Assembly: GCA_964447005.1 (NCBI GenBank)
Contig: CAYUQP010000009.1
Location: 38,752-102,751 of the forward strand
Source of the DNA: an uncultured Bacteroidales bacterium
GTDB taxonomy: Bacteria > Bacteroidota > Bacteroidia > Bacteroidales > JAGOPY01
DNA length: 64,000 nucleotides
Direction of reading: 5' to 3'
Made by a program: the position numbers and the translations under genes. Shown piece after piece: positions 1 through 64,000 of the stretch. The notes under the pieces are model-generated. The model saw only the letters and a list, made by a program, of their open reading frames with translations. It was not told the DNA's origin and did no database searches. Positions within the stretch are counted from its first letter, which is position 1. Each line of letters starts with the position of its first letter.

Positions 1-495
1 TTTGAGGATGTCGTTACGGACAAGAAGTACGACCTGGTGCTGTTCAGCGAAAGTTTCCAGTACATTCCGATGGACCGGTCGATACCGGGGGCGCTGAAGC
101 TGCTCATTCCGGGCGGTTACATTATCGCCAGCGACTTTTTCAGCACCGATCCGGAAGGGAAGTCAAAACTTGGCGGCGGTCACGACTATCAGCAGTGGCT
201 GAAGATCAGGGAGGGCTTTCCCATCAAAACCCTGGCAGAGAAAGACATTACTGTTGAAACCTCTTACACGATCGACCTGGTGAACCAGTTGAATACCGAG
301 GTCCTGAAGCCGGTATGGACTTCTGCCTGGGCGCTGGGCGAAGATCGTTTTCCCTTCATTATCAAGCTTGTCAGGAGAATGTACAGGAAAAAGCTGCACA
401 AAATCGAAGATAAGCACTTTACAGGTCGGCGGAACGGCGAGTTGTTCCGCAAATACAAGAAATACATGTTTTACCTTTTCCAGGCGGAAAAGTGA
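1..495 (+). CDS. C-terminal part of a class I SAM-dependent methyltransferase-like protein (5' end lies outside the window)
   Basis: The frame-1 ORF runs in from the window edge (FEDVVTDKKYDLVLFSESFQ...). The motif LLIPGGYIIASDFF resembles the post-I/II region of Rossmann methyltransferases. Stop at 493-495. Confidence 0.45.
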   Translation, partial: FEDVVTDKKYDLVLFSESFQYIPMDRSIPGALKLLIPGGYIIASDFFSTDPEGKSKLGGGHDYQQWLKIREGFPIKTLAEKDITVETSYTIDLVNQLNTEVLKPVWTSAWALGEDRFPFIIKLVRRMYRKKLHKIEDKHFTGRRNGELFRKYKKYMFYLFQAEK

Positions 496-501
496 GATAA
501 T

Positions 502-1752
502 ATGGAAAGAAAAAAGGTAATCGTCGTTGGGGGTGGCTTTGCAGGCATCCAGTTTGTTGATCATCTTGATGAAAAATTTTTCGAAGTCCTGCTGATCGAT
601 AAACTCAATCACCACCAGTTCCAGCCCTTGTTCTACCAGGTGGCCACTTCGCAGCTCGAGCCCAGCAGCATTTCGTTCCCTTTCAGGAAAATCTTCCAGC
701 ACAGGCAGAATATGCAGATCAGGATGGCTGAGGTGCTCCGGGTGAATCCAGGTTCTAAAACGATTGAAACAACGATCGGGGAATTTGGTTATGATTACCT
801 GGTGATCGCAACCGGCTGCAAAACAAATTTTTACGGTAACAAACACCTGGAAGAAAACTCCTACAGCCTGAAGACAACGTATGATGCAATAAAAGTCAGG
901 AACAGCGTGCTGCTGGATTTTGAGGAGCTGCTTTCGGCCGATTCAACAGAACGGGAATACCTGCTGAACATCGTCATTGTCGGTGCCGGTCCGACCGGGG
1001 TTGAGCTGGCAGGCGCTTTCGCAGAGATCAAGCGGAATATCCTTCCGAAAGATTATCCCATGTTCGACTTTAAAGACCTGAAAATCATCCTGCTGGAAGG
1101 CAGTTCGCATACGCTGAACAGCATGAGTCCGATGGCCAGGAAGACTTCGGAGAAATACCTTAAATCGCTGGGCGTTGAAGTGATGACCAATATCATCGTG
1201 AAAGACTATGATGGAAAGGTCGCGACCCTGAGCAACGGCGAATCGATAAAATCCACCCGGCTGATCTGGGCGGCCGGCGTGACCGGTAACCTGCCGCAGG
1301 GATTAGACAATAGCGTGATCGTCCAGAACGGCAGGCTGGTGACCGACCGCCATAACCTGGTGAAAGGATACACGGACATTTACGCCGTCGGGGATATCGC
1401 CAGTATGGCAACGCCAAAGTACCCTAAAGGCCATCCGCAGGTGGCCAACGTGGCGATCAACCAGGCTCGGAACCTGGCAAGGAACCTTAATGCACTGGTT
1501 AAAAACAAGCCGCTGAAAGACTATGAATATTTCGACAAAGGCTCCATGGCAACCATCGGCAAGCACAAAGCCGTCGTTGACCTTCCCTTCATCCGCTTCC
1601 AGGGATATTTCGCATGGTTCGTCTGGATGTTCCTCCACCTGATGCTGATCCTCAGCATCCGCAACAAACTGATCGTATTCATCAACTGGGCGTTCAATTA
1701 TTTCACAAGAGACACCTCGCTGCGGCTTATTCTCCAGGAACGGAAGAAATAA
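502..1752 (+). CDS. ndh: Type II NADH:quinone oxidoreductase (NDH-2), FAD-dependent pyridine nucleotide-disulfide oxidoreductase
   Basis: N-terminal KKVIVVGGGFAGIQ and a second IVIVGAGPTGVELAG dinucleotide-binding motif. About 416 aa. C-terminal amphipathic/TM tail typical of NDH-2. Confidence 0.85.
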   Translation: MERKKVIVVGGGFAGIQFVDHLDEKFFEVLLIDKLNHHQFQPLFYQVATSQLEPSSISFPFRKIFQHRQNMQIRMAEVLRVNPGSKTIETTIGEFGYDYLVIATGCKTNFYGNKHLEENSYSLKTTYDAIKVRNSVLLDFEELLSADSTEREYLLNIVIVGAGPTGVELAGAFAEIKRNILPKDYPMFDFKDLKIILLEGSSHTLNSMSPMARKTSEKYLKSLGVEVMTNIIVKDYDGKVATLSNGESIKSTRLIWAAGVTGNLPQGLDNSVIVQNGRLVTDRHNLVKGYTDIYAVGDIASMATPKYPKGHPQVANVAINQARNLARNLNALVKNKPLKDYEYFDKGSMATIGKHKAVVDLPFIRFQGYFAWFVWMFLHLMLILSIRNKLIVFINWAFNYFTRDTSLRLILQERKK

Positions 1753-1834
1753 GCTCCTCGTTCCTGATTATTGGATTTTGGTTATTGGTTGTGATTGACT
1801 CAAAAGTCGGAATTCCTTCTTAATGACCATTCTG

Positions 1835-2110
1835 TAGATTCGAACTCCAACGACTAAAGCCGTTGGTTCCGACAGCCTCACACCCTTTACCCCCTGCCCT
1901 CTATTGAGGGTGTAACAGAAGTCTCTTTGCGTAACTTTGTGTCTGCTTTGTGTAGCTTTGCGTAATAGCTAAAGGGCTGTTACACAAAGATTCGCAAAGA
2001 TACCGCAAAGTTTCGCAAAGAAATTCTTCCATTAATTTAAGAGTACTGTTACACGATCACAGCGGGTGAGGTTAAACAACCGACGGCTTTAGTCGTCGGC
2101 GATTCGAAAC
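1835..2110. repeat. MITE-like composite repeat, copy 1. Terminal inverted repeats ttcgaaCTCCAACGACTAAAGCCGTTGGTTCC ... AACCGACGGCTTTAGTCGTCGGcgattcgaa flank an internal (ctttgcg)n/(cgcaaag)n palindrome.
   Basis: The left arm at 1835-1870 and right arm at 2078-2110 are reverse complements. Each arm is itself a 6-bp stem-loop (ccaacg-actaaagc-cgttgg). The internal 1920-2040 holds inverted cgcaaag repeats and a cctcacaccctttaccccctgccc block. Related copies occur at 4412-4498, 32557-32690 and 35633-35680. Confidence 0.6.
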
Positions 2111-2219
2111 AGAGAGATCATACAGACTTTCAAAACACCCTCATACTCGAACAGTTTAACAATTGAACAATTGAACAATTGCCCCTCATCCTTGTTTAAC
2201 CTTAAAAATCAATTATACA

Positions 2220-2903
2220 ATGAAGAAATCAGTATTAATTCAATTTTTGATCATTATCATGACTACAACAGCAGCAGTTAACGCACAACAGGCGGGTCCG
2301 TTCCAGCTGATCACCCTGCCTTATCCTTACAATGCCATGGAGCCGCATATCGACGCGCAGACGATGGAAATCCATCACAGCAAGCATCACGCGGCTTATG
2401 TAAATAACCTGAATGCAGCCATAAAAGGTACCGAAGGTGAGAAAATGACCCTTCTGGAGATTATGGCCAACACGAAGAAGTTCGATATGAAAGTCAGGAA
2501 CAATGCCGGCGGAGTTTATAACCACGATTTATTCTTCACCACCTTATCCCCAAAGGGAGGCGGGCAGCCAACCGGTGAGCTGGCTGAAGAGATCAACAAG
2601 GCATTCGGAAGCTTCGATGAAATGAAAACGCAGTTGAACACTGCCGGGGCTAACCGTTTCGGCTCGGGTTGGGCATGGCTTTACGTCACCCCTGAAGGCA
2701 AACTGGCTATCGGCTCGACGCCAAACCAGGACAATCCCTTAATGGACATTGCCGAGTTCAAGGGCACGCCCATCTTTGGCATCGATGTATGGGAACATGC
2801 TTACTACCTGAAGTATCAGAACAGGCGGGCCGATTACCTGGCAGCAGTCTGGAGCCTGGTGGACTGGGATGCGGTAGCGAAGAGATACCAGGCTGCTAAG
2901 TAA
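2220..2903 (+). CDS. Fe/Mn superoxide dismutase with signal peptide (periplasmic)
   Basis: [14 protein letters not shown] and [15 protein letters not shown] are the Fe/Mn-SOD signatures. N-terminal hydrophobic leader [23 protein letters not shown]. Confidence 0.88.
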
Positions 2904-3050
2904 ATTCCAAATTCCAAATTCCAAATTCCAAGCAAGCACCAAAAGCCAAACTAAAAATTCAAAACAATTTTGAATTTAACTTTTTTAGATTTTGAATTTG
3001 TTTGGAATTTGGAATTTGGAATTTGGAATTTGGAATTTGGAATTTGGAAT
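2904..3050. repeat. Inverted heptanucleotide tandem arrays forming a long imperfect palindrome between the convergent sod and nuclease genes. The arrays are (aattcca)x4 and (tggaatt)x7.
   Basis: 2904-2931 is (aattcca)4. The centre ttcaaaacaattttgaattt is palindromic. 3003-3050 is (tggaatt)7. The arrangement suggests a bidirectional terminator hairpin. Confidence 0.7.
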
Positions 3051-4175
3051 TTAATCTGTCAGCTTAACAACTTTAGTCGCCTCAAGAAATTTCCCGGATT
3101 CAACAGACACGAAATAAATCCCTTCCGGCAGGTTCGAAACAATAAACGAAAGTTCATTCGAGCCTGCCGGAAGTTTTTCATTCAATAAAATACCATGCGA
3201 TCTCCCCTCGAGGTCAAAAATCCCGATTTTTATCCTAGCTGTTTCCGGAAGATCGAAACGGACCCTCAACGATTCCTTCACGGGATTCGGGTTCACCTTC
3301 AGGCTCAGGTCACTTTTATCGTTATTGAATTCAAATATTCCCGGGCCGCTGTTCATATCCGGTTTGCCGGCATCGATCCAGGCCGAATAGATCAGCTCCG
3401 CCAGGGAATGGGCCGACCGGTTGAACAAGCTGACCGTGAAAGTCCCGGTCTTTTCCCATAATGCCTCCCTGTACTGGTATGAGGAAGTATTGCCGGCAAC
3501 GGATTGCGCGTAATCATCAGCCAGCATGATGGAATTAACGTAAATGTAATTCGAGTATATGTAATCGAAGATATAATCCTGGACATCGGTGATGTATTCA
3601 ATCCCGCTGCCTTGCATCACGATCTCCTGCTGAAAGGTGTTGATCATACCGGTTTCATACCGCGAATGGATTCCCGAATTACCGGTATACTGCCCGTTAT
3701 AGTTCCGGGTAATATGCAAAGGGTTATGGCCATCACCAACATAATGGCCCAGGTCGGATGCGTAAAGCACGGCCTTTTCCCGGTCGAATCGTGTAAAACT
3801 GCTGACCAGCGAATCGTAAGTGCGTTTGGTAGCCCAGGGAAGGATGCCGTTTTCAATGACAAAGGCAGTATTATAAAGAGCTACGACAGAATCATAGGTT
3901 GACGGAATTCTTCCGTTCAAAATAAATTCCGCGTAATTATCGATATCGATATAATGCCGGGGGCCTTCGTCAGGGTCTTCATCCTTGCGATAATCGGCAT
4001 CCGACGCGTGATCGGCAAGAATGGAAGCCCACGACATGAACTGTTCCATCTCCGGCGTGAACGACAGGGCAGCGTTCTGGTTAATGATACGGTGACCGGT
4101 GTATCCCCAGGAGATCAGGGTTATAAAAAGAACCAGGAGGATGACGGCCTTGCCGAATATTTTGATAAGTTTCAT
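3051..4175 (-). CDS. S1/P1-family nuclease with C-terminal T9SS sorting domain (secreted)
   Basis: Signal peptide. WGYTGHRII start and HYVGDGHNPLHITRNY motifs of the S1-P1 nuclease family. The C-terminus GIYFVSVESGKFLEATKVVKL fits a Por/T9SS C-terminal domain. Confidence 0.75.
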   Translation of the reverse strand: MKLIKIFGKAVILLVLFITLISWGYTGHRIINQNAALSFTPEMEQFMSWASILADHASDADYRKDEDPDEGPRHYIDIDNYAEFILNGRIPSTYDSVVALYNTAFVIENGILPWATKRTYDSLVSSFTRFDREKAVLYASDLGHYVGDGHNPLHITRNYNGQYTGNSGIHSRYETGMINTFQQEIVMQGSGIEYITDVQDYIFDYIYSNYIYVNSIMLADDYAQSVAGNTSSYQYREALWEKTGTFTVSLFNRSAHSLAELIYSAWIDAGKPDMNSGPGIFEFNNDKSDLSLKVNPNPVKESLRVRFDLPETARIKIGIFDLEGRSHGILLNEKLPAGSNELSFIVSNLPEGIYFVSVESGKFLEATKVVKLTD

Positions 4176-4411
4176 GAAACCGGGTTGTGGAAGTTTATTG
4201 CAAAACTAAGGTTAATCCGGGAAAATATTTTACGTTGTATGTAATATGTTGTAATTATTAATTATTACCGACACTTTTATACGTCATTACAAACATTGTT
4301 AAAGATTTGTTAAACCACACATCCAGGGTTAATCGTATGTATTTTTCGGTCTATTTTTACAAGCATAAAGGCTGTCTCAAATGCCGGATTTCCTTCTTGA
4401 TTAACATTTTG

Positions 4412-4498
4412 TAGATTCGAATTCCAACGACTAAAGCCGTTGGTTCCTGGTTAGTTGCAAAATATCAACCGACGGCTTTAGTCGTCGGCGATGCGAAA
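4412..4498. repeat. MITE-like repeat, copy 2. Minimal form: the two TIR hairpins separated by about 25 bp.
   Basis: tgtagattcgaattCCAACGACTAAAGCCGTTGGTTCC ... AACCGACGGCTTTAGTCGTCGGcgatgcgaaa. Same arms as 1835-2110. Confidence 0.6.
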
Positions 4499-4557
4499 TA
4501 AAAAGCTGAACTGACTTTTGAGACGACGTCTTTTTGCCAGCTTAAAATCTTTTTATT

Positions 4558-5334
4558 ATGAAAACATTTAAAATCATTTTAGGATTATGTCTCTTTGTAA
4601 TTTCAATCGCAATAAACGCACAAGTTGCAATAAATGAAGACGGCAGTCCGCCGGATCCATCGGCAATGCTTGATGTAAAATCGTGGAACAAGGGATTGCT
4701 GCTTCCGAGGATTGATTATAACGACCGGCCTGATCCGGCGGCTCCCGGTCTGCTGATCTTTGTGACGTCCAATGGTCCGCTGGGCGATAACGCGTTGTAT
4801 CTCTTTGACGGTACAAACTGGAACAAGGTCCTCATGGAGACTGCGACCATCATTGGCACTGAAATGGAAGGCGGGATTGTTTTTTATCATGATGAGAACC
4901 AGGGATTCGGGCTGGTTTGCACCGAAGCAGATGAGGGGTACGCTGCATACGGCTGTTTCGGAACCCTGGTGGGGACAGATGGCCAGCATACGGAAATTGG
5001 TTTTGGCGAGGTGAATACCGATGCGATCCTGCAAGTGTGCAGTGATCCCGGAATTGCAGCTGATCTATGCGATCAGCTTGATCACAACGGCTATGATGAC
5101 TGGTTTCTTCCGTCACTGGATGAACTGCGTGAAATGTACACCTATAGAGCCGAAATCGGCGGCTTTTCAAATACTTTATACTGGACTTCAGCAGAGAGTA
5201 GTTATGGAACACCTCAGGAACAATCAGAAGGGGCCTGGATCGTGAATTTTAATAACGGAACCTACGGATGGACAGCCAAATCAGGCAACTTGCCGGTGCG
5301 CTGTATCAGAAAATACTATATTTATTTCGAATGA
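4558..5334 (+). CDS. Secreted DUF1566 (Lcl C-terminal domain) protein. Paralog 1 of the fibre N-terminal-module family.
   Basis: Signal peptide. The conserved N-terminal module SAMLDVKSWNKGLLLPRIDYNDRPDPAAPGLLIF is shared with ORFs at 40834, 42773 and 45907. The C-terminus DDWFLPSLDELREMY...YWTSAESS...GAWIVNFNNG...LPVRCIR is DUF1566-like. Confidence 0.65.
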   Translation: MKTFKIILGLCLFVISIAINAQVAINEDGSPPDPSAMLDVKSWNKGLLLPRIDYNDRPDPAAPGLLIFVTSNGPLGDNALYLFDGTNWNKVLMETATIIGTEMEGGIVFYHDENQGFGLVCTEADEGYAAYGCFGTLVGTDGQHTEIGFGEVNTDAILQVCSDPGIAADLCDQLDHNGYDDWFLPSLDELREMYTYRAEIGGFSNTLYWTSAESSYGTPQEQSEGAWIVNFNNGTYGWTAKSGNLPVRCIRKYYIYFE

Positions 5335-5344
5335 GACGAATGAA

Positions 5345-5842
5345 TTATTTTGAAGGGCTGACTGCTGCTACGCTCCACATCCGGAAAAACTGCTCCACTT
5401 TAGCCCGGTCGTAGTCTTTATCCTGTTCCAGGTACCAGCTATCCTGGGTATGAATGCGATCACCCTCCTGGTTTAATACAACCAGCACCGGAAACCCGAA
5501 TCGCTGCGGGTTATCGAGTTCTGCCAAAAGTTCATAATCACGTTTGTCCTTTTCCCTGGGAACATTCACCAGTACCCTGACATAATCTGCATTCAACAGC
5601 GAATCGATCTGAGCATCAGATTCTTCCATCCCGTGCAGTTTAACGCACCAGGGGCACCAGTTTCCTCCGATTTGAAGGAGCACATGCTTGTTTTCAGCTT
5701 TGGCCTGTTGTATGGCTTTTGCAATGTCTTCCTTTGCATTTGCATCAGGGTTGTAGATATTAATTTCTTGATTTTGAGAGTATAGAAATATTGAAAGAAG
5801 AAGAAAACTAAAAATAAAAGCTGCTTTTTTCATTGATATCAT
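5345..5842 (-). CDS. Thioredoxin-fold protein (exported)
   Basis: Signal peptide. WCPWC (CxxC) active-site motif in a ~165-aa protein. Confidence 0.65.
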   Translation of the reverse strand: MISMKKAAFIFSFLLLSIFLYSQNQEINIYNPDANAKEDIAKAIQQAKAENKHVLLQIGGNWCPWCVKLHGMEESDAQIDSLLNADYVRVLVNVPREKDKRDYELLAELDNPQRFGFPVLVVLNQEGDRIHTQDSWYLEQDKDYDRAKVEQFFRMWSVAAVSPSK

Positions 5843-5861
5843 TTTTTATTTCATGCGAAGT

Positions 5862-5892
5862 CGCGCAAAGGTAACGCAAAGTTGCGCAAAGA
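5862..5892. repeat. (cgcaaag)x3 repeat block
   Basis: The sequence is gtcgcgcaaaggtaacgcaaagttgcgcaaag. The same 7-mer arrays occur at 1990-2030 and 8091-8188. Confidence 0.5.
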
Positions 5893-6213
5893 TTTATTAC
5901 TTCGTGTAATAATCGACAAAGAATGATTTCATTCTATAATTCTCAGATCGGTTTGATAGAAATAAAATACAGATCCCAATGCCATCCGTGCAGTCGCTGC
6001 AGCCAACAGCGCCAACCCGGTCAGTATCATTATTCCATGCCACCGGGTTATCGGCTCTGATGGTTCACTTACAGGCTATGCCGGGGGATTGTGGCGGAAG
6101 AAATGGCTGCTGGATTTCGAATCAAACGATAAATTATTGTTCTGAATGATCCTTACGCCTTTAATAGAACACGGATGACACTGATATAACGGATTTACGC
6201 GGATTAATCATGT

Positions 6214-6297
6214 TCCAGGGTTCCATTGTTCCATTGTTCCATTGTTCTAAATCTCCCTATCTCCAGGTCTCCTGGTCTCCTGGTCTCCTGGTCCTCC
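6214..6297. repeat. Tandem octamer arrays (gttccatt)x3 and (ctcctggt)x3 in an intergenic region
   Basis: Direct reading of the sequence. Confidence 0.7.
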
Positions 6298-6301
6298 CGT
6301 C

Positions 6302-8080
6302 CTAAAGTCCTAACCTCATCATCTCCTCCTTGCTCATGATCCTTCCGACAGGATACACATTTCTCTTAGCATCCACCCATGGTGACCGGAAATAGAACCA
6401 CTCAAGTTGTGACCACTGGCTTCTGGCTGCTTCCGGGTTATCCGCCTTCCATTTCTCGAACTCTTCTTTCATGCCGGGCGTTTCTGCCAGCATCTTCCGC
6501 GCATATTCTTCCATCTTATAAGTTTCGAAATATTCCTTCAGCTCAAATATAGCATTGTAAAAGCCCCACTGGAGGTAGGAATCGGGGGAAGCCGGCTCCA
6601 GCATATGAATGATCGCTCTTGCAGCAGCCTGGCCCGTCGGGATCACCACTGACCCTGCCGGGAATTCCTTTTCTTCAACGATGGTTTCAAAAGTGGGCGT
6701 CACCTGTTGCCGTCCTTCATAAGATGATTTGCTGTATTCAACAGTTGTAAAACGATAGGTCTCGACATTGATCCTGACCGGTCGTTCCGTCCGGATAAAA
6801 CTGATGCCGTGCAAGGGCAGTCTTTCAATAACGGTTTCCCATTCCGGCGGAATGATATATGCCTCCGGGACCTGCACGGTTGCTGAAGGCACCTGGCGGT
6901 GGAAGTAAGGCACCTTGTATGTTACCGGCTTGTCCGGATAATATTTAAACCAATCGCCGCCGGTGAGGCTGCTCTGTTCCACATCATACGCCACACCTTT
7001 GAAATCAATCATAATACTGTCGGGTGCCGCTTTAAAATTCACGGCGAACGGCCTGGAGCGGAAATCTTCAGAAGCTGCGACGAGGTCAGCAGTTAAATTG
7101 ATGGTCGTGATTTCAAGCGCATGACCAGAAATATAATCGCTCAAAAACTTAAGCAGTTCGTATGTAGCACTAACGCGTGTTTTATAATCTTTAAGGGAAT
7201 GATTTTCAACCAATAGCCCAATCCTGTTCTGTGCTGCAGCATAGCCCTGGGAAAACCTGGGCCCGCCGACGCTGCTCCTGAGTCCGCTGCGGGGGTCATG
7301 CCATTTCCTGAACATAACATAGGGGAATGCAGGGTAACCCGCCCCTTCCATGTAAGATTCCATGGCCGGAATGAAGCTTATCTCGGTCCAATCGGTTAAT
7401 CCCTGGTCCATATTCCCGTGGGTTTCCAGCCCGTAGGTCATCACGTACTGGTAATCGGCACCATCCGTAACATGGATATCGACAAAGAAATCAGGGTTCC
7501 ATTCTTGCCACAGTTCCAGCCAGGCTTGCATTTCCGGGGCGTCTGCCTTGAGGAAATCGCGGTTCAGGTTCAGGTTCTGGGCCGTGGTGCGCCATCCCAT
7601 CTCCTCGGGCCCGACCTGGTTGATCCGGTTGTAGGGGCCGAAACGCTCATGCCCGTCAACGCTGAAAATGGGGATGAAGAGAAAGGTGATGTTTGACGGT
7701 ACTTCCCCGAATTTCTTTTCTACCGCAAGGTCACGGAAAAACATGAGCCCGGCGTCCTTGCCGTCGATCTCCCCCGGGTGGATGCCCGCTTCGATCAGCA
7801 GGACAAATTTTCCGGCCTGATTAATTTCATCAGGTTCAGTAAACCCGTCCGAATCAATGATCAGCAGTGGCAGGTCTCTTCCCTGGGGGGAAATCCCGAA
7901 TGTGGTGTAATGGATCATCTCCGAAGCTTCATCGAGCAATTTGCAATAGGCTATGGTTTCATCGTAAGACGGAGTGGATTTGAAACCTGATTTCTCGTAA
8001 TAAGTGACCAGATCATTACTTTGTGACAGGCTGGCGAAGTTGAACAAAATAAAAAAAACAGAGAGTAGCTTTGAATTCAT
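6302..8080 (-). CDS. M14-family metallocarboxypeptidase-like secreted protein
   Basis: The likely start is the internal Met at 8080 (MNSKLLSVFFILFNFASLS signal peptide), not 8215. LLIEAGIHPGEIDGKDAG resembles the zinc-binding HxxE region of M14 peptidases, followed by a large C-terminal beta-rich domain. Confidence 0.5.
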   Translation of the reverse strand: MNSKLLSVFFILFNFASLSQSNDLVTYYEKSGFKSTPSYDETIAYCKLLDEASEMIHYTTFGISPQGRDLPLLIIDSDGFTEPDEINQAGKFVLLIEAGIHPGEIDGKDAGLMFFRDLAVEKKFGEVPSNITFLFIPIFSVDGHERFGPYNRINQVGPEEMGWRTTAQNLNLNRDFLKADAPEMQAWLELWQEWNPDFFVDIHVTDGADYQYVMTYGLETHGNMDQGLTDWTEISFIPAMESYMEGAGYPAFPYVMFRKWHDPRSGLRSSVGGPRFSQGYAAAQNRIGLLVENHSLKDYKTRVSATYELLKFLSDYISGHALEITTINLTADLVAASEDFRSRPFAVNFKAAPDSIMIDFKGVAYDVEQSSLTGGDWFKYYPDKPVTYKVPYFHRQVPSATVQVPEAYIIPPEWETVIERLPLHGISFIRTERPVRINVETYRFTTVEYSKSSYEGRQQVTPTFETIVEEKEFPAGSVVIPTGQAAARAIIHMLEPASPDSYLQWGFYNAIFELKEYFETYKMEEYARKMLAETPGMKEEFEKWKADNPEAARSQWSQLEWFYFRSPWVDAKRNVYPVGRIMSKEEMMRLGL

Positions 8081-8090
8081 GTCTTTAGTT

Positions 8091-8188
8091 TTCACGCAAA
8101 GAACGCAAAGATAGCGCAAAGAACGCAAATAGAGTTTACCGGTTGCTTTGCGCCCTTTGCGAATCCTTTGCGCCACTTTGCGTGAAAC
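8091..8188. repeat. Long imperfect palindrome of (cgcaaag)n / (ctttgcg)n units
   Basis: cacgcaaagaacgcaaagatagcgcaaagaacgcaaa ... tttgcgccctttgcgaatcctttgcgccactttgcgtg. The two halves are reverse complements, giving a hairpin of more than 30 bp. It sits downstream of pfkA and upstream of the peptidase. Confidence 0.6.
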
Positions 8189-8193
8189 ATCCA

Positions 8194-9252
8194 TCAAACA
8201 ATGTCGCTGTTGCAAAACTTATCCCCGAAGCATATCCCCATCTTTCTGCCTTTCCCGATGAGGGGAAAATCAGCCGGGACGAGCCGGGTTTTGGAGCCGA
8301 CATCCTTGAGCGGAACGGACGTTGTTTCTTCTCCTTTCTTTGCCACCATCATCCCGAATTTGCCTTTGGCGATAAGTTCCACGGCATGGGCCCCGAAACG
8401 GGTGGCCAGGATGCGGTCGTTGGGTGAAGGGCTGCCCCCGCGCTGGATATAACCGAGAATGGTTTCCCGGGTTTCCAGGCCGGTGATTTCCTCAATTTTA
8501 CGGGCTATGAAAGTGGCCGCTTTGTCCTTTTTGGATTTATTGATCCCTTCGGCCACAACGACGATCGAATAAGGTTTCTTGGCCCTGGCCCTGCGCACAA
8601 GGTAATCGGCCACGATATCCATGTCATATTTTACCTCCGGCAGCAGGATCACGTCGCCTCCGCCGGCGATCCCCGCGTAAAGTGTCAGCCAGCCGGCATT
8701 GTGGCCCATCAGCTCGATCACCATGATGCGCTTGTGGCTGTTGGCCGTAGTGTGCAGCCGGTCGATGGCGTCGGTGGCGATGCCCAGTGCCGAATCGAAA
8801 CCAAACGTAATGTCGGTGCCCCAGACGTCATTGTCGATGGTTTTCGGCAGGCCAATGACGTTCAGCCCCTCCTCCACCAGCTTGCTGGCCGTCCGCTGCG
8901 TGCCGTTCCCGCCGATGCAAACCAGTGCATCCAGTCCCAGCTCCTTGTAATGCTTTTTGATCAGCTTGGGCTTGTCGACCTGGTCCGGTCCGCCCGCCTT
9001 CTTGAACGGCTTTTCCCTGCTAGTTCCAAGAATGGTGCCTCCCAGGGTGAGAATGCCGGAAAGCTTTTCTTCGGTAAGGATCTCGTATTCTTCATTAATT
9101 AAGCCAAGAAAACCGGAAGAAATGCCAATGACCTGCATGCCGTATTCGACGATGGCAGTTTTACCGACGCCGCGGATGGCTGCATTGATGCCGGGGCAGT
9201 CGCCGCCGGCGCTGAGGATGCCGATTTTAAGGGCTTTTTTCTTTGGTGACAT
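8194..9252 (-). CDS. pfkA: 6-phosphofructokinase
   Basis: GILSAGGDCPGINAAIRGV, MGHNAGW and the IDNDV motifs are classic PFK signatures. 352 aa. Confidence 0.9.
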   Translation of the reverse strand: MSPKKKALKIGILSAGGDCPGINAAIRGVGKTAIVEYGMQVIGISSGFLGLINEEYEILTEEKLSGILTLGGTILGTSREKPFKKAGGPDQVDKPKLIKKHYKELGLDALVCIGGNGTQRTASKLVEEGLNVIGLPKTIDNDVWGTDITFGFDSALGIATDAIDRLHTTANSHKRIMVIELMGHNAGWLTLYAGIAGGGDVILLPEVKYDMDIVADYLVRRARAKKPYSIVVVAEGINKSKKDKAATFIARKIEEITGLETRETILGYIQRGGSPSPNDRILATRFGAHAVELIAKGKFGMMVAKKGEETTSVPLKDVGSKTRLVPADFPLIGKGRKMGICFGDKFCNSDIV

Positions 9253-9459
9253 GGGAGGGAAATTTGAAATTCGAAATTAGGTTTTTTTCTCAACGAGTGG
9301 CAGAGATTTTATTCACAGATTTGCAGTGATATTCTTGAAATAAGTTTGCACTTTTAAACCGCATCCTGCTTCATCTCCACCTTTAACTGTAACATTCTTG
9401 CTTTTGCGACGTCATTTAACTAAATTTATAGTTGAAATACATCCTAAATCACTAACGCC

Positions 9460-10152
9460 ATGATTTCCAGGAACACAAAATTTGAAAAGCAAGAAAAAAG
9501 CCGCTTCATTTTATTGGAGATTGGCATGATCATCACCCTGATCCTGATCCTTTGCGCTTTTAACTGGAAAAGTTATGAGAAGAACAATTTCCAGGATTAT
9601 TACCGCACAGTCGACGACACCCCGGAGGAGCTGGCGCCGGTCACCGTGCAGAAAAGGCCGGAGCCACCGAAAATAAACAAGCCGGTGGTTGTTCACACCA
9701 TCAACATCGTGGATGACGACCTGCAGGTGGATGATGATTTCGTCATCGACGCGGAAATTGATCCGCTCGACACGATGCCGGTCTACATCCCGATGCCGGT
9801 ATTAAAGGGCGAAGAAGGATCGGAGGAAGAGGAGATCTTCACCGTGGTGGAATCGATGCCGCAATTTCCCGGAGGTGAAGCCGCGTTCTATGAATTCCTC
9901 AGGAAAAACGTCAAATACCCCGACATGGCAAAGGCAGCAGGAATCTCAGGCAAAGTTTACATCACCTTCGTAGTTGAAAAGAACGGCTCGATCACCGATG
10001 TGAGATTGTTGCGCGGTATTGGCGGTGGCTGCGACGAAGAAGCGCTCCGGGTCATCAGCAACATGCCTTCCTGGAAACCGGGACTGCAGCGGAACCACCC
10101 GGTGAGGGTCCAGTTTGTGGTGGATATCAAGTTTATTTTAGAGGGGATCTGA
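9460..10152 (+). CDS. tonB: TonB family energy transducer
   Basis: N-terminal TM helix and Pro/Glu-rich spacer. The C-terminal TonB domain is ESMPQFPGGEAAFYEFLRKNVKYP...GKVYITFVVEKNGSITDVRLLRG. Confidence 0.8.
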   Translation: MISRNTKFEKQEKSRFILLEIGMIITLILILCAFNWKSYEKNNFQDYYRTVDDTPEELAPVTVQKRPEPPKINKPVVVHTINIVDDDLQVDDDFVIDAEIDPLDTMPVYIPMPVLKGEEGSEEEEIFTVVESMPQFPGGEAAFYEFLRKNVKYPDMAKAAGISGKVYITFVVEKNGSITDVRLLRGIGGGCDEEALRVISNMPSWKPGLQRNHPVRVQFVVDIKFILEGI

Positions 10153-10326
10153 AAAAATGATGGACGTCTGGCTATTTCCCTTCCGCGTAGCGGATCAAGT
10201 GCTGTAGCTGAATGCGAGGGGATACGTTACATTTTTCCCTGCGCAGTCATTCAAATTCACCACATTAGGCACATAGGACACATAGAACTCACAATAGGTT
10301 AGAAACCAGTTGATTATTCGGAAACC

Positions 10327-11058
10327 CTATTTAACTTTTCTCTGGTACTTACCTTTCTTCTCCAGGAGTTTTAATTGTGCAGCAGGTTTTGGTTTAATTA
10401 TCGCCGGAGTAATAAATGATTTTTCCTTTCTTCCTGCCTGTGAATGATTGCTGTATGTTTCCCATTCCGGATAATAATCATCCGCCTGGTTACCCCAACA
10501 TTCCCAGTTATGACGTGATCCCCGGGCAAAAAGCTCAAGATAAGGGCCCCAACTGCATGCCTCAATTAAATCATATTGCTCATCCGGTTTCCTGCTATGC
10601 TCCCGTTTTTGTTTAACAATCATATTCTCCTGTGTTCGACCGGGTTTCAGCGTTCTCGCATTTCGGCCTTTCACTCCGAATAAGATCAATTCAGTCACAT
10701 TTCTGAAATAAAATCCAACGCCTCTTCTGTCAGGGCCGCCGTCTTTCCTGATCTTGTACCACACTAGATTTGTTTTGTAGGTAAATCCCCATGCTTTCAT
10801 CACCTCCAATCCCTCTTTAAGTAATGCATTCGGGACCCAGAGATAGAGATGGGCTGATTCTTCCAGCATTTCACTGACAGGGATCTGCTTGATCTCTTCA
10901 AGCGTCAGCGTTGAATATCTTGATAAGCGCTTATGTTCAGGCGCCATTTTACCGGTGCGGTTCTCAAATTGCCATGGCGGATCCGCCAGAATGGTTGCAA
11001 ATTTCCGCCCGGCTGCAAACCTTCTGAAATCCTCCGCTGCTGAAATATTAGCCTTCAT
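10327..11058 (-). CDS. MT-A70-family (beta-class) N6-adenine DNA methyltransferase
   Basis: ILADPPWQFENR carries the DPPW catalytic motif. NCBI-style MT-A70 length of 243 aa. AT-rich relative to its flanks. Overlaps the upstream ORF by 11 nt. Confidence 0.8.
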   Translation of the reverse strand: MKANISAAEDFRRFAAGRKFATILADPPWQFENRTGKMAPEHKRLSRYSTLTLEEIKQIPVSEMLEESAHLYLWVPNALLKEGLEVMKAWGFTYKTNLVWYKIRKDGGPDRRGVGFYFRNVTELILFGVKGRNARTLKPGRTQENMIVKQKREHSRKPDEQYDLIEACSWGPYLELFARGSRHNWECWGNQADDYYPEWETYSNHSQAGRKEKSFITPAIIKPKPAAQLKLLEKKGKYQRKVK

Positions 11059-11671
11059 AATCTGTCAGGAGTTTTGTTGTTATGCCAAAAACCAGTACAG
11101 GACATCCTCCATTTCGCCCGGCTTCAAGTCGAGGCAGTAGTTTCCCCATATGCGTTGTACTTGCCCCGTATTTTGGCATGATCTCAAGCTTTCTGAACAA
11201 GGGATCAAGCTCATTACTTCTGGTTACAAGTACACCAACACTGATCGCATCATATTCGAAAAAGGCACGAAAAGCATAAAGATCCCTGTCAAAGGTTTGA
11301 TCTTTACTATTCCATTCCAGGTCAAATGCCACACGTCCTTTCAGGTAATCGACCTTGTGAGAACCGTGATTAATTGTGCTCTTCAGTTCTTGGGCCTTAC
11401 CTTTAACCTCATAAACTTTCAGTTCCGCGGACAGATTCTTTTCATTCCATCCCATTGGCCGAAGAATTTCAGAAAGAATCTTTGGAATATGACTTTCACT
11501 ACCCCCTGCTTCTATAATGTCACTTAAGCTAAACCTGAATTTCCCCAGCGCTTCACAAATTTCCTTAAACTCTTCAGGAAACTCATTAGCTAAAATAGCT
11601 GCTGCATGTTTAAAATCATGAACTTCGTATAAACCTTTGATATCCAAAGGAATATAATCTGTATACGTCAT
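11048..11671 (-). CDS. Putative type II restriction endonuclease, partner of the MT-A70 methylase
   Basis: It sits immediately upstream of the methylase and is translationally coupled to it. It shares the methylase's AT-rich composition. The segment RVAFDLEWNSKDQTFDRDL...VGVLVTR resembles the acidic catalytic core of BamHI/BglII-fold enzymes. There is no other recognisable family. Confidence 0.4.
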   Translation of the reverse strand: MTYTDYIPLDIKGLYEVHDFKHAAAILANEFPEEFKEICEALGKFRFSLSDIIEAGGSESHIPKILSEILRPMGWNEKNLSAELKVYEVKGKAQELKSTINHGSHKVDYLKGRVAFDLEWNSKDQTFDRDLYAFRAFFEYDAISVGVLVTRSNELDPLFRKLEIMPKYGASTTHMGKLLPRLEAGRNGGCPVLVFGITTKLLTDYEG

Positions 11672-11773
11672 CTGAATAAATATTAAAGATCAAGCGAAAT
11701 TACGAAAATGCCCTGATTTCAGATTATGATACCGTCTGCTCAGGATGAATCTTCTTTTCTTTCCGTCCCACCC

Positions 11774-14530
11774 TTATGAGCACTTCGAATCCCCGCAAGC
11801 CGTACACGTCACGCAGCCTTCTTTGAAGATCAGCGTGTCCTTCTCACCGCAATTGGGGCATTTTTCCTTGGATTTCGTCCCGTCGGGAATGTAGCGCTTC
11901 AGGGCGCGGACCACGCCGTTCTTCCAGGTGTTGATGGATTCGGACTCAAACTGCAGGTTATCGATGAGATGCACGACAAACGGCAGCGGCATGCCATGGC
12001 GCAGAATGCCGGAGATGAGCTTGGCATAATTCCAGAACTCGGTGTTGAACTGGTACGACAGCCCTTCCATGGTCACCTTGTAGCCGTATTTGTTCGTGTA
12101 AATGAAATCGTAACGTGAATTTACGTCATCCAGCTTGTTTTTCACCACCTGGCCATTCTTCACCCAGGTAGGAATGAAAAATCCTTCCGCTTCTCCGGTG
12201 AAGATCTCGTACGGGCGGTTGTCCAGCAGACCGATCACGGCAACCCACTTGTCCCTGTCATTCTGGAAATGCAGCACTTCGGCGTCGAGCACGCGGGGAC
12301 GTTTCGGGGCGGAGGTTTCACGGAACTCAAGTTCATCGCTCTTTTCCGGCTCTTTCTTCTTTTCGTCCTTCAGCAACACGCCGGAACGGCTGCCGTCCCT
12401 GTAGATCGTCATCCCCTTGCAGCCGCTTTCCCAGGCGGTCATGTAGATCTGGCTGACCAGGTCTTCCGTGGTTTCGGCAGGTACGTTCACCGTCACGCTG
12501 ATGGAATGGTCCACCCATTTCTGGATGGCGCCCTGCATCTTCACTTTGCTCAGCCAGTCGATATCATTTGACGTAGCGCGGTAATAGGGCGATTTCTCGA
12601 TCAGGCCGTTCAGCTCGTCTTCGTGGTAGGCTTTCACCACTGCCGGATCATACCCGTTGATGACCAGCCATTCTTCGAATTTCGGGTGGAACACGTTGTA
12701 TTCTTCCCATGAGTCACCGACCTCATCCACGAAGTCGACCCTGACGTCCAGGTCGTTCGGGTTCACTTTCCTTCTCCTGCGGTAGGAAACCATGAACACC
12801 GGCTCGATACCCGAGGACGTACGGGTGCAGATGCTCACGCTGCCGGTCGGGGCGATGGTGAGCATGGCGATATTGCGGCGGCCGTAGGTGACCATGTCCT
12901 GGTACAGTTGTTCGTCAGCCTCTTTGATCCGGAGGATGAACGGGTTGTCTTTTTCCCGTTCGGCGCTGTATACCGGGAAAGGCCCGCGGTCTTTTGCCAG
13001 CTCGACGGATGAACGGCAGGCTTCCAGGGCCAGTGTCTTATGCACTTCCGTAGAAAAACCGATGGCTTCGTCAGAGCCGTAACGCAGTCCAAGCGCGGCC
13101 AGCATATCGCCTTCGGCGGTGATGCCGATGCCGGTGCGGCGTCCCTGGATGCACTTCTCGCGGATGTTCATCCAGAGGTTCTTCTCGATGGCTTTAATGT
13201 CTTCTTCTTCGGGGTCGGTCTCGATCTTTTCCAGGATACGGTCGATCTTTTCCAGTTCCAGGTCGATGATATCGTCCATGATTCGCAGGGCGTACCTGGC
13301 GTGCTGGGTGAACAGCCCTCCGTTGAAGGTTGCATGCTGCGTGAAGGGCTGATCCACGTAGCTGAAAAGGTTGATCGCGATCAGGCGGCAACTGTCGTAC
13401 GGGCAGAGCGGGATCTCGCCGCAGGGATTGGTGCTGACGGTGGCAAAGCCCAGGTCGGCATAACAATCGGGCACTGCTTCGCGCTTGATGGTATCCCAGA
13501 AAAGTACGCCCGGTTCAGCCGATCTCCATGCATTGTGGATGATCTTGTTCCACAGGTGCATGGCATCGATTTCCTTCTGAAACTTCGGCTCCGGTGAGTT
13601 GACCGGGAACTGCTGCACGTATGGTGTATTGTTTTTGACCGCGTTCATGAACTCATCGTCGATCTTGACCGACACGTTGGCGCCGGTTACTTTTCCCTGT
13701 TCGAGTTTGGCGTCGATGAACATTTCGGCGTCAGGGTGCTTCGAGGAGATTGAAAGCATGAGCGCTCCCCGGCGTCCATCCTGCGCCACCTCGCGGGTGG
13801 AATTGGAATATCGCTCCATGAACGGCACAATGCCGGTGGAAGTCAGGGCGCTGTTCTTCACCGGGCTGCCGGTGGGACGGATGTGCGACAGGTCGTGCCC
13901 GACGCCGCCGCGCCGTTTCATGAGCTGCACCTGCTCCTGGTCGATCTTCATGATCCCGCCGTAGGAGTCGGAGTTGCCCTTGTTGCCGATGACAAAACAA
14001 TTTGATAAAGAACTGATCTGGAAATTATTGCCAATGCCTGCCATGGGGCCTCCCTGGGGTACGATGTACCGGAAATCCTTTAACAGGAAGTAGATCTCCT
14101 CTTCGCTGAGCGGGTTCGGGTACTTGGTCTCCACCCGGGCAATCTCCTTTGCCAGCCGGCGGTGCATATCGTCGGGTGTCAGCTCGAACAACTGGTTGGC
14201 ACTGTTCTTCAGGGCATATTTATTGATCCACACATTGGCGGCCAGGGTATCGCCTTTGAAATATACGGTTGATGCCTTCTGGACGTCTTCGTATTGGTAT
14301 GGTTCCAATTTGGGGATATCGGTTTGACCCCGAACGGCGCCCGAATTTTGTTTTTCCATTTCCTCCACAGGTGGTCGTTGTCGGCGTTCCAGCATATCAT
14401 GGAAATAATCGCTGCCTTGCTGCTTTGCCTGTTCCAGATCCTGCTCCGTCTGCAAACTGTCGAAAAGGGTGTTTTCCAGTTCTTTCATCTCACCTGTTTT
14501 GATAAATATTCCTAAATGATTATCATTCAA
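11774..14530 (-). CDS. nrdJ: Class II (adenosylcobalamin-dependent) ribonucleotide reductase
   Basis: The hallmark STNPCGEIPL active-site motif. 918 aa. C-terminal Cys4 zinc ribbon CPNCGEKDTLIFKEGCVTCTACGDSKC. Confidence 0.9.
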   Translation of the reverse strand: MNDNHLGIFIKTGEMKELENTLFDSLQTEQDLEQAKQQGSDYFHDMLERRQRPPVEEMEKQNSGAVRGQTDIPKLEPYQYEDVQKASTVYFKGDTLAANVWINKYALKNSANQLFELTPDDMHRRLAKEIARVETKYPNPLSEEEIYFLLKDFRYIVPQGGPMAGIGNNFQISSLSNCFVIGNKGNSDSYGGIMKIDQEQVQLMKRRGGVGHDLSHIRPTGSPVKNSALTSTGIVPFMERYSNSTREVAQDGRRGALMLSISSKHPDAEMFIDAKLEQGKVTGANVSVKIDDEFMNAVKNNTPYVQQFPVNSPEPKFQKEIDAMHLWNKIIHNAWRSAEPGVLFWDTIKREAVPDCYADLGFATVSTNPCGEIPLCPYDSCRLIAINLFSYVDQPFTQHATFNGGLFTQHARYALRIMDDIIDLELEKIDRILEKIETDPEEEDIKAIEKNLWMNIREKCIQGRRTGIGITAEGDMLAALGLRYGSDEAIGFSTEVHKTLALEACRSSVELAKDRGPFPVYSAEREKDNPFILRIKEADEQLYQDMVTYGRRNIAMLTIAPTGSVSICTRTSSGIEPVFMVSYRRRRKVNPNDLDVRVDFVDEVGDSWEEYNVFHPKFEEWLVINGYDPAVVKAYHEDELNGLIEKSPYYRATSNDIDWLSKVKMQGAIQKWVDHSISVTVNVPAETTEDLVSQIYMTAWESGCKGMTIYRDGSRSGVLLKDEKKKEPEKSDELEFRETSAPKRPRVLDAEVLHFQNDRDKWVAVIGLLDNRPYEIFTGEAEGFFIPTWVKNGQVVKNKLDDVNSRYDFIYTNKYGYKVTMEGLSYQFNTEFWNYAKLISGILRHGMPLPFVVHLIDNLQFESESINTWKNGVVRALKRYIPDGTKSKEKCPNCGEKDTLIFKEGCVTCTACGDSKCS

Positions 14531-14833
14531 CGATTTCTATACTAAATTCGGGGGGAAATATCCTTTGGCTAAAATAGTATAGAAGGTAAGATTAAGGAAA
14601 TCAAATTATCAACATTAACACGTTGAAAATTTATAGGAGACTGATTTAAAATCAGATAGATCATGCCTTTTCAATTTTTCAACAATTATTGATAATTTTT
14701 TTGATAATTTTCACTCATGAAGGTGTGAAAAAACATCGTGCCAAACAATAGATTCTCAAGAAGATAGAAAGATGCAAGTGTTTCTTGAAATATAGTTTTC
14801 AACAGGTAATACAGGATAAAAAGATGGCTGTAT

Positions 14834-14885
14834 GAATCTAGAATCTAGAATCTATAATCTAGAATTTAAAATTTAAAATTTAGAA
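14834..14885. repeat. Tandem heptamers (aatctag)x4 followed by (aatttaa)x3
   Basis: Direct reading. It abuts the stop codon of the 14880..18227 gene. Confidence 0.7.
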
Positions 14886-17800
14886 ATCAAGGCTCAGGGA
14901 AAGGTAGAACACAGGCTCATAGATCTGCCGGTCTTCAACCCCCCAGGCCACATCCGCGCGCAGGAAATAGCCGAGGATTCGCGTCCGGGCGCCGAAACCA
15001 AAACCGCCGATCAGCGGTTCTTTCTGTTCCCTGACTTTTATAACAAGTGATCCGTCCTTTATATATCTGATATACAACGAATTGTTCTCTGCATACGGAT
15101 CTTTGCCGGCCCAGGCCACACCGACATCCCCGAATCCGACGAGCTGGAAATTGTTGAGAAAATCAGACCGGAGCGGCTGATCATACAGGTAACGGAAAAC
15201 GGGGAACCTCAGCTCTGAATTCAGCACCACCAGGTTGTTCCCGTTCCGGGCATTCTGGTAAAAGCCCCTGAGATTGGTCGCTATGGCCTGGTAGGCGTAA
15301 TTCATGGAGAAATCCACCGGCGTGGAAACAAGGAACTTGGGCGACAACCAGTTATCGACGCCCCCCAGGTAATAGATCAGCCGGTTCTTGCCGAAGGAGG
15401 TGCTGGCAGCCAGCCGGTTGGCCCAGATGAACGACCGGTGTATCCGCAGGTAATGCCTCACGTCCATACCAACCACCGTCATGTTCTTTACCTGCTCGCC
15501 AAGGATCTGAGTGTACTCCCCGAAAACCTTAAACCGGGTGCCTGTCATCAGGTTCAGCCCGATCTCCTTCGTGTCGTCATAGATCAGCTCTCCCTTGAGC
15601 CCGCCCCAGTATTCCTCTATGTTGGGCCGGACGAGCGAACTGTCATTGGTCGACAGGAAGACCATTCGCTGGTAACGGATATTCGCAGTGCCCCTGATGG
15701 CAAAAACCGGCGAGAACGGGTACTTCAGAATGTAATATAGCTGATAGGAACGAAAACGGTCCGCGTAAGGGAAATAACTGATATAATAACTCGTTTCGGA
15801 TGCCTGCCGCACCACCATGATCTCCTTGTCAAGACGTTTGCTCAGGTTGGCATAACTGAAAAGATACTCGATGTTGTTCAGCGACAGGGGTATCCTGAAA
15901 CCGCCGATGATCCGGTGGTTTTCCAGCAGGTCGGTCATGCCGACCTGGAAAAAGCCGTTCAGGCCCAGGTTGTTGATCCCATTATCGCCTCCCCCGCCAA
16001 AAGGCTGGTAGAAGAAATTCAGGGAGGTGAAGTCAAGCTGGGCTGCCGTCTGGTTGATGGAATACTCCACACGGTAGTTCAGTCGTTTCGGAATGACAAA
16101 AGCATTCTTGTCAACGGTCTCTTTCGGTGTGGTCTGCACTACCCCTCCCGTGGTATCTGTGCCTGAAGGGGTGACCACCAGCCCTTGTGGCTGTTCGAAG
16201 ACATAATTGTCGATATCGATCACAGGCTGCTTCTCAATGGTATCCTGCCCGACTTCCTCATAAAACACGTTCCTGAAACGCCGGGTGTACTCACCGTACG
16301 ATTTTACGATCTCCTGGGCTTTTTCTTCTTCTTTGACAACCTCCGCCTCCTTTACCAGGTCAGTCCTGAAAGAAGTCTGCCCGAGCGTAAGGGTGTCTTT
16401 CCGGCTGAAATCGTCCAGCTTAGGCGTCTGAAGCAGGTACCGGCCTTTGGAAAAAACAACCTGGGAAAGTGAAAGCGATTCCCGGTCAATATCGTGGCTG
16501 AGGATGCTCCGCGGGTAGTTGGTAACCGGGTAGGTCTCAGAAAAATACCGGTAGTGCACGGTCGTGTCGACGAAGCTGATGGTGCTGTCGAACCGGCCAT
16601 AGTAGCGGTTATAGATGCCGTTCTCGTCGCTCAGGTATGCAAACCGGCCGGGCTCGATCATCACCGGCTGCTGTTCATTCCCCATCGGCGTGGAGGTTAC
16701 CCTGCGAAGCTTCAGCCCTTTTCCGTCGTCGATCATATGGAACAGGTCGGTCTTGGCCGGCACTTCGACCGGGTGGTCTTCCAGTTCCATCCAGCGCAGT
16801 TTCTCGTCGGGACGGTTCGAGGCAAACAGGATGGCCCCGGTGCCTTCTCCCGTGAAAACCGGGTCCAGGTCGTCATAGATGTCGTTGGTCAGTTGCTGCT
16901 GCGAAGCGGCTGCAATATTATAAAGGTACAGGTCCGACTGCCCTTTCTGGACCGCGGAAAAGACCAGGTAACGGCCATCGGCAGAATAGGCAAAGTCGAT
17001 GATCTTCTCGAAGTTATACAGGATGACAAGGTTCTTTTCCCGTTCTTCCAGGTTATAAAAATAAAGGTGCACCTCCCCTCTTTTTTCGACGATCATGGTC
17101 AGCACCTTGCCGTTTGGACTCCAATTGACCAATGGGTATGTATAATCGATCTTCTCTTCGAGCCTGAACCCACCCCTCAGTACACTGAACTTTTTCCCGT
17201 TAGAAAGGTTCTTCATGAACACTTTATACCGTCCTTCGTCATTTTCGACATAAGCCGCGTATTTCCTGCCCGGGCTGAATTTGAACTGGCTGTAAACGCG
17301 TCCTTTTTTCGACCTTTTCAGGAAAACTTCGGACGGAAGGCTTCTCCCCTCTTCCTCAGCCTTGTAAATTTCAGTGAAATGGCTGATGCAATCTTTCACC
17401 AGCGTCTTATAAGAAATGCCGATCACGTAAAGGAAACCGTTATCAACGCTCCGGCTGATCTGGGTCATGGTCACGATATCGGTCAGGGCCTGCTGCCCGA
17501 ACTTATCGGCGACATACTTCCAAAGCATATGGCCGGCATAGAGCGCATCTTCGCCCATGAGCGTGTTCAGCTTCCGGTACCTTCCCGAGAGGATACCGTC
17601 TTTCACCCGGTTATCGGTCTCGGTGCTCCACTCTTCCGACAGGTAGGAGATCAGCCCGTTCTTGTACCATTCGGGAAGGGTGAACAGGGTGGTGTTTTTG
17701 ATCTGCGAGCCGACACTGGTCCCGTAAAATGCCTGGTTGACCAGTACGTTCGCGATGGCGGCCCTGATCTGTTTTTCAAAATCGCGGTGCTCCCCGTTGA

Positions 17801-18227
17801 AGTAAAGAAAAACCTTGCTGCCGATGATGTAGGTGATGCCGCCGGTATTATAGCGCTCTTCGCCCACCAGGCCGATATTGCTTTGCTTCAGGTCGGTGAG
17901 GTTATTATAGACCAGGAACTGGATCTTCTGCTCGAGCCCGGTCTGCAGCTTGCGTTCCATCAACGGGATCTGCATCTGGGCGTATTTTGCCGTGGCCACC
18001 GCTAGTTCCATGCCGTTCAGGTAAAAATACACGTCGAAATCCTCGAACTTGTAATACGTCCACATGAACTCCTTGTACTGGATCCGGTTTTTCCCGAAGC
18101 TCATCTGGCTGCCGTTATAAAACTGAGCAAAAACAGTTACATTGATCAATACCAATGTCAATATCAATGGCATTGACAGGGTTATTGACAGTGTTTTTAA
18201 TCTGTTCTTTTTCAGGCTTTTCATCAT
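14880..18227 (-). CDS. Outer-membrane protein with TolB-like beta-propeller (PD40) repeats and a C-terminal Omp85/BamA-like beta-barrel
   Basis: Signal/TM leader. Repeated Y..DG....F.....G..DLY propeller-like segments. The C-terminal NLRGF...NSELRFPVF...ends in a terminal F typical of Omp85 barrels. 1115 aa. Confidence 0.5.
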   Translation of the reverse strand: MMKSLKKNRLKTLSITLSMPLILTLVLINVTVFAQFYNGSQMSFGKNRIQYKEFMWTYYKFEDFDVYFYLNGMELAVATAKYAQMQIPLMERKLQTGLEQKIQFLVYNNLTDLKQSNIGLVGEERYNTGGITYIIGSKVFLYFNGEHRDFEKQIRAAIANVLVNQAFYGTSVGSQIKNTTLFTLPEWYKNGLISYLSEEWSTETDNRVKDGILSGRYRKLNTLMGEDALYAGHMLWKYVADKFGQQALTDIVTMTQISRSVDNGFLYVIGISYKTLVKDCISHFTEIYKAEEEGRSLPSEVFLKRSKKGRVYSQFKFSPGRKYAAYVENDEGRYKVFMKNLSNGKKFSVLRGGFRLEEKIDYTYPLVNWSPNGKVLTMIVEKRGEVHLYFYNLEEREKNLVILYNFEKIIDFAYSADGRYLVFSAVQKGQSDLYLYNIAAASQQQLTNDIYDDLDPVFTGEGTGAILFASNRPDEKLRWMELEDHPVEVPAKTDLFHMIDDGKGLKLRRVTSTPMGNEQQPVMIEPGRFAYLSDENGIYNRYYGRFDSTISFVDTTVHYRYFSETYPVTNYPRSILSHDIDRESLSLSQVVFSKGRYLLQTPKLDDFSRKDTLTLGQTSFRTDLVKEAEVVKEEEKAQEIVKSYGEYTRRFRNVFYEEVGQDTIEKQPVIDIDNYVFEQPQGLVVTPSGTDTTGGVVQTTPKETVDKNAFVIPKRLNYRVEYSINQTAAQLDFTSLNFFYQPFGGGGDNGINNLGLNGFFQVGMTDLLENHRIIGGFRIPLSLNNIEYLFSYANLSKRLDKEIMVVRQASETSYYISYFPYADRFRSYQLYYILKYPFSPVFAIRGTANIRYQRMVFLSTNDSSLVRPNIEEYWGGLKGELIYDDTKEIGLNLMTGTRFKVFGEYTQILGEQVKNMTVVGMDVRHYLRIHRSFIWANRLAASTSFGKNRLIYYLGGVDNWLSPKFLVSTPVDFSMNYAYQAIATNLRGFYQNARNGNNLVVLNSELRFPVFRYLYDQPLRSDFLNNFQLVGFGDVGVAWAGKDPYAENNSLYIRYIKDGSLVIKVREQKEPLIGGFGFGARTRILGYFLRADVAWGVEDRQIYEPVFYLSLSLDF

Positions 18228-18380
18228 TTAACAGACTCTCAGGAAAACAGAGCACTAAATTAAACTAAAAAATCATGGTTCTATTGCTCAATTGTTCAAT
18301 TGCTTAACTGTTATGCCCAATTTCCAGTTTCCAATTTCAAATTTCGAATATCTTTGCCCCTTAACTTTCAGGAACTGACT

Positions 18381-19019
18381 ATGCTCAACATACAACGCTT
18401 TTCCTTCAACCCTTTCCAGGTAAACACGTTTCTACTCTGGGATGAAACCAAAGAATGTGCCATCGTCGATGCCGGCTGCTACGGCCAGGCTGAGCAGGAT
18501 GAACTCACCGGCTTTATAAGTACGAACGGACTTAAACCGGTAAAGCTCATCAACACTCACTGCCATATTGACCATATCGCCGGGACTGCCTTTATCAGCC
18601 GCGAATACGGGCTTGACTTCGAAGCCCATGAAGGCGGGATAAAACTGCTGCGACATGCCGAGAAAGCAGGGTTTATCTACGGTTTCGAAAAACTGGAAAC
18701 AGTAGACCCGAAGGTTTTATTGAAGGAAGGGGATGTCGTCCGGTTTGGAACATCGGAGCTGGAAGTGATCTACACGCCCGGACATGCCGAAGGCAGCGTT
18801 TGCTTTATCAGCCATGCCGGCAAGTTCGTGATCACCGGGGATGTCCTGTTCCACCAGAGCATCGGCCGCAGCGACCTGCCCACCGGTAATTATGACCTGC
18901 TCATGAAATCGATCCGCGAGAAACTGCTCACACTCCCTCCCGACTACAAGGTCTACCCCGGCCACGGCCCGGAGACTACGATCGGTTACGAAAGCTACTC
19001 CAACCCGTTCCTGGTTTGA
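18381..19019 (+). CDS. MBL-fold metallo-hydrolase (glyoxalase II-like)
   Basis: HCHIDHIAG (HxHxDH) motif. Start taken at MLNIQRF (18381) rather than 18300. Confidence 0.8.
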   Translation: MLNIQRFSFNPFQVNTFLLWDETKECAIVDAGCYGQAEQDELTGFISTNGLKPVKLINTHCHIDHIAGTAFISREYGLDFEAHEGGIKLLRHAEKAGFIYGFEKLETVDPKVLLKEGDVVRFGTSELEVIYTPGHAEGSVCFISHAGKFVITGDVLFHQSIGRSDLPTGNYDLLMKSIREKLLTLPPDYKVYPGHGPETTIGYESYSNPFLV

Positions 19020-19023
19020 TTCT

Positions 19024-19138
19024 GGTTCCAGGTTCCAGGGTTCCAGGTTCCAGGTTCCAGGTTCCAGGTTTCTAATTTCTAATTTCTAATTTCCAACTGC
19101 TGACCGCCGACTGCCGACCAATGACTAATGACTAACGA
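19024..19138. repeat. Tandem heptamers (ggttcca)x7 and (atttcta)x3, then gaccaat/gactaat units running into the GT9 3' end
   Basis: Direct reading. The last about 20 codons of the GT9 gene (SLVISHWSAVGGQQLEIRN*) and its stop codon are encoded by these repeats. Confidence 0.7.
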
Positions 19139-20089
19139 CTCATCAATCCCCTCCATGCACTTAAAATGTCCCTTCGGGCATTGATCATAACCCAGCTTGC
19201 TGCAGGGACGGCATTTCAGGCCTTTCACCTCGACGATCTTCGATTTTTCCTCATCACCCGGCATGTACGGGTACATCCCGATCTTCGGGACGGTATTGCC
19301 CCAGACGGAAACGATCTGTTTGCGGAACGCCGCGGCGACATGCATCAGCCCCGTGTCGTGGGTGATAACCACCGTGGCCTGCCGAACCAGCGAGGCGCTC
19401 CGGTTAAGGCTGACCTGTCCGCACAGGGATAACACGCCGGGCCCGCTTTCTGCAACTATCCTTCCGGCAGCCGGCGCATCTTCAGGGCCGCCCAGCAGGA
19501 CCACCGGGCTGTTCAGCTTTTTGCAGACCGAAATGATCTTGTGCTCCGGAAGGCGTTTCGTGGCATGTTTTGCCCCGATGACAAAAGCCGTGTAACCATT
19601 CCTGAAAGCTTCAGGCAGTGAATCAAGATTAAATTCTTCATTCTCAGGAATAAAATAGTCCAGACCTTTAAGATCGTTCTTCACGCCAAGTCTGTTAACT
19701 GCTTCAAAATACCGGTCCACGATATGGACATCCGGCATGATGTCGATCTTAAATCGCGTCAGCAGCCATTTTTGGATATTGATCTTGGGAAACCCGGCGG
19801 CAGGCACCCGCAAGGAAGCCCTCACCCTGATAGACCGGAGGTTGCAGTGCAGATCGGCGATGAAATCGAACTTCTCGGCCTTGAGCCGGCGGATCAGGTC
19901 GCCCAGGTCGTTATCCAGCACGTGGACCCGGTCGATGTGCGGGTTGGCTTCAACCACCTGCAGGAATGCCTTTTTGACGGCGAAATGCACCTCAGCGCCC
20001 GGGACCTGCTGCTTCACGCAACGGATGACCGGCGTGGTCAGAACGATATCCCCGATGGAACTGAAGCGGATTATGAGGATCTTTTTCAA
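19079..20089 (-). CDS. Glycosyltransferase family 9 (ADP-heptose:LPS heptosyltransferase-like)
   Basis: MKKILIIRFSSIGDIVLTTPVIRCVK N-terminus. Conserved GT9 core. The C-terminal Cys cluster CRPCSKLGYDQCPKGHFKC is common in Bacteroidota GT9 enzymes. Confidence 0.8.
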   Translation of the reverse strand: MKKILIIRFSSIGDIVLTTPVIRCVKQQVPGAEVHFAVKKAFLQVVEANPHIDRVHVLDNDLGDLIRRLKAEKFDFIADLHCNLRSIRVRASLRVPAAGFPKINIQKWLLTRFKIDIMPDVHIVDRYFEAVNRLGVKNDLKGLDYFIPENEEFNLDSLPEAFRNGYTAFVIGAKHATKRLPEHKIISVCKKLNSPVVLLGGPEDAPAAGRIVAESGPGVLSLCGQVSLNRSASLVRQATVVITHDTGLMHVAAAFRKQIVSVWGNTVPKIGMYPYMPGDEEKSKIVEVKGLKCRPCSKLGYDQCPKGHFKCMEGIDESLVISHWSAVGGQQLEIRN

Positions 20090-20145
20090 AAACGGATTTT
20101 TTACAAAAGTAAGACATCATTTCAATTTCCTGTAATTTTGCCGCC

Positions 20146-20982
20146 ATGATCCTGACCGACACCCACGCCCACCTTTACCTGGAGCAGTTCGACGCCGACC
20201 GCCATGATGCGATCCGGGAGGCGCTAGCCAAAAGAGTCGAATACTTCCTGCTGCCCAATATCGATAAAGACAGCATCAGGCCGATGTTACAGCTTTGCCA
20301 TGATTTTCCGGGGCATTGCTTTCCCATGATGGGACTTCATCCCACTTCGGTAAAATCAGACTTTAAGGAACAACTTGACATCGTTAAATCTTGGCTTAAA
20401 AAAGAAAAGTTCTTTGCCATAGGCGAGATGGGCATCGATCTTTACTGGGACAAGACCTTTTTCAGGGAACAGCAGGAAGCCTTCCGTGCCCAGGTGGACC
20501 TTGCGCTGGAATATGATCTGCCCGTCGTGATCCACTCGCGGGAGTCGTTCAGTGAAATCTTCGAACTGCTGGAAGATGTCAGGCAGCCCGGGCTGCGCGG
20601 CGTTTTCCATTGTTTCACCGGCAACCTGCAACAGGCTGAACATATCATCGGAATGGGTTTCATGCTGGGCATTGGCGGGGTGCTGACGTATAAAAATTCG
20701 GGACTGGCAGATGTCATTGATAACATCCCCCTGGAACACCTTCTCCTGGAGACCGACGCGCCCTTTCTCGCCCCCGTGCCCCATCGCGGCAAGCGGAATG
20801 AGAGCAAATTCATCCCGGTAATAGCGGAGAAGATTGCCGGAATAAAAAAGATCAGCGTTGAAGAAGTTGCCGAAACGACCACTGCCAATGCCAGGAAGCT
20901 TTTTGGGTTGCCGCAAGCCACAAGCCACAAGCCACAAGCCACAAGCTGCAAGCCGCAAGCCCCATTGACCAGTGACCAATGA
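20146..20982 (+). CDS. tatD: TatD-family metal-dependent hydrolase/DNase
   Basis: ILTDTHAHLY start, DLPVVIHSRES, ETDAPFL motifs. The C-terminal 20 aa (ATSHKPQATSCKPQAPLTSDQ) are encoded by a (caagcca)n repeat. Confidence 0.85.
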   Translation: MILTDTHAHLYLEQFDADRHDAIREALAKRVEYFLLPNIDKDSIRPMLQLCHDFPGHCFPMMGLHPTSVKSDFKEQLDIVKSWLKKEKFFAIGEMGIDLYWDKTFFREQQEAFRAQVDLALEYDLPVVIHSRESFSEIFELLEDVRQPGLRGVFHCFTGNLQQAEHIIGMGFMLGIGGVLTYKNSGLADVIDNIPLEHLLLETDAPFLAPVPHRGKRNESKFIPVIAEKIAGIKKISVEEVAETTTANARKLFGLPQATSHKPQATSCKPQAPLTSDQ

Positions 20983-21035
20983 CCAATGACCAATGACCAA
21001 TGACTAATGACCAAAGACCTAAGACCAAAGACCCA
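20921..21035. repeat. Tandem heptamers (caagcca)x6 then (gaccaat)x5 and agaccaa/agaccta units
   Basis: Direct reading. It spans the 3' end of tatD and the tatD-ansA intergenic region. It generates spurious antisense HWSLVIGHWSLV ORFs. Confidence 0.75.
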
Positions 21036-21040
21036 CACCC

Positions 21041-22075
21041 ATGCCCTACGACAAAATAAACATCCTCATCATTTACACCGGCGGGACGATCGGGATGGTA
21101 CGCGACAGCAAGACCGGTGCGCTGCACCCCGTGAACGGGGCCGAGCTGCATGAGCATATCCCTATCCTCAGCAAACTGGATTACGGCATCGACCTTTATT
21201 CTTTCGATCCCCTGCTCGACTCCTCCGATATCAACCCGGGCCACTGGGTTGAGCTGGTTTCGGTGATTGAGCGCAATTATGAGAAATACGACGGGTTCGT
21301 GGTGCTGCACGGCTCCGATACGATGGCCTACACGGCATCCGCCCTGAGCTTCATGCTGGAGAACCTGAACAAACCCGTGATCCTGACCGGTTCCCAGCTA
21401 CCGCTGGGCATGATCCGCAGCGACGGCCGGGAGAACCTCATCACGGCCATAGAAATTGCCGCTTCGCAGGACAATGCCACGCCCGTGGTGCCTGAAGTGG
21501 CTGTCTATTTCGAGAACAAGCTGCTCCGGGGCAACCGCACCTTTAAATATAACGCCGAGCATTTTGAAGCCTTCCGTTCCGGTAATTATCCCCCGCTGGC
21601 CGAGGTCGGCATTCATATCCGCTTCAACCACAACGCGATCCTGAAGCCGAATTTCAAATCGTTGAAGCCCCATCTTGCGCTCGACAACAACATAACCCTG
21701 CTCAAACTTTTCCCGGGGATCTCGAAAGATGCGGTGAATGCCCAGTTGACCATTGCCGGGCTGAAAGCGGTCATCCTCGAAACTTACGGCTCCGGTAATG
21801 CCATGACCGACCCGTGGTTCCTCGAAGCGATCAGGCAGGCCATTGAAAAGGGGATCATTGTGATGAATGTCACCCAGTGCAAAGCCGGCTCCGTCGAGAT
21901 CGGCAAGTATCAGACCAGCAGAGAGCTAGGGAAAATGGGCGTGTTGAGTGGCTATGATATCACTACCGAATCGGCCATGACCAAGCTGATGTACCTTTTA
22001 GGAACAGGTCTTCCCAAAAGCGAGACTGAAAAATTACTGGTGCTTTCCCTGAGGGGAGAAATGACGACGGGTTAG
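21041..22075 (+). CDS. ansA: Type I L-asparaginase
   Basis: NILIIYTGGTIGM (TGGTI active-site motif), HGSDTMAYTASALSF, about 344 aa. Confidence 0.85.
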   Translation: MPYDKINILIIYTGGTIGMVRDSKTGALHPVNGAELHEHIPILSKLDYGIDLYSFDPLLDSSDINPGHWVELVSVIERNYEKYDGFVVLHGSDTMAYTASALSFMLENLNKPVILTGSQLPLGMIRSDGRENLITAIEIAASQDNATPVVPEVAVYFENKLLRGNRTFKYNAEHFEAFRSGNYPPLAEVGIHIRFNHNAILKPNFKSLKPHLALDNNITLLKLFPGISKDAVNAQLTIAGLKAVILETYGSGNAMTDPWFLEAIRQAIEKGIIVMNVTQCKAGSVEIGKYQTSRELGKMGVLSGYDITTESAMTKLMYLLGTGLPKSETEKLLVLSLRGEMTTG

Positions 22076-22218
22076 GATTATTCCGGCAATTAAGCCATAT
22101 CATTAAAAAGATTGATTAGATCAGATATAAATATTAAATTCTAAAACCTTTATTATATTTTTTTAATTACTTTAGCGCCGTTTTAAGGAGAGTTGAACCG
22201 CAAAAATAATTGATTTAA

Positions 22219-22309
22219 GGAGAGATGGCCGAGTGGTCGAAGGCGCACGCCTGGAAAGTGTGTAACCGTCAAAAGCGGTTCATGGGTTCGAATCCCATTC
22301 TCTCCGCCA
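22219..22309 (+). tRNA. tRNA-Ser (anticodon GGA), class II with long variable arm, CCA encoded
   Basis: GGAGAGA acceptor. D-arm GCC-GAGTGGTCGAA-GGC. Anticodon stem CACGC/GTGTG with loop CTGGAAA. Long variable arm. T-arm TGGGTTCGAATCCCA. Ends TCTCTCC-G-CCA. Confidence 0.85.
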
Positions 22310-22354
22310 AACAAATTAAAACCAAAACGAAATTTTAAATCAATAAATTAAACT

Positions 22355-23104
22355 ATGAAACGCTTAATCACATTATTAGCTCTGGCTGCAGTACTCATGA
22401 CCGGAGTATTCAACCAGGTTTATGCTCAGTCTGACAGTCAGGCCGCGCAAACCACGCAGGTAACCGTTGAATCCAGGGGATTTCACCAGGTTTTGAAAGA
22501 CTATTTTATCCAGGGTGGTGCCGGATTTATGGCAACGATCCTTTTATGTCTTATTTTCGGTCTGGCCATTTCAATTGAGCGTACGCTTTATCTGAACCTT
22601 TCAGCGACGAATACCAAGAAACTGCTGAACAAGATCGAATCGGCGATGGAGTCGAGCGGTATTGACGCTGCCAAGGAAGTCTGCACCAATACGCGGGGCC
22701 CGGTGGCAAGCATTTTCTACCAGGGTCTGACCCGGTACAATGAAGGACTTGAAATCGTTGAAAAATCAATCATTTCCTATGGCAGTGTTCTCATGGGAAG
22801 AATGGAAAGCGGACTGTCATGGATTTCATTGTTTATCGCCATTGCCCCGATGCTCGGGTTCCTCGGAACGGTTATCGGGATGGTGCAGGCATTTGACGCC
22901 ATCGAAGCAGCCGGTGATATCAGCCCCACCCTCGTGGCAGGTGGTATCAAGGTCGCTCTTCTGACCACCCTGTTTGGTCTGATCGTGGCCATTATCCTGC
23001 AGCTTTTCTACAATTACCTGGTCTCCAAGATTGACGCTATTGTCAATGATATGGAAGACAGTTCGATCACCTTTATCGATATTCTTTCCAAGTACAAGAA
23101 ATAA
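22355..23104 (+). CDS. exbB: MotA/TolQ/ExbB proton-channel family protein
   Basis: Signal peptide plus 3 TM helices with the conserved LGFLGTVIGM...TTLFGL core. It is followed by two exbD-like genes. Confidence 0.8.
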   Translation: MKRLITLLALAAVLMTGVFNQVYAQSDSQAAQTTQVTVESRGFHQVLKDYFIQGGAGFMATILLCLIFGLAISIERTLYLNLSATNTKKLLNKIESAMESSGIDAAKEVCTNTRGPVASIFYQGLTRYNEGLEIVEKSIISYGSVLMGRMESGLSWISLFIAIAPMLGFLGTVIGMVQAFDAIEAAGDISPTLVAGGIKVALLTTLFGLIVAIILQLFYNYLVSKIDAIVNDMEDSSITFIDILSKYKK

Positions 23105-23112
23105 TCACAGCC

Positions 23113-23532
23113 ATGACCGAAAAGCATTTTAAACTAATCCAATGGATGTTGTACGGACTGATGGCAATTTCAGCCCTTTTCGGGTTGTTGTTTTACATTA
23201 ATCCGAGCAGCTCTGACCTCCTGATCTATTGGGGTTATATCCTGGCTGTAGTTTCCGGCGTGGTGACCATTTTGCTCTCCATCGTCTCTATGGCAAGAAA
23301 CCCCAAAGGATCGATCAAGGTGTTGGTCATTATTGCAGCAATGATCATCGTAGGAGTCATTTCCTATGCAATGTCAACCAACACATATAGCGCAGCCGAG
23401 CTTGACAAATATGACGTGACCGCCAGCGGGGTAAAACTCGTGAGCGCCGGTTTGTATATGACCTATGTCATTGCCATTATAGCGATCGCTGTGTTTATCT
23501 ATTCATCCGTAAGCAGAATATTTAATAAATAA
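23113..23532 (+). CDS. Small 4-TM membrane protein of unknown function within the exbB-exbD operon
   Basis: Four hydrophobic helices. Tightly packed between exbB and exbD (8-11 bp gaps). Confidence 0.5.
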   Translation: MTEKHFKLIQWMLYGLMAISALFGLLFYINPSSSDLLIYWGYILAVVSGVVTILLSIVSMARNPKGSIKVLVIIAAMIIVGVISYAMSTNTYSAAELDKYDVTASGVKLVSAGLYMTYVIAIIAIAVFIYSSVSRIFNK

Positions 23533-23543
23533 TAATCCAGGTC

Positions 23544-24122
23544 ATGAGAAAGAAAAGAGGAAACCCGGAGATCAATGCCGGCTCGATGGCCGACATTGCT
23601 TTCCTACTCCTGATATTCTTCCTGGTTACAGTAACAATGGATGTGGACACCGGGATTACCAGAAAACTGCCCCCGCCTGTTGAAGATGAAACCAATATTG
23701 ACATAAACCAGCGAAATATTTTCGAGGTACTGGTCAATAGCGCTAACATGCTTCTGGTGGAAGGTAAAGAAGGTAACCTGGAAACACTGAAAGATGAAAC
23801 AAAGCATTTTTTTCTCAATCCAAACAATGAGGCGAATTTGCCTGAGAAAAAGCTGGAACAGGTTAATCTTCTGGGAGATGTCTATATTTCCAAGGGAGTC
23901 GTATCGCTGAAGAATGACCGGGGAACTTCGTATGAAATGTATATCAAGGTCCAGAATGAGCTCACAAGAGCTTTCCAGGAAATGCGCGACGAACTGTCGG
24001 TTGATAAATTCGGGTTGAAATATGACAACCTGAAAGACCCTGAAAAACAGGAAGCTATTCAGGCTGTCATTCCGATCGCGATCTCCGAAGCTGAACCGGA
24101 AGATATTGGTGGAACTAAATAA
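23544..24122 (+). CDS. exbD: ExbD/TolR biopolymer transport protein
   Basis: INAGSMADIAFLLLIFFLVT N-terminal TM typical of ExbD/TolR, plus a periplasmic domain. Confidence 0.8.
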   Translation: MRKKRGNPEINAGSMADIAFLLLIFFLVTVTMDVDTGITRKLPPPVEDETNIDINQRNIFEVLVNSANMLLVEGKEGNLETLKDETKHFFLNPNNEANLPEKKLEQVNLLGDVYISKGVVSLKNDRGTSYEMYIKVQNELTRAFQEMRDELSVDKFGLKYDNLKDPEKQEAIQAVIPIAISEAEPEDIGGTK

Positions 24123-24134
24123 ACAATCAGCATT

Positions 24135-24605
24135 ATGGGACGTTTTAAACAGAAAAAAGAGGGTGGCGTACCGAAAATCAGTACGGCCTCACTACCGGAT
24201 GTGATCTTCATTCTGCTTTGTTTTTTCATGGTGTCAACAACCATGCGCGAAACCACGCTTATCGTCAAAGTACGGTTACCCGAAGCTACCGAAGTCCAGA
24301 AACTGGAGAAAAAATCACTGGTCAGTTTCATCTATGTCGGACCCCCGATCAAAAGTACCTTTGGTACTGAATCCAGGATCCAGCTGAATGATCAGTTTGC
24401 CACCATTGCCGATATCCAGGCATTTATTGCTACAGAACGTGACGCACGCGACGAAGCCGACCGGAAGTTCCTTACCACTTCCATCAAAGCTGACCGTGAC
24501 ACCCGCATGGGCGTCATAACCGATATCAAACAGGAACTGCGAAAAGCCGGTGCTTTCAAAATAAATTATTCCAGCAAGAAAGCTGCAAAAAAGCACCATA
24601 ATTAA
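24135..24605 (+). CDS. exbD: ExbD/TolR biopolymer transport protein (second copy)
   Basis: ISTASLPDVIFILLCFFMVST TM segment. 156 aa. Confidence 0.8.
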   Translation: MGRFKQKKEGGVPKISTASLPDVIFILLCFFMVSTTMRETTLIVKVRLPEATEVQKLEKKSLVSFIYVGPPIKSTFGTESRIQLNDQFATIADIQAFIATERDARDEADRKFLTTSIKADRDTRMGVITDIKQELRKAGAFKINYSSKKAAKKHHN

Positions 24606-24625
24606 TAAAAGGCAATTATTTATTA

Positions 24626-24663
24626 AGAGGCTGTCTCAAAAGTCGGAGCAGCCTCTTTTTTTT
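24626..24663 (+). terminator. Rho-independent terminator of the exbB-exbD operon
   Basis: Stem AGAGGCTG/CAGCCTCT, loop tctcaaaagtcggag, followed by T8. It overlaps the last codons of the convergent CPBP protease gene. Confidence 0.7.
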
Positions 24664-25580
24664 ATCCTCTGCTGCTCGTGGTAATAAATGAGTAACATCA
24701 CCAGGACCATCAGTACCGCACTACCGGCAATCATCCCTGTGCTTTTGGATGAGCCGAACGTTTCCAGGTCTACGTTCAGAACGCCCCGTTTGGTCATGAA
24801 CGCCAGGATCACAGCCATGGCATTGTTAAGGAAATGCAACAGGATTGGCACCCATAAGGAGCCGGACCATATGAAAAGATATCCCAGGATAATACCCAGC
24901 AGCACACGTCCGAAAAATCCATAAAACTGAAGGTGCATCGCACTGAACAATAACGCAGGGATGATAACGGCCAAATGGATATTGCCGGTCCATTCCCTGA
25001 ACAGCCTGACCAGTATCCCCCTGAATATCAGCTCCTCCCCTACAGCGGCCAATCCAGCGATCATAAACAGGTTTACCAAAAAGCCACCCCATTGATCGGT
25101 CGAGAGAAATGCATCGGTCAGTTTGCCGGCACTGTCTTCCGAATCCCGCATCCATGTTTCTATCCTTTCCAGAAATTCCGGCAAGTGAATGCTGTTGTTT
25201 ATATCTACCAGCCAGTTTATGAAAGGCAGTGCGACAATAAGGACAATGAAACCGAAAATACTGCTGAACTTGCTCAAATCCCTTTTAAAACCAAGGTATT
25301 TAGTAAAATGATCGTCCGTCAGTATCACAAACAGGATGGCCGGCAGGATGAACACCCCAAGCTGGTTGACTATCTGGAAATACTTGAGGGCCGCAACTGT
25401 TTGCGGATTTCCATAATCGTTAAAAAGGTCAGGATCATTCAAGTAATTGCGGCCAAAGAAAGGTATGGAAATAGCAACCCCAACAGCTAGCATCACCAGG
25501 AACGTAATGATCATCACCATGATCAGGGCGAGGATCTTTAACGAAGGAGAAAAATGGCGGAATGGAGGGTCCCTGAACAT
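24636..25580 (-). CDS. CPBP-family (CAAX/Abi) intramembrane metalloprotease
   Basis: Multi-TM. The motifs are GEELIFRGIL (EExxxR) and LLFSAMHLQ (FxxxH). Confidence 0.75.
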   Translation of the reverse strand: MFRDPPFRHFSPSLKILALIMVMIITFLVMLAVGVAISIPFFGRNYLNDPDLFNDYGNPQTVAALKYFQIVNQLGVFILPAILFVILTDDHFTKYLGFKRDLSKFSSIFGFIVLIVALPFINWLVDINNSIHLPEFLERIETWMRDSEDSAGKLTDAFLSTDQWGGFLVNLFMIAGLAAVGEELIFRGILVRLFREWTGNIHLAVIIPALLFSAMHLQFYGFFGRVLLGIILGYLFIWSGSLWVPILLHFLNNAMAVILAFMTKRGVLNVDLETFGSSKSTGMIAGSAVLMVLVMLLIYYHEQQRIKKRGCSDF

Positions 25581-25614
25581 AACAGTGCTTTGATCGCCGT
25601 CAAAATTAGTAATT

Positions 25615-26619
25615 TTGCCATTGATTAGAAATTATTCTCACTTGGTTAGAATTGGGCCCATCGAAGCCGGGGAATTCCCGTTGTTGCTTGCTCCCATGGA
25701 GGATGTGAGCGATCCGCCGTTCCGTTATGTCTGCAAGATGTTTGGAGCGGATATCATGTATACTGAATTCATTTCTTCAGAAGGACTGATCCGGGAAGCT
25801 GCTAAGAGCGTTAAAAAGCTTGAATTCACCGAATTCGAGCGGCCGATCGGGATACAGATCTTCGGCCATGATATTGAATCGATGGTGCAGGCCGCCAAAT
25901 TCGCCGAAGAAGCCAATCCCGACATCATCGACATCAATTACGGCTGCCCGGTGAGAAAAGTGGCTGACCGGGGCGCAGGTTCGGGGATCCTGAACAACAT
26001 CCCGAAAATGGTAAAGATGACCGAGGCTGTGGTGAATGCGGTGAAAAAGCCGGTCACGGTGAAAACCCGGCTGGGTTATGACAACCACATGAAAGACATC
26101 GTGGAGATCGCCGAGCGCTTGCAGGATGTCGGCATCCAGGCCATCACGATCCATGGGCGCACCCGGGTGACCCGTTCCAGCGAACCGGCCGACTGGACCC
26201 TCATCGGCGAGGTGAAAAAGAATCCCAGGATGCACATCCCGGTCTTTGGCAACGGGGATGTTTTCTCCCCCGAAGCGGCCAGGCATTTCAAAGAAACTTA
26301 CCAGGTCGACGGACTGATGATCGCCCGCGGAAGTTACGGCAATCCATGGATCTTCAGGGATATTAAACAATTCCTGGAAACCGGAATAATAGCAGCTCCT
26401 CCCGATATCCATGAAAGGGTGCGCATTTGCCGCATCCACCTTGAGAAATCGGTGGAGTGGAAAGGCGAGCGGGTTGCCATCAATGAAATCCGCAAGCATT
26501 ATTCCGATTACTTCAAAGGATATCCTGATTTCAAGCACTTCAAGGTTGCCCTCATGGAAGCCGGAACGGCAGATATCATCAATGAATTACTGGATCAGAT
26601 CCTTCTGGCTTATTCGTAA
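25615..26619 (+). CDS. dusB: tRNA-dihydrouridine synthase
   Basis: LLLAPMEDVSDPPFR, NYGCPVRKV (catalytic Cys) and TIHGRTR motifs of the Dus family. Confidence 0.85.
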   Translation: MPLIRNYSHLVRIGPIEAGEFPLLLAPMEDVSDPPFRYVCKMFGADIMYTEFISSEGLIREAAKSVKKLEFTEFERPIGIQIFGHDIESMVQAAKFAEEANPDIIDINYGCPVRKVADRGAGSGILNNIPKMVKMTEAVVNAVKKPVTVKTRLGYDNHMKDIVEIAERLQDVGIQAITIHGRTRVTRSSEPADWTLIGEVKKNPRMHIPVFGNGDVFSPEAARHFKETYQVDGLMIARGSYGNPWIFRDIKQFLETGIIAAPPDIHERVRICRIHLEKSVEWKGERVAINEIRKHYSDYFKGYPDFKHFKVALMEAGTADIINELLDQILLAYS

Positions 26620-26654
26620 TTCAACACCGATCACGCCTTGCAATTCATAAGCGG

Positions 26655-28925
26655 CTAATTCCCCGTCAGGATCAGCATGGCACCGGGTGCAGTCATGATG
26701 GACGCCCCTTCTGAAATGGTTATACCTCTGAGGATTACGTCGGAAATGATGACAGGCTGGAATGGCCCGGGCATGATGACTGCTTCATGATAGACACCCG
26801 GCACAAAGCCATCTGACCAGTTTGTCGCATCATACCAGTCGGAAGAGCTCAATCCGGTCCATGTCACGATCTGGGGAAGCGGTTCAATGACCGCGCTCCT
26901 GAGCCCCCAGGAATCCAATCCCATTTGCAATCCGGGCATGGTCGTCATTGAAATGAATCCTTCCGGCCCCATCAATCTGAAATCACCAAGGACCACCACG
27001 TACACGCCTGGTTCGAAAATATCCAGTGTGGCCACCTCAATGCTACTGCCCGGCGCCTGGATCATCATCTGGCCGGGTGTCATCACATCAGCCACCTTCA
27101 GGACAAGTTGCATATCAGCCCAGAAGGGATGCGCGGGATCAACCTGGAAATTGAAGCCGAAATTTTGCACAAATCCATCTCCCAGGATCGCGGGCAATGT
27201 GAAGAGCGGCAGATTCAACTGGTCTATTCCTTCCACGAAATGGTTAGGAACAGGGATCGGCATGAACTCCGCGGTACTGTTGTCGGATCCTCCAAAGGAG
27301 AAACCGGGATAGGTGCTGATATTAGACGGGGATTCAGAATAAACAGGTGTGCCAAGTGCCTGGACCTTCAGCCTGGAAGTGCCGTTATCATTGTGAATCC
27401 AGTAAGTTGTCGAGCCCGTCAGATCCCCGTTAATGGCCCTTCGTTCATTACCGGAAGAATAGCCCCAGGAGCCGGGATGGTTCCAGTTCCATACTGCCAC
27501 TTTGATCTTTTCACCGGTCACCGGATCAACCTTGTAAACCGTTACATTACCGCAACTACCACTTTCCCCTTCAAATTCCACAACAAGCTGCCCTCCGGGA
27601 GGGACGACAAATTCCTGCCACTGGCAGTAGGTATTAAAGGGGACCAGGGTAACATTCCTGGACTCGCAGATTGAATTGGCCGCACTGGTGCTGTCGGCAA
27701 TCCATTCATCAATCTGCTCCTGCCTGTCAGGGATTGTGGGATCAGCCCTTAAAGCCTGCAGAACCGAATGGATATATGGCAGCACGATGTTCCGTATGTA
27801 ATCATCATAGGCAAGTTTGGCCTTTACCACGGCAGCCGGGTAAGAGGCCCCGGTATCCAGCGCGTTGATCTTGGCCTGCAGATAGGAATGCACGCCTGGG
27901 TCACTGCTCCACCCTGATCTGTCATCGACCGCAGAATTCGCGTATACGGTCGCTTTGTTTTTTATGTCCAGGGTAGAAACGGCATCAACAGAATGACCTC
28001 CAAAACATTGTATGAACTCATCATAGACTGTCCTGCAGCATGAATCGATCACCTTTTGCTGCAGGTCCCTGAGATGCTCCGGCCTCAGTTTCTTTTTACC
28101 CAGCAGGTTAATCCCCCCATCGGAAGCTCCGTGATTCGTGACCATTTTCTGGAACGTGGCAGGCGTGCCGTTGTCATTGCACGCAGCTACCCGCTTTGCA
28201 ATGACCTGAAAAGTGCTGTCGATCTTAGCACTGTCTGCACTGATAACCCTTCCGGCAGGAATGCTGCCATCCCTTGGGTCGCCCTTGAAATAATGTACAA
28301 ACACATTGCTGTCACAGTACCCCAGGGAATCTACCTTGAATTTGTATAGGAATGCCAGATTGTCCCAGTATTTTTTCTTGTTGTTCAATGTGTCGCCGCC
28401 GCCACTGAGCAGAAAGGCAAATTTACAGGGATCGCAATTACCGTTCAATATCGATCGGTCGATGTCCTGGCTTTCCTTTTTCCGCTTTTCAATTTTATCC
28501 CCAGGGGCCTCGGGCACCACACCTTCTCCGGGAATGTACACCGTCACTGCGATAACATCAAGATAGGCCATAATGGTATCATTCGGATAAAAATGATCCG
28601 GGTAAGGTTCAAATGTTACCGTACCTTCTACCAGGATATACCCTCCATTCCAGGCATTATCCGGTGGTACAACCCCGCTGAGAATAATACGTGAAAAGGA
28701 AGGCAACACTTCATCTTTCATGAAATCACCATAATGATCCAGGAGCATGTCGTAATCAGTATTAGTATAATATCCGACAACCTGAATGTTATCCCCATCC
28801 TGAATGGAAGGATCGGTGTAAACTTCAATAACATTATAATAGGTATCCCTGGAAGTTTGCGATATCAGGAAAAACGGAAGTATAGTTAGAATGATAATGC
28901 TTAAAATTGGTAACGCTTTTTTCAT
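26655..28925 (-). CDS. Large secreted protein, possible clan-CD (gingipain C25-like) cysteine peptidase domain plus beta-sandwich domains
   Basis: Signal peptide. VTNHGASDGG (His) and about 33 aa later IDSCC (Cys) match gingipain-like dyad spacing. Long C-terminal Ig-like region. Weak assignment. Confidence 0.35.
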   Translation of the reverse strand: MKKALPILSIIILTILPFFLISQTSRDTYYNVIEVYTDPSIQDGDNIQVVGYYTNTDYDMLLDHYGDFMKDEVLPSFSRIILSGVVPPDNAWNGGYILVEGTVTFEPYPDHFYPNDTIMAYLDVIAVTVYIPGEGVVPEAPGDKIEKRKKESQDIDRSILNGNCDPCKFAFLLSGGGDTLNNKKKYWDNLAFLYKFKVDSLGYCDSNVFVHYFKGDPRDGSIPAGRVISADSAKIDSTFQVIAKRVAACNDNGTPATFQKMVTNHGASDGGINLLGKKKLRPEHLRDLQQKVIDSCCRTVYDEFIQCFGGHSVDAVSTLDIKNKATVYANSAVDDRSGWSSDPGVHSYLQAKINALDTGASYPAAVVKAKLAYDDYIRNIVLPYIHSVLQALRADPTIPDRQEQIDEWIADSTSAANSICESRNVTLVPFNTYCQWQEFVVPPGGQLVVEFEGESGSCGNVTVYKVDPVTGEKIKVAVWNWNHPGSWGYSSGNERRAINGDLTGSTTYWIHNDNGTSRLKVQALGTPVYSESPSNISTYPGFSFGGSDNSTAEFMPIPVPNHFVEGIDQLNLPLFTLPAILGDGFVQNFGFNFQVDPAHPFWADMQLVLKVADVMTPGQMMIQAPGSSIEVATLDIFEPGVYVVVLGDFRLMGPEGFISMTTMPGLQMGLDSWGLRSAVIEPLPQIVTWTGLSSSDWYDATNWSDGFVPGVYHEAVIMPGPFQPVIISDVILRGITISEGASIMTAPGAMLILTGN

Positions 28926-29103
28926 AATAATTGGTTTTATATGAAACTGACGAAATGAACCGATGGTGTGACAACCTGGTTAGGCAAAATTCATTTCAGA
29001 AGAAAAGCATAAAATTAAATCATTATGAATTGGATGTCAAGTGTTTAAATGTTAATTATCTGTTAAATAATGATATGTGTTATAATTTATTTGATGATGG
29101 AAA

Positions 29104-30687
29104 TTAGCCCGTCGCATAGAATTTCATCTCAAGTAACCTGACCTTTTTTCCCTTCAGGTCATCATGATAACACCGGAGCAACATGGGTTTGATCAGGATT
29201 CCAGCTCCGGCTGATAAAATAATCTCCGACGGGGAACTGTTTTCAGTTATGATCTTTTGCTCACCTGTTTCAAGCATCTTTTTATGGGAACCTGGCATTA
29301 AAAGGAGCGGAAAAGATAAAATATGTGCGTGTTCCAGGAAAAAGACCAGGCTGAACGCGATGTCATCGTATGATTGCCTCCAGGTCAGCCACTCATCGGG
29401 CAGGTTCTGGTAAAGTATGACTTCCTTCAAAATAAGATCCTCCGGTCCCTGGAATCTGATCTTGTCAATATTACGGTTCATCAGGACCATTTTAAGTTTA
29501 GGATTAGCCTCAGGATCAATGGTTTTTACAAACCTGCCCTGGACTGTGAACTCCCCGGCATGATGCAGGATCGAGGCAACCTGTCGTATGGCCCTTTTCG
29601 TAAAAAGATTGTTGATCACAGCAAAACCTTTGTTTTCGAGCTTTTTCCGGATGATATCAATGCCTTTTTCGTTAATGGAGGTATTATAAAGATCGATTGC
29701 TTCACTCAGACGGCCGACAATGCTGCGCTTCAATCCTTCCGGTGACAGCACCTGCATCCCCTCTCCCATTCCGAGGATCTCTTTTTCCAGCTCAAAATTG
29801 TGCTGAACCGTTAGTTCAATGGTAATACCATGGTCATCTTTGCCGATCACCTTCTGGGAGCTATGCAACGGCTTGGTAACGATATAATTGGCATGCCTGT
29901 GTGAAACATAAAGCACTATCTTTTCCGGCTTCTGGTTCGCCTCCACCGTCACCCCGATCACATCCTTGAAATAGCTTTCCGGGTTGAAGTTTTCCACCGC
30001 GATATAAGGCAACTCCGAGGGATGGACGGCCATGATCCGGTCAAGGGCCAGCGTGAGGACCGGCTCATTCTTCTTTTTAACCCCGAGGATATACCACCTG
30101 TTGCGAAATTCTTTCAGCAAATACGGATGAAAAATGAAGGTATTGGCCTGCCTTGCCCTGAACGACTGGTATGTCAGCTTAATGGCCCGTTGCTGGATGA
30201 TCGACTGGTAAAGCACGTCCAGATAATCCAGCCCCTTCAGGTTTTCGTTTTTCTCGAAATCGATGGCCGGCTTCTGCTTCTTCTTTTTAGAATAGACATG
30301 GTCTTCGAGCTTCTGTATCATCCCGTCCAGGTCCCTGAAGTGCGAAAAGCCCCTGAACTGCTTCATGAATTCCACCGCTTCCGACATTTTCTCCAGGTCC
30401 TGGTCGGTCAGCGGGATGTTGGTAATGCTGTAGCCTTTCTCTTCGTAGGTATAATACTTGTTGTCATACACGACGATGGGTGCGTTGTAGCCCAGCTTGT
30501 CGCTGCGCATCAACTGGATATCCAGTTGAACGGTCCTCCGGCTGATACCTTTTGTGATGCCTTCGTATTCATACAACGCTTCCGAGCATGCCTCTATCAG
30601 GTCTTCCAGGGTCCATTGACGATAGCGGTTTTGGAGGCATTGGTCAATGGTTTTATAACGGATTAATGCATTACGGTTGACTGGCAT
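29104..30687 (-). CDS. HTH-WYL-WCX transcriptional regulator with an additional C-terminal domain of about 190 aa and unknown function
   Basis: N-terminal HTH (ISRRTVQLDIQLM). WYL motif IKLTYQSFRARQANTFIFHPYLLKEFRNRWYILGV. WCX-like segment to about aa 340. Residues 340-527 have no recognisable family. Divergent from the ncRNA/SPFH/rtcB cluster. Confidence 0.7.
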   Translation of the reverse strand: MPVNRNALIRYKTIDQCLQNRYRQWTLEDLIEACSEALYEYEGITKGISRRTVQLDIQLMRSDKLGYNAPIVVYDNKYYTYEEKGYSITNIPLTDQDLEKMSEAVEFMKQFRGFSHFRDLDGMIQKLEDHVYSKKKKQKPAIDFEKNENLKGLDYLDVLYQSIIQQRAIKLTYQSFRARQANTFIFHPYLLKEFRNRWYILGVKKKNEPVLTLALDRIMAVHPSELPYIAVENFNPESYFKDVIGVTVEANQKPEKIVLYVSHRHANYIVTKPLHSSQKVIGKDDHGITIELTVQHNFELEKEILGMGEGMQVLSPEGLKRSIVGRLSEAIDLYNTSINEKGIDIIRKKLENKGFAVINNLFTKRAIRQVASILHHAGEFTVQGRFVKTIDPEANPKLKMVLMNRNIDKIRFQGPEDLILKEVILYQNLPDEWLTWRQSYDDIAFSLVFFLEHAHILSFPLLLMPGSHKKMLETGEQKIITENSSPSEIILSAGAGILIKPMLLRCYHDDLKGKKVRLLEMKFYATG

Positions 30688-30798
30688 AAGAATATTTTTA
30701 ATAAAAATAAAAAATATTTTCAGTTACGCAAAAAGCTTGCGCAGCGGTTTATAAATATTTGCAATGTTCTTTGATTTAATTGCTTGTTCCGATGAACA

Positions 30799-30884
30799 GG
30801 TGGTGAAAATAAGGCAGAATGGACCCCGATATTTTCAGGATGAAAATATCGGGGTGGCGAAAGGGTTCGAGTCCCTGCACCACC
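30799..30884 (+). ncRNA. Non-canonical tRNA-like RNA module A. It has a 7-bp acceptor-like terminal helix, a 14-bp perfect hairpin at the anticodon-arm position and a T-arm, but no D-arm.
   Basis: GGTGGTG (30799-30805) pairs with CACCACC (30878-30884). CCCCGATATTTTCA-gga-TGAAAATATCGGGG spans 30824-30854. The T-arm AGGGTTCGAGTCCCT spans 30862-30876. The T-loop orientation is on the + strand. Confidence 0.4.
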
Positions 30885-30989
30885 GCGATAGGATGAGGAT
30901 GAGCAAAGCCCGGGTGCAAGTTTCCCTATGGCTTCACAGTGTTGCGTCCCTTAGGCCGTAATATGCTGCTTTCCTCGTCGCATTTTATC

Positions 30990-31100
30990 ACTAAACAACT
31001 TGTAGGTCGGGGGTTCGAATCCCCCTCCGTGTCGAAAGCGGATAGCCCAGCGGTAGAGCAGCAAGCAAACATGCAGGTTCGAATCCTGCTCCCTGGTTCA
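30990..31100 (+). ncRNA. Permuted tRNA-like module B/C (Y-RNA-like, YrlA-type tRNA mimic candidate)
   Basis: The order is CTTGT-AGGTC (variable loop), GGGGGTTCGAATCCCCC (T-arm), TCCG-tgtcgaaag-CGGA (closed acceptor-like hairpin), TA (U8A9), GCCCAGCGGTAGAGC (D-arm), A, GCAAG. The two flanks CTTGT/GCAAG can pair as an anticodon-position stem. It is followed by a second T-arm-like hairpin GCAGGTTCGAATCCTGC. No canonical cloverleaf can be formed. Confidence 0.4.
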
Positions 31101-31184
31101 GGGAATGCGTAATGGTTGACGCGATGAATTGTAGGTTCATTGTTTATTGCAAGATGGTCACTTGTAAAAATGACCGCAGGAACA

Positions 31185-31417
31185 GCCGGAAGCCAGCCGG
31201 TTTCCCGGGTTTACCCGGAAAACAGTTTCAAACCGGCCGGGGCGAGGGGATCTCGCCGGTGTGCCCAGGGCTGCTTTCATCTGCATGAATTTCCGATCCG
31301 GTGCCGCTTCGGCTTCATCGCTGAGGAAAGGAGATGCAGAGAAACCAGCCTTGAAATCCCGGCTAAACCGGGCCTCCGCCGGAATGGGATGGCCGGCTTC
31401 CGCTGTTCTATTTTAAA
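31185..31417 (+). ncRNA. GC-rich structured RNA element (unknown class) closed by a long-range helix, immediately upstream of the SPFH gene
   Basis: CAGCCGGAAGCC (31185-31196) pairs with GGCTTCCGCTG (31407-31417). The interior holds hairpins CCCGGGtttaCCCGG, GCCGcttcGGC (UUCG tetraloop) and CCCGGctaaaCCGGG. GC content is far above the AT-rich flanks. The 93-aa Arg-rich ORF here is implausible. Confidence 0.3.
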
Positions 31418-32551
31418 ATGAAATCTATTAACCAATTAATACATATTGAGATGAGAAAAGTAATAATTAACGCGGGAAACGTAGGCCTGGTCTTCAGAAA
31501 AGAAGCCTACAAAAGGGTACTGACCGAAGGTTCGTACTGGATCGCACTGAATGAAAGGGTGATCGTATTCAACATGGCGAAGCCTTTCGTGCCGCCTGTC
31601 GATTTGAACATCCTGTTAAGGGATAAAGTGCTGGCTGCCTTGCTGACGATTATCAAAGTGGCCGACAATGAAATCGCCCTGAAGTTTGAGGACGGGATCT
31701 TCAAAGGGGTCCTGGTGCCTGGAAAATACGCCTTCTGGAAAGGATTGACCGACTACACGTTCACGATGGTCGACCTGGGAGTGAAAGAGATCCCGGACGA
31801 CCTGGACAAGAACCTGTTGGTGAAACCGGAAATAGCCACCTACCTGAGGGCCTACACGGTCGAATCGTTCGAAAAAGGGATCATGTTCGTGGACGGGAAA
31901 TTCGAAAAGATGCTGGACCCGGGGATTTATTTCTTCTGGAAAAACGCAATCCCGGTCTCGGTTGTAAAAGCCGACCTGAGGCAGTTGCAACTGGAAGTTT
32001 CGGGACAGGAGATCCTGACCAGGGACAAAGCAGCCCTGAGGGTAAACTTCTACGCTCAGTACAGGATCAGCGACGCGGTCAAGGCTGTGGTCGAATGCAA
32101 GGAATACGACAAACAGTTGTATATCCTGATGCAGCTGGCGTTGAGGGAATACATCGGGATGTACGCGCTGGATGAATTATTGGAAAATAAGGAGTCGGTC
32201 GCAAAAAGCATCCTGAAAAACACCGGGGAGCCGGCCGCAAGGCTGGGTGTGGAGATCGTGGCCTGCGGGATCAGGGATATCATTCTGCCCGGAGAGGTGA
32301 AGGATATCATGAACCAGGTGCTGATCGCCGAGAAAAAGGCCCAGGCTAACATCATCACCAGGAGAGAAGAAACCGCTTCGACAAGGAGCTTGCTGAATAC
32401 TGCCAAACTGATGGAAGACAACGCCATGTTGTTTAAACTGAAAGAAATGGAATATGTTGAAAAGATCGCAGATAAGATCAACACCATTTCGTTATCGGGC
32501 GGTAACCAGATCATCGACCAGTTGAGGGATATCTTCTCGCCGGGCAAATAG
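31418..32551 (+). CDS. SPFH/band-7 (stomatin/prohibitin-like, slipin-type) domain protein
   Basis: GVEIVACGIRDIILPGEVKDIMNQVLIAEKKAQANIITRREETAS is a typical SPFH C-terminal core. 377 aa with an N-terminal extension and no clear TM. Confidence 0.7.
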   Translation: MKSINQLIHIEMRKVIINAGNVGLVFRKEAYKRVLTEGSYWIALNERVIVFNMAKPFVPPVDLNILLRDKVLAALLTIIKVADNEIALKFEDGIFKGVLVPGKYAFWKGLTDYTFTMVDLGVKEIPDDLDKNLLVKPEIATYLRAYTVESFEKGIMFVDGKFEKMLDPGIYFFWKNAIPVSVVKADLRQLQLEVSGQEILTRDKAALRVNFYAQYRISDAVKAVVECKEYDKQLYILMQLALREYIGMYALDELLENKESVAKSILKNTGEPAARLGVEIVACGIRDIILPGEVKDIMNQVLIAEKKAQANIITRREETASTRSLLNTAKLMEDNAMLFKLKEMEYVEKIADKINTISLSGGNQIIDQLRDIFSPGK

Positions 32552-32556
32552 TTCAG

Positions 32557-32690
32557 AACCTCACCCCCTTTACCCCCTGCCCCCTATTCCCCCTCTCCAG
32601 ATTGGAGAGGGGGAATAGGGGGTGAGGTTGAAACGTGGAGAGGGGGTTAGGGGGTGAGGTTGAAAAACCGACGGCTTTAGTCGTCGGTTG
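32557..32690. repeat. MITE-like repeat copy 3. It has the internal cctcaccccctttaccccctgccc/gggggtgaggttgaaa module plus the right TIR, and no left TIR.
   Basis: cctcaccccctttaccccctgcccctattccccctctcc-agattgg-agagggggaatagggggtgagg palindrome. Direct repeat gggggtgaggttgaaa x2. Then AACCGACGGCTTTAGTCGTCGG. Confidence 0.6.
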
Positions 32691-32736
32691 TAATTAAAAT
32701 GCAAATCTTTAGGCTTATATATTTTATCTTTAAACA

Positions 32737-33900
32737 ATGAAACAAGTAATCACCACCGAAAATAAGCCCATCAAATTATGGCTGGATGAAATCGAAGCAG
32801 AGGCTATGGCCCAGGCCCGAAACCTGGCCAATCTGCCGTTTGCGCACAAGCACATCGCCATCATGCCCGACAGCCATGTGGGCTACGGCATGCCGATCGG
32901 CGCTGTGCTTGCCACTAAGGGAGCGGTGGTCCCCAACGCGGTGGGCGTGGATATCGGTTGCGGCATGTGCGCCATGAGGACCGACATGAAGCGCATCACC
33001 AAACTGCAGTTGAAGAAGATCATGGGAATAGCCAGGAAGCTGATCCCGGTAGGCTTCGACCATCACAGGGAAAGGCAGGATGAAGCGCTGATGCCGCAGC
33101 AGAACCGTGAATCCATGAAGATCGTGACCCGGGAATACATTTCCGCGTTAAAGCAGATCGGTACCCTGGGGGGAGGTAACCATTTTATCGAGATCCAGAA
33201 AGGATCCGACGGGTTCACCTGGATCATGATCCATTCAGGCAGCAGGAACATCGGTCTGAAAGTAGCCGATTATTATAACAGGATGGCCCAGAAACTGAAC
33301 GAGCGGTACTTTTCCAGCGTGCCAAAAGAAGTCCAGCTCGCTTTTTTCCCGATTGAGAGCGAAGAAGCCCACCAATACATGGCTGAAATGCAGTACTGCA
33401 TCGATTTTGCGCTGGCCAACCGGAAGCTCATGATGGACCGGATGATCGAATCGGTCACAGAAGTGAAGGGCAGTTTCGGCCGGGACGAGATCATCAACAA
33501 GTCGCACAATTTCGCGGCCTGGGAGCATCATTTCAACACCAATGTCCTGGTGCACAGGAAAGGGGCTACCCGTGCTTATGAAGGCGAACTGGGCATGATC
33601 CCCGGTTCACAGGGTACCAGGTCCTACATCGTAAAAGGGCTGGGCAATGAAGAAAGCTTCAAATCCTGTTCGCACGGCGCCGGCCGGAAGATGGGCCGGA
33701 GCAAGGCCACAAAAGTCCTGGATCTTGAAAAAGAGATCGCATTCCTTGAAAAGCAGGGCATCCTGCATGCCATCAGGCATAAGGGAGACCTGGAAGAAGC
33801 CGCCGGCGCTTACAAGGATATCAATGTCGTAATGGAAAACCAGAAAGACCTTGTCGACATTGTGGTGGAACTCCGTCCGCTGGCTGTGATAAAGGGGTGA
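32737..33900 (+). CDS. rtcB: RtcB-family RNA 3'-phosphate/2',3'-cyclic phosphate ligase
   Basis: VGVDIGCGM, HSGSRNIG, GGGNHFIE and SHGAGRKMGR are the metal-binding and nucleotidyl-His motifs of RtcB. 387 aa. Confidence 0.9.
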   Translation: MKQVITTENKPIKLWLDEIEAEAMAQARNLANLPFAHKHIAIMPDSHVGYGMPIGAVLATKGAVVPNAVGVDIGCGMCAMRTDMKRITKLQLKKIMGIARKLIPVGFDHHRERQDEALMPQQNRESMKIVTREYISALKQIGTLGGGNHFIEIQKGSDGFTWIMIHSGSRNIGLKVADYYNRMAQKLNERYFSSVPKEVQLAFFPIESEEAHQYMAEMQYCIDFALANRKLMMDRMIESVTEVKGSFGRDEIINKSHNFAAWEHHFNTNVLVHRKGATRAYEGELGMIPGSQGTRSYIVKGLGNEESFKSCSHGAGRKMGRSKATKVLDLEKEIAFLEKQGILHAIRHKGDLEEAAGAYKDINVVMENQKDLVDIVVELRPLAVIKG

Positions 33901-33911
33901 AAAATAAGTGA

Positions 33912-35459
33912 CTATCTGGATATAATCATTTTAGAATTTCCTATTACTTTACTTCCTTCTTTATAAACGACCAAATATAATCCCCGAGGCAAATTTCCGA
34001 CATTGATTTGAACTTCATCATTATTTGCCGATACCATTTTGTTTGCGACTTTCCTACCTAGCATATCGTATATCTCAATTGAGCCTTCAAATCGGTCATG
34101 TAATCTCGGTAATTGGCATCTGATAAGTGTAGAGGCAGGATTCGGACTAATATGCAGATATCCTTTACTTTCTGCATCAACTATTTCCCCGCCCCCTTCT
34201 TCATCAATTCCTACCCAGCAATTCGGTACTTCGCAACCAATACTGTCCACCTTAATGACCCACATTTTTTGTACATGATTTGGGCCAAATAATGTATATG
34301 CCCAGCCTACCGCTATAAAGCCATTATCTTCAGTGATTGAAATATCATATAATTCGTTAAAAGGATCACCTGATCCAGGTGGATAATAATAATAATCCTT
34401 ATACCACAAGCTGTCTCCATCGGAATTCACCTCCATTATCCAACCTGCATTAGCGAAAGAAGGATCCAAAATCATGGAATAACCACACAAAATAAAGCCA
34501 CCATTTTGAGTAATATTAATATTGGAAATATAATTTACAGGTTTGGAAGGGCCATACTTTTTATTCCAGATCACATTGCCTTCCAGGTCGATTTTAACCA
34601 GATTAATTTTAGCATAGGCATAATCTGGTGTGTCCATTGAATCAGCATAGGCAGTTAAAACCATAATGCAGCTATCCTGGGTGTTGCACACTATGGCTTT
34701 GTCATCCCCATATGGTCCTCCCAAGTTCAACGACCATTCAAAATTCCCCTGGCTATCAGTTTTTATAACAATCGGGTCTGCAGTCACAATCTGAACAGGA
34801 ACGTATGCCCAGGTTCCCAGGATATACCCGGAATCCGCGGTTTGAGCGACGCTGACAGCCCAATCGTCTATTTCTGTTCCTAGCTGACTGCGCCAGATCT
34901 CATTCGCAGCGCTATCAGTCTTGATTAAAACAGCATCAGAATAACCTGAAAAGTTCTGAACTTCACCTAATAAGGCAAAACCATTATCGGAAGTTGTGGT
35001 GCACGTCCTGCCTATTAAATTGTTGTAAATTTCACTGTTGAATATCCGGGTAAAGATTGTATCGCCAAGATTATTGAAATTAAAAAATATTCCTTCATCA
35101 TGACCGGTGGAAAAGTTGTATCTTGAGCCAAAAGAAGCATAACTATTATCCGGGACTTCAACCAAAGAACCACGATAGCCCGGATAATAATCGTAACCAT
35201 ATTGCCCGAAATTTTTCCAGAATATTAGATTGCCCGTTTCATCTAGGAAAAAAGTGCAGGTATTGTAAAAATAATCTGAAACGCTGTCGCCTGAAATGGT
35301 GCATCCAAAATATCCATTTGGCGTTCCGATTATGTTAAGTCCACCAGCCCATGTTTCGTTAGGATTGTAAATTTGGCTGAAGTACCAGGGCTGGCAGTAG
35401 CCGACCCTGGTACTTGTTATAAGGAAGAAAATGATAATAAACATCCGTGTAGGCTTCAT
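33912..35459 (-). CDS. Secreted beta-propeller-like protein with T9SS C-terminal sorting domain
   Basis: Signal peptide. Repeated aromatic/Gly-rich blades. The C-terminus IEIYDMLGRKVANKMV...GLYLVVYKEGSKVIGNSKMIISR is a type-A T9SS CTD. Confidence 0.6.
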   Translation of the reverse strand: MKPTRMFIIIFFLITSTRVGYCQPWYFSQIYNPNETWAGGLNIIGTPNGYFGCTISGDSVSDYFYNTCTFFLDETGNLIFWKNFGQYGYDYYPGYRGSLVEVPDNSYASFGSRYNFSTGHDEGIFFNFNNLGDTIFTRIFNSEIYNNLIGRTCTTTSDNGFALLGEVQNFSGYSDAVLIKTDSAANEIWRSQLGTEIDDWAVSVAQTADSGYILGTWAYVPVQIVTADPIVIKTDSQGNFEWSLNLGGPYGDDKAIVCNTQDSCIMVLTAYADSMDTPDYAYAKINLVKIDLEGNVIWNKKYGPSKPVNYISNINITQNGGFILCGYSMILDPSFANAGWIMEVNSDGDSLWYKDYYYYPPGSGDPFNELYDISITEDNGFIAVGWAYTLFGPNHVQKMWVIKVDSIGCEVPNCWVGIDEEGGGEIVDAESKGYLHISPNPASTLIRCQLPRLHDRFEGSIEIYDMLGRKVANKMVSANNDEVQINVGNLPRGLYLVVYKEGSKVIGNSKMIISR

Positions 35460-35632
35460 GAATCAATCTGATATAAGGAAATGGATTATTATTTTAAAAT
35501 AATGATTTTACCATTTTGATCTTTATCACCCGATAAAACAAATTTATAGAAATAAATCCCTTGTTCCCAATCCTTTTCAATATATTATCATACAATGACT
35601 TTACTCTATTATCCAATGCTTAGATCACTTTT

Positions 35633-35680
35633 AGCGAATTCCAAATTCCCTTAACCGATGGCTTTAGTCGTCGGACTAAA
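35633..35680. repeat. MITE-like repeat copy 4 (right TIR only, variant AACCGATGGCTTTAGTCGTCGG), preceded by aattcca-type units
   Basis: Sequence identity to the right arms at 2078, 4469 and 32667. Confidence 0.5.
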
Positions 35681-35718
35681 AACAAAACGGATTTACCTGC
35701 TGGACTGAGAACAAGTTC

Positions 35719-37194
35719 TTACAAACTCTTGATCTCCGCCACCAGTTTCTGCAAGGTGGCCTTGGCGTCACCAAACAGCATGCTGTTCTTCCGGTGGTAA
35801 AACAGGTTGTTGGGTATGGCGGCATAACCTGCTGCCATGCTGCGTTTCATGACAATGATATTCTTGGCGTCCAGCACTTTAATGATCGGCATGCCGTAGA
35901 TCGGGCTTGAAGGATCATCCTCGGCGGCAGGGTTCACCACATCGTTGGCGCCGATCACCATCACCACGTCGGTGCTGCCCATCTCCTTGTTGGCGTCTTC
36001 CATCTCCATAAGCTTTTCATAAGGAACATCGGCTTCAGCCAGCAACACGTTCATATGGCCGGGCATACGGCCTGCAACCGGGTGGATCGCATATTTCACT
36101 TCAACGCCTTTTCCGGAAAGCAGGTGGTCAAGCTCATTACAAAGGTGTTGTGCCTGGGCTACCGCCAACCCGTAACCGGGGACGATGTAAACCAGTTTTG
36201 AATAGCTCAGCAGCACGGCGGCATCGCTGAGCGTGATCTCCTTGACGGTCTTGTCGGCCGACTCGGTGCCCTTGGCACCGGCCACCCCGAAGGCACCGAT
36301 GATGACGTTCATCAGCGAACGGTTCATGGCTCTGCACATCAGGATGGTCAGGATCGTACCCGACGATCCGACAAGGATACCTCCGGTGAGCATAGCCTGG
36401 TTTCCGTAAAGGAACCCGCCCATAGCGGCCGCGACGCCTGTGAATGAGTTCAGCAGCGAGATGACGACCGGCATATCCGCCCCGCCGATGGGCATGACGA
36501 ATGTGACCCCGTAGGCAAGCGCTGCCGCCGCGAAAAGATAAATGGGCCAGTTGTTTCCGACCTGTGGTTTCATAAAGAGAATAACGACCAGCGCTACGAG
36601 GAGAATCACTAGGAATGTAAGGTTTACAATGCGAAGCATCGGGTGCTTGATATCCCCGATGCGCCCGTCGAGTTTGCCGAAGGCGATCATACTTCCGGCA
36701 AAAGAAACGCTCCCGATCATCAGTCCCAGCATGATGGCAATCCCCTCCCCGCTGAGCATATGTGCTGCCCCTTCGTAGGCCAGCGTATTCTGCATATTGG
36801 GGAACTCCATCATCGAGATCAGGGCGGCACAGGCGCCTCCCATCCCGTTGAATATGGACACCATCTGCGGCATGGCGGTCATTTTCACTTTCACCGAGGC
36901 GTACCAGCCGATGAAAGAGCCGATGGCCAGCGCGGCGACAATCCATCCGATATTGTGTATGCCCCTGGTTTCAAAGGTTCCGTCAGGGAGCTCCACACTT
37001 GTTTTATGGAAAAGTATGGTGAAAACAATGGCTGCAGCCATGCCCGCAGCTGCCCAGAGGTTTCCGGCGCGTGCCGTGGCGGGATGGCTGAGTTTTTTCA
37101 AACCGAGAATAAAAAGGACCGAGGCCAGGATGTACGAAACTTCAAGAATGGATACCTGGTTCGAGAATTCGATGATTTTAGTGATTGTTTCCAT
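35719..37194 (-). CDS. pntB: NAD(P) transhydrogenase subunit beta
   Basis: Multi-TM N-terminal half. The C-terminal NADP(H)-binding domain is GYGLAVAQAQH...VIGANDVVNPAA. 491 aa. Confidence 0.9.
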   Translation of the reverse strand: METITKIIEFSNQVSILEVSYILASVLFILGLKKLSHPATARAGNLWAAAGMAAAIVFTILFHKTSVELPDGTFETRGIHNIGWIVAALAIGSFIGWYASVKVKMTAMPQMVSIFNGMGGACAALISMMEFPNMQNTLAYEGAAHMLSGEGIAIMLGLMIGSVSFAGSMIAFGKLDGRIGDIKHPMLRIVNLTFLVILLVALVVILFMKPQVGNNWPIYLFAAAALAYGVTFVMPIGGADMPVVISLLNSFTGVAAAMGGFLYGNQAMLTGGILVGSSGTILTILMCRAMNRSLMNVIIGAFGVAGAKGTESADKTVKEITLSDAAVLLSYSKLVYIVPGYGLAVAQAQHLCNELDHLLSGKGVEVKYAIHPVAGRMPGHMNVLLAEADVPYEKLMEMEDANKEMGSTDVVMVIGANDVVNPAAEDDPSSPIYGMPIIKVLDAKNIIVMKRSMAAGYAAIPNNLFYHRKNSMLFGDAKATLQKLVAEIKSL

Positions 37195-37206
37195 GATCTG
37201 CCCTCC

Positions 37207-37512
37207 TTATTTCTTCTTTTTCCTGAACATTTCAAGCATCCTGTCCGTCACGACAAACCCGCCGACCACGTTCAGCGTTCCGAGGATCACGGCAATAAAA
37301 CCAAGGATGAGCGACAGGGTGTTATCCGCATGCCCCATCACGATGATGGCCCCGATAATGACTACGCCGTGTATGGCGTTGCTCCCCGACATCAGGGGGG
37401 TGTGCAGTACGGCCGGCACGTGTGAGATCACTTCAATGCCCAGGAATATCGACAGGATGATGATAAAGATCATGTCCTTGTATTCCAGGAAAAATTTCAA
37501 CACTTCTTCCAT
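37207..37512 (-). CDS. pntAB: NAD(P) transhydrogenase subunit alpha, part 2 (membrane domain)
   Basis: 101-aa 3-TM protein between pntAA and pntB. Standard split-alpha arrangement. Confidence 0.8.
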   Translation of the reverse strand: MEEVLKFFLEYKDMIFIIILSIFLGIEVISHVPAVLHTPLMSGSNAIHGVVIIGAIIVMGHADNTLSLILGFIAVILGTLNVVGGFVVTDRMLEMFRKKKK

Positions 37513-37523
37513 AAGATTTTATG

Positions 37524-38651
37524 TTATTGGTTAATAACTGATTTAACTCTTTCGTGGACAATTTCCTTATTGAAGGTTACGGCGGTCCCTTTCACGAGAT
37601 CATCATCCCAGTTGAGGTTCATGCCGCCTTCCGGCGTAATGATGAGCTTGAGGAAATTGATTACATTTTTGCCGAACATCCGGCTGGCATCGGTCGGGAT
37701 ATCCGAGGGGAACAATGAGTTGCCGATGACCTTGACACCGTTATGAACGATGGTTTCGCCGTTTTTGGTAACCTCGCAGTTGCCCCCGGTGGAAGCGGCC
37801 AGGTCGATGATCACCGAGCCCGGCACCATGGCTTCGACGGTTTCCTTTCTGATGAGCAGCGGGGCGCGCCGGCCGGGGATCTGTGCCGTGCAGATGATCA
37901 CATCGCTTTTAATGGCCTGGTCATGGACCGCTTTGGCCTGGCGCTGTTTGTACTCCTCCGACTGTTCCACCGCGTAGCCGCCGGCCGCCTTGTCGTCAGT
38001 TGCGCCTTCCACATCGACGAATCTGGCGCCCAGTCCGACCACTTCTTCCTTCACGGCTGCCCGCACGTCAAAAACATAGACCACCGCCCCGAGCTTTCGC
38101 GCGGTGGCGACAGCCTGCAGCCCTGCTACCCCGGCGCCCAGGATGAGCACGTTTGCCGGCTTGATGGTGCCTGCTGCCGTCATGAACATGGGAAAGAACT
38201 TCGGCAGGGTATTGGCTGCGGTAAGCACCGCTTTATAGCCTGCTGCCGTCGCCTGCGACGAAAGTATATCCATAACCTGGGCACGGGTCGTGCGCGGGAT
38301 GACGTCGAGACTGAACGAGGTGATGTTTTTTGCAGCCAGTTCTTTTACCAGCTCAATGTTGAAATAAGGGTTCAGCACGGCGATCAGCACCTGGCTGTCT
38401 TTCAGCAGATTGAGCTCCGCTTTGTCGGGCGGGTTGATCTGGATGACCAGGTCGGAAGAAGCGATGGCTTTTTCCCTGGATTCGATCCGGGCCCCGGCTT
38501 TTTCATAGTCCGCATCGGAAGCATACGAAAAAGCCCCGGCGCCTTTTTCAACGAGTACCGTGGCATTCATTTTCACCAGCGCAGCGACACCTTCCGGCAG
38601 AAGGGCCACACGGTTCTCGCCGGTAATTTCTTTTAGTAAACCTATTATCAT
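37524..38651 (-). CDS. pntAA: NAD(P) transhydrogenase subunit alpha, part 1 (AlaDH/PNT NAD-binding domain)
   Basis: VLILGAGVAGLQAVATARKLGAVV Rossmann motif. AlaDH/PNT N- and C-domains. 375 aa. Confidence 0.9.
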   Translation of the reverse strand: MIIGLLKEITGENRVALLPEGVAALVKMNATVLVEKGAGAFSYASDADYEKAGARIESREKAIASSDLVIQINPPDKAELNLLKDSQVLIAVLNPYFNIELVKELAAKNITSFSLDVIPRTTRAQVMDILSSQATAAGYKAVLTAANTLPKFFPMFMTAAGTIKPANVLILGAGVAGLQAVATARKLGAVVYVFDVRAAVKEEVVGLGARFVDVEGATDDKAAGGYAVEQSEEYKQRQAKAVHDQAIKSDVIICTAQIPGRRAPLLIRKETVEAMVPGSVIIDLAASTGGNCEVTKNGETIVHNGVKVIGNSLFPSDIPTDASRMFGKNVINFLKLIITPEGGMNLNWDDDLVKGTAVTFNKEIVHERVKSVINQ

Positions 38652-38706
38652 GGCAGGAGGTTAAAGGGTTAAAATCCGGGCAAATTTAAAATAATATTAA
38701 GAGAAA

Positions 38707-40314
38707 TTAATTATCAAAATAAATCCATTTTCCATCCATTTCCTCCATGAAATGAACCACTGGCGGCCATAACGGCTTATGCAACGATTCCGACCAGTTA
38801 TCATGAATGCCAATGAGATCCCTGGCAAGCTTATTATCGGGTTGAAAAAGATTTGTAGTTTCATTGGGATCATCATTAATATTGAACAGCAGCGTATCGC
38901 CGAATTCACCATTCCAGATCACTTTCCAGTCGCCCGACCTGATGGCCCTGGTAGAACCGCGTTGCCAGAATAGTTCGCTGTGAGGTACGAGGCTGTCGTT
39001 ATTTAAATACGTAAGCAGGTTTTTTCCATCGACCTGCCTGGTTTCCGGCAATGGGCTACCGGTTGCCGCGGCGATGATGGGAAGGATATCCATCGCGCTG
39101 ACCGGCGGTGTGAAATTACTTCCGGCAGCAATCCTCCCGGGCCAGCTCATGAAAAAAGGCACTCTGATTCCCCCCTCGAAATCCGTGATCTTTCCCCCTT
39201 GCAACAGGCCGTTGTCGGTTGTATAAGTGTAAGTCGCACCGCCATTATCGCTTAAAAAGATCACCAGTGTATTTTCAAGAATTTCCTGACCTTTCAATTC
39301 ATTCAGCAAACGTCCAACCGCATCGTCGAGTTGTTTGATCATCGCATAATAGACCCTTTTAACCGGGTCCGGTTCGTCGTTGAACAGATCAACATATTCG
39401 TCCGGTGCCTGCAAAGGCGTGTGCGGGGCGTTGTACGAAGCAAAGAGAAAGAAAGGCTGGTCTTTGTGCTGACGGATAAATGCAATACTTTCTCTTGTGA
39501 TCGCATCGGTGAGGTGCTCTTTTTCATCGATGCTTTCATAATTCCGGAAAATGCCATTGGTATGGGTCCTGCCCCGTTTCCAGTTGTACTGGTCGGTAAA
39601 GTCTTTTTCGATCTTTTGATCGGTGATCCCCGGCGTTCCTTCGTGCGCATACATCGAATGCGCGTCGAAAAAGCCGTACTGGTAATCAAAGCCGAAAGCT
39701 GAAGGAAGGTTGCCGGGGTGTGATCCCGTGTGCCATTTTCCGATCAAAGCCGTAGCATAACCCCTGGCTTTGAGCAGGTCGGCGATGCTGATCTCAGATG
39801 GAGGGAGTCCCTGGCGTTCAATGTCATGCTTGCGCGGCACTTTATCCATCGGTCGGGCACGCCATATGTCGCTGGCCATGAAGTATTTGAAACCGAGGTA
39901 TTCCAGGCGGTTTCTTAGGTAGCGGTCGTGCATCTGGAATTCGAAGCCAAAACGCTGCGGGTAACGGCCGGTAAGCAGGGCGGCCCTCGAAGCACTGCAC
40001 ATCGGGGCGGCAACGTACGCCTGGCTGAACGCCACGCCGGCATTGGCAATGCCATCCATATTTGGCGTTTCAACCTTCTCTCCGCCATAAAACGACATGT
40101 CGTACAGGCCCAGGTCGTCGACCAGGATCAACACGATATTCGGCATGGAATCAGCAGGGTTGGCTTTCGGGATGTCATCGAGGAATTTCCGTTTGTCTTT
40201 TATTGCCGCTTCATCCCAGTTAATCGCGAAATCCTTTGATCTCAGCGGCCAAAGGAGGAAAGTGAGCAGCCCGGCGAGTACAATCAGGGTAATAATGAGA
40301 GTTCTTTTCAGCAT
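38707..40314 (-). CDS. Sulfatase (Cys-type, formylglycine-dependent)
   Basis: Signal/TM leader. NIVLILVDDLG. The CSASRAALLTGR (C-x-A/P-x-R) FGly motif. GKWHTG. Confidence 0.85.
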   Translation of the reverse strand: MLKRTLIITLIVLAGLLTFLLWPLRSKDFAINWDEAAIKDKRKFLDDIPKANPADSMPNIVLILVDDLGLYDMSFYGGEKVETPNMDGIANAGVAFSQAYVAAPMCSASRAALLTGRYPQRFGFEFQMHDRYLRNRLEYLGFKYFMASDIWRARPMDKVPRKHDIERQGLPPSEISIADLLKARGYATALIGKWHTGSHPGNLPSAFGFDYQYGFFDAHSMYAHEGTPGITDQKIEKDFTDQYNWKRGRTHTNGIFRNYESIDEKEHLTDAITRESIAFIRQHKDQPFFLFASYNAPHTPLQAPDEYVDLFNDEPDPVKRVYYAMIKQLDDAVGRLLNELKGQEILENTLVIFLSDNGGATYTYTTDNGLLQGGKITDFEGGIRVPFFMSWPGRIAAGSNFTPPVSAMDILPIIAAATGSPLPETRQVDGKNLLTYLNNDSLVPHSELFWQRGSTRAIRSGDWKVIWNGEFGDTLLFNINDDPNETTNLFQPDNKLARDLIGIHDNWSESLHKPLWPPVVHFMEEMDGKWIYFDN

Positions 40315-40367
40315 CCATTCAGATTTGGGGGGCTAAAATAGGATTTTATAATTTAGCTGCCTGAAAC

Positions 40368-40718
40368 ATGATAAAAATGGAATGGTTTGAAAAACTCGAC
40401 GGCAACGTCATCGTCTGTGATTCAGAAGGAATAATTATCTACATGAATGAAACGGCGATCCGGAATTATGAAAAGGACGGCGGTGCGGCACTGATCGGCA
40501 AAGACCTCATGGATTGCCACAATGAAACTTCGCGTAAGAAAATAATCGAGATTATGACAACCCATCAGAAGAATGTTTACACGATTGAAAAACGGGGCAA
40601 GAAGAAAATTATCTACCAAACCCCGTGGATGGACAGTGATGTGTTTAAAGGGATCGTGGAATTATCGCTGGAGATACCTTTCGAGATGCCGCATTTTAAA
40701 AGAGACTGCCCTTGTTAA
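40368..40718 (+). CDS. Small PAS-like domain protein
   Basis: 116 aa. ...VIVCDSEGIIIYMNETAIRNYEKDGG...GKDLMDCH... resembles a single PAS fold. Weak. Confidence 0.4.
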   Translation: MIKMEWFEKLDGNVIVCDSEGIIIYMNETAIRNYEKDGGAALIGKDLMDCHNETSRKKIIEIMTTHQKNVYTIEKRGKKKIIYQTPWMDSDVFKGIVELSLEIPFEMPHFKRDCPC

Positions 40719-40833
40719 AAATTTGTTAAATATCGGTCAGCCAGTCGCTTTGGCTGATTTCTCTGATATTTCCTCTTATTTTTGTCCTGATTATTTAGAA
40801 CCATTCTTAATAACAAGCAAATCTATATCGGTT

Positions 40834-42699
40834 ATGAAATTGCAGATACTAATCGCCTGCACGATCCTGCTGGCCATAAATCTCCCGGCTTATTCGCAAA
40901 GTGTTATCGTATCGGAGAGCCCCAATCCCACGCCGGAACCTTCGGCCATCCTGGATGTGCAATCCACCACCAAGGGATTTCTCCCGCCGCGGCTGACATC
41001 TAATCAGAGGAACTCCCTGGCAAATCCTGCCACAGGCCTGGTGGTTTACGACACCGACATGCGCAAGTTGTATGTTTATGCCGGTGATTTCTGGACGCCG
41101 GTTATTTCGGGCGACCACTGGGTGCTGACGGAAGAAAACAATTTGATTTTCAACAATGGAGACATAGGTATCGGTACTGGATTTGACATTCCTTCAGCGC
41201 TGCTGCATGTGAATGGGACCGGAACGGGCGGAGGCAATGTGTTATTCAGCGGGGATTGGAAAAACACTCCTGGCCCGGCCCCGGTCATCAACGGAGGCAC
41301 CCGCTTAATGTGGTATCCTGACAAGGCGGCATTCAGGGCAGGACGTGTTTTGGGGGCCCAATGGAACACCGAAAACATAGGCAATTACTCATCCGCATCG
41401 GGCTATAATTCTACCGCATCCGGCCCGTATTCCAATGCCTGGGGATCTACAACCAACGCCTCAGGTTCTCAATCCTCCGCCTGGGGTTTCAATACGATCG
41501 CATCGGGAGCCAGTGCAACAGCATTTGGTGAAAGTACGACAGCACCATCTTTTGCTGAAACGGCTATTGGTTACAACAATACTATTTATACCCCTTCCAG
41601 TTCAACTACCTGGGTTGCCGAAGACCGGCTTTTTGTAATCGGTAACGGGTCAGCAGGCAGCAGCGATGCCCTGGTGATGCTGAAGAATGGAAATACAGGT
41701 TTGGGGATTTCTGAGCCCTTATATCGCTTTCATGCTGCCGGCAGCATATATGCCTCCACCTCCAACTGGGCCATCAGGGGCGTCAAGACCGGCACCACCG
41801 GGACATTTCCGGGGGTGTGGGGTGAAACGGAATCTGCATCAGCCAATGCGAGTGGCATCAGGGGATTTGTTAATAATACAGCTTCCGGGGCGGGTTCTGC
41901 CGGAGTGTATGGCAAGAATTTCAGCACCATAAATTCAAATTACGGTGTATTTGGAGAAGCCGTTTCAACGTCAGGCCGTGGGGTATATGGATATGCCTCT
42001 TCAGGGACCGGGACCACCTATGGCGTATATGGACATTCTGTCAGCGGTTCCGGAAGTGCAATTTATGGAATCAATACAAATAATGTAGGTGACGGAGTTA
42101 TTGGTGATGTAAGCGAATCTTATTTTGGAATTGCAGTCTGGGGGATCGGTCCCGCCGGAGGTGGCATTGGCGGGATGTTCACCGGGGATGTCGATGTATC
42201 GAGGAATCTATATGTGAGTGGAATGAAAAACTTTATGATCGATCATCCACTTGATCCAGCGAACAAAACACTTCTTCATTTCTGCATAGAAGGCCCCGAA
42301 CCTTATAATCTTTACCGCGGAACGGCCACCCTCGATGAAAGCGGATCATCATGGGTAACCCTTCCGGATTATTTCCATGCGATCAACATCGATTTCAGCT
42401 ACCAGTTAACGGCTGTCGGTGCGCCTATGCCCGATCTCCATATCGGGGCACCGGTCAGTGACGGGAAGTTCCTGGTCAGTGGGGGCGCCCCGGGTAAACA
42501 GGTTTGCTGGGAGGTGACGGCCCGTCGCAACGACCCCTGGGTACGCGATAATGGTTTCCAGACCGAAAGGCCTAAGCCCGAAGATGAACGGGGAACCTAT
42601 ATCTACCCGAAAGGTTATGGGCAGCCCGCTGAATTGCAAAGAGATTACAAACGAATCCAGCAAGCCAGGGGTGTGACTTCAAAAGAGATCAGCGATTAA
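40834..42699 (+). CDS. Secreted fibre/adhesin-like protein, paralog 2 of the N-terminal-module family. Gly/Ser-rich beta-helix repeats plus a conserved C-terminal IDHPLDP domain.
   Basis: Start at MKLQILIAC (40834) with signal peptide, not 40573. N-module SAILDVQSTTKGFLPPRLTSNQRNSLANPATGLVVYDTD. GVYG/GSG repeats. C-terminal NFMIDHPLDPANKTLLHFCIEGPEPYNLYRG. Confidence 0.6.
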   Translation: MKLQILIACTILLAINLPAYSQSVIVSESPNPTPEPSAILDVQSTTKGFLPPRLTSNQRNSLANPATGLVVYDTDMRKLYVYAGDFWTPVISGDHWVLTEENNLIFNNGDIGIGTGFDIPSALLHVNGTGTGGGNVLFSGDWKNTPGPAPVINGGTRLMWYPDKAAFRAGRVLGAQWNTENIGNYSSASGYNSTASGPYSNAWGSTTNASGSQSSAWGFNTIASGASATAFGESTTAPSFAETAIGYNNTIYTPSSSTTWVAEDRLFVIGNGSAGSSDALVMLKNGNTGLGISEPLYRFHAAGSIYASTSNWAIRGVKTGTTGTFPGVWGETESASANASGIRGFVNNTASGAGSAGVYGKNFSTINSNYGVFGEAVSTSGRGVYGYASSGTGTTYGVYGHSVSGSGSAIYGINTNNVGDGVIGDVSESYFGIAVWGIGPAGGGIGGMFTGDVDVSRNLYVSGMKNFMIDHPLDPANKTLLHFCIEGPEPYNLYRGTATLDESGSSWVTLPDYFHAINIDFSYQLTAVGAPMPDLHIGAPVSDGKFLVSGGAPGKQVCWEVTARRNDPWVRDNGFQTERPKPEDERGTYIYPKGYGQPAELQRDYKRIQQARGVTSKEISD

Positions 42700-42772
42700 T
42701 CATCTATTGGCTTATTGTTTTAAACACAAATTTGCTGATAGATACTATCCCCTACTGACAGCACAAATTGCT

Positions 42773-44542
42773 TTAGCGTCCTGAAAGCTCCTTTTCCAGG
42801 TTAGCCAGCTTTTCCATGAGCATGGCATTGGCCGCTTTCAGTTCTTCGATCTGGGCCTGCTGCTCCTGCATGCCTTTCACCAGCGGCACGACAAAATCGG
42901 CATAACGAAGGCCATACATGTCATTTTCATTTTTTGGCGCATCCACTCCGCTGAAACTGAAACCAAGATTCTCTGCTGCTGCTTCCACCTCCTGTGCGAT
43001 GAAACCCGTGGTGACCCCGGAGTATCTTTCTCCGGAAGAGAATTCCATACCGGGTTGCTGACTTCGAATCTCGGTGTGCCGCGCTGTTACCCCGGTAAAC
43101 TCGTTGAGCGCCTCCCGGTCGATCCGGTAGGTCACAGGCCTCAGTTGCGTGATAAAGCTCAGCCCAGGTATATTCTCATCGACATCTTCCTTGAACCTTC
43201 CGTCAGATAACGTGGTCCAGCCTACATTGCCACCAATAGAATTGACAAAGCTATTACCGATCCGCACCATATCTGTCGCTGTCGCCGTGGCGTCAGTCCC
43301 AATGCAGGTGGTATTGCTGATATTGTTGACACTGGGCCCGGTGTTATAACCCACCGCGGTATTCCAGGAACCGCTGGCGTTGGTGACCATGGAGTACGCT
43401 CCCATTGACGTGTTGAAGAACCCGGTATTGGTGTTGTAGGCTGATTGGAAGCCGGCAGCCGTATTGGAATATCCGATGGTATTGTTCAACAGGGCAAAGG
43501 TGCCGACTGCCGTGTTATTGATCCCGTTTGAAGTGGATGTGGGCTGGTTGTTATACAGCGCGCTCAGACCTACCGCCACGTTGTCTGAATTAAAAGTGGT
43601 GCCGGGGGTATAATTCTGAAGAGCCAGGGCATTCACGCCCAGGGCCGTGTTACGGCTGCCACGGGTGTTGATAACAAGGGAATTATAACCAGTACTTGTG
43701 TTCGAGCTACCATCGAAACTCCCGTTCTGAGAATAGTTTCCCACAGCCACGTTTGCCCAGCCGCTGGCATTGTTGTATAAGGCATTGAAACCCATCGCTG
43801 TATTATGATAACCCGTCCCGTTGTTGCGCAATGCATAACTTCCGATCGCGATATTTTTGCTACCATTACTGATGCTCATCGGCTGGTTGAGCAGTAAAGC
43901 TTCGGAACCCAGGGCAATGTTGTGACTGGGCCATGAATAGCCCGGATCGTAGCTTTGCATATACAATGCATAGTTACCTATGGAAATATTGGTGGAGGAT
44001 GCCTGGTTCGACAGGAGAGAATAGGTTCCAATCGCAATATTTTCGTAGCCAATGGTGTTGTTTTGCATGCTTTCAGAACCGACTGAGGTATTCCGTGCTT
44101 CGGTTGTATTGCCATTCAGCGCGTTTTGACCAAAAGCGGTATTGGAACCCTGGCTGGGATTTGGCAAAGCATTGTAACCAAAAGAAGTGTTGAAGAGCGC
44201 CGGAACAATACTACCTGAGTTGGTATTGTTAACCTTAAAATAGATCGGGACATTATCCGTGGTTCCGATAAAATTCGTACCCGCAACAGTGCCGGCATTT
44301 CCTGAAATGCCCCAGTAATCTGTGCCCCCGACCTTGGTCCATTGCGGTGTAGTTGTAGTTCCGGCGTTGTAATAAAATCCGGGATCACTATTCGTCTGAT
44401 AGATTATCAGGCCGGTGGCGGGGCTTGCAATAGCGTTGCGTTCCGTTACGGTCATTCGCGGGATAAGCACCCCTTTGTTATCGGATGAAATGTCGAGCAG
44501 CGCACTGTTGTCAGCGGTGGCATTGCTGCTATTGATGGCCAC
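42773..44542 (-). CDS. Tail-fibre-domain protein, paralog 3. Asn/Gly-rich triple-beta-helix-like repeats plus a C-terminal S74 intramolecular-chaperone (endosialidase chaperone) domain and coiled coil.
   Basis: N-module SALLDISSDNKGVLIPRMTVTERNAIASPATGLIIYQTN. Repeats NTA.G..AL..N. The C-terminal DGRFKEDVDENIPGLSFITQLRPVTYRIDREA...GFIAQEVE segment and the coiled coil are typical of Peptidase_S74 chaperone domains. The ORF as given starts at GTG. The upstream in-frame ATG (44614) is separated by a TAG. Confidence 0.65.
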   Translation of the reverse strand: MAINSSNATADNSALLDISSDNKGVLIPRMTVTERNAIASPATGLIIYQTNSDPGFYYNAGTTTTPQWTKVGGTDYWGISGNAGTVAGTNFIGTTDNVPIYFKVNNTNSGSIVPALFNTSFGYNALPNPSQGSNTAFGQNALNGNTTEARNTSVGSESMQNNTIGYENIAIGTYSLLSNQASSTNISIGNYALYMQSYDPGYSWPSHNIALGSEALLLNQPMSISNGSKNIAIGSYALRNNGTGYHNTAMGFNALYNNASGWANVAVGNYSQNGSFDGSSNTSTGYNSLVINTRGSRNTALGVNALALQNYTPGTTFNSDNVAVGLSALYNNQPTSTSNGINNTAVGTFALLNNTIGYSNTAAGFQSAYNTNTGFFNTSMGAYSMVTNASGSWNTAVGYNTGPSVNNISNTTCIGTDATATATDMVRIGNSFVNSIGGNVGWTTLSDGRFKEDVDENIPGLSFITQLRPVTYRIDREALNEFTGVTARHTEIRSQQPGMEFSSGERYSGVTTGFIAQEVEAAAENLGFSFSGVDAPKNENDMYGLRYADFVVPLVKGMQEQQAQIEELKAANAMLMEKLANLEKELSGR

Positions 44543-44781
44543 TCCTTGTGAATATCCCTGGTATATACAGAATAGACCAGTGGCTAGAAAAATAAAACGC
44601 TATTTAAGCTTCATGGTAAAATTTTTAAAAATGATGATCAGGGGAAGAAATTGCGGTAAAATTAAGTCCTCTTGCCGGATAAATTTGTTAATGAACTGTT
44701 AAATACATGAGTGAAGGCATCTAGCGTGCGTGTGCTACTTCAGGGAGATTTCCTTTGGCCGAAAGAAGCAAAATCATGAAA

Positions 44782-45684
44782 TTATTTGCGGTGGCTAAAT
44801 GACGATTTCCCCAGGATCAGCCACATCGGCCCGGCGATAGTCAAGGCCCCTCCGACAAGCTGGTATCCCAGGGGGAAGCGGCCAAAGACCAGGAAAGCGC
44901 CAATGAGCACGAAAAGGGCCGTAGTGCTCTGAATGATGGCCAGCCGCGTTGCTTCAATATATTTCAGCGCGCTGTACTGCCCTATGGACGTGAGAAACGG
45001 CCCGAGAAAAGAGCCGATCGCGATGTTTATTAAGGCACGCCATGGAATGACCGGGCTTTGTTTCAGAAACACAAGCATTATAATTGAAAGGGCCAGCAGG
45101 AAATAAGCCCTGTTGATAGCCAGGACGGTTGGAGAAAAATGATGGATATTGCTCTTGACCATAATGGTTCTGAAGCCGTAGAAAACAGTCGAAACCAGCA
45201 TCAGACCCGAGGTGCCGGTGAAATAAGACCCTGGAGCGGCCCCTCTGTTATAGCTGATCACCATCGCTCCCAGGAACGTGAGCGCCGCCCCGGCCGCTTC
45301 TTTTCTTGATAATTTTTCATGCAGCAGGAAAACGCCCAGCAAAGTGACAAAAATATATTCCATGTTTCGCAGGAACGACGGAATCGCCGGGTTGGCCGCC
45401 AGTTGTATTGCCGCGTAAAATGCGGTGGTGGCAATTAGTTCCAGCAGACCGATCGCAATTAGCATTTTATATGTCCCGGAAGCGATGCGGTGCAGTTTCG
45501 GAGTATTTGACGGCACGAGGGCGTATAAATAATTCCAGAACAACGCGAATGCAAACCAGTACACGCCAAATTGCGGCAAGGTAACCTGTTGAAAAGCAGA
45601 TTTGCTGAAGATATAAACCGTGGAGCCGGCTACTGTAGCCAGCAACGCAAGGGAATAACCTTTCAGTCGGCTGTCGGTGATCAC
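44782..45684 (-). CDS. DMT-superfamily (EamA-like) transporter
   Basis: 10 predicted TM helices in two EamA-like halves. 300 aa. Confidence 0.7.
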   Translation of the reverse strand: MITDSRLKGYSLALLATVAGSTVYIFSKSAFQQVTLPQFGVYWFAFALFWNYLYALVPSNTPKLHRIASGTYKMLIAIGLLELIATTAFYAAIQLAANPAIPSFLRNMEYIFVTLLGVFLLHEKLSRKEAAGAALTFLGAMVISYNRGAAPGSYFTGTSGLMLVSTVFYGFRTIMVKSNIHHFSPTVLAINRAYFLLALSIIMLVFLKQSPVIPWRALINIAIGSFLGPFLTSIGQYSALKYIEATRLAIIQSTTALFVLIGAFLVFGRFPLGYQLVGGALTIAGPMWLILGKSSFSHRK

Positions 45685-45906
45685 TGCATCTGCATTGAAG
45701 ACGCAAATGTAAGGTGTTTATTGAAGGAGAAGGTACCTGAGCGTATTACATCATTTGCGGGTATTTCCTAAATCGCTGTTATCACCTATTTAGAAACTAC
45801 TTTAACGCTCCGGAAAATTGTATCCATTAGTAATTTATTAACAATATTTTAACAAAATCTATTTTTTCTTTCGTATATTTTTACGGCGAAAAAACTATTT
45901 AAAGCA

Positions 45907-47019
45907 ATGAGACCCCGTTTCTTAATTGGATTGATCGTTATATTTCTCTATCCGTTCAAAGTCATGATGTCACAGGGAGTGGCCATTGCACCCGGGCAGA
46001 CTGTTCCGCATTCCAGTGCCCTTCTTGATGTGCAGGGAAACAGTAAAGGTGTGCTTATTCCCCGGCTCACCTATCAGCAACGTAATGCTATCCCGGAGCC
46101 TGCCAACGGACTCCTGGTTTTTTTGACTAACGACAGCTCATTCTATTATCATCATGGCGGCGTTTGGTTCAGGATACCGAATGACCAAAACGCGAGTGAA
46201 CTCTGGATCGACCAGAATGAGAACATTCTCAGCCGTAACAGCGCCAACCAGGCCATTACCGGCTCGTCCAATATCATCATTGGCAAGAATGCATTCCAGG
46301 ATAATGGGGGAGGCTCCAATTATGTCACTGCCATCGGATTTGAAGCAGCCAGAAATGATCAGACTATCGGAGACACCTATCTGACGGCCATTGGCTACAA
46401 ATCAGCTTACAGCAATAGCGGGAATGATGTAATAGCCCTGGGGTATGGAAGTGCATACAATAATAATAAGGATAACGTTATAGCCATCGGTAACCAGGCA
46501 GGAGCTGCAAATACGGGATTCCAACTGATGGCCCTCGGCGGACTTGCCGGCGCCAACAATTCAGGAGGATTCTTACATGCACTTGGAGCCACGGCCGGAA
46601 AAAACAACAGTGGATTGAGCGTTAACGCCTTCGGCGGTGGCGCTGCGGAATTCAACACCGGCAATTACGTCAATGCTTTCGGTAACCTCAGCGGGCGAAA
46701 CAATACCCATAACCACGTGAATGTGATAGGCGCTTTTATTGATGACGCGCCGCAGGACGAAGCCACCATCCTTACCGGTGACCTTTTTCTGCGGGATCCT
46801 TATTACACCGGGACTGACACCACCGGAAACAAGCTGCAGTTTCAAAACGGGACGACGCTGATGAGCCCGGCCGACAGTGTGCTACAGATCATCGACGTAC
46901 TCCGTCTGCCCCCTCGTAACAGTGCGCCTCCTACGCCTGTAAAAGGTATGATTTACTTCGACGATGCCCTCTCAAAACTTTTAGTCTGGGATGGAACGGC
47001 ATGGCAGTCCTGCTGGTAA
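45907..47019 (+). CDS. Secreted fibre-like protein, paralog 4. Gly/Asn-rich repeats.
   Basis: Signal peptide. N-module SALLDVQGNSKGVLIPRLTYQQRNAIPEPANGLLVF. Repeats of NxxAxG...G. The C-terminal KGMIYFDDALSKLLVWDGTAWQ resembles the conserved module tail. Confidence 0.6.
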   Translation: MRPRFLIGLIVIFLYPFKVMMSQGVAIAPGQTVPHSSALLDVQGNSKGVLIPRLTYQQRNAIPEPANGLLVFLTNDSSFYYHHGGVWFRIPNDQNASELWIDQNENILSRNSANQAITGSSNIIIGKNAFQDNGGGSNYVTAIGFEAARNDQTIGDTYLTAIGYKSAYSNSGNDVIALGYGSAYNNNKDNVIAIGNQAGAANTGFQLMALGGLAGANNSGGFLHALGATAGKNNSGLSVNAFGGGAAEFNTGNYVNAFGNLSGRNNTHNHVNVIGAFIDDAPQDEATILTGDLFLRDPYYTGTDTTGNKLQFQNGTTLMSPADSVLQIIDVLRLPPRNSAPPTPVKGMIYFDDALSKLLVWDGTAWQSCW

Positions 47020-47115
47020 CGTAACCTCGGAAATTTACAGTTGCCAAATGACAATGGACGATGATCCATGTAAATGGTCCATCGTCCATGTTCAATCGTC
47101 CATCGTCCATGTTTG

Positions 47116-47189
47116 TGGGCCCACCTGGGCTCGAACCAGGGACCTACTGATTATGAGTCAGTTGCTCTAACCGACTGAGCTATAGGCCC
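47116..47189 (-). tRNA. tRNA with CAT anticodon (elongator Met or lysidine-modified Ile2). No encoded CCA.
   Basis: On the minus strand the sequence reads GGGCCTA-TA-GCTCAGTCGGTTAGAGC-A-ACTGA-CTCATAA-TCAGT-AGGTC-CCTGGTTCGAGCCCAGG-TGGGCCC-A. The anticodon stem lacks the initiator 3xGC signature. The overall sequence is Ile-like. Confidence 0.85.
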
Positions 47190-47199
47190 GAACTTCGTG

Positions 47200-47318
47200 A
47201 TTTAACGATTTGCCGGTTTGTCGATTTAACGATTTGCCGGTTTGTCGATTTTCGATTTTCGATTGTCGATTGTCGATTTTCGATTTTCGATTTTCGATTT
47301 TCGATTGTCGATTTCGGG
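47200..47318. repeat. Tandem array of octamers gatttaac / gattttc / gattgtc (about 14 units) next to the tRNA
   Basis: Direct reading. Also (catcgtc)-type units at 47062-47112 on the other side of the tRNA. Confidence 0.75.
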
Positions 47319-47508
47319 AGTGCAAAAGTATAGAAATTATGGGAATGTATTTGCATTGTTGGAAGGAAGCTGTAAAAAAATCAACTGAAATGATAAATGA
47401 TTGATATCATCGGGAAGAACTGGCCCTCATGAAAGCGAAGGGAAGCGAGTAAGCGCGAGGAGCAAAAAATTCAGTCGCAGTGTGGCAACGAAAAAACAAA
47501 AAAAGAAA

Positions 47509-47543
47509 AGAGGGTGTGCTCTTTTGAGACACCCTCTTTTTTT
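47509..47543 (-). terminator. Bidirectional rho-independent terminator downstream of the 47562..50117 gene
   Basis: Stem AGAGGGTGT/ACACCCTCT with loop gctcttttgag. T-run on the + side and an A-rich tract (T-run on the - strand) on the other side. The loop core ctcaaaag is shared with the 24626 terminator. Confidence 0.7.
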
Positions 47544-47561
47544 CGCTTTAAAAAGTAACTT

Positions 47562-50117
47562 TTACCTTTGTTTTATAATTCTTACATTTTGAACATGGCC
47601 ACCTTGCTGGATTTTCATGATATAAATCCCGGCTTTAAGGTCAGCGCCCATGGTAAACTCCTGTTCAACGGCGATCTCTTTGATCTCCTGCATGATCTTC
47701 CCGCTCAGGTCATATATTAGAACTGATGCTGGTTCAGCAGATTCCGATTCAACAATCACTTTGAAATCAGATGTGGAAGGATTCGGGTAAATGATCGCTG
47801 AGAATTCATGATCATGCGAGTCAACCAGTTCCCCTGCCGTGATGCTGGTCTTCAGGTTATCGCAGCTCTGGTCGCAGGCTCCCAGTTGATCACCTTCATG
47901 ATTCCCCAGGTGAGCAGGTACTGCATTGACACTGATGGACAGGGTCTGCGGATTTTCAGGATTACCTGGCGGCACATGGCACAGGTAAACTTTTTTACCA
48001 TTGGTGCCGGGTACGCGGATATCCAGGACACAGATCGTAATGGTGCAGGTTGAAGAACATCCGAATTCGTTGGTGACCGTCAGCGTGAAATCATAGTTGC
48101 CTTCGGCCGCCGGGGTGAACACCGGTGCTGCGCAATCGCTGCAGCTCAGACCGTCAGACGGGCTCCAGGAATATGTGAATGCCGATCCGCCGGTGGCTGT
48201 ACCTGACAGGGTCACATTCTGCGGGCCATAGCCAATATAAATGGTCGTTTCCGGGCCGCCGGTATAAGGACCGACGCCGGGAATTGCTTCAATGGAGCAG
48301 GAAGGAACCTCCCCGACCACCGTTACATTGGCCGAACAGGTGGAACTGTTCCCGGAAGCGTCTGTAACCGTCAGTATAACAGGAACAACGCCGATATCCT
48401 CGCAACTGAATGTCTCCTGTGATAGTGAAATGGAAACAATACCGCAATTATCCGTTGATCCTGCATCGACGTCGGATGCAGTAACCGATGCGGTGCCACC
48501 GGCCAGCGTAACAGTAACATCCTGGCATGCAGCCATAGGATATTCACTATCGACTACTGTGACATCAAAGGAGCATGAAGATGCGTTGCCTGCGGCGTCA
48601 ACTGCCTCATAGCTGACCGTAGTGGTTCCCACCGGGAAAACTTCACCGGAATACAGACCTGACAGCAGGTAAAGCGGTGTGCCTTCAACCTCGAGAATGT
48701 ATGGATTAGGCGTCCAGCCGGGCAGGTCACTGGGGAGGTCATTCCATTTCAATGAGCCGCCAATATTGAGATAATTGGCATAATGCTCCGTTCCGCCGGC
48801 AGCATTGTTCGGTTCTCCTGCATGCCAGTCAGTGAATGAATAAGCCTCGCAGGTGACCCATTTCCAGTCTCCTTCCGCTTCAGCATCGGAAAATCCGATC
48901 CATGGACTGGAATTTTCCAGACCATTGGCAAAAAGGCCATATACGATAAGATCGTTTTCCTCCTGGGAGGTTACGGCAGCCATGTGCAGACCGTTAGCAC
49001 GGGAATCTGCCAGGGCGCCATGCCAGGTGAATGAAGCATTGGAAATAAAATAGCTGCTGTTTTCCAACGTGCCGAGATAGGTAAATCCCGGAAGGGAATT
49101 GACCGTGCATCTGTCTGTTGAGGTCACATTATAACAAACCCGGGCTCCGCATTGTCCCGGGTCGCTATATACCGTAATATCACCGGGGCAGTTGATAACA
49201 GGAGCTTCTTCATCCAGATCGTTGGTTACCTCAATGGTGAAGTCGCTTTGGCAACCGTTGCCGTCGGTCACGGTGACGGAATAGGTCCCGGCAACCAAAC
49301 CTGAAATATCTTCAGTGGTTGCGCCATTGCTCCATGTGTAGCTGAAGGGAGGAATACCACCTGCCGGATCCAGGTCGATCGCACCATTATTATAATCAGG
49401 ACAGGAAGGGCTGGTGACGGTGTAGGAACCTTCTTCAGTAAAGCTGACATTGCTGATGCAAACTGTCTGGAAATTGATCGCCGCACCCGTTGCTGCGGTA
49501 AAGCCCCAGAAAACATTGGCGTTGCCGCCGAAGATATTGGTAACAATATCGTTCGTGTAGTCGATCAACAGGTTGCCATCAAACCAGACTTTCAGATTAT
49601 TAATTCCGGCATTCCATGATATGGTAAAAGGGTGGTTCGTTCCGTTTTCCATATTGGGAAGTAAAACAGGTCCCTGCAGATTATTTGCCGTGTTGTGGCT
49701 GACCACCCCGTTTCTCATGAGGGCAACGTGATCGGCAGCCGGATCGGCAAATTCACCGTTTTGCCAGGTATCGAACTCCACCGCCAGTGAAGGCGAAATT
49801 CCCTGGTAGCCGATCCCTCCGCCTACGACTCCAAGACCGCTGCAGATCGGTTGAAGGACGAAGGCTATTCCATCAGCACCGCCACCATCAATAGAACCCA
49901 GGTTAAGGGTGCCTGTCACCGTAATATCACTATTAAGTGTTACCTTGTTCTGAAACCAGACCGATCCCACCTGGAAATAATTAGCTGGAGTAAGCTGGAA
50001 ACAGTCATTGCCAAGACTGATGGCATTTCCGTTGATCACATATTGCGACCATCCGGCAAAAGGGAGCATAAAAAGCATGCTCAACGCTAAAAAATAAACA
50101 CGTAATTTTTTCATCAT
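47562..50117 (-). CDS. Multidomain T9SS-secreted lectin/adhesin with legume-lectin-like N-domain, HYR/Ig-like domains, C-type lectin domain and T9SS CTD
   Basis: Signal peptide. The N-terminal ConA-like lectin region is AFVLQP...GGGIGY. CPGDITVY...C HYR-like repeats. The C-type lectin segment WIGFSDAEAEGDWKWV...WHAGEPNNAAGGTEHYANY carries an EPN motif. The C-terminal T9SS CTD is ...GIYIMKIQQGGHVQNVRIIKQR. Confidence 0.7.
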   Translation of the reverse strand: MMKKLRVYFLALSMLFMLPFAGWSQYVINGNAISLGNDCFQLTPANYFQVGSVWFQNKVTLNSDITVTGTLNLGSIDGGGADGIAFVLQPICSGLGVVGGGIGYQGISPSLAVEFDTWQNGEFADPAADHVALMRNGVVSHNTANNLQGPVLLPNMENGTNHPFTISWNAGINNLKVWFDGNLLIDYTNDIVTNIFGGNANVFWGFTAATGAAINFQTVCISNVSFTEEGSYTVTSPSCPDYNNGAIDLDPAGGIPPFSYTWSNGATTEDISGLVAGTYSVTVTDGNGCQSDFTIEVTNDLDEEAPVINCPGDITVYSDPGQCGARVCYNVTSTDRCTVNSLPGFTYLGTLENSSYFISNASFTWHGALADSRANGLHMAAVTSQEENDLIVYGLFANGLENSSPWIGFSDAEAEGDWKWVTCEAYSFTDWHAGEPNNAAGGTEHYANYLNIGGSLKWNDLPSDLPGWTPNPYILEVEGTPLYLLSGLYSGEVFPVGTTTVSYEAVDAAGNASSCSFDVTVVDSEYPMAACQDVTVTLAGGTASVTASDVDAGSTDNCGIVSISLSQETFSCEDIGVVPVILTVTDASGNSSTCSANVTVVGEVPSCSIEAIPGVGPYTGGPETTIYIGYGPQNVTLSGTATGGSAFTYSWSPSDGLSCSDCAAPVFTPAAEGNYDFTLTVTNEFGCSSTCTITICVLDIRVPGTNGKKVYLCHVPPGNPENPQTLSISVNAVPAHLGNHEGDQLGACDQSCDNLKTSITAGELVDSHDHEFSAIIYPNPSTSDFKVIVESESAEPASVLIYDLSGKIMQEIKEIAVEQEFTMGADLKAGIYIMKIQQGGHVQNVRIIKQR

Positions 50118-50208
50118 AATAGAATTAATTGATTATTTAATGGACTAATTTAGAACGGGTCAAAATTAGACAGCGGGCACTGCGGAAATCTTGTACTTTT
50201 TGCGCAAA

Positions 50209-51960
50209 TTATTGCACTTTTTGCTCTTTTTTATATTCTCCCGGGCTGCAACCAAACTGTTTTCTGAAGGCCCGGGAAAAATAAGCCTGGTCGCTAAAGC
50301 CAAGCTGATAGCAGATCTGGGCAACGGTACCTGCTTTTTGAGCGAGCAGGTCAGCAGCGCGTTGCAACCGCATCGAACGGATTAACTGACCTGCCGGCTG
50401 ACCGGTCAGTGCGTTCAGTTTCCGGTTGAGCTGGGAGACGCTGATACTTAATTCTGCAGAAAGTGAATCGACTGAAAATTCCGGGTTTTCGAAATTTGAC
50501 TCGATAAAACGTATGACTTTTTCGATGAAAATTCTATCAAGGGGCAAGGCCGATATTTCAGATGGCTTAATGATGGTAGCTTTGCTAAACCGGTCACGAA
50601 GTATCCTTCGCTGGTGGATGAGATTCCGGACTCTTGCTTTCAGTTCCCTTGAACTGAACGGTTTAATTATAAAATCATCGGCGCCGGTTTCCAGGCCACC
50701 GATCTTGTCTTCCAGGCCGGCCCTTGCAGTCAGCATGATCACCGGAATATGGCTTGTAGGAATATTATTGCGGATTTCTTTACAAAACCGGCATCCATCC
50801 ATGACCGGCATCATCAGGTCAGAAATAATGAGGTCAGGAATGGTCTCCTTTGCCAAATCCAAACCAGCCTTACCATTCTCCGATTCGATGACCTGGTAAT
50901 CATCGCTGAGCTGTTCCCTCAGAAATTCCCGGACTTCAGCGTTATCTTCAACAACCAGTACCAGTTCCCTCTCATTGCTTTCGGATCCCCGATTCTTAAT
51001 CTCAGATATTCCAGGGTCGGAATTCGCAATCTCTGCATAAAGCGCTGATAAGAGTTGCTTTGCATCCAGACTGATCACAGGTTCATCACCTGTCAAAACA
51101 TGATCTGTCGGAATCCTGACGTAAAAGACCGTGTTAACTCCTTCAATGCTTTCGACTGATATTGTGCCCCGGTGCAGTTCAACCAGTTCCCTGGCAAGTG
51201 CCAGGCCTATTCCTGTGCCTTCCTCAACGGTTGAACCCGATCCGTCGACCCGGTAGAAACGGTCGAAAATGCGTGGAAGATGCCCTGCGGGAATACCCCG
51301 GCCACTATTTTCAATTTTTATCTCAACAAAATGATCAGCAGCAACATAAAGGCTTACAGACACCTTTCCTTCTCTTTCACAGTATTTGACGGCATTGGCA
51401 ATCAGGTTGCAAAAAATTTTTTCCGCTTTGTCCGTGTCAAAAACTACCGGGATATGGCCCGGTTCCGATTTAAACGCCAGGGATATATTCTTGCTGGCTG
51501 CCAGCGATTCAAAGGAGAATAATATTCCTTTGACAAAGGTTACAATATCCTGCCGGGAAACGGACAATGCCATTTTACCGGCATCAAGCTTCGAAAGGTC
51601 AAGGATCTGGTTGATCAGCAGCAGCAATTTACGCGCGTTCCGGCCAATGGCCTTCAACTTTTCTTCATCCTGTGGCTCTTTTACGGTCGACGTCATGCTT
51701 TCAACATGACCCAGGATCATGGTGAGCGGGGTACGGAACTCGTGTGAAATATTGGCAAAAAACTGCGACCTGAGCCGGTCCATGCTACGGAGGGAATCCG
51801 TTTCTATTTTTTCAAGCCTTAACTGATTTCTGAGCCTGATCCTGTTCAGCTCATAGCGACGGACAAGCAAGAGGACGATGATCAGTGCCAACGCGGCCAC
51901 CAGGTAAACCGACCAGGATTGCCAAAAGATAAGAAGGGAAATAATGAAAGGATTTATCAT
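50209..51960 (-). CDS. Hybrid sensor histidine kinase / response regulator with C-terminal AraC-type HTH
   Basis: N-terminal TM. HisKA FANISHEFRTPLT. HATPase (GTGIGLALA). REC LVLVVEDNAEV...DLIISDLMMPVMDG. HTH_AraC ...GFSDQAYFSRAFRKQFGCSPGEY. Confidence 0.8.
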   Translation of the reverse strand: MINPFIISLLIFWQSWSVYLVAALALIIVLLLVRRYELNRIRLRNQLRLEKIETDSLRSMDRLRSQFFANISHEFRTPLTMILGHVESMTSTVKEPQDEEKLKAIGRNARKLLLLINQILDLSKLDAGKMALSVSRQDIVTFVKGILFSFESLAASKNISLAFKSEPGHIPVVFDTDKAEKIFCNLIANAVKYCEREGKVSVSLYVAADHFVEIKIENSGRGIPAGHLPRIFDRFYRVDGSGSTVEEGTGIGLALARELVELHRGTISVESIEGVNTVFYVRIPTDHVLTGDEPVISLDAKQLLSALYAEIANSDPGISEIKNRGSESNERELVLVVEDNAEVREFLREQLSDDYQVIESENGKAGLDLAKETIPDLIISDLMMPVMDGCRFCKEIRNNIPTSHIPVIMLTARAGLEDKIGGLETGADDFIIKPFSSRELKARVRNLIHQRRILRDRFSKATIIKPSEISALPLDRIFIEKVIRFIESNFENPEFSVDSLSAELSISVSQLNRKLNALTGQPAGQLIRSMRLQRAADLLAQKAGTVAQICYQLGFSDQAYFSRAFRKQFGCSPGEYKKEQKVQ

Positions 51961-52144
51961 CCTTAAAGCCCTCAGTTAACTTATTGATGTCCGTAAGATG
52001 GCCTGAATTATCAGTTAAGGCTTCAATTAAACAACTTTATTCCGTATTTTGTTCATTCTGAATTTCTATTTACAAAAATTCTATATTTGACAAAGCCAAA
52101 AAAAAAGCTGACAACAGATCCAACACCCTTCCAAAAGTTTTATC

Positions 52145-54091
52145 ATGAAATATAAAAACTATCTGCTTTTTATCATTGCATTATCCTTTTCTGTTGCATT
52201 GCCGGCGCAAAAGATCCTATTCGACAAGGCGCCCGGATGGGTCAAAGCAATCGGTATCCCTGAAAAGTCTGCCGTCACCAAATACGATATTTTATCCGGG
52301 CATTACCTGACGCTGGCAGATATCCAGATAAACCTGGAAGAGAATACGGTCTATCACCGTGAAGTGGCCAGTATCGTTTCTTACAGTGGCATTACCGATG
52401 CTTCGCAACTGGCGGTCATCTATGATACGACCTACGAGCGGCTGATCATCAATCATTTATTTATCTGGAGAAAAGGCGAGAAAATCGATCGCACCACTTC
52501 GCTGAGTTTTGAGAAGCTGAATAATGAAAATAACCTGGACCAGGGGATCTATACCGGGCAGATTACGGCTTACGAGAACCTGGACGATATCCGGAAAGAC
52601 GACCTGATTGACTTTGCCTACACCCTGGTGGGGGAAAACCCGATCTTTGACAATGAGAAGTTCCTCTTTATACCCCTTGAATCGATGAACCCGGTGGACT
52701 ATTTTTCACTGCGGACTTTGTATTCAAAGGAACAGGATTACTCCTGGAAATGTGAAGGATGTGACAGCCTGGTTTCTAACTCTGATACGAATGGTTACCG
52801 GCTAATTGAATATCATCGGGCAGATGTTAAAGCAATGAAACTTGAGGATAATATGACAGCCTGGGAAATGCCCTATCATTACTTTCTTCTGAGCAGCATG
52901 AAATCCTGGGAAGAAGTGAACGGCTGGGCACAGAAAGTATTTACGCTGGAAAAAGAACCGGGACTGGATGAGGTGTTCACTGAAATTTTCTCGGGAAATG
53001 AAACGACTGAAGAAAAAATAGATAAGATCATCAATTATGTGCAGGATGATATCCGCTACATGGGCATCGAAACGGGGATTGGCAGCATCAAGCCATTTCC
53101 GCCGGAACAGGTTGTAAAACAACGCTTTGGCGATTGCAAGGATAAATCCCTGCTGCTCGTTTCATTTTTGAAGAAAATCGGTGTGACCAATGCATACCCC
53201 GCCCTGGTCAATGTAGCCCTTCATCATGAAATTGAAAAGTTTTACCCCAATAATCAATGTTTTAACCATTGTATCGTGACGTTTGAATACGATGGAAATA
53301 CATATTGGGTGGATCCTACCGTGACTTTGCAGGGTGGTGGCTTTCAGTCCCTGAACAATTATGACTTTGAAAGAGCGCTGGTCATCGGGAAGCCTGCCGA
53401 TTCGCTCCAGGAAATGGCGCCGGTCCGGTCCGAATCCAAACTGGAGGTCATCGACGAGTTTACGATCAAATCGTTCACCGAACCGGCGGAGTTGAAAATG
53501 ACTTCCGTCAGGCATGGCCTGGAGTCGGATGCAAGAAGGGCTTTCTTCGAGTATTTCGCCATCGATAACATTTCAGACCTGCTGGAAAATGACCTGGGGC
53601 TGATCTTTCCAGAAGTAACCAAGACCTCAGACCCGGAAATTGATGACGATATGGAAGGGAATATTTTTACCGTGACCTATCACTACCAGGTAAATGGTTT
53701 CTGGCAGGATGGCAATAAAGGGAACAGTGACGCATTGTACAATTACTGGCTTTTCAGGTATGAACCGGTCATGCTGTACCAGAATTTCAAGACCTCCTCT
53801 TGTGAAGGCAGAATGTACGACTACCAACTGCCTTACCCTTTGAACCTGGATTACCGTGTCATCTTCAATTTTCCTGAAGATGTTCTCATCAATGATGAGT
53901 ATGATCTGTATGATAACCAGGCATTTACATATGAGGAAAGCGTCGAACAGGTCAGCCACAGTACGATACTGATCAGATACAAGTTCAGGACAAAATCGAA
54001 TTATATCAAAGCATCCGATTACAAGGAAATGTGTGAACAGACCAATAAAATCGTTAACGGGTTCCCAATAGTATTTTATTTCCCCAAATAA
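52145..54091 (+). CDS. DUF3857 + transglutaminase-like cysteine protease domain protein
   Basis: Signal peptide. QRFGDCKDKSLLLVSFLKKIG is the transglutaminase-core catalytic Cys motif. The N-terminal region matches DUF3857-type architecture. Confidence 0.65.
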   Translation: MKYKNYLLFIIALSFSVALPAQKILFDKAPGWVKAIGIPEKSAVTKYDILSGHYLTLADIQINLEENTVYHREVASIVSYSGITDASQLAVIYDTTYERLIINHLFIWRKGEKIDRTTSLSFEKLNNENNLDQGIYTGQITAYENLDDIRKDDLIDFAYTLVGENPIFDNEKFLFIPLESMNPVDYFSLRTLYSKEQDYSWKCEGCDSLVSNSDTNGYRLIEYHRADVKAMKLEDNMTAWEMPYHYFLLSSMKSWEEVNGWAQKVFTLEKEPGLDEVFTEIFSGNETTEEKIDKIINYVQDDIRYMGIETGIGSIKPFPPEQVVKQRFGDCKDKSLLLVSFLKKIGVTNAYPALVNVALHHEIEKFYPNNQCFNHCIVTFEYDGNTYWVDPTVTLQGGGFQSLNNYDFERALVIGKPADSLQEMAPVRSESKLEVIDEFTIKSFTEPAELKMTSVRHGLESDARRAFFEYFAIDNISDLLENDLGLIFPEVTKTSDPEIDDDMEGNIFTVTYHYQVNGFWQDGNKGNSDALYNYWLFRYEPVMLYQNFKTSSCEGRMYDYQLPYPLNLDYRVIFNFPEDVLINDEYDLYDNQAFTYEESVEQVSHSTILIRYKFRTKSNYIKASDYKEMCEQTNKIVNGFPIVFYFPK

Positions 54092-54098
54092 CCAGCAT

Positions 54099-54869
54099 AT
54101 GAAAAGGTTCATTCTTGGTTTTCTGATTATCCTGGCAGCCTCAGTTGTTCTGCCGGCACAGGATACACTGATTTTCTATTATGACAAGGACTGGATTGTG
54201 ATTCCGGACAAGGACCAGGCGGTATATTACCGGAAGGCTTTCCCGGATAAGGATGCCTGGGGGGTGCGTGATTATTTTAAGAGTGGCAAATTACAGATGA
54301 CCGGAACTTATAAATCAAAGAAATTCCCTGCAAGACAGGGTCATTTTGTCTACTATTTTGAGAGCGGGCAGAAGCAATCTGAAGGGAAATATCTTAATGA
54401 TAAACATGAAGGCCGGTGGACCTACTGGTTTGAAAACGGGAACATAAAATCGGAAGGCAGTTACATTGCCGGCAACCTGGAGGGCGAGTGGACCTATTGG
54501 CACGAGACCGGGGAAAAGAAATCAAAAGGCAATTTCTTCAAAAGCAATAAAAATGATTCATGGACTTACTGGTACCAGAATGGCCGTGTAGAAGGTGAAG
54601 AAAAGTACAAAACAGGAATAGTCTCTTCAACTAAAGTTTATTATAAGAATGGGGCGCTGAATTATGAAGGCGAATTCTTAAATGGTAAAAAACACGGTAC
54701 CTGGACCTATTATAATGTTGACGGGAGAGCTTATTTTTCAGGCAAATACGTGCTCGATGTAAAAAAAGGAGAATGGGTGCGGTCTTTCCCGCATGGTAAC
54801 ATGATCGTAAATTATGGTACGGCGGGGATACAGGAAAAAGAGTTCGGCGGTATGGTGAGGAAGAAATAA
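54099..54869 (+). CDS. MORN-repeat (YwqK-like) secreted protein
   Basis: Signal peptide. Tandem GxWxYWxENGxxxxEGxY repeats, about 8 copies. Confidence 0.7.
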   Translation: MKRFILGFLIILAASVVLPAQDTLIFYYDKDWIVIPDKDQAVYYRKAFPDKDAWGVRDYFKSGKLQMTGTYKSKKFPARQGHFVYYFESGQKQSEGKYLNDKHEGRWTYWFENGNIKSEGSYIAGNLEGEWTYWHETGEKKSKGNFFKSNKNDSWTYWYQNGRVEGEEKYKTGIVSSTKVYYKNGALNYEGEFLNGKKHGTWTYYNVDGRAYFSGKYVLDVKKGEWVRSFPHGNMIVNYGTAGIQEKEFGGMVRKK

Positions 54870-54891
54870 GAAGCGGGAAAAGACCGGCAAG

Positions 54892-56388
54892 TCATTCGAT
54901 CTTCTCCTTCCTCCCGTCGGCATAGCACCGGAACAGCTCGTCCCCGTTGATCAGCAATCCCTGCGAAGATTTCCCGCTCTCGTCGATGACCACATCCGCC
55001 GAAATGACCTTTCCATTGAAAGCAGCAGTGATGGTACTCATTTCGTTATGCCCAATGATCATTTTTTTAAGATTCTTCTCGGCTAAATATTCGTCGACAA
55101 ATTCCTGTGTGGCTTCCATTTCGTTGCCGTAAGCTCCATAGCCCCGGTACCACTGCGGGCCGAATTCGCCGAGGATCCTGTCGCGGGCGCTCTCTTTTTC
55201 AATGATGTAATCGGAATTAAGATATGCCCTCACCGAATCGTTAACAGCCTGGTCTGAGTAATTAAATGCTGCAAATTCGGATGAGATCCCCGCGTGTGAA
55301 AATAAATAATCGTTGATCCTTAAAATAACATTCTGGCTTCGGAGCCAGCTCCCCAGCACTGTGTTTCTTTCAAACAACTGCGAATAATCGAGTTGAAAAT
55401 ATTTTGTAAAAAAATCGTATTTATCGTTCAGGTACCGGTAATCACGGGTTAAGGCCATCATTTCGTGGTTTCCGAGCAGGAGATGCACATTTCCGCCAGA
55501 TTCCCGCGCTTGTCGTTGAAGGCGGTGCAGGAACCAGAGGGTCTCGGTTACTGAACCACCGCGGTCAAATACATCCCCTAGCAAAATGAGCCGGCCGTTC
55601 CCGAAGGTCCAGTTCTGCTCCGGATCGATGATCCCGTTATTGATCAGCAGGGACAGCATCTGGTGAAATTTTCCGTGAATATCTCCTACCGTGAAAATGT
55701 TCCCGCTTGTCACCAGGTGGCAGGAATCCGGAGCGTACCGGCAACTGATGTAATAATTCTTTGTATCCCATCCAAATCCCTGCACCATAGTATCCCCTTC
55801 CGTGTGCCTGATGGTCTTCTCGATGATCCCGGTGAGCTTCCTTTCACGGTCATGATCAAAATAGGCCATGACCACCTGCTCACTGTTTTCACGGTAAATG
55901 TATGGCCCATCCTGCATTGAAGCCATCGTGTCGCGCTTTGCGCACAGCTTTTCCATCGACACCAGGTATTTGTAGGCCGGTGAGGTCCCGTAATTGTATG
56001 CAAAATCACTGGCCAGCCGGCCCTTTTTGTTTTTATGAAGCGGATCGGCGCCACGGTCAACCAAAATTTTGCAGAGCTCTTTATTATTAAGCCCTGCGGC
56101 GTTGATCAGGGGCGTATTCAGCTTGTCGTCCGTCTCATTCACCTCCGCCCCGTATTCGATCAGCAACCGTGCAGCCCTGCCCTGGTCAAACCGGATCGCC
56201 CAATTCAGCAGGGAACGGTCATCATCTTTCAGATTCGGGTCAACACCGCTGTCCAGGTAAGCCTTTAGAAGGATGAGATCCCCGCTTTTAATGGCGGTTA
56301 AAACAGCCTTTCCATCCTGCCCCCATCCCGATAAGGACAAAGCCATAACCACAACCAAAAACCCTATTTTAATCAATCTGCTATTCAC
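54892..56388 (-). CDS. Secreted ankyrin-repeat protein fused to a PPP-family metallophosphoesterase (Ser/Thr phosphatase/ApaH-like) domain
   Basis: Signal peptide. 3-4 ankyrin repeats (DDRSLLNWAIRFDQGRAARLLIEYGAEVN...). GDIHGKF, GDVFDRGG and GNHE are PPP signatures. Confidence 0.7.
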   Translation of the reverse strand: MNSRLIKIGFLVVVMALSLSGWGQDGKAVLTAIKSGDLILLKAYLDSGVDPNLKDDDRSLLNWAIRFDQGRAARLLIEYGAEVNETDDKLNTPLINAAGLNNKELCKILVDRGADPLHKNKKGRLASDFAYNYGTSPAYKYLVSMEKLCAKRDTMASMQDGPYIYRENSEQVVMAYFDHDRERKLTGIIEKTIRHTEGDTMVQGFGWDTKNYYISCRYAPDSCHLVTSGNIFTVGDIHGKFHQMLSLLINNGIIDPEQNWTFGNGRLILLGDVFDRGGSVTETLWFLHRLQRQARESGGNVHLLLGNHEMMALTRDYRYLNDKYDFFTKYFQLDYSQLFERNTVLGSWLRSQNVILRINDYLFSHAGISSEFAAFNYSDQAVNDSVRAYLNSDYIIEKESARDRILGEFGPQWYRGYGAYGNEMEATQEFVDEYLAEKNLKKMIIGHNEMSTITAAFNGKVISADVVIDESGKSSQGLLINGDELFRCYADGRKEKIE

Positions 56389-57434
56389 TTTTCCACGACC
56401 CGTGCTTTATCAAAAAACTCAGTCTGTATCTTTTTCTCATCATTAATGATCTCATAAAACTTATCAAGGTATTTTACGACATCCGCTTTTTCATCTTTTT
56501 CCAATAACTCATCGTTCAAAAACACATCGTAGATCTCCTGTTTTTTTACCTTGAATTTTTCAATCGCATGATGCACGATAAACGGTTCTTTTTTAAATCC
56601 GCGATAGACGCGTTCGGACACATGGCCGGTGCCGACAACCGGGTTCATGACGGCATAATTGGCCGAGATCAGGCCGCTCCAGTCAAAATCATAGGGAACC
56701 GGGATGGGAGGAAACCTGCCGGCAGAGTCTTCGATGGCGATCACGTTATGCAGGTCATAAACCGAATAATCCGTATTTCCGATCATGTACTGGAACATGT
56801 CCATCAGGCACGACTGATGCGGGTTAAAACGGGTAGGGTCCATCTTTTTCGTTTCATTTTCAATACCGTGCAGGCGCTCAGCCAGGTACTTTTCCCGCTC
56901 GATAAAAAAGGCGAACTTCTGCACCGTGTCGTTCTTCCCGCCCATGCCAATATATTTTATACGGGCAGGCCTTGCATAGAATGAACTGTCGGTCAGCACA
57001 TTGTACGCTTTGTAGATCAGGTATTCCAGGATTGTATTTTGTTCATAGAAGTCAGCCTTGTCACAATGCGTTACCAGTTTGATGGCTTTCTGATCTTCGA
57101 ATGGTGTGTTTCTAACGGTTTTTTTCGAGAATTCAAGCCGGAGCGGAGGGAACCGGCAAACATCGCTCTCACGTCGTGTTTTCCCCCGGGTCCTGATCTC
57201 GATGTCGACGATCCTTTCCACGCCATTATTATCCTTCAGCGTAAGCTTAGCCGGGAACAGGGTGGAATCGTCCTTAACGGAAAACACGGTCTTAAAGTCG
57301 GCCTGCAGGGATAACTCGAGGATCTCATCGGATTGGAACAACGGCATCGCTAACTCTGACCCGGCATGCTGGGCCAGAAGACGGGCCGTCGCAAAGAATG
57401 CTGTGAAGATTAACAGGTAACGGAAAATTCTCAT
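56385..57434 (-). CDS. Secreted hypothetical protein, translationally coupled (ATGA overlap) to the ankyrin-phosphatase gene. Possible CotH-like fold.
   Basis: Signal peptide. No firm motif. The CotH-like assignment is speculative. Confidence 0.4.
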   Translation of the reverse strand: MRIFRYLLIFTAFFATARLLAQHAGSELAMPLFQSDEILELSLQADFKTVFSVKDDSTLFPAKLTLKDNNGVERIVDIEIRTRGKTRRESDVCRFPPLRLEFSKKTVRNTPFEDQKAIKLVTHCDKADFYEQNTILEYLIYKAYNVLTDSSFYARPARIKYIGMGGKNDTVQKFAFFIEREKYLAERLHGIENETKKMDPTRFNPHQSCLMDMFQYMIGNTDYSVYDLHNVIAIEDSAGRFPPIPVPYDFDWSGLISANYAVMNPVVGTGHVSERVYRGFKKEPFIVHHAIEKFKVKKQEIYDVFLNDELLEKDEKADVVKYLDKFYEIINDEKKIQTEFFDKARVVEK

Positions 57435-57504
57435 GACTGACCTAAACTTAGTATTTATGGATTTCCGGGCAAATCATTCATTTATCAACTGATCAAAGCA
57501 GAAA

Positions 57505-58737
57505 ATGTTCAAAATTGAAATAACTTTGTTCAGGATAACTGAAAAAAATTTACAACGAAGTATGGGTAAAATTAATGAACTTTTAATTACCGGATCAGAA
57601 AAGTATATCTCCGGTCTGATGGCTGAGAAGTTGCCTGAAAAAGTCGTTTTTCATAATTTCAGCCATACGCAGAGGATCGGTGAGTATGCTGAGATCATCG
57701 GGCAACATGCCGGTCTGACTGATGAGGAAATGGATCTCCTCAAAATATCGGTATTGTTTAAAGATTCCGGTTTTGTAAATTCTTACGAAAACCACCTGGA
57801 GGAAAGCGTTGCCATCGCTACCAAATTCCTTTCAGAAAATAATGTTGACCAGCCGGCCATATCCAGAATCTCAGAGCTCATCAGGGCGACAAGGTTTCCA
57901 CAGCAGCCAAAAGACAAGGTTGCGGAGGTACTTTGTGATGCCGACATGATGTACATCACGGCTGACGATGCCATCGAACTGTTCGATCTGCTTTATTTTG
58001 AAAGGGCCCTGGTTAAACCGGGTTCCGAGAAGCGTGCCACCTTTGAAAAAAATCTCACGGATCTGTTTTCACAGCATACTTATTTCACGGAATACGGGCA
58101 AAAAATACTTCAGCCGAAAAAGGAAGATACCATCAAGCGGATTTGCGAACGGATAAAGCACAGAAAGCTGATCGACGGTAAAAAAGAAACCCCCGTTAAA
58201 AAGAAGTTCGAATACACCCGCGGTGTGGATACCATGTTCCGTATCACAGCCCGGAACCAGATCAACCTGAATTCCATAGCCGATAACAAATCGAACATCC
58301 TGATCTCGGTCAATGCCATCATCATTTCGATCATCATCACCATGCTGGCCGGGAATATCGGGAATATGTCGCAGGATATTGTGCCGATCCTGGTGCTGCT
58401 GGTGATCTGCCTGGCAACCATCATCATCGCGATTTTATCAACGCGGCCGAACATTATAAACAGTGAGTTTACAAAGGAAGACCTCGAGAACATGAAGGTT
58501 GACCTGACTTTCTTCGGAAATTTCATCAAGATCGATTACGATGAATACCTGAATTCATTGAAGGAAATGATGCAGGATGACGAGCATCTGTATTCGATGC
58601 TGATCAAAAACCAGTATTCCCTGGGAAAGATCCTTTCAAAAAAGTTCAGGCTGGTGCGGATTGCTTACAATGTTTTCATGTTCGGGATCATTTTCACCGT
58701 GCTTGTTTTCCTCATGAATTATCTGATTGTTCATTAG
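57505..58737 (+). CDS. HD-domain phosphohydrolase-like N-terminal domain fused to a C-terminal 2-TM module (effector-like)
   Basis: VVFHNFSHTQRIGEYAE...LFKDSGF...LCDADMM has HD-fold spacing, with K replacing the second H. The C-terminal 180 aa has two long hydrophobic helices (IISVNAIIISIIITMLAG, AYNVFMFGIIFTVLVFLMNYLIV) separated by a charged segment. Confidence 0.5.
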   Translation: MFKIEITLFRITEKNLQRSMGKINELLITGSEKYISGLMAEKLPEKVVFHNFSHTQRIGEYAEIIGQHAGLTDEEMDLLKISVLFKDSGFVNSYENHLEESVAIATKFLSENNVDQPAISRISELIRATRFPQQPKDKVAEVLCDADMMYITADDAIELFDLLYFERALVKPGSEKRATFEKNLTDLFSQHTYFTEYGQKILQPKKEDTIKRICERIKHRKLIDGKKETPVKKKFEYTRGVDTMFRITARNQINLNSIADNKSNILISVNAIIISIIITMLAGNIGNMSQDIVPILVLLVICLATIIIAILSTRPNIINSEFTKEDLENMKVDLTFFGNFIKIDYDEYLNSLKEMMQDDEHLYSMLIKNQYSLGKILSKKFRLVRIAYNVFMFGIIFTVLVFLMNYLIVH

Positions 58738-59623
58738 CAAGCCTGGAGTTATGATGAAAATACCGGTCAAGAATAATTACATTTGGTTGATAATCCTTCT
58801 GATAACTACCTATGGAGCCTGTTCGCAGGATGAGAGGAAAGCAATGCATTTTATGAAAACCGGATATAATTTCCCTTATAATTTATCAACACCTGACAGG
58901 ACATGGAAGCTGCCCGGAATCTTGTATGAAATATCCGGCGTGAGTTATATTGATGACCAAAGACTGGCCTGCGTCCAGGATGAAAAGGGCATGATCTTCA
59001 TCTTCAACAAGACAGCCGGTAACGTGGAAAGAACGATAAGTTTTGGAGAAGATGGTGATTACGAGGGCATTGAACTCATCGGAAACGACGCCTGGATCCT
59101 GAAAAGCAACGGGACGTTGTTGGAGGTAAAGGATTATCTTAACAGTGAGGCGCCCCAGGTCAACAAATATTCCACTCCGTTGTCGGGCAAAAACGACACT
59201 GAAGGCCTGGCGCACGACAAAGAGAGCAATAGTCTGCTGATTGCCTGCAAGGAACAGGCATTCGTGAAGGCAGAGGATATGACAGGTTCCAGGGCTATAT
59301 ATCGGTTCGACCTTAAAACCGGGCTTCTTGCCCCGGAGCCTTATATGATTATCAAATCTGAGCAGCACATCGGCAATAACAAGTTTAAACCTTCCGGGAT
59401 GGCAATTCATCCTGTCACAGGGGATATTTACATCATTGCTTCAGCGGGTAAATTAATGTTTGTCTTCTCAAGGGAAAAAGAAATGCTGGCCATTATCAAA
59501 CTTGACCCAAAGCTCTTTCCCCAGCCCGAGGGCATCTGCTTCAGCCCGGACGGCAGGCTTTACATTTCCAGCGAAGGAGCTGGAGGGGCGGGAAAGATCT
59601 TAAGCTTTGAACCGCAAAAATGA
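58727..59623 (+). CDS. SdiA-regulated/YjiK-like beta-propeller lipoprotein
   Basis: Lipoprotein signal (TTYGACS). The PEGICFSPDGRLYISSE and GMAIHPVTGDIYII motifs match the SdiA-regulated family. Overlaps the upstream ORF by 11 nt. Confidence 0.6.
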   Translation: MFISKPGVMMKIPVKNNYIWLIILLITTYGACSQDERKAMHFMKTGYNFPYNLSTPDRTWKLPGILYEISGVSYIDDQRLACVQDEKGMIFIFNKTAGNVERTISFGEDGDYEGIELIGNDAWILKSNGTLLEVKDYLNSEAPQVNKYSTPLSGKNDTEGLAHDKESNSLLIACKEQAFVKAEDMTGSRAIYRFDLKTGLLAPEPYMIIKSEQHIGNNKFKPSGMAIHPVTGDIYIIASAGKLMFVFSREKEMLAIIKLDPKLFPQPEGICFSPDGRLYISSEGAGGAGKILSFEPQK

Positions 59624-59972
59624 TTCAAAATGAAAAATTTCTCATTCTATTTGCTTTCGGTTTGGAAACCGGGATGGAATCATATTCATTGATGAAGCAT
59701 TGGCCCAAAACTGGAGAGATATAGGTCAAACCGAGAAAAAGCAAGGCGATATTTTTCATTTTCAAGGACTTTGGCTGGACAAAGATAATAAATTTCCGGC
59801 TTTTTGTTATTATACTGCTGAATCTCTGAGATGCAGAAAGTTTAAAGCATTACTGCGCCACGGCGTCCCCGCGGTAAATTCAGGAAGCAGACGGGAAGAG
59901 AGGTTTTCCATTATTTTAAATATTTCCCGCATGAAAATCCTACATTTGTATACCAATCAATCAAACCTCCCT

Positions 59973-61340
59973 ATGAAAATCGTAAAAAGAGTCGAATGGG
60001 CTGTGAACAGCGCCAATATTCCCGCGGGCAGCATTATATATATTGCCGGCAATGCAGCAACGCCGCAGGTATTGCTGAGGCAGTTAGCTGCAGATACATC
60101 GATCCGCGACGTTGACACCCTCAGTCTTCTCCTGCTGGGCAATATCGCAGAGCTTTTCTCCAGAGAGACCTGCGAACGGATCCGGCACCGGATCATTTTT
60201 AACGGGCCGCACAGCCGCGAGGCCATGAATAAAGGCTGGGCCCGGTACCAGCTCATTCACCTGTCGGACATTCCCAACCAGCTTTCGCAATACATCAGGC
60301 CCACGATAGTGTTCCTGACCGTAGCGGGTCCTGATAACGGCGGGAATTACAGCCTGGGTACCACGGTGGAAGGCGTCAGGGCGGCCATTGACTCAGCAAA
60401 AGCAAACAAAGGGCTTGTCATCGCTGAAAGGAACGCCAACATGCCGTTTGTACTTGGAACCACCGTTCATCAAAGCGAGATCGATTACCTGATCGAAACC
60501 AATTATGATCTTCCGCACACTCCGGTCCATACTATGGACGACCGCGCCACAAAAATTGGCAACCTGATCGCCGAACTTTACATTAAGGACGGATGCACCC
60601 TGCAATACGGGATCGGGGAAGTGCCGGAAGCTGTAACCCAGGCAATTATTAAAAAAGGGGTGAAAGACCTGGGTATCTGGACCGAATTGTTTGCCGACGC
60701 AATGAGGGGGCTGGTTGAGAAAGGCATTGTAACGAACAAATACATGTCGCACGGTTTCAGCGTTTCGTCCATTTTCCTGGCCAACAGCAGGGAAGGATAC
60801 CAGTGGCTGGATTTTAACAGCTCGGTGCAGAGCAGGCCGTCGAACCGTACCAACAACGTGTTGATGATCGCCCGGCAAAACCGCATGATATCCATTAACA
60901 GCGCCATCGGCGCCGACCTGCACGGCAACATCTGGGCCGATTCGATGCATGCCCGCGAGATCTACGGCGGCATCGGCGGGCAGGTTGACTTTATCCGCGG
61001 CTCTTATCAGTCGGAAGGCGGCATCCCGATCATCGCCATGAAATCGACTACTGAGAAAGGGCAGTCGAAGATCATGGACATGAGCCCGCAGGGCATCACC
61101 ACGACGGCCATCCCGGCCGATCCGGTTGTCATCGTCACCGAAAATGGCGCTTTTGACCCGAGAGGGCTGACGATTGCCGAGCATGCGGTCGGCATTGCGC
61201 ATCTCGCGGCGGAAGAGTTCAAAGAACAGCTCTTACGGCAGATCTACGACAGCAATGTGTTCTATAAACCGAAAGAAGCCCTGAAGGATGTGATCCGGAA
61301 AGGGTTTGTTTCGTATGAGGATGTTTTTGGGAGGAGATGA
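59973..61340 (+). CDS. Acetyl-CoA hydrolase/transferase-family protein (4-hydroxybutyrate/succinyl-CoA:acetate CoA-transferase-like)
   Basis: GIGGQVDFIRGS and LQYGIGEVPEAV motifs of the family. Start set at MKIVKRVEW (59973; 59931 also possible). The ORF-track start at 59700 gives an implausible N-terminus. Confidence 0.7.
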   Translation: MKIVKRVEWAVNSANIPAGSIIYIAGNAATPQVLLRQLAADTSIRDVDTLSLLLLGNIAELFSRETCERIRHRIIFNGPHSREAMNKGWARYQLIHLSDIPNQLSQYIRPTIVFLTVAGPDNGGNYSLGTTVEGVRAAIDSAKANKGLVIAERNANMPFVLGTTVHQSEIDYLIETNYDLPHTPVHTMDDRATKIGNLIAELYIKDGCTLQYGIGEVPEAVTQAIIKKGVKDLGIWTELFADAMRGLVEKGIVTNKYMSHGFSVSSIFLANSREGYQWLDFNSSVQSRPSNRTNNVLMIARQNRMISINSAIGADLHGNIWADSMHAREIYGGIGGQVDFIRGSYQSEGGIPIIAMKSTTEKGQSKIMDMSPQGITTTAIPADPVVIVTENGAFDPRGLTIAEHAVGIAHLAAEEFKEQLLRQIYDSNVFYKPKEALKDVIRKGFVSYEDVFGRR

Positions 61341-61435
61341 CCTTATTCATAGCTAATCGTTGCGTATCCAACTCATTGATGAATATTGGCCGGCGCAGTG
61401 AGCCCCATTAACATGAAAATGCTTAACTTTCGCCT

Positions 61436-63055
61436 TTGAAAAAAATCGCTTTGAAGATCAAACCAAACTTAGCGGCATATTTTGTTGTTTTTACAGTGTG
61501 CATCGCACTGCTGATCATTTCGTGCAACAAAGAAGGTACAGTACTCGATGCTCCAAAAATTGAAATCGATTCAGCCAGTGCAACTGGACTATCTGTATTC
61601 CAGGCCTCTCTCAGCATTGACCTTGGTGAAGGACAAAAAATAACAGCTGCGAGAGTTATCTTTGACAACATCACCATCCTTACAGACCCCGATCTTGAGA
61701 TTGATATTCCTATTACTGAAGAACGCTACCAGGATACGGTGGTCATATTGCAACTGGATCAGTTAAATCATGATTTCGCGGTAAAAGCTTACCTGGAAAC
61801 CGAAAAATATCGTTATTACAGTAACGAATTGATTGTCAGGAGCGTTAAAAATTCATTCAGACCATACATATTGGTAAATGATAATTATGGCCATTTGTGG
61901 GATAAAGTAGCCATTTGTATCAATAAAAAAAGCCGCTTTTCCTTGTTTATCGATTATGAAAGCTTATATGTACCTAACCAGATTGAAGTAAGGCTTAATA
62001 AAGAAATTCCGCTGAGCATATATTTTGATTTCTTTGAAGATATATGGTTTAGTGGATCAAGTATTTCGACCATCGGCAATTTGTTGCTTCCGCAGGATCT
62101 TGAAGCCGGAATTTACGGGGTTGACCTTTATATTGAAGGTCATCATTATGAATGCGCGGAAAAGATCAAGGTCCTTGAAGGATCATGGAATGTTATGGAT
62201 ACACTCTATCCGGGAGAATTTCGCGGTGATTATGCTAATTTCCTGATCGGGGATAAGTTATATGTAGTAGGTGGACACATCCCCGGCACATTGACAACTT
62301 ACTCCCCTGTGTGGAGGTTTGACTTCGCATCCCATCAATGGACGCAACTGGCAGACTTTCAGCATCCTGGCAATCCAGAGTTTTGTGAAATTTATAAAGG
62401 AAACATGATGTACAATGATACCGGGTACATCATTTCCCGCTTAAATAATGATGCTTTCATCTGGAAATACATTCAGGAAAGTGATAGCTGGGAAAAAGTG
62501 ACAGATTACCCGGGTGCAGCTAACGGCTCCTGCATCCGATTTATGGATGGTCCCAGAATCTATATGGGAGGCGGAAAACTCAATAACACATTTAAAAATG
62601 ATCTCTGGTATTATGACCTTAATTCTGGCATCTGGATCCAATGCGCTGACATCCCCGTTTATAATACCGGCGGGAGTTTCGCATCAGCTTGCTCCGGCGG
62701 TAAAGCATACACCTTGACTTTTGATGGATTCTGGGAATACCACATGCTTGCAGATACCTGGACCAGGCAAAGTGATTTCCCCGGAATTGAACGGGGAGGA
62801 GCCAGTTTTATCACAAATGGAGACAAAATGTTTCTGATCGGTGGGATGTACAATGATAATGGGTATGTCGGCCTCATGGATTGCTGGGAATACACTGTCG
62901 CGGATAAAACATGGGAACTCAGGGCATTTTTACCCGAATATTACGGACGTGGTGTTGAATTTATCAGAAATGACAAAATAAATGTCGGGCTTGGCTATGT
63001 ACAACATGTCTTCTGGTCATTTTATTCCACGACCATTTACCAGCTTGAATTGTAA
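61436..63055 (+). CDS. Kelch-repeat beta-propeller lipoprotein
   Basis: Lipoprotein signal LIISCNKEG. Repeated YVVGGH / GGG / W..L..FP kelch-like blades. Confidence 0.6.
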   Translation: MKKIALKIKPNLAAYFVVFTVCIALLIISCNKEGTVLDAPKIEIDSASATGLSVFQASLSIDLGEGQKITAARVIFDNITILTDPDLEIDIPITEERYQDTVVILQLDQLNHDFAVKAYLETEKYRYYSNELIVRSVKNSFRPYILVNDNYGHLWDKVAICINKKSRFSLFIDYESLYVPNQIEVRLNKEIPLSIYFDFFEDIWFSGSSISTIGNLLLPQDLEAGIYGVDLYIEGHHYECAEKIKVLEGSWNVMDTLYPGEFRGDYANFLIGDKLYVVGGHIPGTLTTYSPVWRFDFASHQWTQLADFQHPGNPEFCEIYKGNMMYNDTGYIISRLNNDAFIWKYIQESDSWEKVTDYPGAANGSCIRFMDGPRIYMGGGKLNNTFKNDLWYYDLNSGIWIQCADIPVYNTGGSFASACSGGKAYTLTFDGFWEYHMLADTWTRQSDFPGIERGGASFITNGDKMFLIGGMYNDNGYVGLMDCWEYTVADKTWELRAFLPEYYGRGVEFIRNDKINVGLGYVQHVFWSFYSTTIYQLEL

Positions 63056-63067
63056 TGTGAACTGAAA

Positions 63068-64000
63068 ATGCACTGGAAATACCTGATAATATTATCATTG
63101 CTTTTGGCCGGCTGCACGGATAAAGATATTATTCCCGAACCCGAGCCGCCTGAGCCAACATTTCCCCCGGGTGATTTTTCAGTTTCCGTCAGCGATATCA
63201 CCGATACCAGGGCCTATATTTCCTGGACTGAGGCGATCGATCCCGACTCAAAAGATGTTGTCTATGATATCGCTTTTAATGATTCTGTTGTGGTTTATGA
63301 TTATTCAACAAAATACTACAGCGGTTATTATTTTGATGACTTGATTCCGGATCATCTATATACTGTTAAAGTGATTGCAAGGGACGACAAAAGAAATGAA
63401 ACGATAAGGTCAACAGCATTTCATACCCTGAAGTCCTTTATCCGGCAGGTGATCACTTATGACTTAGGATATGACAATGTCCGTTTCCAGAATTCTATTG
63501 AAACCAGTGATAAAGGTTTTTTCATCCAGGGAGAAGACCTGGGCACCGCGAATGGCCGTGCAGACCTCCACTTTTTTTTAAAACTGGACGAAATCTTTGA
63601 GATAGAATGGTTGCGTGAAAAGAATTTTGGTCTTGAACCGAATGCGATGCTGGAAGCTTCCGACGGTTCATTTTATATTGTTTTTTCGGAAAGCGTCCTC
63701 AAACTGGACCATACCGGCAATGAAGCATGGGAGTATCTGCTTCCTGCAGATTATAATGTTTATCTTAAAAATATCACAGAAAATTACGATGGAAATCTCA
63801 TCATTGTCGGCAACTCCTGGGTAGATAAATACAACCGGTCCAAAGAGTATTTCGTTTCCATGATCACGCCGGATAAAAAAGAATTGTGGCATAAGATCGG
63901 GGGAGGAATTTATGCTGATGATGGGGCAGCGGTAATTGTGGAAGAAAACCACCGGATTGCAGTTTATGGCCAGAACGGGACCAGGGGCGCATTGTTTTTC
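63068..64000 (+). CDS. Lipoprotein with fibronectin type III domain (3' end outside the window)
   Basis: ATG at 63068. Lipoprotein signal LLLAGCTD. FN3-like FSVSVSDITDTRAYISWTEAIDPDSKDVVYDIAF...YTVKVIARD. The frame stays open to the window end. Confidence 0.5.
   Translation, partial: MHWKYLIILSLLLAGCTDKDIIPEPEPPEPTFPPGDFSVSVSDITDTRAYISWTEAIDPDSKDVVYDIAFNDSVVVYDYSTKYYSGYYFDDLIPDHLYTVKVIARDDKRNETIRSTAFHTLKSFIRQVITYDLGYDNVRFQNSIETSDKGFFIQGEDLGTANGRADLHFFLKLDEIFEIEWLREKNFGLEPNAMLEASDGSFYIVFSESVLKLDHTGNEAWEYLLPADYNVYLKNITENYDGNLIIVGNSWVDKYNRSKEYFVSMITPDKKELWHKIGGGIYADDGAAVIVEENHRIAVYGQNGTRGALFF

Follow-up and report, generated by a model that had tools for sequence, protein, structure and literature searches.

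A divergent gene cluster (29104-33900) lies in the window, a 64,000-nucleotide stretch of DNA from an uncultured Bacteroidales bacterium. Its minus strand carries the gene for a 527-aa WYL-family transcription regulator (29104-30687; Pfam WYL E 4.6e-13, WCX E 2e-9), and its plus strand an SPFH/Band-7 gene (first listed as 31418-32551; Pfam Band_7 E 1e-33) followed by the gene for the RNA ligase RtcB (32737-33900; Pfam RtcB E 1.8e-107; 387 aa), so that the Pfam matches place all three genes at the coordinates of the original prediction. The true SPFH start is almost certainly Met12 at position 31451, because the homologues are 366 aa long and the upstream ATG is GAG in the closest other species. 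The non-coding gap between the divergent genes is real, structured and conserved as had been claimed, but with the revised start it spans 763 nt (30688-31450) rather than about 730 bp (30688-31417). The claimed absence of rtcA is borne out, with no rtcA, rsr or rtcR ORF between or beside the WYL, SPFH and rtcB genes; the flanking genes encode a 756-aa protein without Pfam match, Dus, a Por_Secre_tail protein and PntAB. Judged by its sequence, the locus is a conserved RNA-repair cassette of WYL regulator, tRNA-like structured RNA, soluble SPFH protein and RtcB.

The SPFH protein, a "slipin" of 366 aa (31451-32551, plus strand; Pfam Band_7), has a unique N-terminal region of 130 aa, followed by a stomatin-like SPFH domain and a coiled coil. 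It has more than 7,900 homologues at E <= 1e-10, and stomatin, QmcA and HflK from the PDB align to residues 131-344. The highest 19-residue hydropathy is only 1.51, so no transmembrane helix is predicted in SPFH and its earlier designation as a membrane scaffold is unsupported. RtcB belongs to a short subfamily (387 aa), and its motifs GVDIGCG, GGGNHF, HSGSR, SHN and SHGAGR align with the metal- and GMP-binding motifs of P. horikoshii RtcB, indicating that the ligase is catalytically intact.

The original prediction had placed tRNA-like ncRNAs in the gap, and covariance-model matches and fold z-scores confirm this. Neither ARAGORN nor Rfam at its gathering threshold calls a true tRNA in the gap, which makes "tRNA-like" the right term. 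The promoter is followed by about 680 nt of conserved structured RNA comprising tRNA-like unit 1, domain X, two modules, a GUA arm, hairpin H3 and a 3' domain, and in a comparison with one relative the intergenic DNA shows about 85% identity, against only 78% for the SPFH protein. Unit 1 (30799-30887, plus strand) has a 7-bp acceptor stem (GGTGGTG/CACCACC) and a T-arm (GGGTTCGAGTCCC), lacks a D-arm and has a 15-bp hairpin where a tRNA would have its anticodon arm; its fold energy is -38.9 kcal/mol (z = -5.3). It is kept in the related loci L081-83, and other loci have in this slot a low-scoring tRNA-Tyr(GUA)-like gene that is probably the b7a-tRNA discussed below. Domain X (30905-30995, plus strand) forms two hairpins with the motifs GTTTC..TATGGC..CA.AGT and ATATGCTGCT. 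Nearly every locus has this domain ahead of module 1. It shows compensatory changes in 11 of 15 pairs of an RNAalifold consensus from 47 sequences and matches no Rfam family.

The two modules have the permuted topology of the YrlA tRNA-like domain, that is, T-arm, closed acceptor hairpin and D-arm. In module 1 (30998-31066, plus strand; 68.4 bits, E 3.7e-19 with our own covariance model R1), a closing stem (CTTGT/GCAAG) encloses the T-arm GGGGGTTCGAATCCCCC, a closed acceptor-like hairpin (TCCG..CGGA) and the D-arm GCCCAGCGGTAGAGC, whose stem has one C-A mismatch in the window. In the seed alignment 96% of cells pair and 15 of 19 pairs show compensatory changes; the covariation of 0.65 compares with 0.22 for shuffles (0/500 reach it) and 0.09-0.16 for slid controls. 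The Rfam YrlA model matches module 1 only partially and below threshold (31.5 bits, model positions 23-86). Module 1 is helix-closed without an anticodon loop, and such a loop is absent from all of the best-conserved modules. Module 2 (31069-31140, plus strand) scores 25.2 bits with R1 (E 1e-4, 31069-31127) and 25.2 bits against Rfam tRNA, under the gathering score of 29; it comprises a T-arm (31073-31089), a closed acceptor hairpin (31090-31104) and a D-arm (31107-31122). An anticodon-like arm follows at 31124-31140 (ATGAA-TTGTAGG-TTCAT) with U33 and, at the anticodon position, GUA, and all four hairpins are present in the MFE fold. L081 keeps module 2 and the arm, with the loop CTGTAGA. About 30 other loci have, after their last module, a canonical 5-bp/7-nt anticodon arm whose anticodon varies (raw counts: Asn 7, Lys 6, His 3, others).

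Hairpin H3 (31156-31175, plus strand; GGTCA-CTTGTAAAAA-TGACC) has a conserved A-rich loop whose motif, CTTNT(1-3)AAAAA, is shared by about 30 loci at some 300 nt ahead of the SPFH gene; the hairpin is kept in L081 with a compensatory change. The "structured element" of the original prediction corresponds to the 3' domain (31179-31408, plus strand), 230 nt closed by the long-range helix GGAACAGCCGGAAGCC / GGCCGGCTTCCGCTGTTC, with a fold energy of -121 kcal/mol (z = -5.2) and compensatory changes in 26 of 81 pairs of a three-species alignment. Its closing helix ends in UAUUUU shortly before the SPFH start codon. The conserved core of domain X, modules and H3 stops about 300 nt before SPFH and the remainder is clade-specific, the 3' domain being confined to the window, L081-83 and L084-85. 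This domain could be a cis-acting leader instead of part of a trans-acting RNA.

We surveyed 80 related Bacteroidota SPFH loci, of which 77 are informative for the RNA module and 64 have both flanks. The invariant pair is SPFH with the same-strand RNA module upstream, detected by covariance model in 74 of the 77 loci across several Bacteroidota orders. RtcB lies downstream of SPFH in 54/80 loci (72% of the 64), and WYL orthologues of 47-66% identity lie divergently upstream in 34/80 (47% of the 64). The neighbourhood thus shows WYL to be a conserved, specific partner, but the tightest pair is SPFH and RNA rather than WYL and rtcB. Among the 64 loci, 25 have WYL and RtcB, 5 WYL only, 21 RtcB only and 13 neither; the WYL-RtcB association given SPFH is not significant (Fisher p = 0.09), and the 13 loci with neither suggest that an SPFH-RNA particle may work without RtcB. 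Two non-orthologous RtcB types share the slot downstream of SPFH, one comprising orthologues of 64-69% identity in Bacteroidales and Marinilabiliales loci and the other, elsewhere, being 32-37% identical. Further repair neighbours in related loci are RlaP nucleotidyltransferases, PrfH-like proteins, phosphatases, AAA ATPases and RNaseH-like PF04308 proteins. Loci L004, L006 and L009 consist of an operator, a tRNA-Tyr-like gene and SPFH, and nothing more. Same-strand arrays of 5 to 18 tRNAs adjoin SPFH in 14 loci; by raw counts, not relative to genomic tRNA gene content, they are dominated by Tyr, Asp, Lys, Phe, Gln, Asn, His and Glu, with Gly, Thr, Ala and Val nearly absent.

The predicted WYL operator is a conserved 19-bp palindrome (30725-30743; TACGCA-AAAAGCT-TGCGCA), present as a single copy in the whole window. 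Its consensus, TRCGCA-N7-TGCGYA, occurs in 41/80 loci overall and in 33/34 WYL loci, where it lies about 35 nt from the WYL ATG and 14 nt upstream of a Bacteroidetes -7 box. In eight loci, extra copies stand downstream of SPFH, ahead of rtcB or other repair genes. On the plus strand, the segment 30754-30774 is predicted to hold the promoter core and transcription start on the basis of the known Bacteroidetes consensus TAnnTTTG: the -7 box AATATTTG, with TTTG at 30758-30761, follows the operator by 14 nt in most aligned loci, and the motif GTTCTTTGA (30766-30774) is found at the equivalent place in 20 loci. The near-invariant operator in WYL loci, its copies before rtcB and the divergent orthologues together make it a well-founded prediction that the WYL protein controls the RNA-SPFH-RtcB unit. 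Since the palindrome overlaps the -33 region, repression rather than activation is suggested, although WYL factors can be activators, as in the case of PafBC and DriD, which counts against assuming repression.

The regulator comprises a conserved N-terminal region, presumably an HTH that Pfam does not detect, followed by WYL (aa 155-222), WCX (aa 254-330) and a C-terminal extension; PADLOC assigns it generic WYL models only. Structural modelling identifies the extension (aa 336-527; 29107-29682, minus strand) as a pseudo-dioxygenase domain of the PhyH-type 2-oxoglutarate/Fe(II) fold: its AF2 model (pLDDT 92.5) has FtmOx1, human PhyH, GriE and EctD as top Foldseek PDB matches (probability 1.0, E about 1e-8). 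The HxD...H metal triad is lost, the window having WRQS where relatives have WHQD. The versions in L078, L038 and L023, which match the window extension by tblastn at E 1e-12 to 1e-17, keep WHQD...H...R and are recognised by Pfam PhyH at 1e-11 to 1e-12. A rare domain, it has 22 representatives in 1.84 billion proteins. PafBC, DriD, BrxR and CapW share with the regulator the architecture of N-terminal DNA-binding region, WYL and WCX, as well as a gene divergent from its target and a palindromic site in the shared promoter, but the window protein adds the PhyH-fold domain and is predicted to act on an RNA-repair operon, where the others control DNA-damage or phage-defence genes.

As cited in bioRxiv 10.1101/312249, Burroughs and Aravind (2016, NAR) proposed that Band-7, b7a-tRNA and RtcB act as scaffold, cofactor RNA and ligase, and the same group proposed WYL factors as cyclic-phosphate RNA sensors and RNA-repair regulators. 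As far as the citing papers show, the window system is of this predicted Band-7/tRNA-like RNA/RtcB repair type: SPFH/Band-7 adjoins RtcB, a tRNA-like ncRNA lies upstream, and related loci carry the same accessory RlaP nucleotidyltransferases, PrfH, phosphatases and ATPases. The pairing of SPFH with RtcB, earlier put forward as departing from the textbook rtcBA arrangement, does so but is not new. The b7a-tRNA as cited "strongly resembles an authentic tRNA", whereas unit 1 of the window is degenerate, and the main conserved element here is instead the tandem of YrlA-type modules in a longer RNA with domain X. In the literature covered here, we found no mention of the WYL operator or the PhyH-like extension. 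The system is thus real and largely anticipated, the undescribed details being the composite RNA, the operator and the WYL-PhyH fusion.

Other systems offer partial parallels. YrlA (Rfam RF02553), from the Rsr/Ro60-Y RNA-RtcB operon of Salmonella and other bacteria, is likewise encoded beside rtcB, has T-arm, loop-closed acceptor stem and D-arm closed by an anticodon-stem-like helix, and presumably serves in the same way, as the scaffold or cofactor of a protein that forms rings or cages. However, the window RNA lacks the Ro-binding helix (only positions 23-86 of 114 match, at 31.5 bits against a gathering score of 69) and has its modules in tandem within a predicted transcript of 400-680 nt; rsr is absent, the RNA's protein partner is SPFH, and the regulator is WYL, not RtcR. 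As in the rtcBA operons of E. coli and Salmonella, RtcB is under a dedicated divergent regulator with a sensor domain for damaged-tRNA fragments (shown for RtcR, predicted here), but the locus has neither CARF/sigma-54 activator nor rtcA, and its promoter is of the Bacteroidetes sigma-A type. The Pseudomonas rtc locus contains an SPFH gene. An experimental functional parallel comes from Anabaena PCC 7120, where translational stress induces a regulon in which one repressor, TrcR, governs rtcB, a slipin/SPFH gene, the gene for an AAA ATPase and an array of extra tRNAs (PMC10272220, PMC8421152). Unlike the WYL protein, TrcR is of the ribbon-helix-helix type, and its operator differs; its regulon is scattered over chromosome and plasmid whereas the window genes are clustered, and its tRNAs are authentic genes in a 26-gene array whereas the window units are only tRNA-like.

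The best explanation of the locus, to which we give a probability of roughly 0.6, would be a stress-inducible Band-7/SPFH, tRNA-like RNA and RtcB repair operon. A WYL dimer would bind the palindrome and repress both its own gene and the RNA-SPFH-rtcB transcript until RNA breakage products, bound by the WYL domain, release it. Sensing of damaged RNA by this domain is predicted, the basis being the published predictions, and the inducing fragments would be tRNA pieces with 2',3'-cyclic-phosphate ends that arise from anticodon nucleases, toxins or translational stress. A small molecule may act as a second input through the degenerate PhyH-like domain. The induced RNA would be processed, with the acceptor-bearing unit 1 as a possible excision product of RNase P and RNase Z, two enzymes to which the closed-acceptor modules would be immune. 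Together with an SPFH oligomer, the mimics of the tRNA elbow may form a ribonucleoprotein particle that brings broken tRNAs to RtcB or presents them to it; the ligase would reseal 3'-phosphate or cyclic-phosphate ends to 5'-OH ends.

Alternatively, the tRNA-like units and anticodon arms might act as decoys or spare parts that bait or sponge anticodon nucleases and other tRNA-targeting toxins, with SPFH sequestering or protecting them and RtcB an optional add-on instead of the particle's client. This is possible though unlikely. It is consistent with the conservation of the U33/GUA arm in L081, the canonical arms with varied anticodons on other last modules, the real tRNA arrays in the same slot, the 28% of loci in which the SPFH-RNA pair occurs without RtcB, and the sponge role already proposed for the Anabaena array. 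However, the proteins most often encoded alongside are still RtcB and other RNA-end-healing enzymes, the best-conserved modules offer no anticodon loop as bait, and the anticodon skew of the arrays is one of raw counts, not set against genomic tRNA gene content.

It is rather improbable that the whole 680 nt is a 5' UTR controlling SPFH-rtcB, for example as a sensor of uncharged or broken tRNA or through processing or attenuation, with no trans-acting RNA involved: the conserved core ends well before SPFH, with clade-specific sequence intervening, the structural analogue YrlA is a stable, protein-binding trans-acting RNA, and unit 1 and the tRNA-Tyr-like genes elsewhere have free acceptor ends suiting excision. 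Such a leader would nevertheless fit the constant position of the RNA directly upstream of SPFH on the same strand, the UAUUUU end of the long closing helix near the start codon, and the lack of a plus-strand intrinsic terminator between RNA and SPFH. A further reading, in which non-functional remnants of a tRNA array lie beside SPFH by chance and WYL regulates only itself, could appeal to the failure of ARAGORN and Rfam to call a true tRNA, the C-A mismatch in the module 1 D-stem and the real arrays of relatives at the same position. It is contradicted by the covariation of the permuted modules, whose topology persists in 74/77 loci of several orders; the gap DNA moreover keeps about 85% identity between species whose SPFH proteins share 78%, and operator copies precede rtcB in eight loci, leaving this reading hardly tenable.

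Within the repair-operon reading, co-transcription of rtcB is an assumption; the palindrome search of the window finds no operator copy in the SPFH-rtcB spacer and strong hairpins lie there. These hairpins (32557-32689, plus strand) fall outside the conserved system, and the spacer is not conserved in L081-82. The inverted-repeat listing resolves them into a long C-rich/G-rich hairpin (32557-32666) and a REP-like hairpin (32666-32689), the latter occurring in four copies in the window.

The three proteins named in the original prediction are borne out by ORF mapping and Pfam. On the minus strand lies a regulator of 527 residues (29104-30687) with the WYL plus WCX architecture of WYL-domain regulators (WYL at residues 155-222, 4.6e-13; WCX at residues 254-330, 2e-9), and on the plus strand a Band_7/SPFH gene is followed directly, on the same strand, by rtcB (32737-33900). 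The SPFH protein, of 366 residues, most likely starts at 31451 and not at 31418, because its homologues are 366 residues long and the upstream ATG is GAG in the nearest other species. The non-coding gap that had been placed at 30688-31417 is thus real but spans 30688-31450 (763 nt). Judged by alignment with P. horikoshii RtcB (PH1602), in which all metal-binding (Asp/Cys/His) motifs and the motif of the GMP-accepting His are matched, the ligase is intact. The reported lack of rtcA was confirmed, and ORF map and Pfam likewise place no rtcR (the CARF/sigma-54 activator) in the locus, in contrast to the RtcR-rtcBA operon. Residues 131-344 of the SPFH protein, comprising the SPFH domain and coiled coil, align with stomatin, QmcA and HflK, and its 130 N-terminal residues are unique. 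It shares domain and coiled coil with the membrane scaffolds (stomatin, HflK/C, flotillin) but not their N-terminal anchor; the Kyte-Doolittle mean over 19 residues peaks at 1.51, in a segment containing charged residues. The protein is predicted to be soluble, which leaves the membrane scaffold first proposed unsupported, and it belongs to a very large family of more than 7,900 sequence clusters.

Scanning an alignment of SPFH homologues against one genome per species yielded 80 loci (L001-L080) from Bacteroidota and Bacteroidota-like metagenome-assembled genomes, and exact protein look-up added three closer metagenomic relatives (L081-L085). L081-83, with an SPFH protein 78% identical to that of the window, keep the whole synteny: a WYL gene of 536-568 residues, a 767-nt gap, SPFH, RtcB and, further downstream, PntB. 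Over its whole length their gap matches that of the window at about 85% identity, more than the adjoining SPFH protein does, which argues that the gap is under selection. Among the 80 loci, a WYL orthologue lies divergently upstream of SPFH in 34 (47-66% identity, tblastn with the N-terminal 335 residues of the regulator) and RtcB downstream on the same strand in 54 (tblastn). The RtcB slot holds either the short type of the window (64-69% identical, Bacteroidales and Marinilabiliales) or a second type only 32-37% identical to it, a pattern that, on sequence comparison, is one of displacement inside a fixed arrangement. Of the loci, 64 had sufficient flanking sequence on either side; sorted by content, 25 of these had WYL and RtcB, 5 WYL only, 21 RtcB only and 13 neither. 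The proposed WYL-SPFH-rtcB neighbourhood therefore holds in that SPFH is often partnered by WYL and often by RtcB, but the tie between WYL and RtcB themselves is not significant (Fisher p = 0.09).

Among the other recurrent neighbours, a TPR protein is found in 20 loci, an AAA ATPase in 9 and an RNaseH-like PF04308 protein in 8; two RlaP 'RNA repair pathway' nucleotidyltransferases recur in 7 and 6 loci, and a PrfH-like RF-1 domain protein and a tyrosine-phosphatase-fold protein in 4 each. The PrfH-like proteins, encoded within a few kb of SPFH-RtcB (L001:9469-10125, L029:877-1527, L037:566-1264, L047:9690-10319), hint at a link with the RtcB-PrfH ribosome-rescue module. L084/L085 (JGI 3300009868; SPFH 76% identical) keep the WYL gene, the full structured RNA including its 3' domain, and SPFH; no RtcB adjoins, and a UvrA-like gene comes next on the opposite strand.

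The gap features three GGTTCGA(A/G)TCC T-loop motifs. The tRNA-like non-coding RNAs expected there are present as tRNA-like modules, but not as true tRNA genes: neither ARAGORN with default settings nor Rfam at its gathering threshold reports one, and at relaxed threshold the best tRNA (RF00005) score in the gap is 25.2 bits (31040-31092), below the 29-bit threshold. Each module runs in the order helix 5' strand, five unpaired nucleotides, T-arm, local hairpin, TA, D-arm and helix 3' strand, an arrangement that recurs 350-650 nt upstream of SPFH across the 80 loci. In an alignment of 30 sequences, 96% of the cells in the four helices are standard pairs, 15 of the 19 pairs carry compensatory double changes, and the covariation score of 0.65 compares with 0.22 for shuffles (0/500 reach the observed value) and 0.09-0.16 when pairing partners are slid by 1-3 columns. 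The T-stem had served to select the aligned sequences; the hairpin and closing helix played no part in that choice, and each of their ten pairs covaries. From this alignment we built a covariance model, R1, which finds the module upstream of SPFH and on the SPFH strand in 74 of the 77 loci having upstream sequence. In the window, R1 detects module 1 at 30998-31066 on the plus strand (68.4 bits, E 4e-19) and a second, weaker copy, module 2, at 31069-31127 on the same strand, with its D-arm at 31107-31122.

The predicted module topology (T-arm, closed acceptor hairpin, D-arm, closing helix) is that of the tRNA-like domain of YrlA. YrlA (RF02553) matches the window at 31001-31064 with 31.5 bits at relaxed threshold, over model positions 23-86 only; positions 1-22 and 87-114 are unmatched, so that the Ro-binding helix is without counterpart, and the score falls far short of the 69-bit full-length gathering score, as it does in L016 (35 bits). 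The YrlA partner rsr (Ro60/TROVE) is not beside the window RNA: no such ORF occurs within 25.6-38.6 kb of the window or among the conserved neighbour clusters of the related loci. The modules could also be taken for ordinary tRNAs devoid of an anticodon arm, and the Rfam tRNA model does give 29-39 bits in relatives, yet we disfavour such a reading because the acceptor-like stems covary as local hairpins that are different, and internally complementary, in successive modules. A further reading takes the modules as permuted tRNA precursors that mature through circularisation by RtcB, as in Cyanidioschyzon. We judge this unlikely because the closed acceptor stems, with 4-6 bp under loops of 3-9 nt (module 2 of the window has 6 bp and 3 nt), are too short for RNase P and RNase Z to generate a 7-bp acceptor.

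The two modules form the centre of a composite plus-strand RNA. It opens with a small hairpin and unit 1 (30799-30887), in which a 7-bp acceptor stem is combined with a 15-bp hairpin and a T-arm and the D-arm is missing (fold z = -5.3), followed by domain X (30905-30995), two hairpins with invariant stretches in which 11 of 15 pairs covary over 47 sequences. Module 2 leads into an anticodon-like stem-loop of 5 bp and 7 nt (31124-31140), whose loop UUGUAGG places GUA at the anticodon position, and then come hairpin H3 (31156-31175, loop CTTGTAAAAA) and a 230-nt 3' domain (31179-31408) closed by a 16-bp long-range helix (z = -5.2), which corresponds to the structured element originally predicted. 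The portion from domain X to H3 is widely shared, and unit 1 and the 3' domain are specific to the window's clade; the 3' domain was accordingly dismissed as a widely conserved element, its motifs being confined to that clade. This conserved RNA on the SPFH strand is absent from Rfam, where domain X and the 3' domain find no family even at E <= 10.

In many other loci the position of unit 1 is taken by a tRNA-Tyr(GUA)-like gene that scores low and whose D-arm is odd; it is probably the published band 7-associated tRNA. Members of this family have an unusual 5-bp D-stem (CCAAC/GTTGG) and a long variable arm, score 33-46 bits with the Rfam tRNA model, and lie between the putative WYL operator and domain X (L003:4259-4344, L005:4121-4205, L016:4250-4335, L027:4219-4302 and about 15 others); in L004, L006 and L009 the gene is the sole RNA between operator and SPFH. 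A canonical anticodon arm continues the last module in about 30 loci, its anticodon varying from locus to locus (Asn, Lys, His, Leu, Met, Tyr and others). Moreover, in 14 loci from Chitinophagaceae, Flavobacteriaceae and Sphingobacteriales, SPFH is adjoined by 5 to 18 authentic same-strand tRNA genes. Such arrays, seen for example in L039, L053, L055, L063-L065, L067, L069, L070, L074, L077, L079 and L080, lie about 1-4 kb upstream of SPFH, and in L070 downstream too. Over the 80 loci we counted 207 same-strand tRNAs, with Tyr(GTA) 22, Asp 15, Lys(TTT) 15, Phe 14, Gln 13, Asn 13, His 12 and Glu 11, and with Gly, Thr, Ala and Val nearly missing; these are raw counts, uncorrected for the genomic tRNA background.

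The strongest available evidence for the WYL control of the operon that had been proposed is a conserved palindrome in the right place, the predicted operator, found by aligning the 130 nt upstream of WYL start codons. Its consensus is CTRCGCA-N7-TGCGYAG, about 35 nt from the WYL ATG, and 14 nt past it on the plus strand stands a TTTG that fits the -7 element of Bacteroidetes promoters (TAnnTTTG). The window has a single copy in its 64 kb, TACGCAAAAAGCTTGCGCA (30725-30743), with the TTTG at 30758-30761 on the plus strand and a conserved motif, GTTCTTTGA (30766-30774), about where transcription is expected to start. The strict pattern occurs in 41 of the 80 loci, namely in 33 of the 34 that bear the WYL gene and in 8 without a WYL gene within 5 kb. 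Since the palindrome would cover approximately -42 to -24 of the plus-strand promoter as well as the upstream region of the regulator's own promoter, its position suggests that the WYL protein is a repressor and an autoregulator, the sign of regulation being deduced from this placement. The N-terminus of the regulator is the part most conserved among orthologues; Pfam detects no helix-turn-helix there. An additional copy of the palindrome follows SPFH, ahead of rtcB or other downstream genes, in 8 loci (L010:6194, L012:3430, L024:6315, L038:6176, L047:6163, L054:6335, L078:6154, L023:7727). Several loci, e.g. L033, L050, L057 and L066, carry two tandem upstream copies about 100 nt apart, and L004, L006 and L009 are reduced to palindrome, tRNA-Tyr-like gene and SPFH, with nothing more.

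Beyond WCX, residues 336-527 of the regulator have no Pfam match, PhyH included. The extension is rare: at a cut-off of E <= 1e-3, a search of 1.84 billion proteins returned 22 representatives, almost every one the tail of a WYL protein, superseding an earlier word-based homology search with the C-terminal domain that had returned one protein only. An AlphaFold (AF2) model from a 20-sequence alignment (pLDDT 92.5) has as its best structural neighbours FtmOx1, human phytanoyl-CoA hydroxylase, GriE and the ectoine hydroxylase EctD (Foldseek probability 1.0, E ~1e-8), so that the modelled extension has the double-stranded beta-helix fold of the PhyH family. The equivalent regions of the L078, L038 and L023 proteins, to which the window's tail is significantly linked by tblastn, match Pfam PhyH at 1e-11 to 1e-12 and display WHQD...H...R. 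The window shares the fold of PhyH dioxygenases but has lost their HxD...H iron triad, with WRQS in place of WHQD and LLRCY in place of LLHAS of these three relatives, and the best reading of its extension is that of a pseudo-enzyme, which perhaps serves to bind a ligand. The catalytic-signature domains, on the minus strand of their loci (L078:812-1474, L038:2550-3218, L023:1589-2260), keep an insert of about 30 residues that the window's version has lost; active 2-oxoglutarate dioxygenases may therefore exist among the WYL regulators of this operon. Some form of the extension is present in about one third of the WYL orthologues, and the others end after WCX, as does the 353-residue protein of L084. 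The WYL-PhyH fusion offers a handle on what WYL regulators sense.

According to the literature citing it (bioRxiv 10.1101/312249), Burroughs and Aravind (2016) described RtcB beside a Band-7 protein and a predicted 'band 7-associated tRNA'; YrlA is said there to adjoin Band-7 occasionally, and none of these predictions had been validated at that time. For WYL transcription factors as sensors of cyclic-phosphate RNA and regulators of RNA repair, the same group cites the 2016 paper. Pseudomonas has an SPFH gene inside its rtc locus, and the Anabaena repressor TrcR governs rtcB together with a slipin gene, an AAA ATPase and an array of 26 tRNA genes, every one of which translational stress induces (PMC10272220, PMC8421152). 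The window combines both hallmarks of the Band-7/SPFH system, a same-strand SPFH-RtcB pair and an adjoining conserved tRNA-like RNA, and is a member of this predicted, experimentally untested class. The regulatory idea of the original prediction agrees with the published ones, as conveyed by the citing literature, and is hence not new as a concept. Outside that citing literature lie the permuted module, near-universal and tandem in Bacteroidota, domain X and the long composite RNA, the defined operator, the PhyH-like domain on the WYL regulator and the soluble SPFH protein, some of which the 2016 paper itself may hold. The locus is real, conserved and biologically coherent, its concept anticipated and its details new.

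To our knowledge RtcB is universal, its bacterial substrates and helpers are unclear, and the Band-7 branch of RNA repair is to date a computational prediction only. The locus presents a compact, testable version of that branch, with a defined operator, an RNA fold supported by covariation, a soluble SPFH protein, in Bacteroidota almost always paired with this RNA, and a ligase. In the mechanism we envisage, the WYL protein would bind the palindrome and repress the operon until broken RNA releases it. The RNA would be processed, unit 1 with its free acceptor ends being excisable by RNase P and RNase Z and the closed modules not; the tRNA-elbow mimics and domain X would bind an SPFH oligomer, and the resulting SPFH-RNA particle would help RtcB to reseal broken tRNAs. 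In a more far-reaching reading, to which we assign a probability of roughly 15%, the soluble SPFH protein would form a cage or ring carrying a multi-headed tRNA-mimic RNA, made up of at least two tRNA elbows, anticodon arms that can be exchanged, and domain X; this would be a bacterial analogue of Ro-Y RNA and vault particles. The RNA would serve as bait and alarm: anticodon nucleases would cut the anticodon-like loops, and the cyclic-phosphate fragments would be the ligand that releases the WYL repressor. Broken cellular tRNAs would be handed over to RtcB, while in relatives the same promoter would drive arrays of spare tRNAs, and the PhyH-like domain, by sequence catalytically intact in some relatives, could add a second metabolic or nucleoside input.

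The main rival to the mechanism envisaged sees in the RNA, and in the tRNA arrays that relatives carry, baits or spare parts directed against toxins that attack tRNA, with RtcB optional; by raw counts, the SPFH-linked tRNA set resembles known anticodon-nuclease target sets. Alternatively, the RNA, or at least its 3' domain, may act in cis as a leader. If the SPFH-RNA particle exists, it would carry the Ro-Y RNA/vault theme, in which a small structured RNA accompanies a cage protein, over to a new protein fold, and it would explain the co-regulation of tRNA array, slipin and RtcB in distant phyla such as the cyanobacteria. A known anti-phage defence system was considered and set aside, PADLOC yielding generic WYL matches only.

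The genes flanking the locus encode a 756-residue protein that matches no Pfam family, the dihydrouridine synthase Dus, a T9SS-tailed protein and PntAB; none is known as an RNA-repair gene. The tRNA-modifying Dus (25615-26619, plus strand, Pfam E 3e-83), 2.5 kb upstream of the WYL gene with the 756-residue protein in between, is probably a coincidental neighbour, because it is not seen beside the locus in L081-83. The SPFH-rtcB spacer, which holds no operator copy in the window, folds into a long C/G-rich hairpin of about 110 nt (32557-32666), imperfect, with CCCCCT / AGGGGG repeats and a perfect 20-bp core at 32580-32622, and a second hairpin, AACCGACGGCTTTAGTCGTCGG. The latter, of 24 nt, has four plus-strand intergenic copies (2078-2101, 4467-4490, 32666-32689 and 35653-35676) and represents a REP-like repeat or, alternatively, a terminator hairpin used at several sites. 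A conserved regulatory element in the spacer was rejected because the nearest species has unrelated sequence there and because the spacer includes the repeat present four times in the window. At the same position the nearest relative, L081, has an unrelated palindromic sequence (CACAAAGG...CTTTGTG), and it seems that a hairpin is wanted in the spacer whatever its particular sequence.

Follow-up and report, generated by a model that had tools for sequence, protein, structure and literature searches.

The role of tRNA-like RNAs in bacterial repair operons has been a question since YrlA (2013–2014) and the Band-7-associated tRNA (2016), the latter of which has, to our knowledge, never been validated by experiment. 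Another kind of precedent is provided by the permuted tRNA genes of Cyanidioschyzon merolae and other algae, which give rise, via a circular intermediate, to ordinary tRNAs with anticodon arms and CCA ends. YrlA (RF02553; crystal structure 6CU1) is encoded in the Salmonella rsr-yrlBA-rtcBA operon, and beside rtcB in several phyla (bioRxiv 10.1101/312249; PMC7790460); one proposal is that its tRNA-like domain competitively inhibits an anticodon nuclease (PMC7790460). According to the summary in bioRxiv 10.1101/312249, Burroughs and Aravind (2016) predicted that RtcB has as cofactors Band-7 proteins paired with a cognate tRNA-like RNA, and found YrlA occasionally adjoining Band-7.

The locus considered here lies in a 64,000-nucleotide stretch of DNA from an uncultured Bacteroidales bacterium, the whole of which is called “the window” below. 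The locus holds one predicted multi-domain structured RNA of about 520 nt (30799-31320), on the SPFH/rtcB strand: a chain of tRNA mimics. In order, the chain runs from module A through a folded linker, two tandem permuted domains, an anticodon-arm-like hairpin and a pseudoknot to a 3' domain; each permuted domain has its own T-arm, closed acceptor hairpin and D-arm, and keeps the nucleotides of the tRNA elbow. Alignments of related loci show a conserved RNA that keeps the same place ahead of SPFH across Bacteroidota and whose predicted helices covary. Literature searches on SPFH with RtcB, and on tRNA-like RNA, RtcB and Bacteroidetes, turned up no description of this architecture, the 2016 prediction being compared through its summary; set against that summary, in which tRNA mimics by RtcB are already predicted, what is new here is the chaining of such mimics without a Ro protein.

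Gene neighborhood

The 730-nt space at 30688-31417 lies between the divergently transcribed gene for a WYL-WCX transcription regulator of 527 aa (29104..30687, - strand; Pfam WYL 4.6e-13, WCX 2e-9) and the genes for an SPFH/Band-7 protein of 377 aa (31418..32551, + strand; Pfam Band_7 1.1e-33) and an RtcB RNA ligase of 387 aa (32737..33900, + strand; Pfam RtcB 1.8e-107). An earlier sequence-only reading of this DNA had proposed the same gene context, and the Pfam matches agree with it. Eighty related Bacteroidota loci were fetched with the SPFH protein as anchor: the RtcB gene is downstream of SPFH in about 62 of them, and a WYL homologue is divergent and upstream in about 42. Further RNA-repair genes in the relatives' loci encode a PrfH-like RF-1, RlaP and an AAA_33 kinase.

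The WYL-WCX protein is presumably the regulator of the locus, and synteny makes it plausible that it stands in for RtcR; WYL domains are known sensors of nucleic-acid ligands. A palindrome, TTACGCAA-N5-TTGCGCAG (30724..30744), in the divergent WYL/RNA promoter region is kept as TTACGCAA..TTGCGTAA in six close relatives, and may be the operator to which this regulator binds. The SPFH protein is presumed to be the protein partner of the RNA; on inspection of its sequence no transmembrane helix is evident and no membrane anchor was seen, and it appears to be soluble. Relaxed Pfam searches with the C-terminal 197 aa of the WYL protein and with a 756-aa neighbour gave no match.

In its general plan the locus is like the rsr-yrlBA-rtcBA operon under RtcR (Hughes et al., 2020, PMC7790460): both are RtcB operons with embedded tRNA-mimic non-coding RNAs, a dedicated regulator bearing a nucleic-acid-ligand sensor domain, and a link to tRNA damage. 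The differences are in the proteins. A divergent WYL-WCX protein is found instead of RtcR, a sigma-54 activator with a CARF domain; SPFH takes the place of Rsr; and rtcA was not seen among the scanned ORFs adjoining SPFH-rtcB. The earlier reading had likewise reported no rsr in the window, and this holds for ORFs of at least 344 aa, none of which has a TROVE domain; nor is there a recurrent TROVE-sized family within 6 kb in the 80 related loci.

Many relatives have real tRNA arrays just upstream, and co-located tRNA gene arrays include Tyr, Gln, Asp, Lys, Glu, Asn, Phe and His. No integrase was found among the scanned ORFs beside the locus, which has no att context; SPFH relatives were absent from the viral contigs searched, and a BLAST search of phage and plasmid collections with the RNA gave no match.

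Permuted tRNA-like modules

The sequence-only reading had rested on three T-arm boxes, a D-arm box, a 7-bp acceptor helix and a 14-bp hairpin, all of which are present where it placed them (all features of the RNA given below are on the + strand). The T-arm boxes are AGGGTTCGAGTCCCT (30862-30876) in module A, GGGGGTTCGAATCCCCC (31009-31025) in module 1, which is the “module B” of that reading, and GCAGGTTCGAATCCTGC (31073-31089), which opens module 2; the D-arm box, GCCCAGCGGTAGAGC (31045-31059), belongs to module 1. The string GGTTCRANTCC occurs four times in the 64-kb window, against 0.51 expected, with three of the occurrences inside 223 nt of this RNA and the fourth within a real tRNA-Ser.

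A canonical cloverleaf had been said to be absent, and neither ARAGORN nor Rfam at gathering score calls any tRNA in 30688-31417; the only tRNAs that they call in the window are tRNA-Ser at 22219 and tRNA-Met at 47115. In the ordinary register the Rfam tRNA model gives 25.2 bits at 31040-31092, below its gathering score of 29 and with the anticodon arm absent, and 31-41 bits in some relatives. The Rfam tmRNA model gives partial matches, mainly to the T-arm, of 19 bits at 30927-31026 and 8.5 bits at 30862-30876 (gathering score 47). Matches to tmRNA, mascRNA, plastid UTR and snoRNA families were rejected as T-arm-only or chance, and below threshold.

Module 1 (30998..31066) is a YrlA-type circularly permuted tRNA-like domain, and reads exactly as had been claimed: CTTGT-AGGTC-(T-arm)-TCCG..CGGA-TA-(D-arm)-A-GCAAG. 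The closing stem is formed by CTTGT (30999-31003) with GCAAG (31061-31065); the variable-loop-like AGGTC lies between it and the T-arm, and a closed acceptor-like hairpin (31026-31042) is followed by a U8-A9-like TA (31043-31044). The D-stem has a C-A mismatch in the window and U-A in most relatives. YrlA is the only Rfam family to match module 1 (model positions 23-86 at 31001-31064; 31.5 bits, E = 1e-4), and in one related locus (L008) two modules score 45.2 and 40.1 bits against it. Our model R1 gives module 1 of the window 67.3 bits and finds the module in about 71 of the 80 related loci at 53-85 bits (at least 58 bits in 67 loci), in every case on the same strand as SPFH and mostly 400-480 nt ahead of the SPFH gene. 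These approximately 71 loci, whose titles name Cytophagales, Bacteroidales, Pedobacter, Chitinophagaceae, Saprospiraceae and Flavobacteriaceae, keep module position and order.

The permuted order, with a closing stem at the position of the anticodon stem, is conserved and covaries in an alignment of 55 loci: 94.9% of cells are paired, both sides have changed in 17 of 20 pairs, and covariation scores 0.647, where slid partners score 0.10-0.17. Invariant columns include the T-loop, UA at 8-9, A14, G18/19 and A21, which are positions of the tRNA tertiary core. Across related loci the hairpin register has 5.6-5.7 of 6 pairs, against 3.5 of 6 for an acceptor in the tRNA register and 3.15 for the control; pairing patterns of this kind show a fold in the permuted register, not the tRNA register. 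A mini-tRNA formed from the first D-arm and the second T-arm was also considered, and was rejected because acceptor pairing in that register is at background. The acceptor-like hairpins are closed by loops of 3-9 nt, and there is neither a CCA nor a conserved processing site.

What had been read as a single permuted “module B/C” proves to be two such modules in tandem, the permutation of module B itself being as described. In module 2 (31069..31140) the third T-arm is followed by an acceptor-like hairpin (31090-31104) and then by the D-arm GCGTAATGGTTGACGC (31107-31122); ATGAA-TTGTAGG-TTCAT (31124-31140), a hairpin like an anticodon arm, completes the module. Its R1 score is 28.2 bits (E about 1e-7 locally), and the same second module is found behind module 1 in most loci. 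Its anticodon-like loop keeps a Y-U-NNN-R-A frame around a hypervariable middle triplet (22 triplets in 30 loci).

The element order of module 1, including the stem at the anticodon-stem position, is identical to that of YrlA; the elbow-forming T-loop and D-loop nucleotides are kept, both lack a CCA end and an anticodon loop, and rtcB adjoins both. The suggestion that these RNAs are YrlA/YrlB-like is borne out to the extent that module 1 is a YrlA-type mimic; the Ro-binding stem, a score at threshold and an adjacent rsr are all missing. Unlike YrlA, the RNA has no long terminal stem bearing a Ro/Rsr-binding site: positions 1-22 and 87-114 of the Rfam model (length 114) are unmatched, and the closing stem has only 5 bp with the next T-arm 7 nt later, so that there is no room for a Ro-binding helix. 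The YrlA gathering score of 69 bits is reached in none of 11 related loci examined. Also unlike YrlA, two modules stand in tandem within a multi-domain RNA of about 520 nt, and the neighbours are SPFH and the WYL regulator, not Rsr and RtcR. The RNA is thus no Y RNA in the strict sense. The YrlA-type permuted fold, occurring here without a Ro-binding stem, is therefore an independent module and more than an appendage to Y RNAs.

Permuted tRNA genes of the algal type offer a second comparison: in them, as here, the T-arm and 3' acceptor strand precede the 5' acceptor strand and D-arm, and a short linker joins the acceptor ends. The modules here differ in the missing anticodon arm of module 1, in the varying anticodon triplet of module 2 and in the lack of evident processing signals.

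Module A and the other domains

Module A (30799..30884) is a degenerate element resembling the band-7-associated tRNA. Its 7-bp acceptor helix (GGTGGTG, 30799-30805, with CACCACC, 30878-30884) encloses an unpaired D-region with a conserved AATGG (30806-30823), a 14-bp hairpin in the place of the anticodon arm (30824-30837 with 30841-30854), and a 7-nt variable region between that hairpin and the T-arm. The fold is predicted at -38.6 kcal/mol (z = -4.35 vs shuffles); in close relatives the acceptor is paired in 100% of cells and the hairpin in 98%, and one locus (L085) has compensatory changes.

The earlier reading had taken these RNAs together as YrlA/YrlB-like, and for module A this has to be corrected: it is not YrlB-like, and sits at the position of a tRNA-Tyr-like band-7-associated tRNA. 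It is syntenic with tRNA-Tyr(GTA) elements that ARAGORN calls upstream of the permuted modules in 18 related loci; these have the resemblance to an authentic tRNA, with complete cloverleaf, that module A of the window does not. They form a lineage separate from the tRNA-Tyr genes elsewhere in the loci, which are presumably housekeeping genes. In two relatives (L004 and L052) a long hairpin likewise replaces the anticodon arm. A model of the band-7-associated tRNAs (R2) gives module A 22.6 bits, against 38 and 29.9 for the ordinary tRNAs of the window; it was rejected as a discriminator of this lineage, since it does not separate module A from ordinary tRNAs, and the homology of module A therefore has its basis in synteny and intermediate forms, which suggest a degenerate form of the tRNA-Tyr-like band-7-associated tRNA.

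The synteny expected of that RNA is found, with module A, permuted modules, SPFH and RtcB in order, both here and in relatives. As in the band-7-associated case as summarized, a tRNA-like RNA gene adjoins Band-7/SPFH and rtcB and would be the cognate RNA of an SPFH scaffold; unlike the RNA of that summary, module A has lost the D-stem, variable arm and anticodon loop, has the 14-bp hairpin instead, and lacks resemblance to an authentic tRNA. In its acceptor helix, T-arm, stemless D-region and long helix at the anticodon-stem site, module A is also like the tRNA-like domain of tmRNA, but it has no CCA, alanine identity pair, tag reading frame or SmpB context.

The remaining domains were compared mainly in a close set of seven relatives, in which WYL proteins are 67-71% identical and the whole intergenic region has 70-80% nucleotide identity. 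Across close relatives, 96% of the cells of 138 proposed pairs are paired, and 24 of the 138 pairs have changed on both sides, against 3-7 for slid controls. The region between modules A and B (30887-30989), which the earlier reading had passed over, also folds into a conserved domain, in which the outer stem GAUAGGAUG/CAUUUUAUC surrounds two hairpins. Its fold was predicted by RNAalifold on the 7 close relatives (both sides have changed in 5 of the 11 pairs of helix 7); its conserved strings include CAUAGUG and AUAUGCUGCUU, it can be aligned with distant loci, and its motifs occur in 28 to 41 of 71 loci.

Nor does the feature end at 31100, as had been supposed: the structure runs on to 31320. 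An H-type pseudoknot (31150..31175) pairs CAAG with CTTG (P1) and TGACC with GGTCA of the loop ATGGTCA (P2), across an A-rich linker, TAAAAA, and an (A)GAAG-N7-CTTC(U)-UAAAAA-N5 pseudoknot element is present in most loci. MAFFT misaligned the 3' strand of P2 because the length of the A-rich linker varies, and P2 was tested instead by pairing each loop with its own tail or with tails of other loci: full complementarity is seen in 71% of loci for own loop and tail, and in 11% of cross-locus pairings. Close relatives also have two compensatory pairs in P2 (helix 17). The pseudoknot is like those of preQ1-I riboswitches in its P1 of 4-5 bp, loop of about 7 nt, UAAAAA linker and P2 between loop and 3' tail; it differs in lying about 250 nt from the start codon and in a loop sequence that varies freely, and the Rfam PreQ1 model gives no match in 30600-31500 at E up to 10. 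Closeness of a pseudoknot to tRNA-like elements is also a feature of viral 3' tRNA-like structures.

In the predicted 3' folded domain (31188..31320), between the pseudoknot and the SPFH start codon, 31188-31194 would pair over a long range with 31272-31278; inner stems and, at the end, a hairpin (31299-31320) complete the domain. Its helices 18-21 have 89-98% of cells paired, with 3 pairs of helix 21 changed on both sides, as scored on the same 7 sequences from which RNAalifold predicted the structure; its motifs GGAUACCG and GAAAGYAG occur in about half of the distant loci. This putative domain is less firmly supported than the other parts.

Possible roles of the RNA

Synteny and analogy, from which all functional claims for the RNA derive, point to a partner or decoy of the SPFH-RtcB repair module under the WYL regulator as its most likely role. 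The best explanation overall, and one that we consider somewhat probable by analogy with known systems, is that the chain of tRNA mimics serves SPFH-RtcB as a Ro-independent RNA partner. As with the Y RNAs of rsr-yrlBA-rtcBA, transcription of the RNA would accompany or immediately precede that of SPFH-rtcB. With its L-shaped, tRNA-like bodies the RNA would partner RtcB and a soluble SPFH scaffold, as a counterpart of the Ro/Y-RNA particle that needs no Ro. The tRNA-shaped surface might recruit tRNA-binding enzymes, compete with tRNA-cleaving toxins, or both, while the WYL regulator would control the locus in response to nucleic-acid fragments.

A more elaborate and distinctly doubtful version makes the RNA a built-in bait for tRNA-cleaving toxins, and the locus a self-resetting damage sensor independent of both Ro and RtcR. 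The chain of tRNA bodies, its last element an anticodon stem-loop with a triplet adjusted lineage by lineage, would be cleaved by anticodon nucleases together with genuine tRNAs. Fragments with 2',3'-cyclic phosphate ends would arise from this and, as the ligand of the divergent WYL regulator, switch on SPFH-RtcB, after which the bait, like the damaged tRNAs, would be re-sealed by RtcB.

The partner role is compatible with, and does not exclude, a rather unlikely alternative in which the SPFH-rtcB mRNA has this RNA as its 5' leader, a cis-regulatory element or bait sensor whose tRNA-like bodies and anticodon-like loop are targeted by toxins: cleavage and re-ligation by RtcB might alter mRNA stability or translation, or cleavage might release 2',3'-cyclic phosphate fragments sensed by the WYL regulator. 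SPFH follows directly behind the RNA on the same strand, with no terminator-like site found between them on the + strand, and the pseudoknot and 3' domain are close to the start codon. The Bacteroidota promoter consensus TAnnTTTG has no exact box on either strand of 30600-31450 (a sigma-70 promoter scan is not meaningful for Bacteroidota), which makes a purely cis-acting leader equally possible for the RNA. The constant frame and hypervariable triplet of the anticodon-like loop would suit a toxin target, as would the accompanying tRNA genes of relatives, which are of the species attacked by known anticodon nucleases, and WYL domains are, as a class, sensors of nucleic-acid ligands. There is a parallel in Salmonella RtcR, which senses cleaved tRNA ends, although YrlA is there left uncleaved by the inducing nuclease (PMC7790460). 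Also against a leader, Rfam searches of the window region and of one relative gave no match to riboswitch or leader families, and module 1 has no anticodon loop to cleave.

The other readings fare worse. That the RNA is a classical Y RNA (YrlA/YrlB), binding a Ro60/Rsr encoded elsewhere in the genome and tethering it to an effector, is very unlikely even with YrlA as the best Rfam match and its association with rtcB in several phyla: the match is limited to the tRNA-like part (23-86 of 114; 31.5 vs 69 bits), a Ro-binding helix has no room, relatives yield no match at gathering score among the 11 loci, and TROVE is absent from window ORFs of at least 344 aa, with no recurrent family of its size within 6 kb in the 80 loci. 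More unlikely still are functional or processable tRNA genes, whether of the permuted Cyanidioschyzon type, ligated by RtcB via a circle, or minimal tRNAs in the ordinary register. RtcB does join tRNA halves in archaea and animals (bioRxiv 10.1101/312249), module 2 has a complete arm set in permuted order, and the ordinary-register Rfam matches (25.2 bits here, 31-41 in some relatives) are compatible with this, if weak; set against them are the lack of any ARAGORN or Rfam threshold call, acceptor pairing at background (3.5 vs 3.15 of 6), the missing anticodon arm of module 1 and varying triplet of module 2, and the absence of a CCA or conserved processing site. Least probable of all, with hardly any chance of being right, are non-functional relics: decayed copies of a tRNA array, or att-site remnants of an integrated element. 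Real arrays do stand just upstream in many relatives, module A is degenerate, and R1 also matches junctions of tandem tRNA genes, so that the modules may descend from tandem tRNAs. Relics are nevertheless at odds with the conserved position and order of the modules and the compensatory helix changes in about 71 loci, with an intergenic region that is 70-80% identical in close relatives whose WYL proteins are 67-71% identical, and with the lack of an integrase among the scanned neighbouring ORFs and of matches in phage and plasmid collections. None of the outcomes that the sequence-only reading had named against itself came about: tRNA calls, integrase and att context are missing, and conservation and covariation are strong.

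With the Ro-independent partner role as the preferred reading, this family of loci offers a clean Ro-free system: an RNA of about 520 nt, one soluble-looking SPFH protein, one RtcB and one WYL regulator. The tRNA-shaped modules, the anticodon-like loop and the pseudoknot are each separately mutable, and carriers include cultivable Bacteroidota (Pedobacter, Chryseolinea, Roseivirga, Carboxylicivirga). By analogy, the co-located Tyr, Gln, Asp, Lys, Glu, Asn, Phe and His tRNA arrays may link these loci to defence against anticodon nucleases.

Permuted tRNA-like modules ahead of SPFH-rtcB

The tRNA-like boxes picked out by the sequence-only reading between the WYL regulator and the SPFH gene are all present: three T-arm boxes (30862-30876, 31009-31025 and 31073-31089), the D-arm box GCCCAGCGGTAGAGC (31045-31059), the 7-bp terminal helix (30799-30805 with 30878-30884) and perfect 14-bp hairpin (30824-30837 with 30841-30854) of module A (30799-30884), and the module B string CTTGT-AGGTC-[T-arm]-TCCG..CGGA-TA-[D-arm]-A-GCAAG (30998-31066; module 1 in what follows). 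Chance would give 0.51 copies of the T-loop pattern GGTTCRANTCC in the 64-kb window; there are four, three of them inside 223 nt at this RNA. The expected lack of a canonical tRNA is also borne out: ARAGORN and Rfam at gathering score make no call in the 730-nt gap (30688-31417), and their only calls in the whole window are tRNA-Ser at 22219 and tRNA-Met at 47115.

A permissive Rfam scan of 30600-31500 gave one meaningful match, to the bacterial Y RNA-like RNA YrlA (RF02553; 31001-31064, 31.5 bits, E = 1e-4, gathering score 69), spanning only model positions 23-86 of 114, which correspond to the tRNA-like domain without the terminal stem. Related loci (80, from species-representative genomes) were retrieved with the SPFH (Band-7 scaffold) protein as query, at 57-66% SPFH identity. 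In a sequence-only alignment of module 1 from 55 loci (A1), scored against a closing stem, T-arm, acceptor hairpin and D-arm, 94.9% of cells pair (46-52% with slid partners), and the covariation score is 0.647 (0.10-0.17 with slid partners). The related intergenic regions show compensatory change at 17 of the 20 pairs, upholding the permuted order originally proposed for this module; the invariant columns (the T-loop, the UA ahead of the D-stem, and A and G residues of the D-loop) hold the nucleotides from which the tRNA elbow is formed. R1, a covariance model of this alignment, detects module 1 in about 71 of the 80 loci at 53-85 bits (at least 58 bits in 67), always on the SPFH strand, and scores the window copy at 67.3 bits. 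No YrlA match reached the gathering score in 11 loci scanned; in one locus, L008, both tandem modules match the Rfam model (positions 23-89 and 30-81, 45 and 40 bits). Module 1 is a conserved YrlA-type permuted tRNA-like domain.

The end originally assigned to the feature, at 31100, is too early: the third T-arm opens a second module (module 2, 31069-31140) that runs past it. This consists of the T-arm (31073-31089), a hairpin TCCCTG-GTT-CAGGGA (31090-31104), the dinucleotide AT, the D-arm GCGTAATGGTTGACGC (31107-31122) and an anticodon-arm-like hairpin, ATGAA-TTGTAGG-TTCAT (31124-31140). R1 gives 31069-31127 a score of 28.2 bits, and finds a second module after module 1 in most loci. The stem of the terminal hairpin is conserved (ATGGA/TCCAT in most loci), and its 7-nt loop keeps the frame Y-U-NNN-R-A around a hypervariable middle triplet (22 different values in 30 loci). 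Some loci (L007, L010, L012, L017, L029) have no second permuted module, module 1 being followed directly by the anticodon-like hairpin and a pseudoknot, so module 2 is optional; in others (L025, L033, L034, L039) an additional anticodon-arm-like hairpin is inserted.

Because the Rfam tRNA model fits the ordinary register in some loci, the two registers were compared directly. The window's own match in that register (31040-31092, 25.2 bits, below the threshold of 29) combines D-arm 1 with T-arm 2 and has no anticodon arm. In the permuted register, 5.7 of 6 positions are paired in acceptor hairpin 1 and 5.6 in hairpin 2. An ordinary acceptor, made of the 3' strand of hairpin 1 and the 5' strand of hairpin 2, has 3.5 of 6 paired, and strands mixed between loci have 3.15, so the conserved fold is the permuted one. 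R1 also matches junctions between adjacent tRNA genes (for example L051 5010-5338 and L070 3747-4515), the match running from the T-arm of one gene through the two acceptor strands to the D-arm of its neighbor; a tandem tRNA duplication could therefore have given rise to the permuted module.

Module A and the flanking domains

In 18 loci, ARAGORN calls a tRNA-Tyr(GTA) in the element that precedes the permuted modules. These Tyr-like elements form a lineage of their own (D-loop UGGAGAGU, short variable arm), differing from the tRNA-Tyr genes elsewhere in the loci, which are presumed housekeeping copies; in L011 and L016, where the rest of the RNA is missing, the element lies directly before SPFH. 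They fit the “band-7-associated tRNA” that Burroughs and Aravind predicted in 2016, as summarised in bioRxiv 10.1101/312249, which also places YrlA occasionally beside Band-7 proteins. Module A of the window (fold z = -4.35 vs shuffles) occupies the same position. A longer hairpin likewise replaces the anticodon arm in L004 and L052, and a CCCGATA..TATCGGG core is common to L004 and module A. Since a covariance model of the Tyr-like lineage (R2) gives module A 22.6 bits, lower than the window's real tRNAs, it is on synteny, not score, that module A is called a degenerate derivative of this lineage. One close relative, L086, carries a tRNA-like insertion with a Lys-like anticodon loop (TTTTTAA) between a palindrome and module A (~1940-2030, - strand of the locus; columns 100-190 of the close-relative alignment, A6), showing that the site gains and loses tRNA-like units.

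A6 is based on seven loci found through close WYL homologues (67-71% identical), with 70-80% nucleotide identity in the intergenic region; an eighth, L081 (WYL 94% identical), covers only the first 179 nt of that region, at 99%. Applied to blocks of A6, RNAalifold recovers every arm of modules 1 and 2, and in addition predicts a folded linker domain (30887-30989) and a 3' domain (31188-31320). Over 138 pairs, 96% of cells pair and 24 pairs have changed on both sides (3-7 with slid partners). For the linker and 3' domain the test is partly circular, since A6 also supplied the structures that were scored; motifs of both recur in a third to half of distant loci. The segment joining module 2 to the 3' domain holds an H-type pseudoknot, CAAG-ATGGTCA-CTTG-TAAAAA-TGACC (31150-31175), a design that recurs in most loci. 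In 71% of loci the loop is complementary over its full length to the tail of the same locus, against 11% when loops and tails are mixed between loci.

Possible roles of the RNA

A multi-domain RNA of ~520 nt, built around two YrlA-type permuted tRNA-like bodies, is thus conserved at a fixed place ahead of SPFH-rtcB. It is probably the RNA partner of the SPFH-RtcB repair module, and would then be a Ro-independent counterpart of the Ro/Y-RNA particle, working as a scaffold or decoy of tRNA shape; the WYL protein is the putative regulator of the locus. The main rival, a role as cis-acting leader or bait-sensor, is compatible with the RNA-partner reading. The original proposal of a YrlA-like RNA holds for the tRNA-like domain of module B, as its Rfam match indicates, and fails for a strict Y RNA, which is disfavoured here by the absence of the Ro-binding stem, a nearby rsr gene and a sufficient Rfam score alike. 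Functional or permuted tRNA genes are disfavoured as well: the register test speaks against them, an anticodon arm is missing and the triplet varies. Covariation across ~71 loci speaks against relics or att remnants.

tRNA mimics of RtcB operons were described in 2014 as YrlA. With these, and with the Band-7-associated tRNA-like RNA predicted in 2016, the kind of RNA is already known. No description was found in the searchable literature of a Ro-free YrlA-type module, of YrlA-type modules in tandem, of an attached anticodon-like hairpin with a free triplet, of the pseudoknot and flanking domains, or of a WYL-regulated context for such an RNA. The locus makes the long-open question of what RtcB-operon tRNA mimics do directly testable.

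Gene neighborhoods

Domain-annotated ORFs at 29104-33900 agree with the gene context first read from the sequence: a WYL-WCX regulator (29104-30687, -), the SPFH/Band-7 protein (31418-32551, +) and RtcB (32737-33900, +). The statement that the window has no rsr gene holds for its 28 largest ORFs (334 to 1115 aa), from which the TROVE (Ro60/Rsr) domain is absent, and no TROVE family recurs as a neighbor across the 80 related loci. The + strand from the RNA to SPFH has no terminator-like site, and no Bacteroidota-type TAnnTTTG promoter box was found at the locus. A palindrome at 30724-30744, between the WYL start codon and module A, is a candidate operator, conserved beside the WYL gene (TTACGCAA-N5-TTGCGCAG in the window, TTACGCAA..TTGCGTAA in close relatives).

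By title, the 80 loci are nearly all from Bacteroidota (Cytophagales, Bacteroidales, Pedobacter, Chitinophagaceae, Saprospiraceae, Flavobacteriaceae), two MAG titles naming other taxa (Chlorobiota, Thalassobius); searches of phage and plasmid collections found nothing similar. In nearly all of the 80, a pair of T-loop boxes spaced 59-88 nt apart precedes SPFH, usually by ~450 and ~390 nt. RtcB lies downstream of SPFH in ~62, and a divergent WYL regulator ahead of the RNA in ~42; a TPR protein, a PrfH-like RF-1 protein, RlaP and an AAA_33 kinase also recur in the neighborhood, each of them an RNA-repair theme. In 37 of 71 loci, arrays of same-strand tRNA genes (for example L070 3263-4557 and L065 301-1404) lie just upstream, within ~2.5 kb of the YrlA-like module; the window itself has none. 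The 100 ARAGORN calls are dominated by Tyr-GTA (18), Gln (13), Asp (10), Lys (8), Glu (7), Asn (7), Phe (5) and His (4), with one Val and no Gly, Ala or Thr. The eight dominant species are targets of the colicin E5 and D, PrrC and zymocin-type anticodon nucleases.

Many WYL-regulator homologues (P0022-P0120) end in a PhyH (phytanoyl-CoA dioxygenase, PF05721) domain; for the last 197 aa of the protein in the window, Pfam gives nothing even at E = 5. The SPFH protein is probably soluble, since no membrane helix is evident, and its N-terminal 146 aa (31418-31860, +) repeat the motif of the first SPFH beta-hairpin (GxVFRK..L.PGxYW) in additional copies, one of which weakly matches Pfam Band_7 (E = 5e-4). 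Directly downstream of the WYL gene, a 756-aa ORF without Pfam match (26655-28925, -) may be part of the locus; the closest relative has a 751-aa ORF, likewise without match, at the equivalent position (L081 2097-4352). Elsewhere in the window, a PycTM (Pycsar effector) domain protein (57505-58737, +) lies near an ankyrin-plus-metallophosphoesterase protein (54892-56388, -), an architecture that also adjoins a WYL homologue on another contig (P0003).

What the first reader, a model, noticed from the sequence alone, without database searches (positions are those of the whole stretch)
40834..47019. Cluster of three paralogous secreted fibre proteins, with a fourth at 4558, sharing one N-terminal module but carrying different C-terminal domains
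Seen in sequence. All four have a signal peptide, then a QxVAI segment. They then share about 55 aa of clear homology: SA[ILM]LD[VI].S..KG.L.PR[LMI]T...RN[AS][IL]..PA.GL[LIV][VIF][YF]. After that the proteins diverge completely. P1 (4558) ends in a DUF1566/Lcl-like domain. P2 (40834) has a GVYG/GSG-rich repeat region and an IDHPLDPANK...YNLYRG domain. P3 (42773) has Asn/Gly-rich beta-helix repeats plus an S74 intramolecular-chaperone domain, which is established in phage endosialidase tail spikes and fibres. P4 (45907) has glycine-rich repeats and a VWDGTAWQ tail. Three of the four sit within 6 kb and end at a tRNA(CAU) with flanking tandem repeats. Inference: a cassette-like family of phage-tail-fibre-like surface fibres. 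The common N-module may be an anchoring or assembly adaptor, and the variable C-terminal domains may be receptor-binding tips. It may be a hotspot for recombination-driven diversification.
Basis: partly seen in the sequence, partly recalled or inferred. Interest (0 to 1): 0.65.

Follow-up and report, generated by a model that had tools for sequence, protein, structure and literature searches.

The report
Four secreted phage-fibre-like proteins
Four genes of an uncultured Bacteroidales bacterium encode exported, phage-tail-fibre-like proteins that share one catalogued ~70-residue module (Pfam PTL_trimer) and carry different distal domains, so this is a real but fairly ordinary example of a very large, uncharacterised fibre family.

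Summary
Exactly four ORFs in the window share a ~70-aa module: P1 4558-5334(+), P2 40834-42699(+), P3 42773-44542(-) and P4 45907-47019(+). Pairwise BLASTP gives 1e-10 to 1e-14. An HMM built only from database proteins gives 1e-22 or better. Similarity stops after the module.

One correction: P3's signal peptide carries an in-frame TAG at codon 5, identical in five assemblies.

The module is not new. Precomputed Pfam annotation calls it PF26696 "PTL_trimer". It has 53,328 representative proteins, named ones mostly Bacteroidota, often with 3-11 copies per protein.

- In viral contigs it forms the extreme C-terminus of tail-fibre-like ORFs in 57 of 74 cases.
- P4 also ends in a half-copy.
- Its AF2 model (pLDDT 94) weakly resembles phage tailspike parts and collagen XV/XVIII trimerisation domains.

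The distal domains are Lcl_C/DUF1566 (P1), YadA-like head repeats plus a pyocin-fibre-like knob (P2) and a beta-helix plus S74 chaperone with SDGRFK (P3).

A relative with ~90% nucleotide identity lacks P2, P3 and P4 between conserved flanks, so the genes are accessory. The paralogues share no DNA-level similarity, so I found no sign of recent cassette recombination.

Best reading: Sec-exported trimeric fibres with variable binding tips. Surface localisation is unproven.

The parts
4558..5334 (+). P1, 258 aa. Signal peptide (cleavage predicted INA|Q), PTL_trimer module (aa 22-92, nt 4621-4833), then Lcl_C/DUF1566 domain (aa 167-251, nt 5056-5310).
40834..42699 (+). P2, 621 aa. Signal peptide; PTL_trimer module (nt 40897-41109); YadA-like head repeats (aa ~161-297, nt 41314-41724); GVYG/GSG-rich repeats (nt ~41851-42183); C-terminal IDHPLDP... 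beta-sandwich domain (nt ~42229-42633).
42773..44614 (-). P3. The open frame of 589 aa runs from the GTG at 44542. The original ATG at 44614 is followed by an in-frame TAG at 44602-44600 inside the signal peptide. It carries the PTL_trimer module (nt 44318-44542), Asn/Gly-rich beta-helix repeats (nt ~43208-44245), the Peptidase_S74 intramolecular chaperone beginning with SDGRFK at aa 446 (nt 42962-43207), and a C-terminal coiled-coil-like tail.
45907..47019 (+). P4, 370 aa. Signal peptide; PTL_trimer module (nt 45973-46182); ~14-residue Gly/Asn/Ala repeats (nt ~46234-46776); C-terminal half-copy of the module (aa 340-368, nt 46924-47010).
44782..45684 (-). EamA-family transporter gene lying between P3 and P4. 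It is conserved in relatives and was used as the synteny anchor. It is not part of the fibre family.
47065..47314 (-). tRNA-Met(CAT) at 47115-47189 with tandem repeats on both sides. In relative L006 the tRNA 3' end is duplicated around a 1.4-kb insert.

Best explanation
P1-P4 are stand-alone chromosomal genes of a Bacteroidales bacterium. They encode Sec-exported fibre proteins related to phage tail fibres.

Proposed sequence of events:
1. Signal peptidase I cuts just before a Gln (the Bacteroidetes Q-rule). The ~70-residue PTL_trimer module then forms the mature N-terminus.
2. The module acts as a compact trimerisation or registration unit. It brings three chains together as they emerge N-terminus first from the Sec channel. 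Phages place the same module at the C-terminal end of cytoplasmically folded tail fibres. That is the position taken in other fibres by a foldon or an S74 chaperone.
3. Behind the module comes a repetitive beta-roll or beta-helix shaft.
4. The distal domain differs in each protein. P1 has a DUF1566/Lcl_C lectin-like domain. P2 has a pyocin-fibre-like knob. P3 has an S74 chaperone that should cut itself off at Ser446. P4 has a half-module. These domains give each protein its own binding specificity.

The genes are accessory and vary between close relatives. P3 currently lacks a working export signal.

Shown: the homology, the domain content, the distribution, the presence/absence difference, and the C-terminal placement of the module in phage ORFs.

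Inferred: the trimeric state, the direction-of-folding argument, adhesin or binding function, and the final location of the proteins.
For: - Module homology.
- The module is Pfam PF26696 'PTL_trimer' in precomputed annotation for P2, P3 and P4.
- Distribution is 53,328 representatives at E <= 1e-3. Among the top 150 hits, each has 3-11 copies, and 100 of 150 have a copy directly after the signal peptide.
- Foldseek finds homologues in uncultured phage proteins, with 26-43% identity and TM 0.69-0.79.
- In 57 of 74 viral ORFs the module is within 5 residues of the stop codon. 5 of 7 sampled ORFs match tail fibre, tail spike or virion PHROGs.
- P4 has a C-terminal half-copy.
- P3's body matches phage tail fibres and spikes but its N-module does not.
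- S74 hit plus the SDGRFK motif.
- P2 has trimeric-autotransporter-like head repeats and a knob-like C-terminal domain.
- Q-rule: PMC5837995. All four have Gln at the predicted cleavage site.
- Accessory status.
Against: - Only a monomer could be modelled.
- P3 and homologues such as P0140 carry both the module and an S74 chaperone. The module is therefore not the only folding device.
- None of the four has a known route across the outer membrane (no T9SS CTD, lipobox or autotransporter barrel). They could remain periplasmic.
- P3's TAG shows that at least one copy is dispensable or decaying.
- Variability rests on a single syntenic relative.
Confidence: 0.6

Rival explanations
1. The module is a ligand-binding domain, for example glycan-binding, rather than a trimerisation unit. 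Phages would use it as the distal receptor-binding tip. The bacterium would use it at the N-terminus to stick the exported fibre onto its own surface polysaccharide.
For: - The module sits at the extreme C-terminal, distal position in 57 of 74 viral fibre ORFs.
- Charged residues (D, K, R, R) are conserved in the alignment.
- Tandem copies could give multivalent binding.
- The four proteins have no other recognisable anchor.
Against: - Receptor-binding tips are usually the most variable part of a fibre. This module is strongly conserved across more than 50,000 representatives and between phages and bacteria.
- The Pfam curators named it a trimer domain.
- The fold matches are trimerisation or shaft parts, not lectins.
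- Distinct binding-type domains sit at the other end of P1 and P2.
Confidence: 0.2
2. The genes are leftovers of a prophage, tailocin or contractile injection system. They would encode, or once have encoded, real tail fibres of a particle.
For: - P3 has strong PHROG and phage hits.
- The cluster lies next to a tRNA, and the relative has an att-like duplication at that tRNA.
- The genes are absent in the relative.
Against: - Signal peptides are present on P1, P2 and P4. P3 carries a disrupted one, which is incompatible with cytoplasmic particle assembly.
- No phage structural, integrase or lysis genes lie within 10 kb. The neighbours are PntAB, a sulfatase, EamA, a hybrid kinase and DUF3857.
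- GC content is not anomalous.
- P4 lies outside the att-bounded segment.
- P1 is 36 kb away in an unrelated context.
Confidence: 0.05
3. The proteins are periplasmic or vesicle-borne rather than displayed on the cell surface. For example, they could act as decoys or binders of incoming material. The 'surface fibre' picture would then be wrong even though the fold assignment is right.
For: None of the four has a T9SS CTD, a lipoprotein signal or an autotransporter anchor. The neighbouring 851-aa and 374-aa proteins, in contrast, show T9SS-type C-termini.
Against: No positive evidence was found. Homologues carry source names such as 'cell wall anchor protein' and 'trimeric autotransporter adhesin', but these are automatic annotations.
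Confidence: 0.15

Closest known systems
Pfam PF26696 PTL_trimer family
   Same: P2, P3 and P4 carry precomputed PF26696 hits. All 120 listed database proteins found with the four-module profile carry it. P1 matches an HMM built from those proteins at 1e-22.
   Different: I could retrieve nothing about the family beyond its name. It is absent from the local Pfam copy and from the searchable literature. Its function is not documented in anything I could read.
Phage tail fibres and tailspikes with a C-terminal Peptidase_S74 intramolecular chaperone (endosialidase type; for example Bacillus phage SPO1 gp2.52 and Pelagibacter phage tail fibres)
   Same: P3 residues ~110-583 align at ~30% identity to these proteins and to phrog_4636 'tail spike protein' at 4e-64. 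The S74 domain is above the Pfam threshold, and the Ser-x4-Lys motif SDGRFK is present at aa 446.
   Different: P3 has a disrupted signal peptide plus PTL_trimer where the phage proteins have their virion-attachment N-terminus. The cultured-phage hits do not cover residues 1-110. There is no phage context.
Trimeric autotransporter adhesins (YadA, Ata, BpaC, Fusobacterium CbpF)
   Same: P2 residues 178-297 resemble their head repeats (E 4e-4 to 7e-3; NF033481 Ata 1e-3). Both are exported trimeric fibres with modular heads and stalks.
   Different: There is no C-terminal YadA-anchor beta-barrel in any of the four proteins. Polarity is also different: here the common module is N-terminal and the variable domain is C-terminal.
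R-type pyocin fibre and phage fibre C-terminal knob domains (PA0620 6cl6/6cu2, AP22 gp53 4mtm, cyanophage Pam1 tailspike RBD 7eea)
   Different: Sequence identity is only 10-17%. The domain has no Pfam family even in the newer precomputed annotation. Its relatives include proteins without the N-module and from other phyla, for example a Chthonomonadaceae protein.
Lcl_C / DUF1566 proteins (Legionella collagen-like adhesin Lcl; HbP1, PDB 8q4e)
   Same: The P1 C-terminus matches Lcl_C above threshold, the C-terminal end of NF046116 adhesin_Lcl and HbP1 at 1.7e-5.
   Different: P1 has no collagen-like repeats. It uses PTL_trimer as the presumed oligomerising part. It scores far below the Lcl equivalog cutoff (33 against 500 bits).

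Membership tests
Pfam PF26696 PTL_trimer | Significant match to the family profile | tested here: met
   Precomputed hits exist for P2, P3 and P4. P1 was tested indirectly: an HMM from 120 PF26696-annotated proteins gives 85 bits and 1e-22. The Pfam model itself was not available locally.
Pfam PF26696 PTL_trimer | Forms a homotrimer, as the name implies | not testable with these tools
Peptidase_S74 intramolecular chaperone fibres (P3) | S74 domain above the Pfam gathering score | tested here: met
   34.1 bits against a cutoff of 22, residues 446-527.
Peptidase_S74 intramolecular chaperone fibres (P3) | Catalytic Ser and Lys five residues apart at the start of the domain (established for endosialidase; from my own knowledge) | tested here: met
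   SDGRFK at residues 446-451. Autocleavage itself is not testable here.
Lcl_C / DUF1566 (P1) | Domain match above the Pfam gathering score | tested here: met
   42.3 bits against 34.9, residues 167-251.
Trimeric autotransporter adhesin | C-terminal YadA-type membrane anchor barrel | tested here: not met
   No anchor family appears in Pfam or NCBIfam for any of the four at E <= 0.1. Only a head-repeat resemblance is seen, in P2.
T9SS cargo protein | C-terminal Por_Secre_tail-type sorting domain | tested here: not met
   No hit in Pfam, NCBIfam or the precomputed annotation. The same annotation does find PF18962 in a nearby gene of locus L025.
Virion or tailocin tail fibre | Encoded within a tail/baseplate gene module and lacking a Sec signal | tested here: not met
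   The neighbours are metabolic, transport and regulatory genes. Signal peptides are seen in the sequences.
Diversity-generating retroelement target (considered for the P1 DUF1566 domain) | Nearby template repeat matching the variable region, and a reverse transcriptase | tested here: not met
   No repeat of the P1 coding sequence lies within window 1-12000. The reverse transcriptase was not searched for explicitly.

The most novel reading that the evidence does not exclude
The same small module may act as a direction-matched folding nucleus. It would sit at the C-terminus in cytoplasmically folded phage fibres, where folding zips C to N. It would have been moved to the mature N-terminus, directly behind the Q-rule cleavage site, in Sec-exported Bacteroidota fibres, where the N-terminus emerges first. 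On this reading a very large uncharacterised class of Bacteroidota extracellular trimeric fibres is built on it and reaches the surface by a route that is neither T9SS, lipoprotein export nor autotransport.
Probability: 0.2. Interest if true: 0.55.

Novelty: new member of a known kind. Interest (0 to 1): 0.3.

Why it matters
The shared module belongs to a very large family: more than 50,000 sequence clusters, mostly in Bacteroidota, with relatives in phages. The family has a Pfam entry, but I could find no experimental characterisation and no paper.

These four genes are a compact natural example of one module combined with four different distal domains. A closely related genome lacks three of them. 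That makes them convenient material for two questions: does the module really trimerise, and how do such fibres leave the cell? The four genes alone do not change what is known.

Tried and rejected
- **Local Pfam scan of the module and of database homologues.** There were no hits because PF26696 is not in the local copy.
- **Literature searches.** Searches for PF26696, PTL_trimer, 'PTL domain' and 'tail fiber domain-containing protein' in Bacteroidota found nothing.
- **PDB sequence searches.** The module profile, P3 and P4 gave nothing meaningful.
- **AFDB Foldseek.** The library was unavailable.
- **Synteny in 18 more distant EamA loci.** Nothing is conserved beyond EamA, so they say nothing about the locus. 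Only L006 was informative.
- **Gene conversion or cassette recombination among the paralogues.** I rejected this because blastn finds at most ~75% identity over ~50 nt, at the conserved motif only.
- **Horizontal-transfer signal from base composition.** None was found.
- **Assembly error as the cause of P3's TAG.** I rejected this because five independent assemblies agree. They are all the same strain, however, so selection cannot be judged.
- **Signal-peptide bias as the source of the similarity.** I rejected this because of internal copies in other proteins and C-terminal copies in phages.
- **Cultured phage genomes.** Only 3 of 50,697 records hold the module, so its phage presence is mainly in uncultured viral contigs.
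- **Rfam.** It finds only the two tRNAs.
Full report
**1. What is in the sequence**

The ORF listing and translations give four proteins:

| Protein | Coordinates | Length |
|---|---|---|
| P1 | 4558-5334 (+) | 258 aa |
| P2 | 40834-42699 (+) | 621 aa |
| P3 | 42773-44542 (-) | 589 aa, counted from a GTG |
| P4 | 45907-47019 (+) | 370 aa |

- An alignment of the N-termini shows 19 invariant positions and 53% mean column identity.
- Pairwise BLASTP E-values are 1e-10 to 1e-14 and cover only the first ~90 residues. Beyond that there is nothing, apart from a weak P3-P4 repeat match.
- An HMM of the four modules, run on all six reading frames of the window, finds these four and no fifth copy.

The shared module is therefore real and specific.

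**2. Corrections to the observation**

- P3's signal peptide is broken. The sequence reads ATG AAG CTT AAA TAG and then continues in the same frame as RFIFLATGLFCIYQGYSQ GVAIN.
- This is a point nonsense mutation in an otherwise intact gene.
- The same TAG is present in five independently assembled contigs from other samples. They are 100% identical over the 161-nt stretch around the P3 start that I aligned. This rules out an assembly error but says nothing about selection.
- P1, P2 and P4 have ordinary signal peptides.
- In all four proteins a Gln sits at the predicted signal peptidase I site (INA|Q, AYS|Q, GYS|Q, MMS|Q). That is the Bacteroidetes Q-rule (PMC5837995).
- The 'QxVAI' segment is the first beta-strand of the module, not part of the leader. 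The same VAIN strand precedes internal copies in other proteins, and the AF2 model places a strand at residues 3-5.

**3. The module is already catalogued and very widespread**

- All 120 listed database proteins found with the four-module profile carry the precomputed Pfam family PF26696.
- Gene tables name that family PTL_trimer and assign it to P2, P3 and P4.
- The local Pfam copy lacks the model. I found no paper mentioning it.
- An exhaustive profile search of 1.84 billion cluster representatives gives 53,328 proteins at E <= 1e-3 and 30,850 at E <= 1e-10.
- Named hits are Bacteroidota: Bacteroidales, Saprospiraceae, Ferruginibacter, Niastella and Crocinitomicaceae.
- The 150 best hits each carry 3-11 copies, often hundreds of residues into proteins of up to 4,024 aa. 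In 100 of the 150 the first copy follows the signal peptide directly.
- Examples include P0140, with four tandem copies and then an S74 domain, and P0205, with three copies and then a different Cys/Trp-rich C-terminal region that I did not identify.

**4. Fold of the module**

- With a 124-sequence alignment, AF2 gives pLDDT 94.4. The fold is small: five short strands and one helix.
- The PDB sequence search is empty.
- Foldseek against predicted viral structures gives true homologues in uncultured Caudovirales proteins, with 26-43% identity and TM 0.69-0.79. Some carry collagen repeats, S74 or T7-fibre annotations.

**5. Position of the module in phages**

- A scan of IMG/VR confirmed 122 viral loci, and 80 were fetched.
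- Among 74 unique ORFs with the module, 57 have it within five residues of the stop codon. Only 7 have it at the N-terminus.
- These ORFs start like phage fibres (MANKKISELT..., MAVKFSQF...).
- 5 of 7 sampled ORFs match tail fibre, tail spike or virion PHROGs.
- An HMM from the 54 distinct viral C-terminal copies matches the four N-modules at 1e-15 to 1e-28. It also matches P4's last residues 340-368 as a half-copy (17.8 bits, i-E 1e-7).
- Among cultured phage genomes the module is rare: 3 of 50,697 records.

**6. The distal parts**

- **P1.** It has Lcl_C/DUF1566 above threshold. It also matches the C-terminal end of the Lcl adhesin model and PDB 8q4e HbP1.
- **P2, head.** Residues 178-297 resemble YadA-like head repeats of trimeric autotransporters.
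- **P3.** Residues ~110-583 align to annotated tail fibres and spikes of Pelagibacter, Bacillus (SPO1 gp2.52), Staphylococcus and cyanophages at ~30% identity. The N-module is not covered. phrog_4636 'tail spike protein' scores 4e-64. S74 is above threshold and begins with SDGRFK at residue 446, the Ser/Lys arrangement known from endosialidase chaperones (the motif comes from my own knowledge).
- **P4.** It has ~14-residue Gly/Asn/Ala repeats between the N-module and the C-terminal half-module.

**7. Context and variability**

- The window matches a Bacteroidales MAG (GCA_029556325.1) and several metagenome assemblies.
- Neighbours within 10 kb are PntAB, a sulfatase, a small PAS-like ORF, EamA, a hybrid kinase/AraC regulator, DUF3857 and T9SS-tailed proteins. 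There are no phage genes.
- Using EamA as a probe, one relative keeps synteny. This is L006, Bacteroidales bin Go_SlDig_bin_433, with about 85-91% nucleotide identity in shared segments.
- In L006 EamA abuts the small ORF, so P2 and P3 are absent.
- In L006 the repeat next to the tRNA lies ~30 bp from EamA's start, so P4 is absent.
- The sulfatase is also replaced there.
- L006 instead holds a 1.4-kb insert encoding a 400-aa ORF. I read it as ATPase-like from the sequence and did not test that. The insert lies between the tRNA-Met 3' end and a second copy of that end, an att-like duplication. P4's position lies outside that segment.
- The other 18 EamA loci share no synteny and are uninformative.
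- Within the genome the four genes share no DNA similarity beyond ~50 nt at 75%, and their GC content is unremarkable. There is no sign of recent recombination among them.

**8. Interpretation**

The data support exported, phage-fibre-like, probably trimeric proteins. One conserved module is combined with different shafts and distal domains, and the genes are accessory.

Three observations fit an oligomerisation or registration unit better than an anchor: the module's strong conservation, its tandem use, and its terminal placement in phage fibres.

I propose, as inference, that its placement at the mature N-terminus suits proteins that enter the periplasm N-terminus first. Its C-terminal placement in phages would mirror the role of foldons and S74 chaperones.

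The main rival is that the module binds a conserved surface ligand. I could not exclude this without multimer modelling or experiments.

How the proteins would cross the outer membrane is unknown. None has a T9SS C-terminal domain, a canonical lipobox or an autotransporter barrel.

**9. Verdict**

It describes members of a catalogued though unstudied family, with known kinds of distal domains. Interest is modest.

Noticed in passing
window 44600-44614 (minus strand): There is an in-frame TAG at codon 5 of P3's signal peptide, with the same reading frame before and after it. The remaining 589 codons are intact. The TAG is identical in five assemblies from different samples. This is either a very recent pseudogene or a copy now made without an export signal.
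   Followed up: partly
window 4373-4447 and 4466-4505; second copy at 1796-1870 and 2077-2116: A two-part palindromic intergenic element (88-90% identity between copies) lies just upstream of P1 and upstream of the ORF at 2220-2903. The two halves are 18 nt apart in one copy and 206 nt apart in the other. Each half holds a short hairpin (CCAACG...CGTTGG and CCGACG...CGTCGG). There is no Rfam match.
   Followed up: partly
window 47065-47314; L006 1935-3471: The tRNA-Met(CAT) is flanked by 7-nt tandem repeats on both sides. In relative L006 the tRNA 3' end plus the start of the repeat is duplicated around a 1.4-kb insert that carries a 400-aa ATPase-like ORF (L006 2104-3306, minus strand). This looks like an att-site duplication without an integrase.
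   Followed up: partly
IMG/VR loci L033-L108, e.g. L036 4915-6201 and 6526-8256, L065 2356-4257 and 4264-6177: In viral contigs the same module forms the very C-terminus of tail-fibre-like ORFs (57 of 74). Often two adjacent fibre genes both end in it.
   Followed up: yes
window 38707-40314: The sulfatase gene next to the cluster is also missing at the syntenic position of relative L006. A 230-aa signal-peptide-bearing ORF (L006 4838-5530) takes its place. The whole stretch between pntA and the tRNA is therefore a patchwork of accessory genes.
   Followed up: partly
window 47562-50117 (minus strand); L025 4411-6982: The 851-aa protein with a T9SS-type C-terminus next to the tRNA is one ORF in the window. 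In the otherwise identical contig L025 it is called as two overlapping genes (468 + 398 aa). That suggests a frameshift difference between assemblies.
   Followed up: no
proteins P0121, P0124, P0128, P0130, P0142: Some of the largest multi-copy homologues (1,700-4,000 aa) start with a hydrophobic N-terminus resembling a pilin or pseudopilin leader (for example GNIFFVLFGAVAVVGLLG) instead of a Bacteroidota signal peptide. This hints that the module is also used outside Bacteroidota and in other secretion contexts.
   Followed up: no
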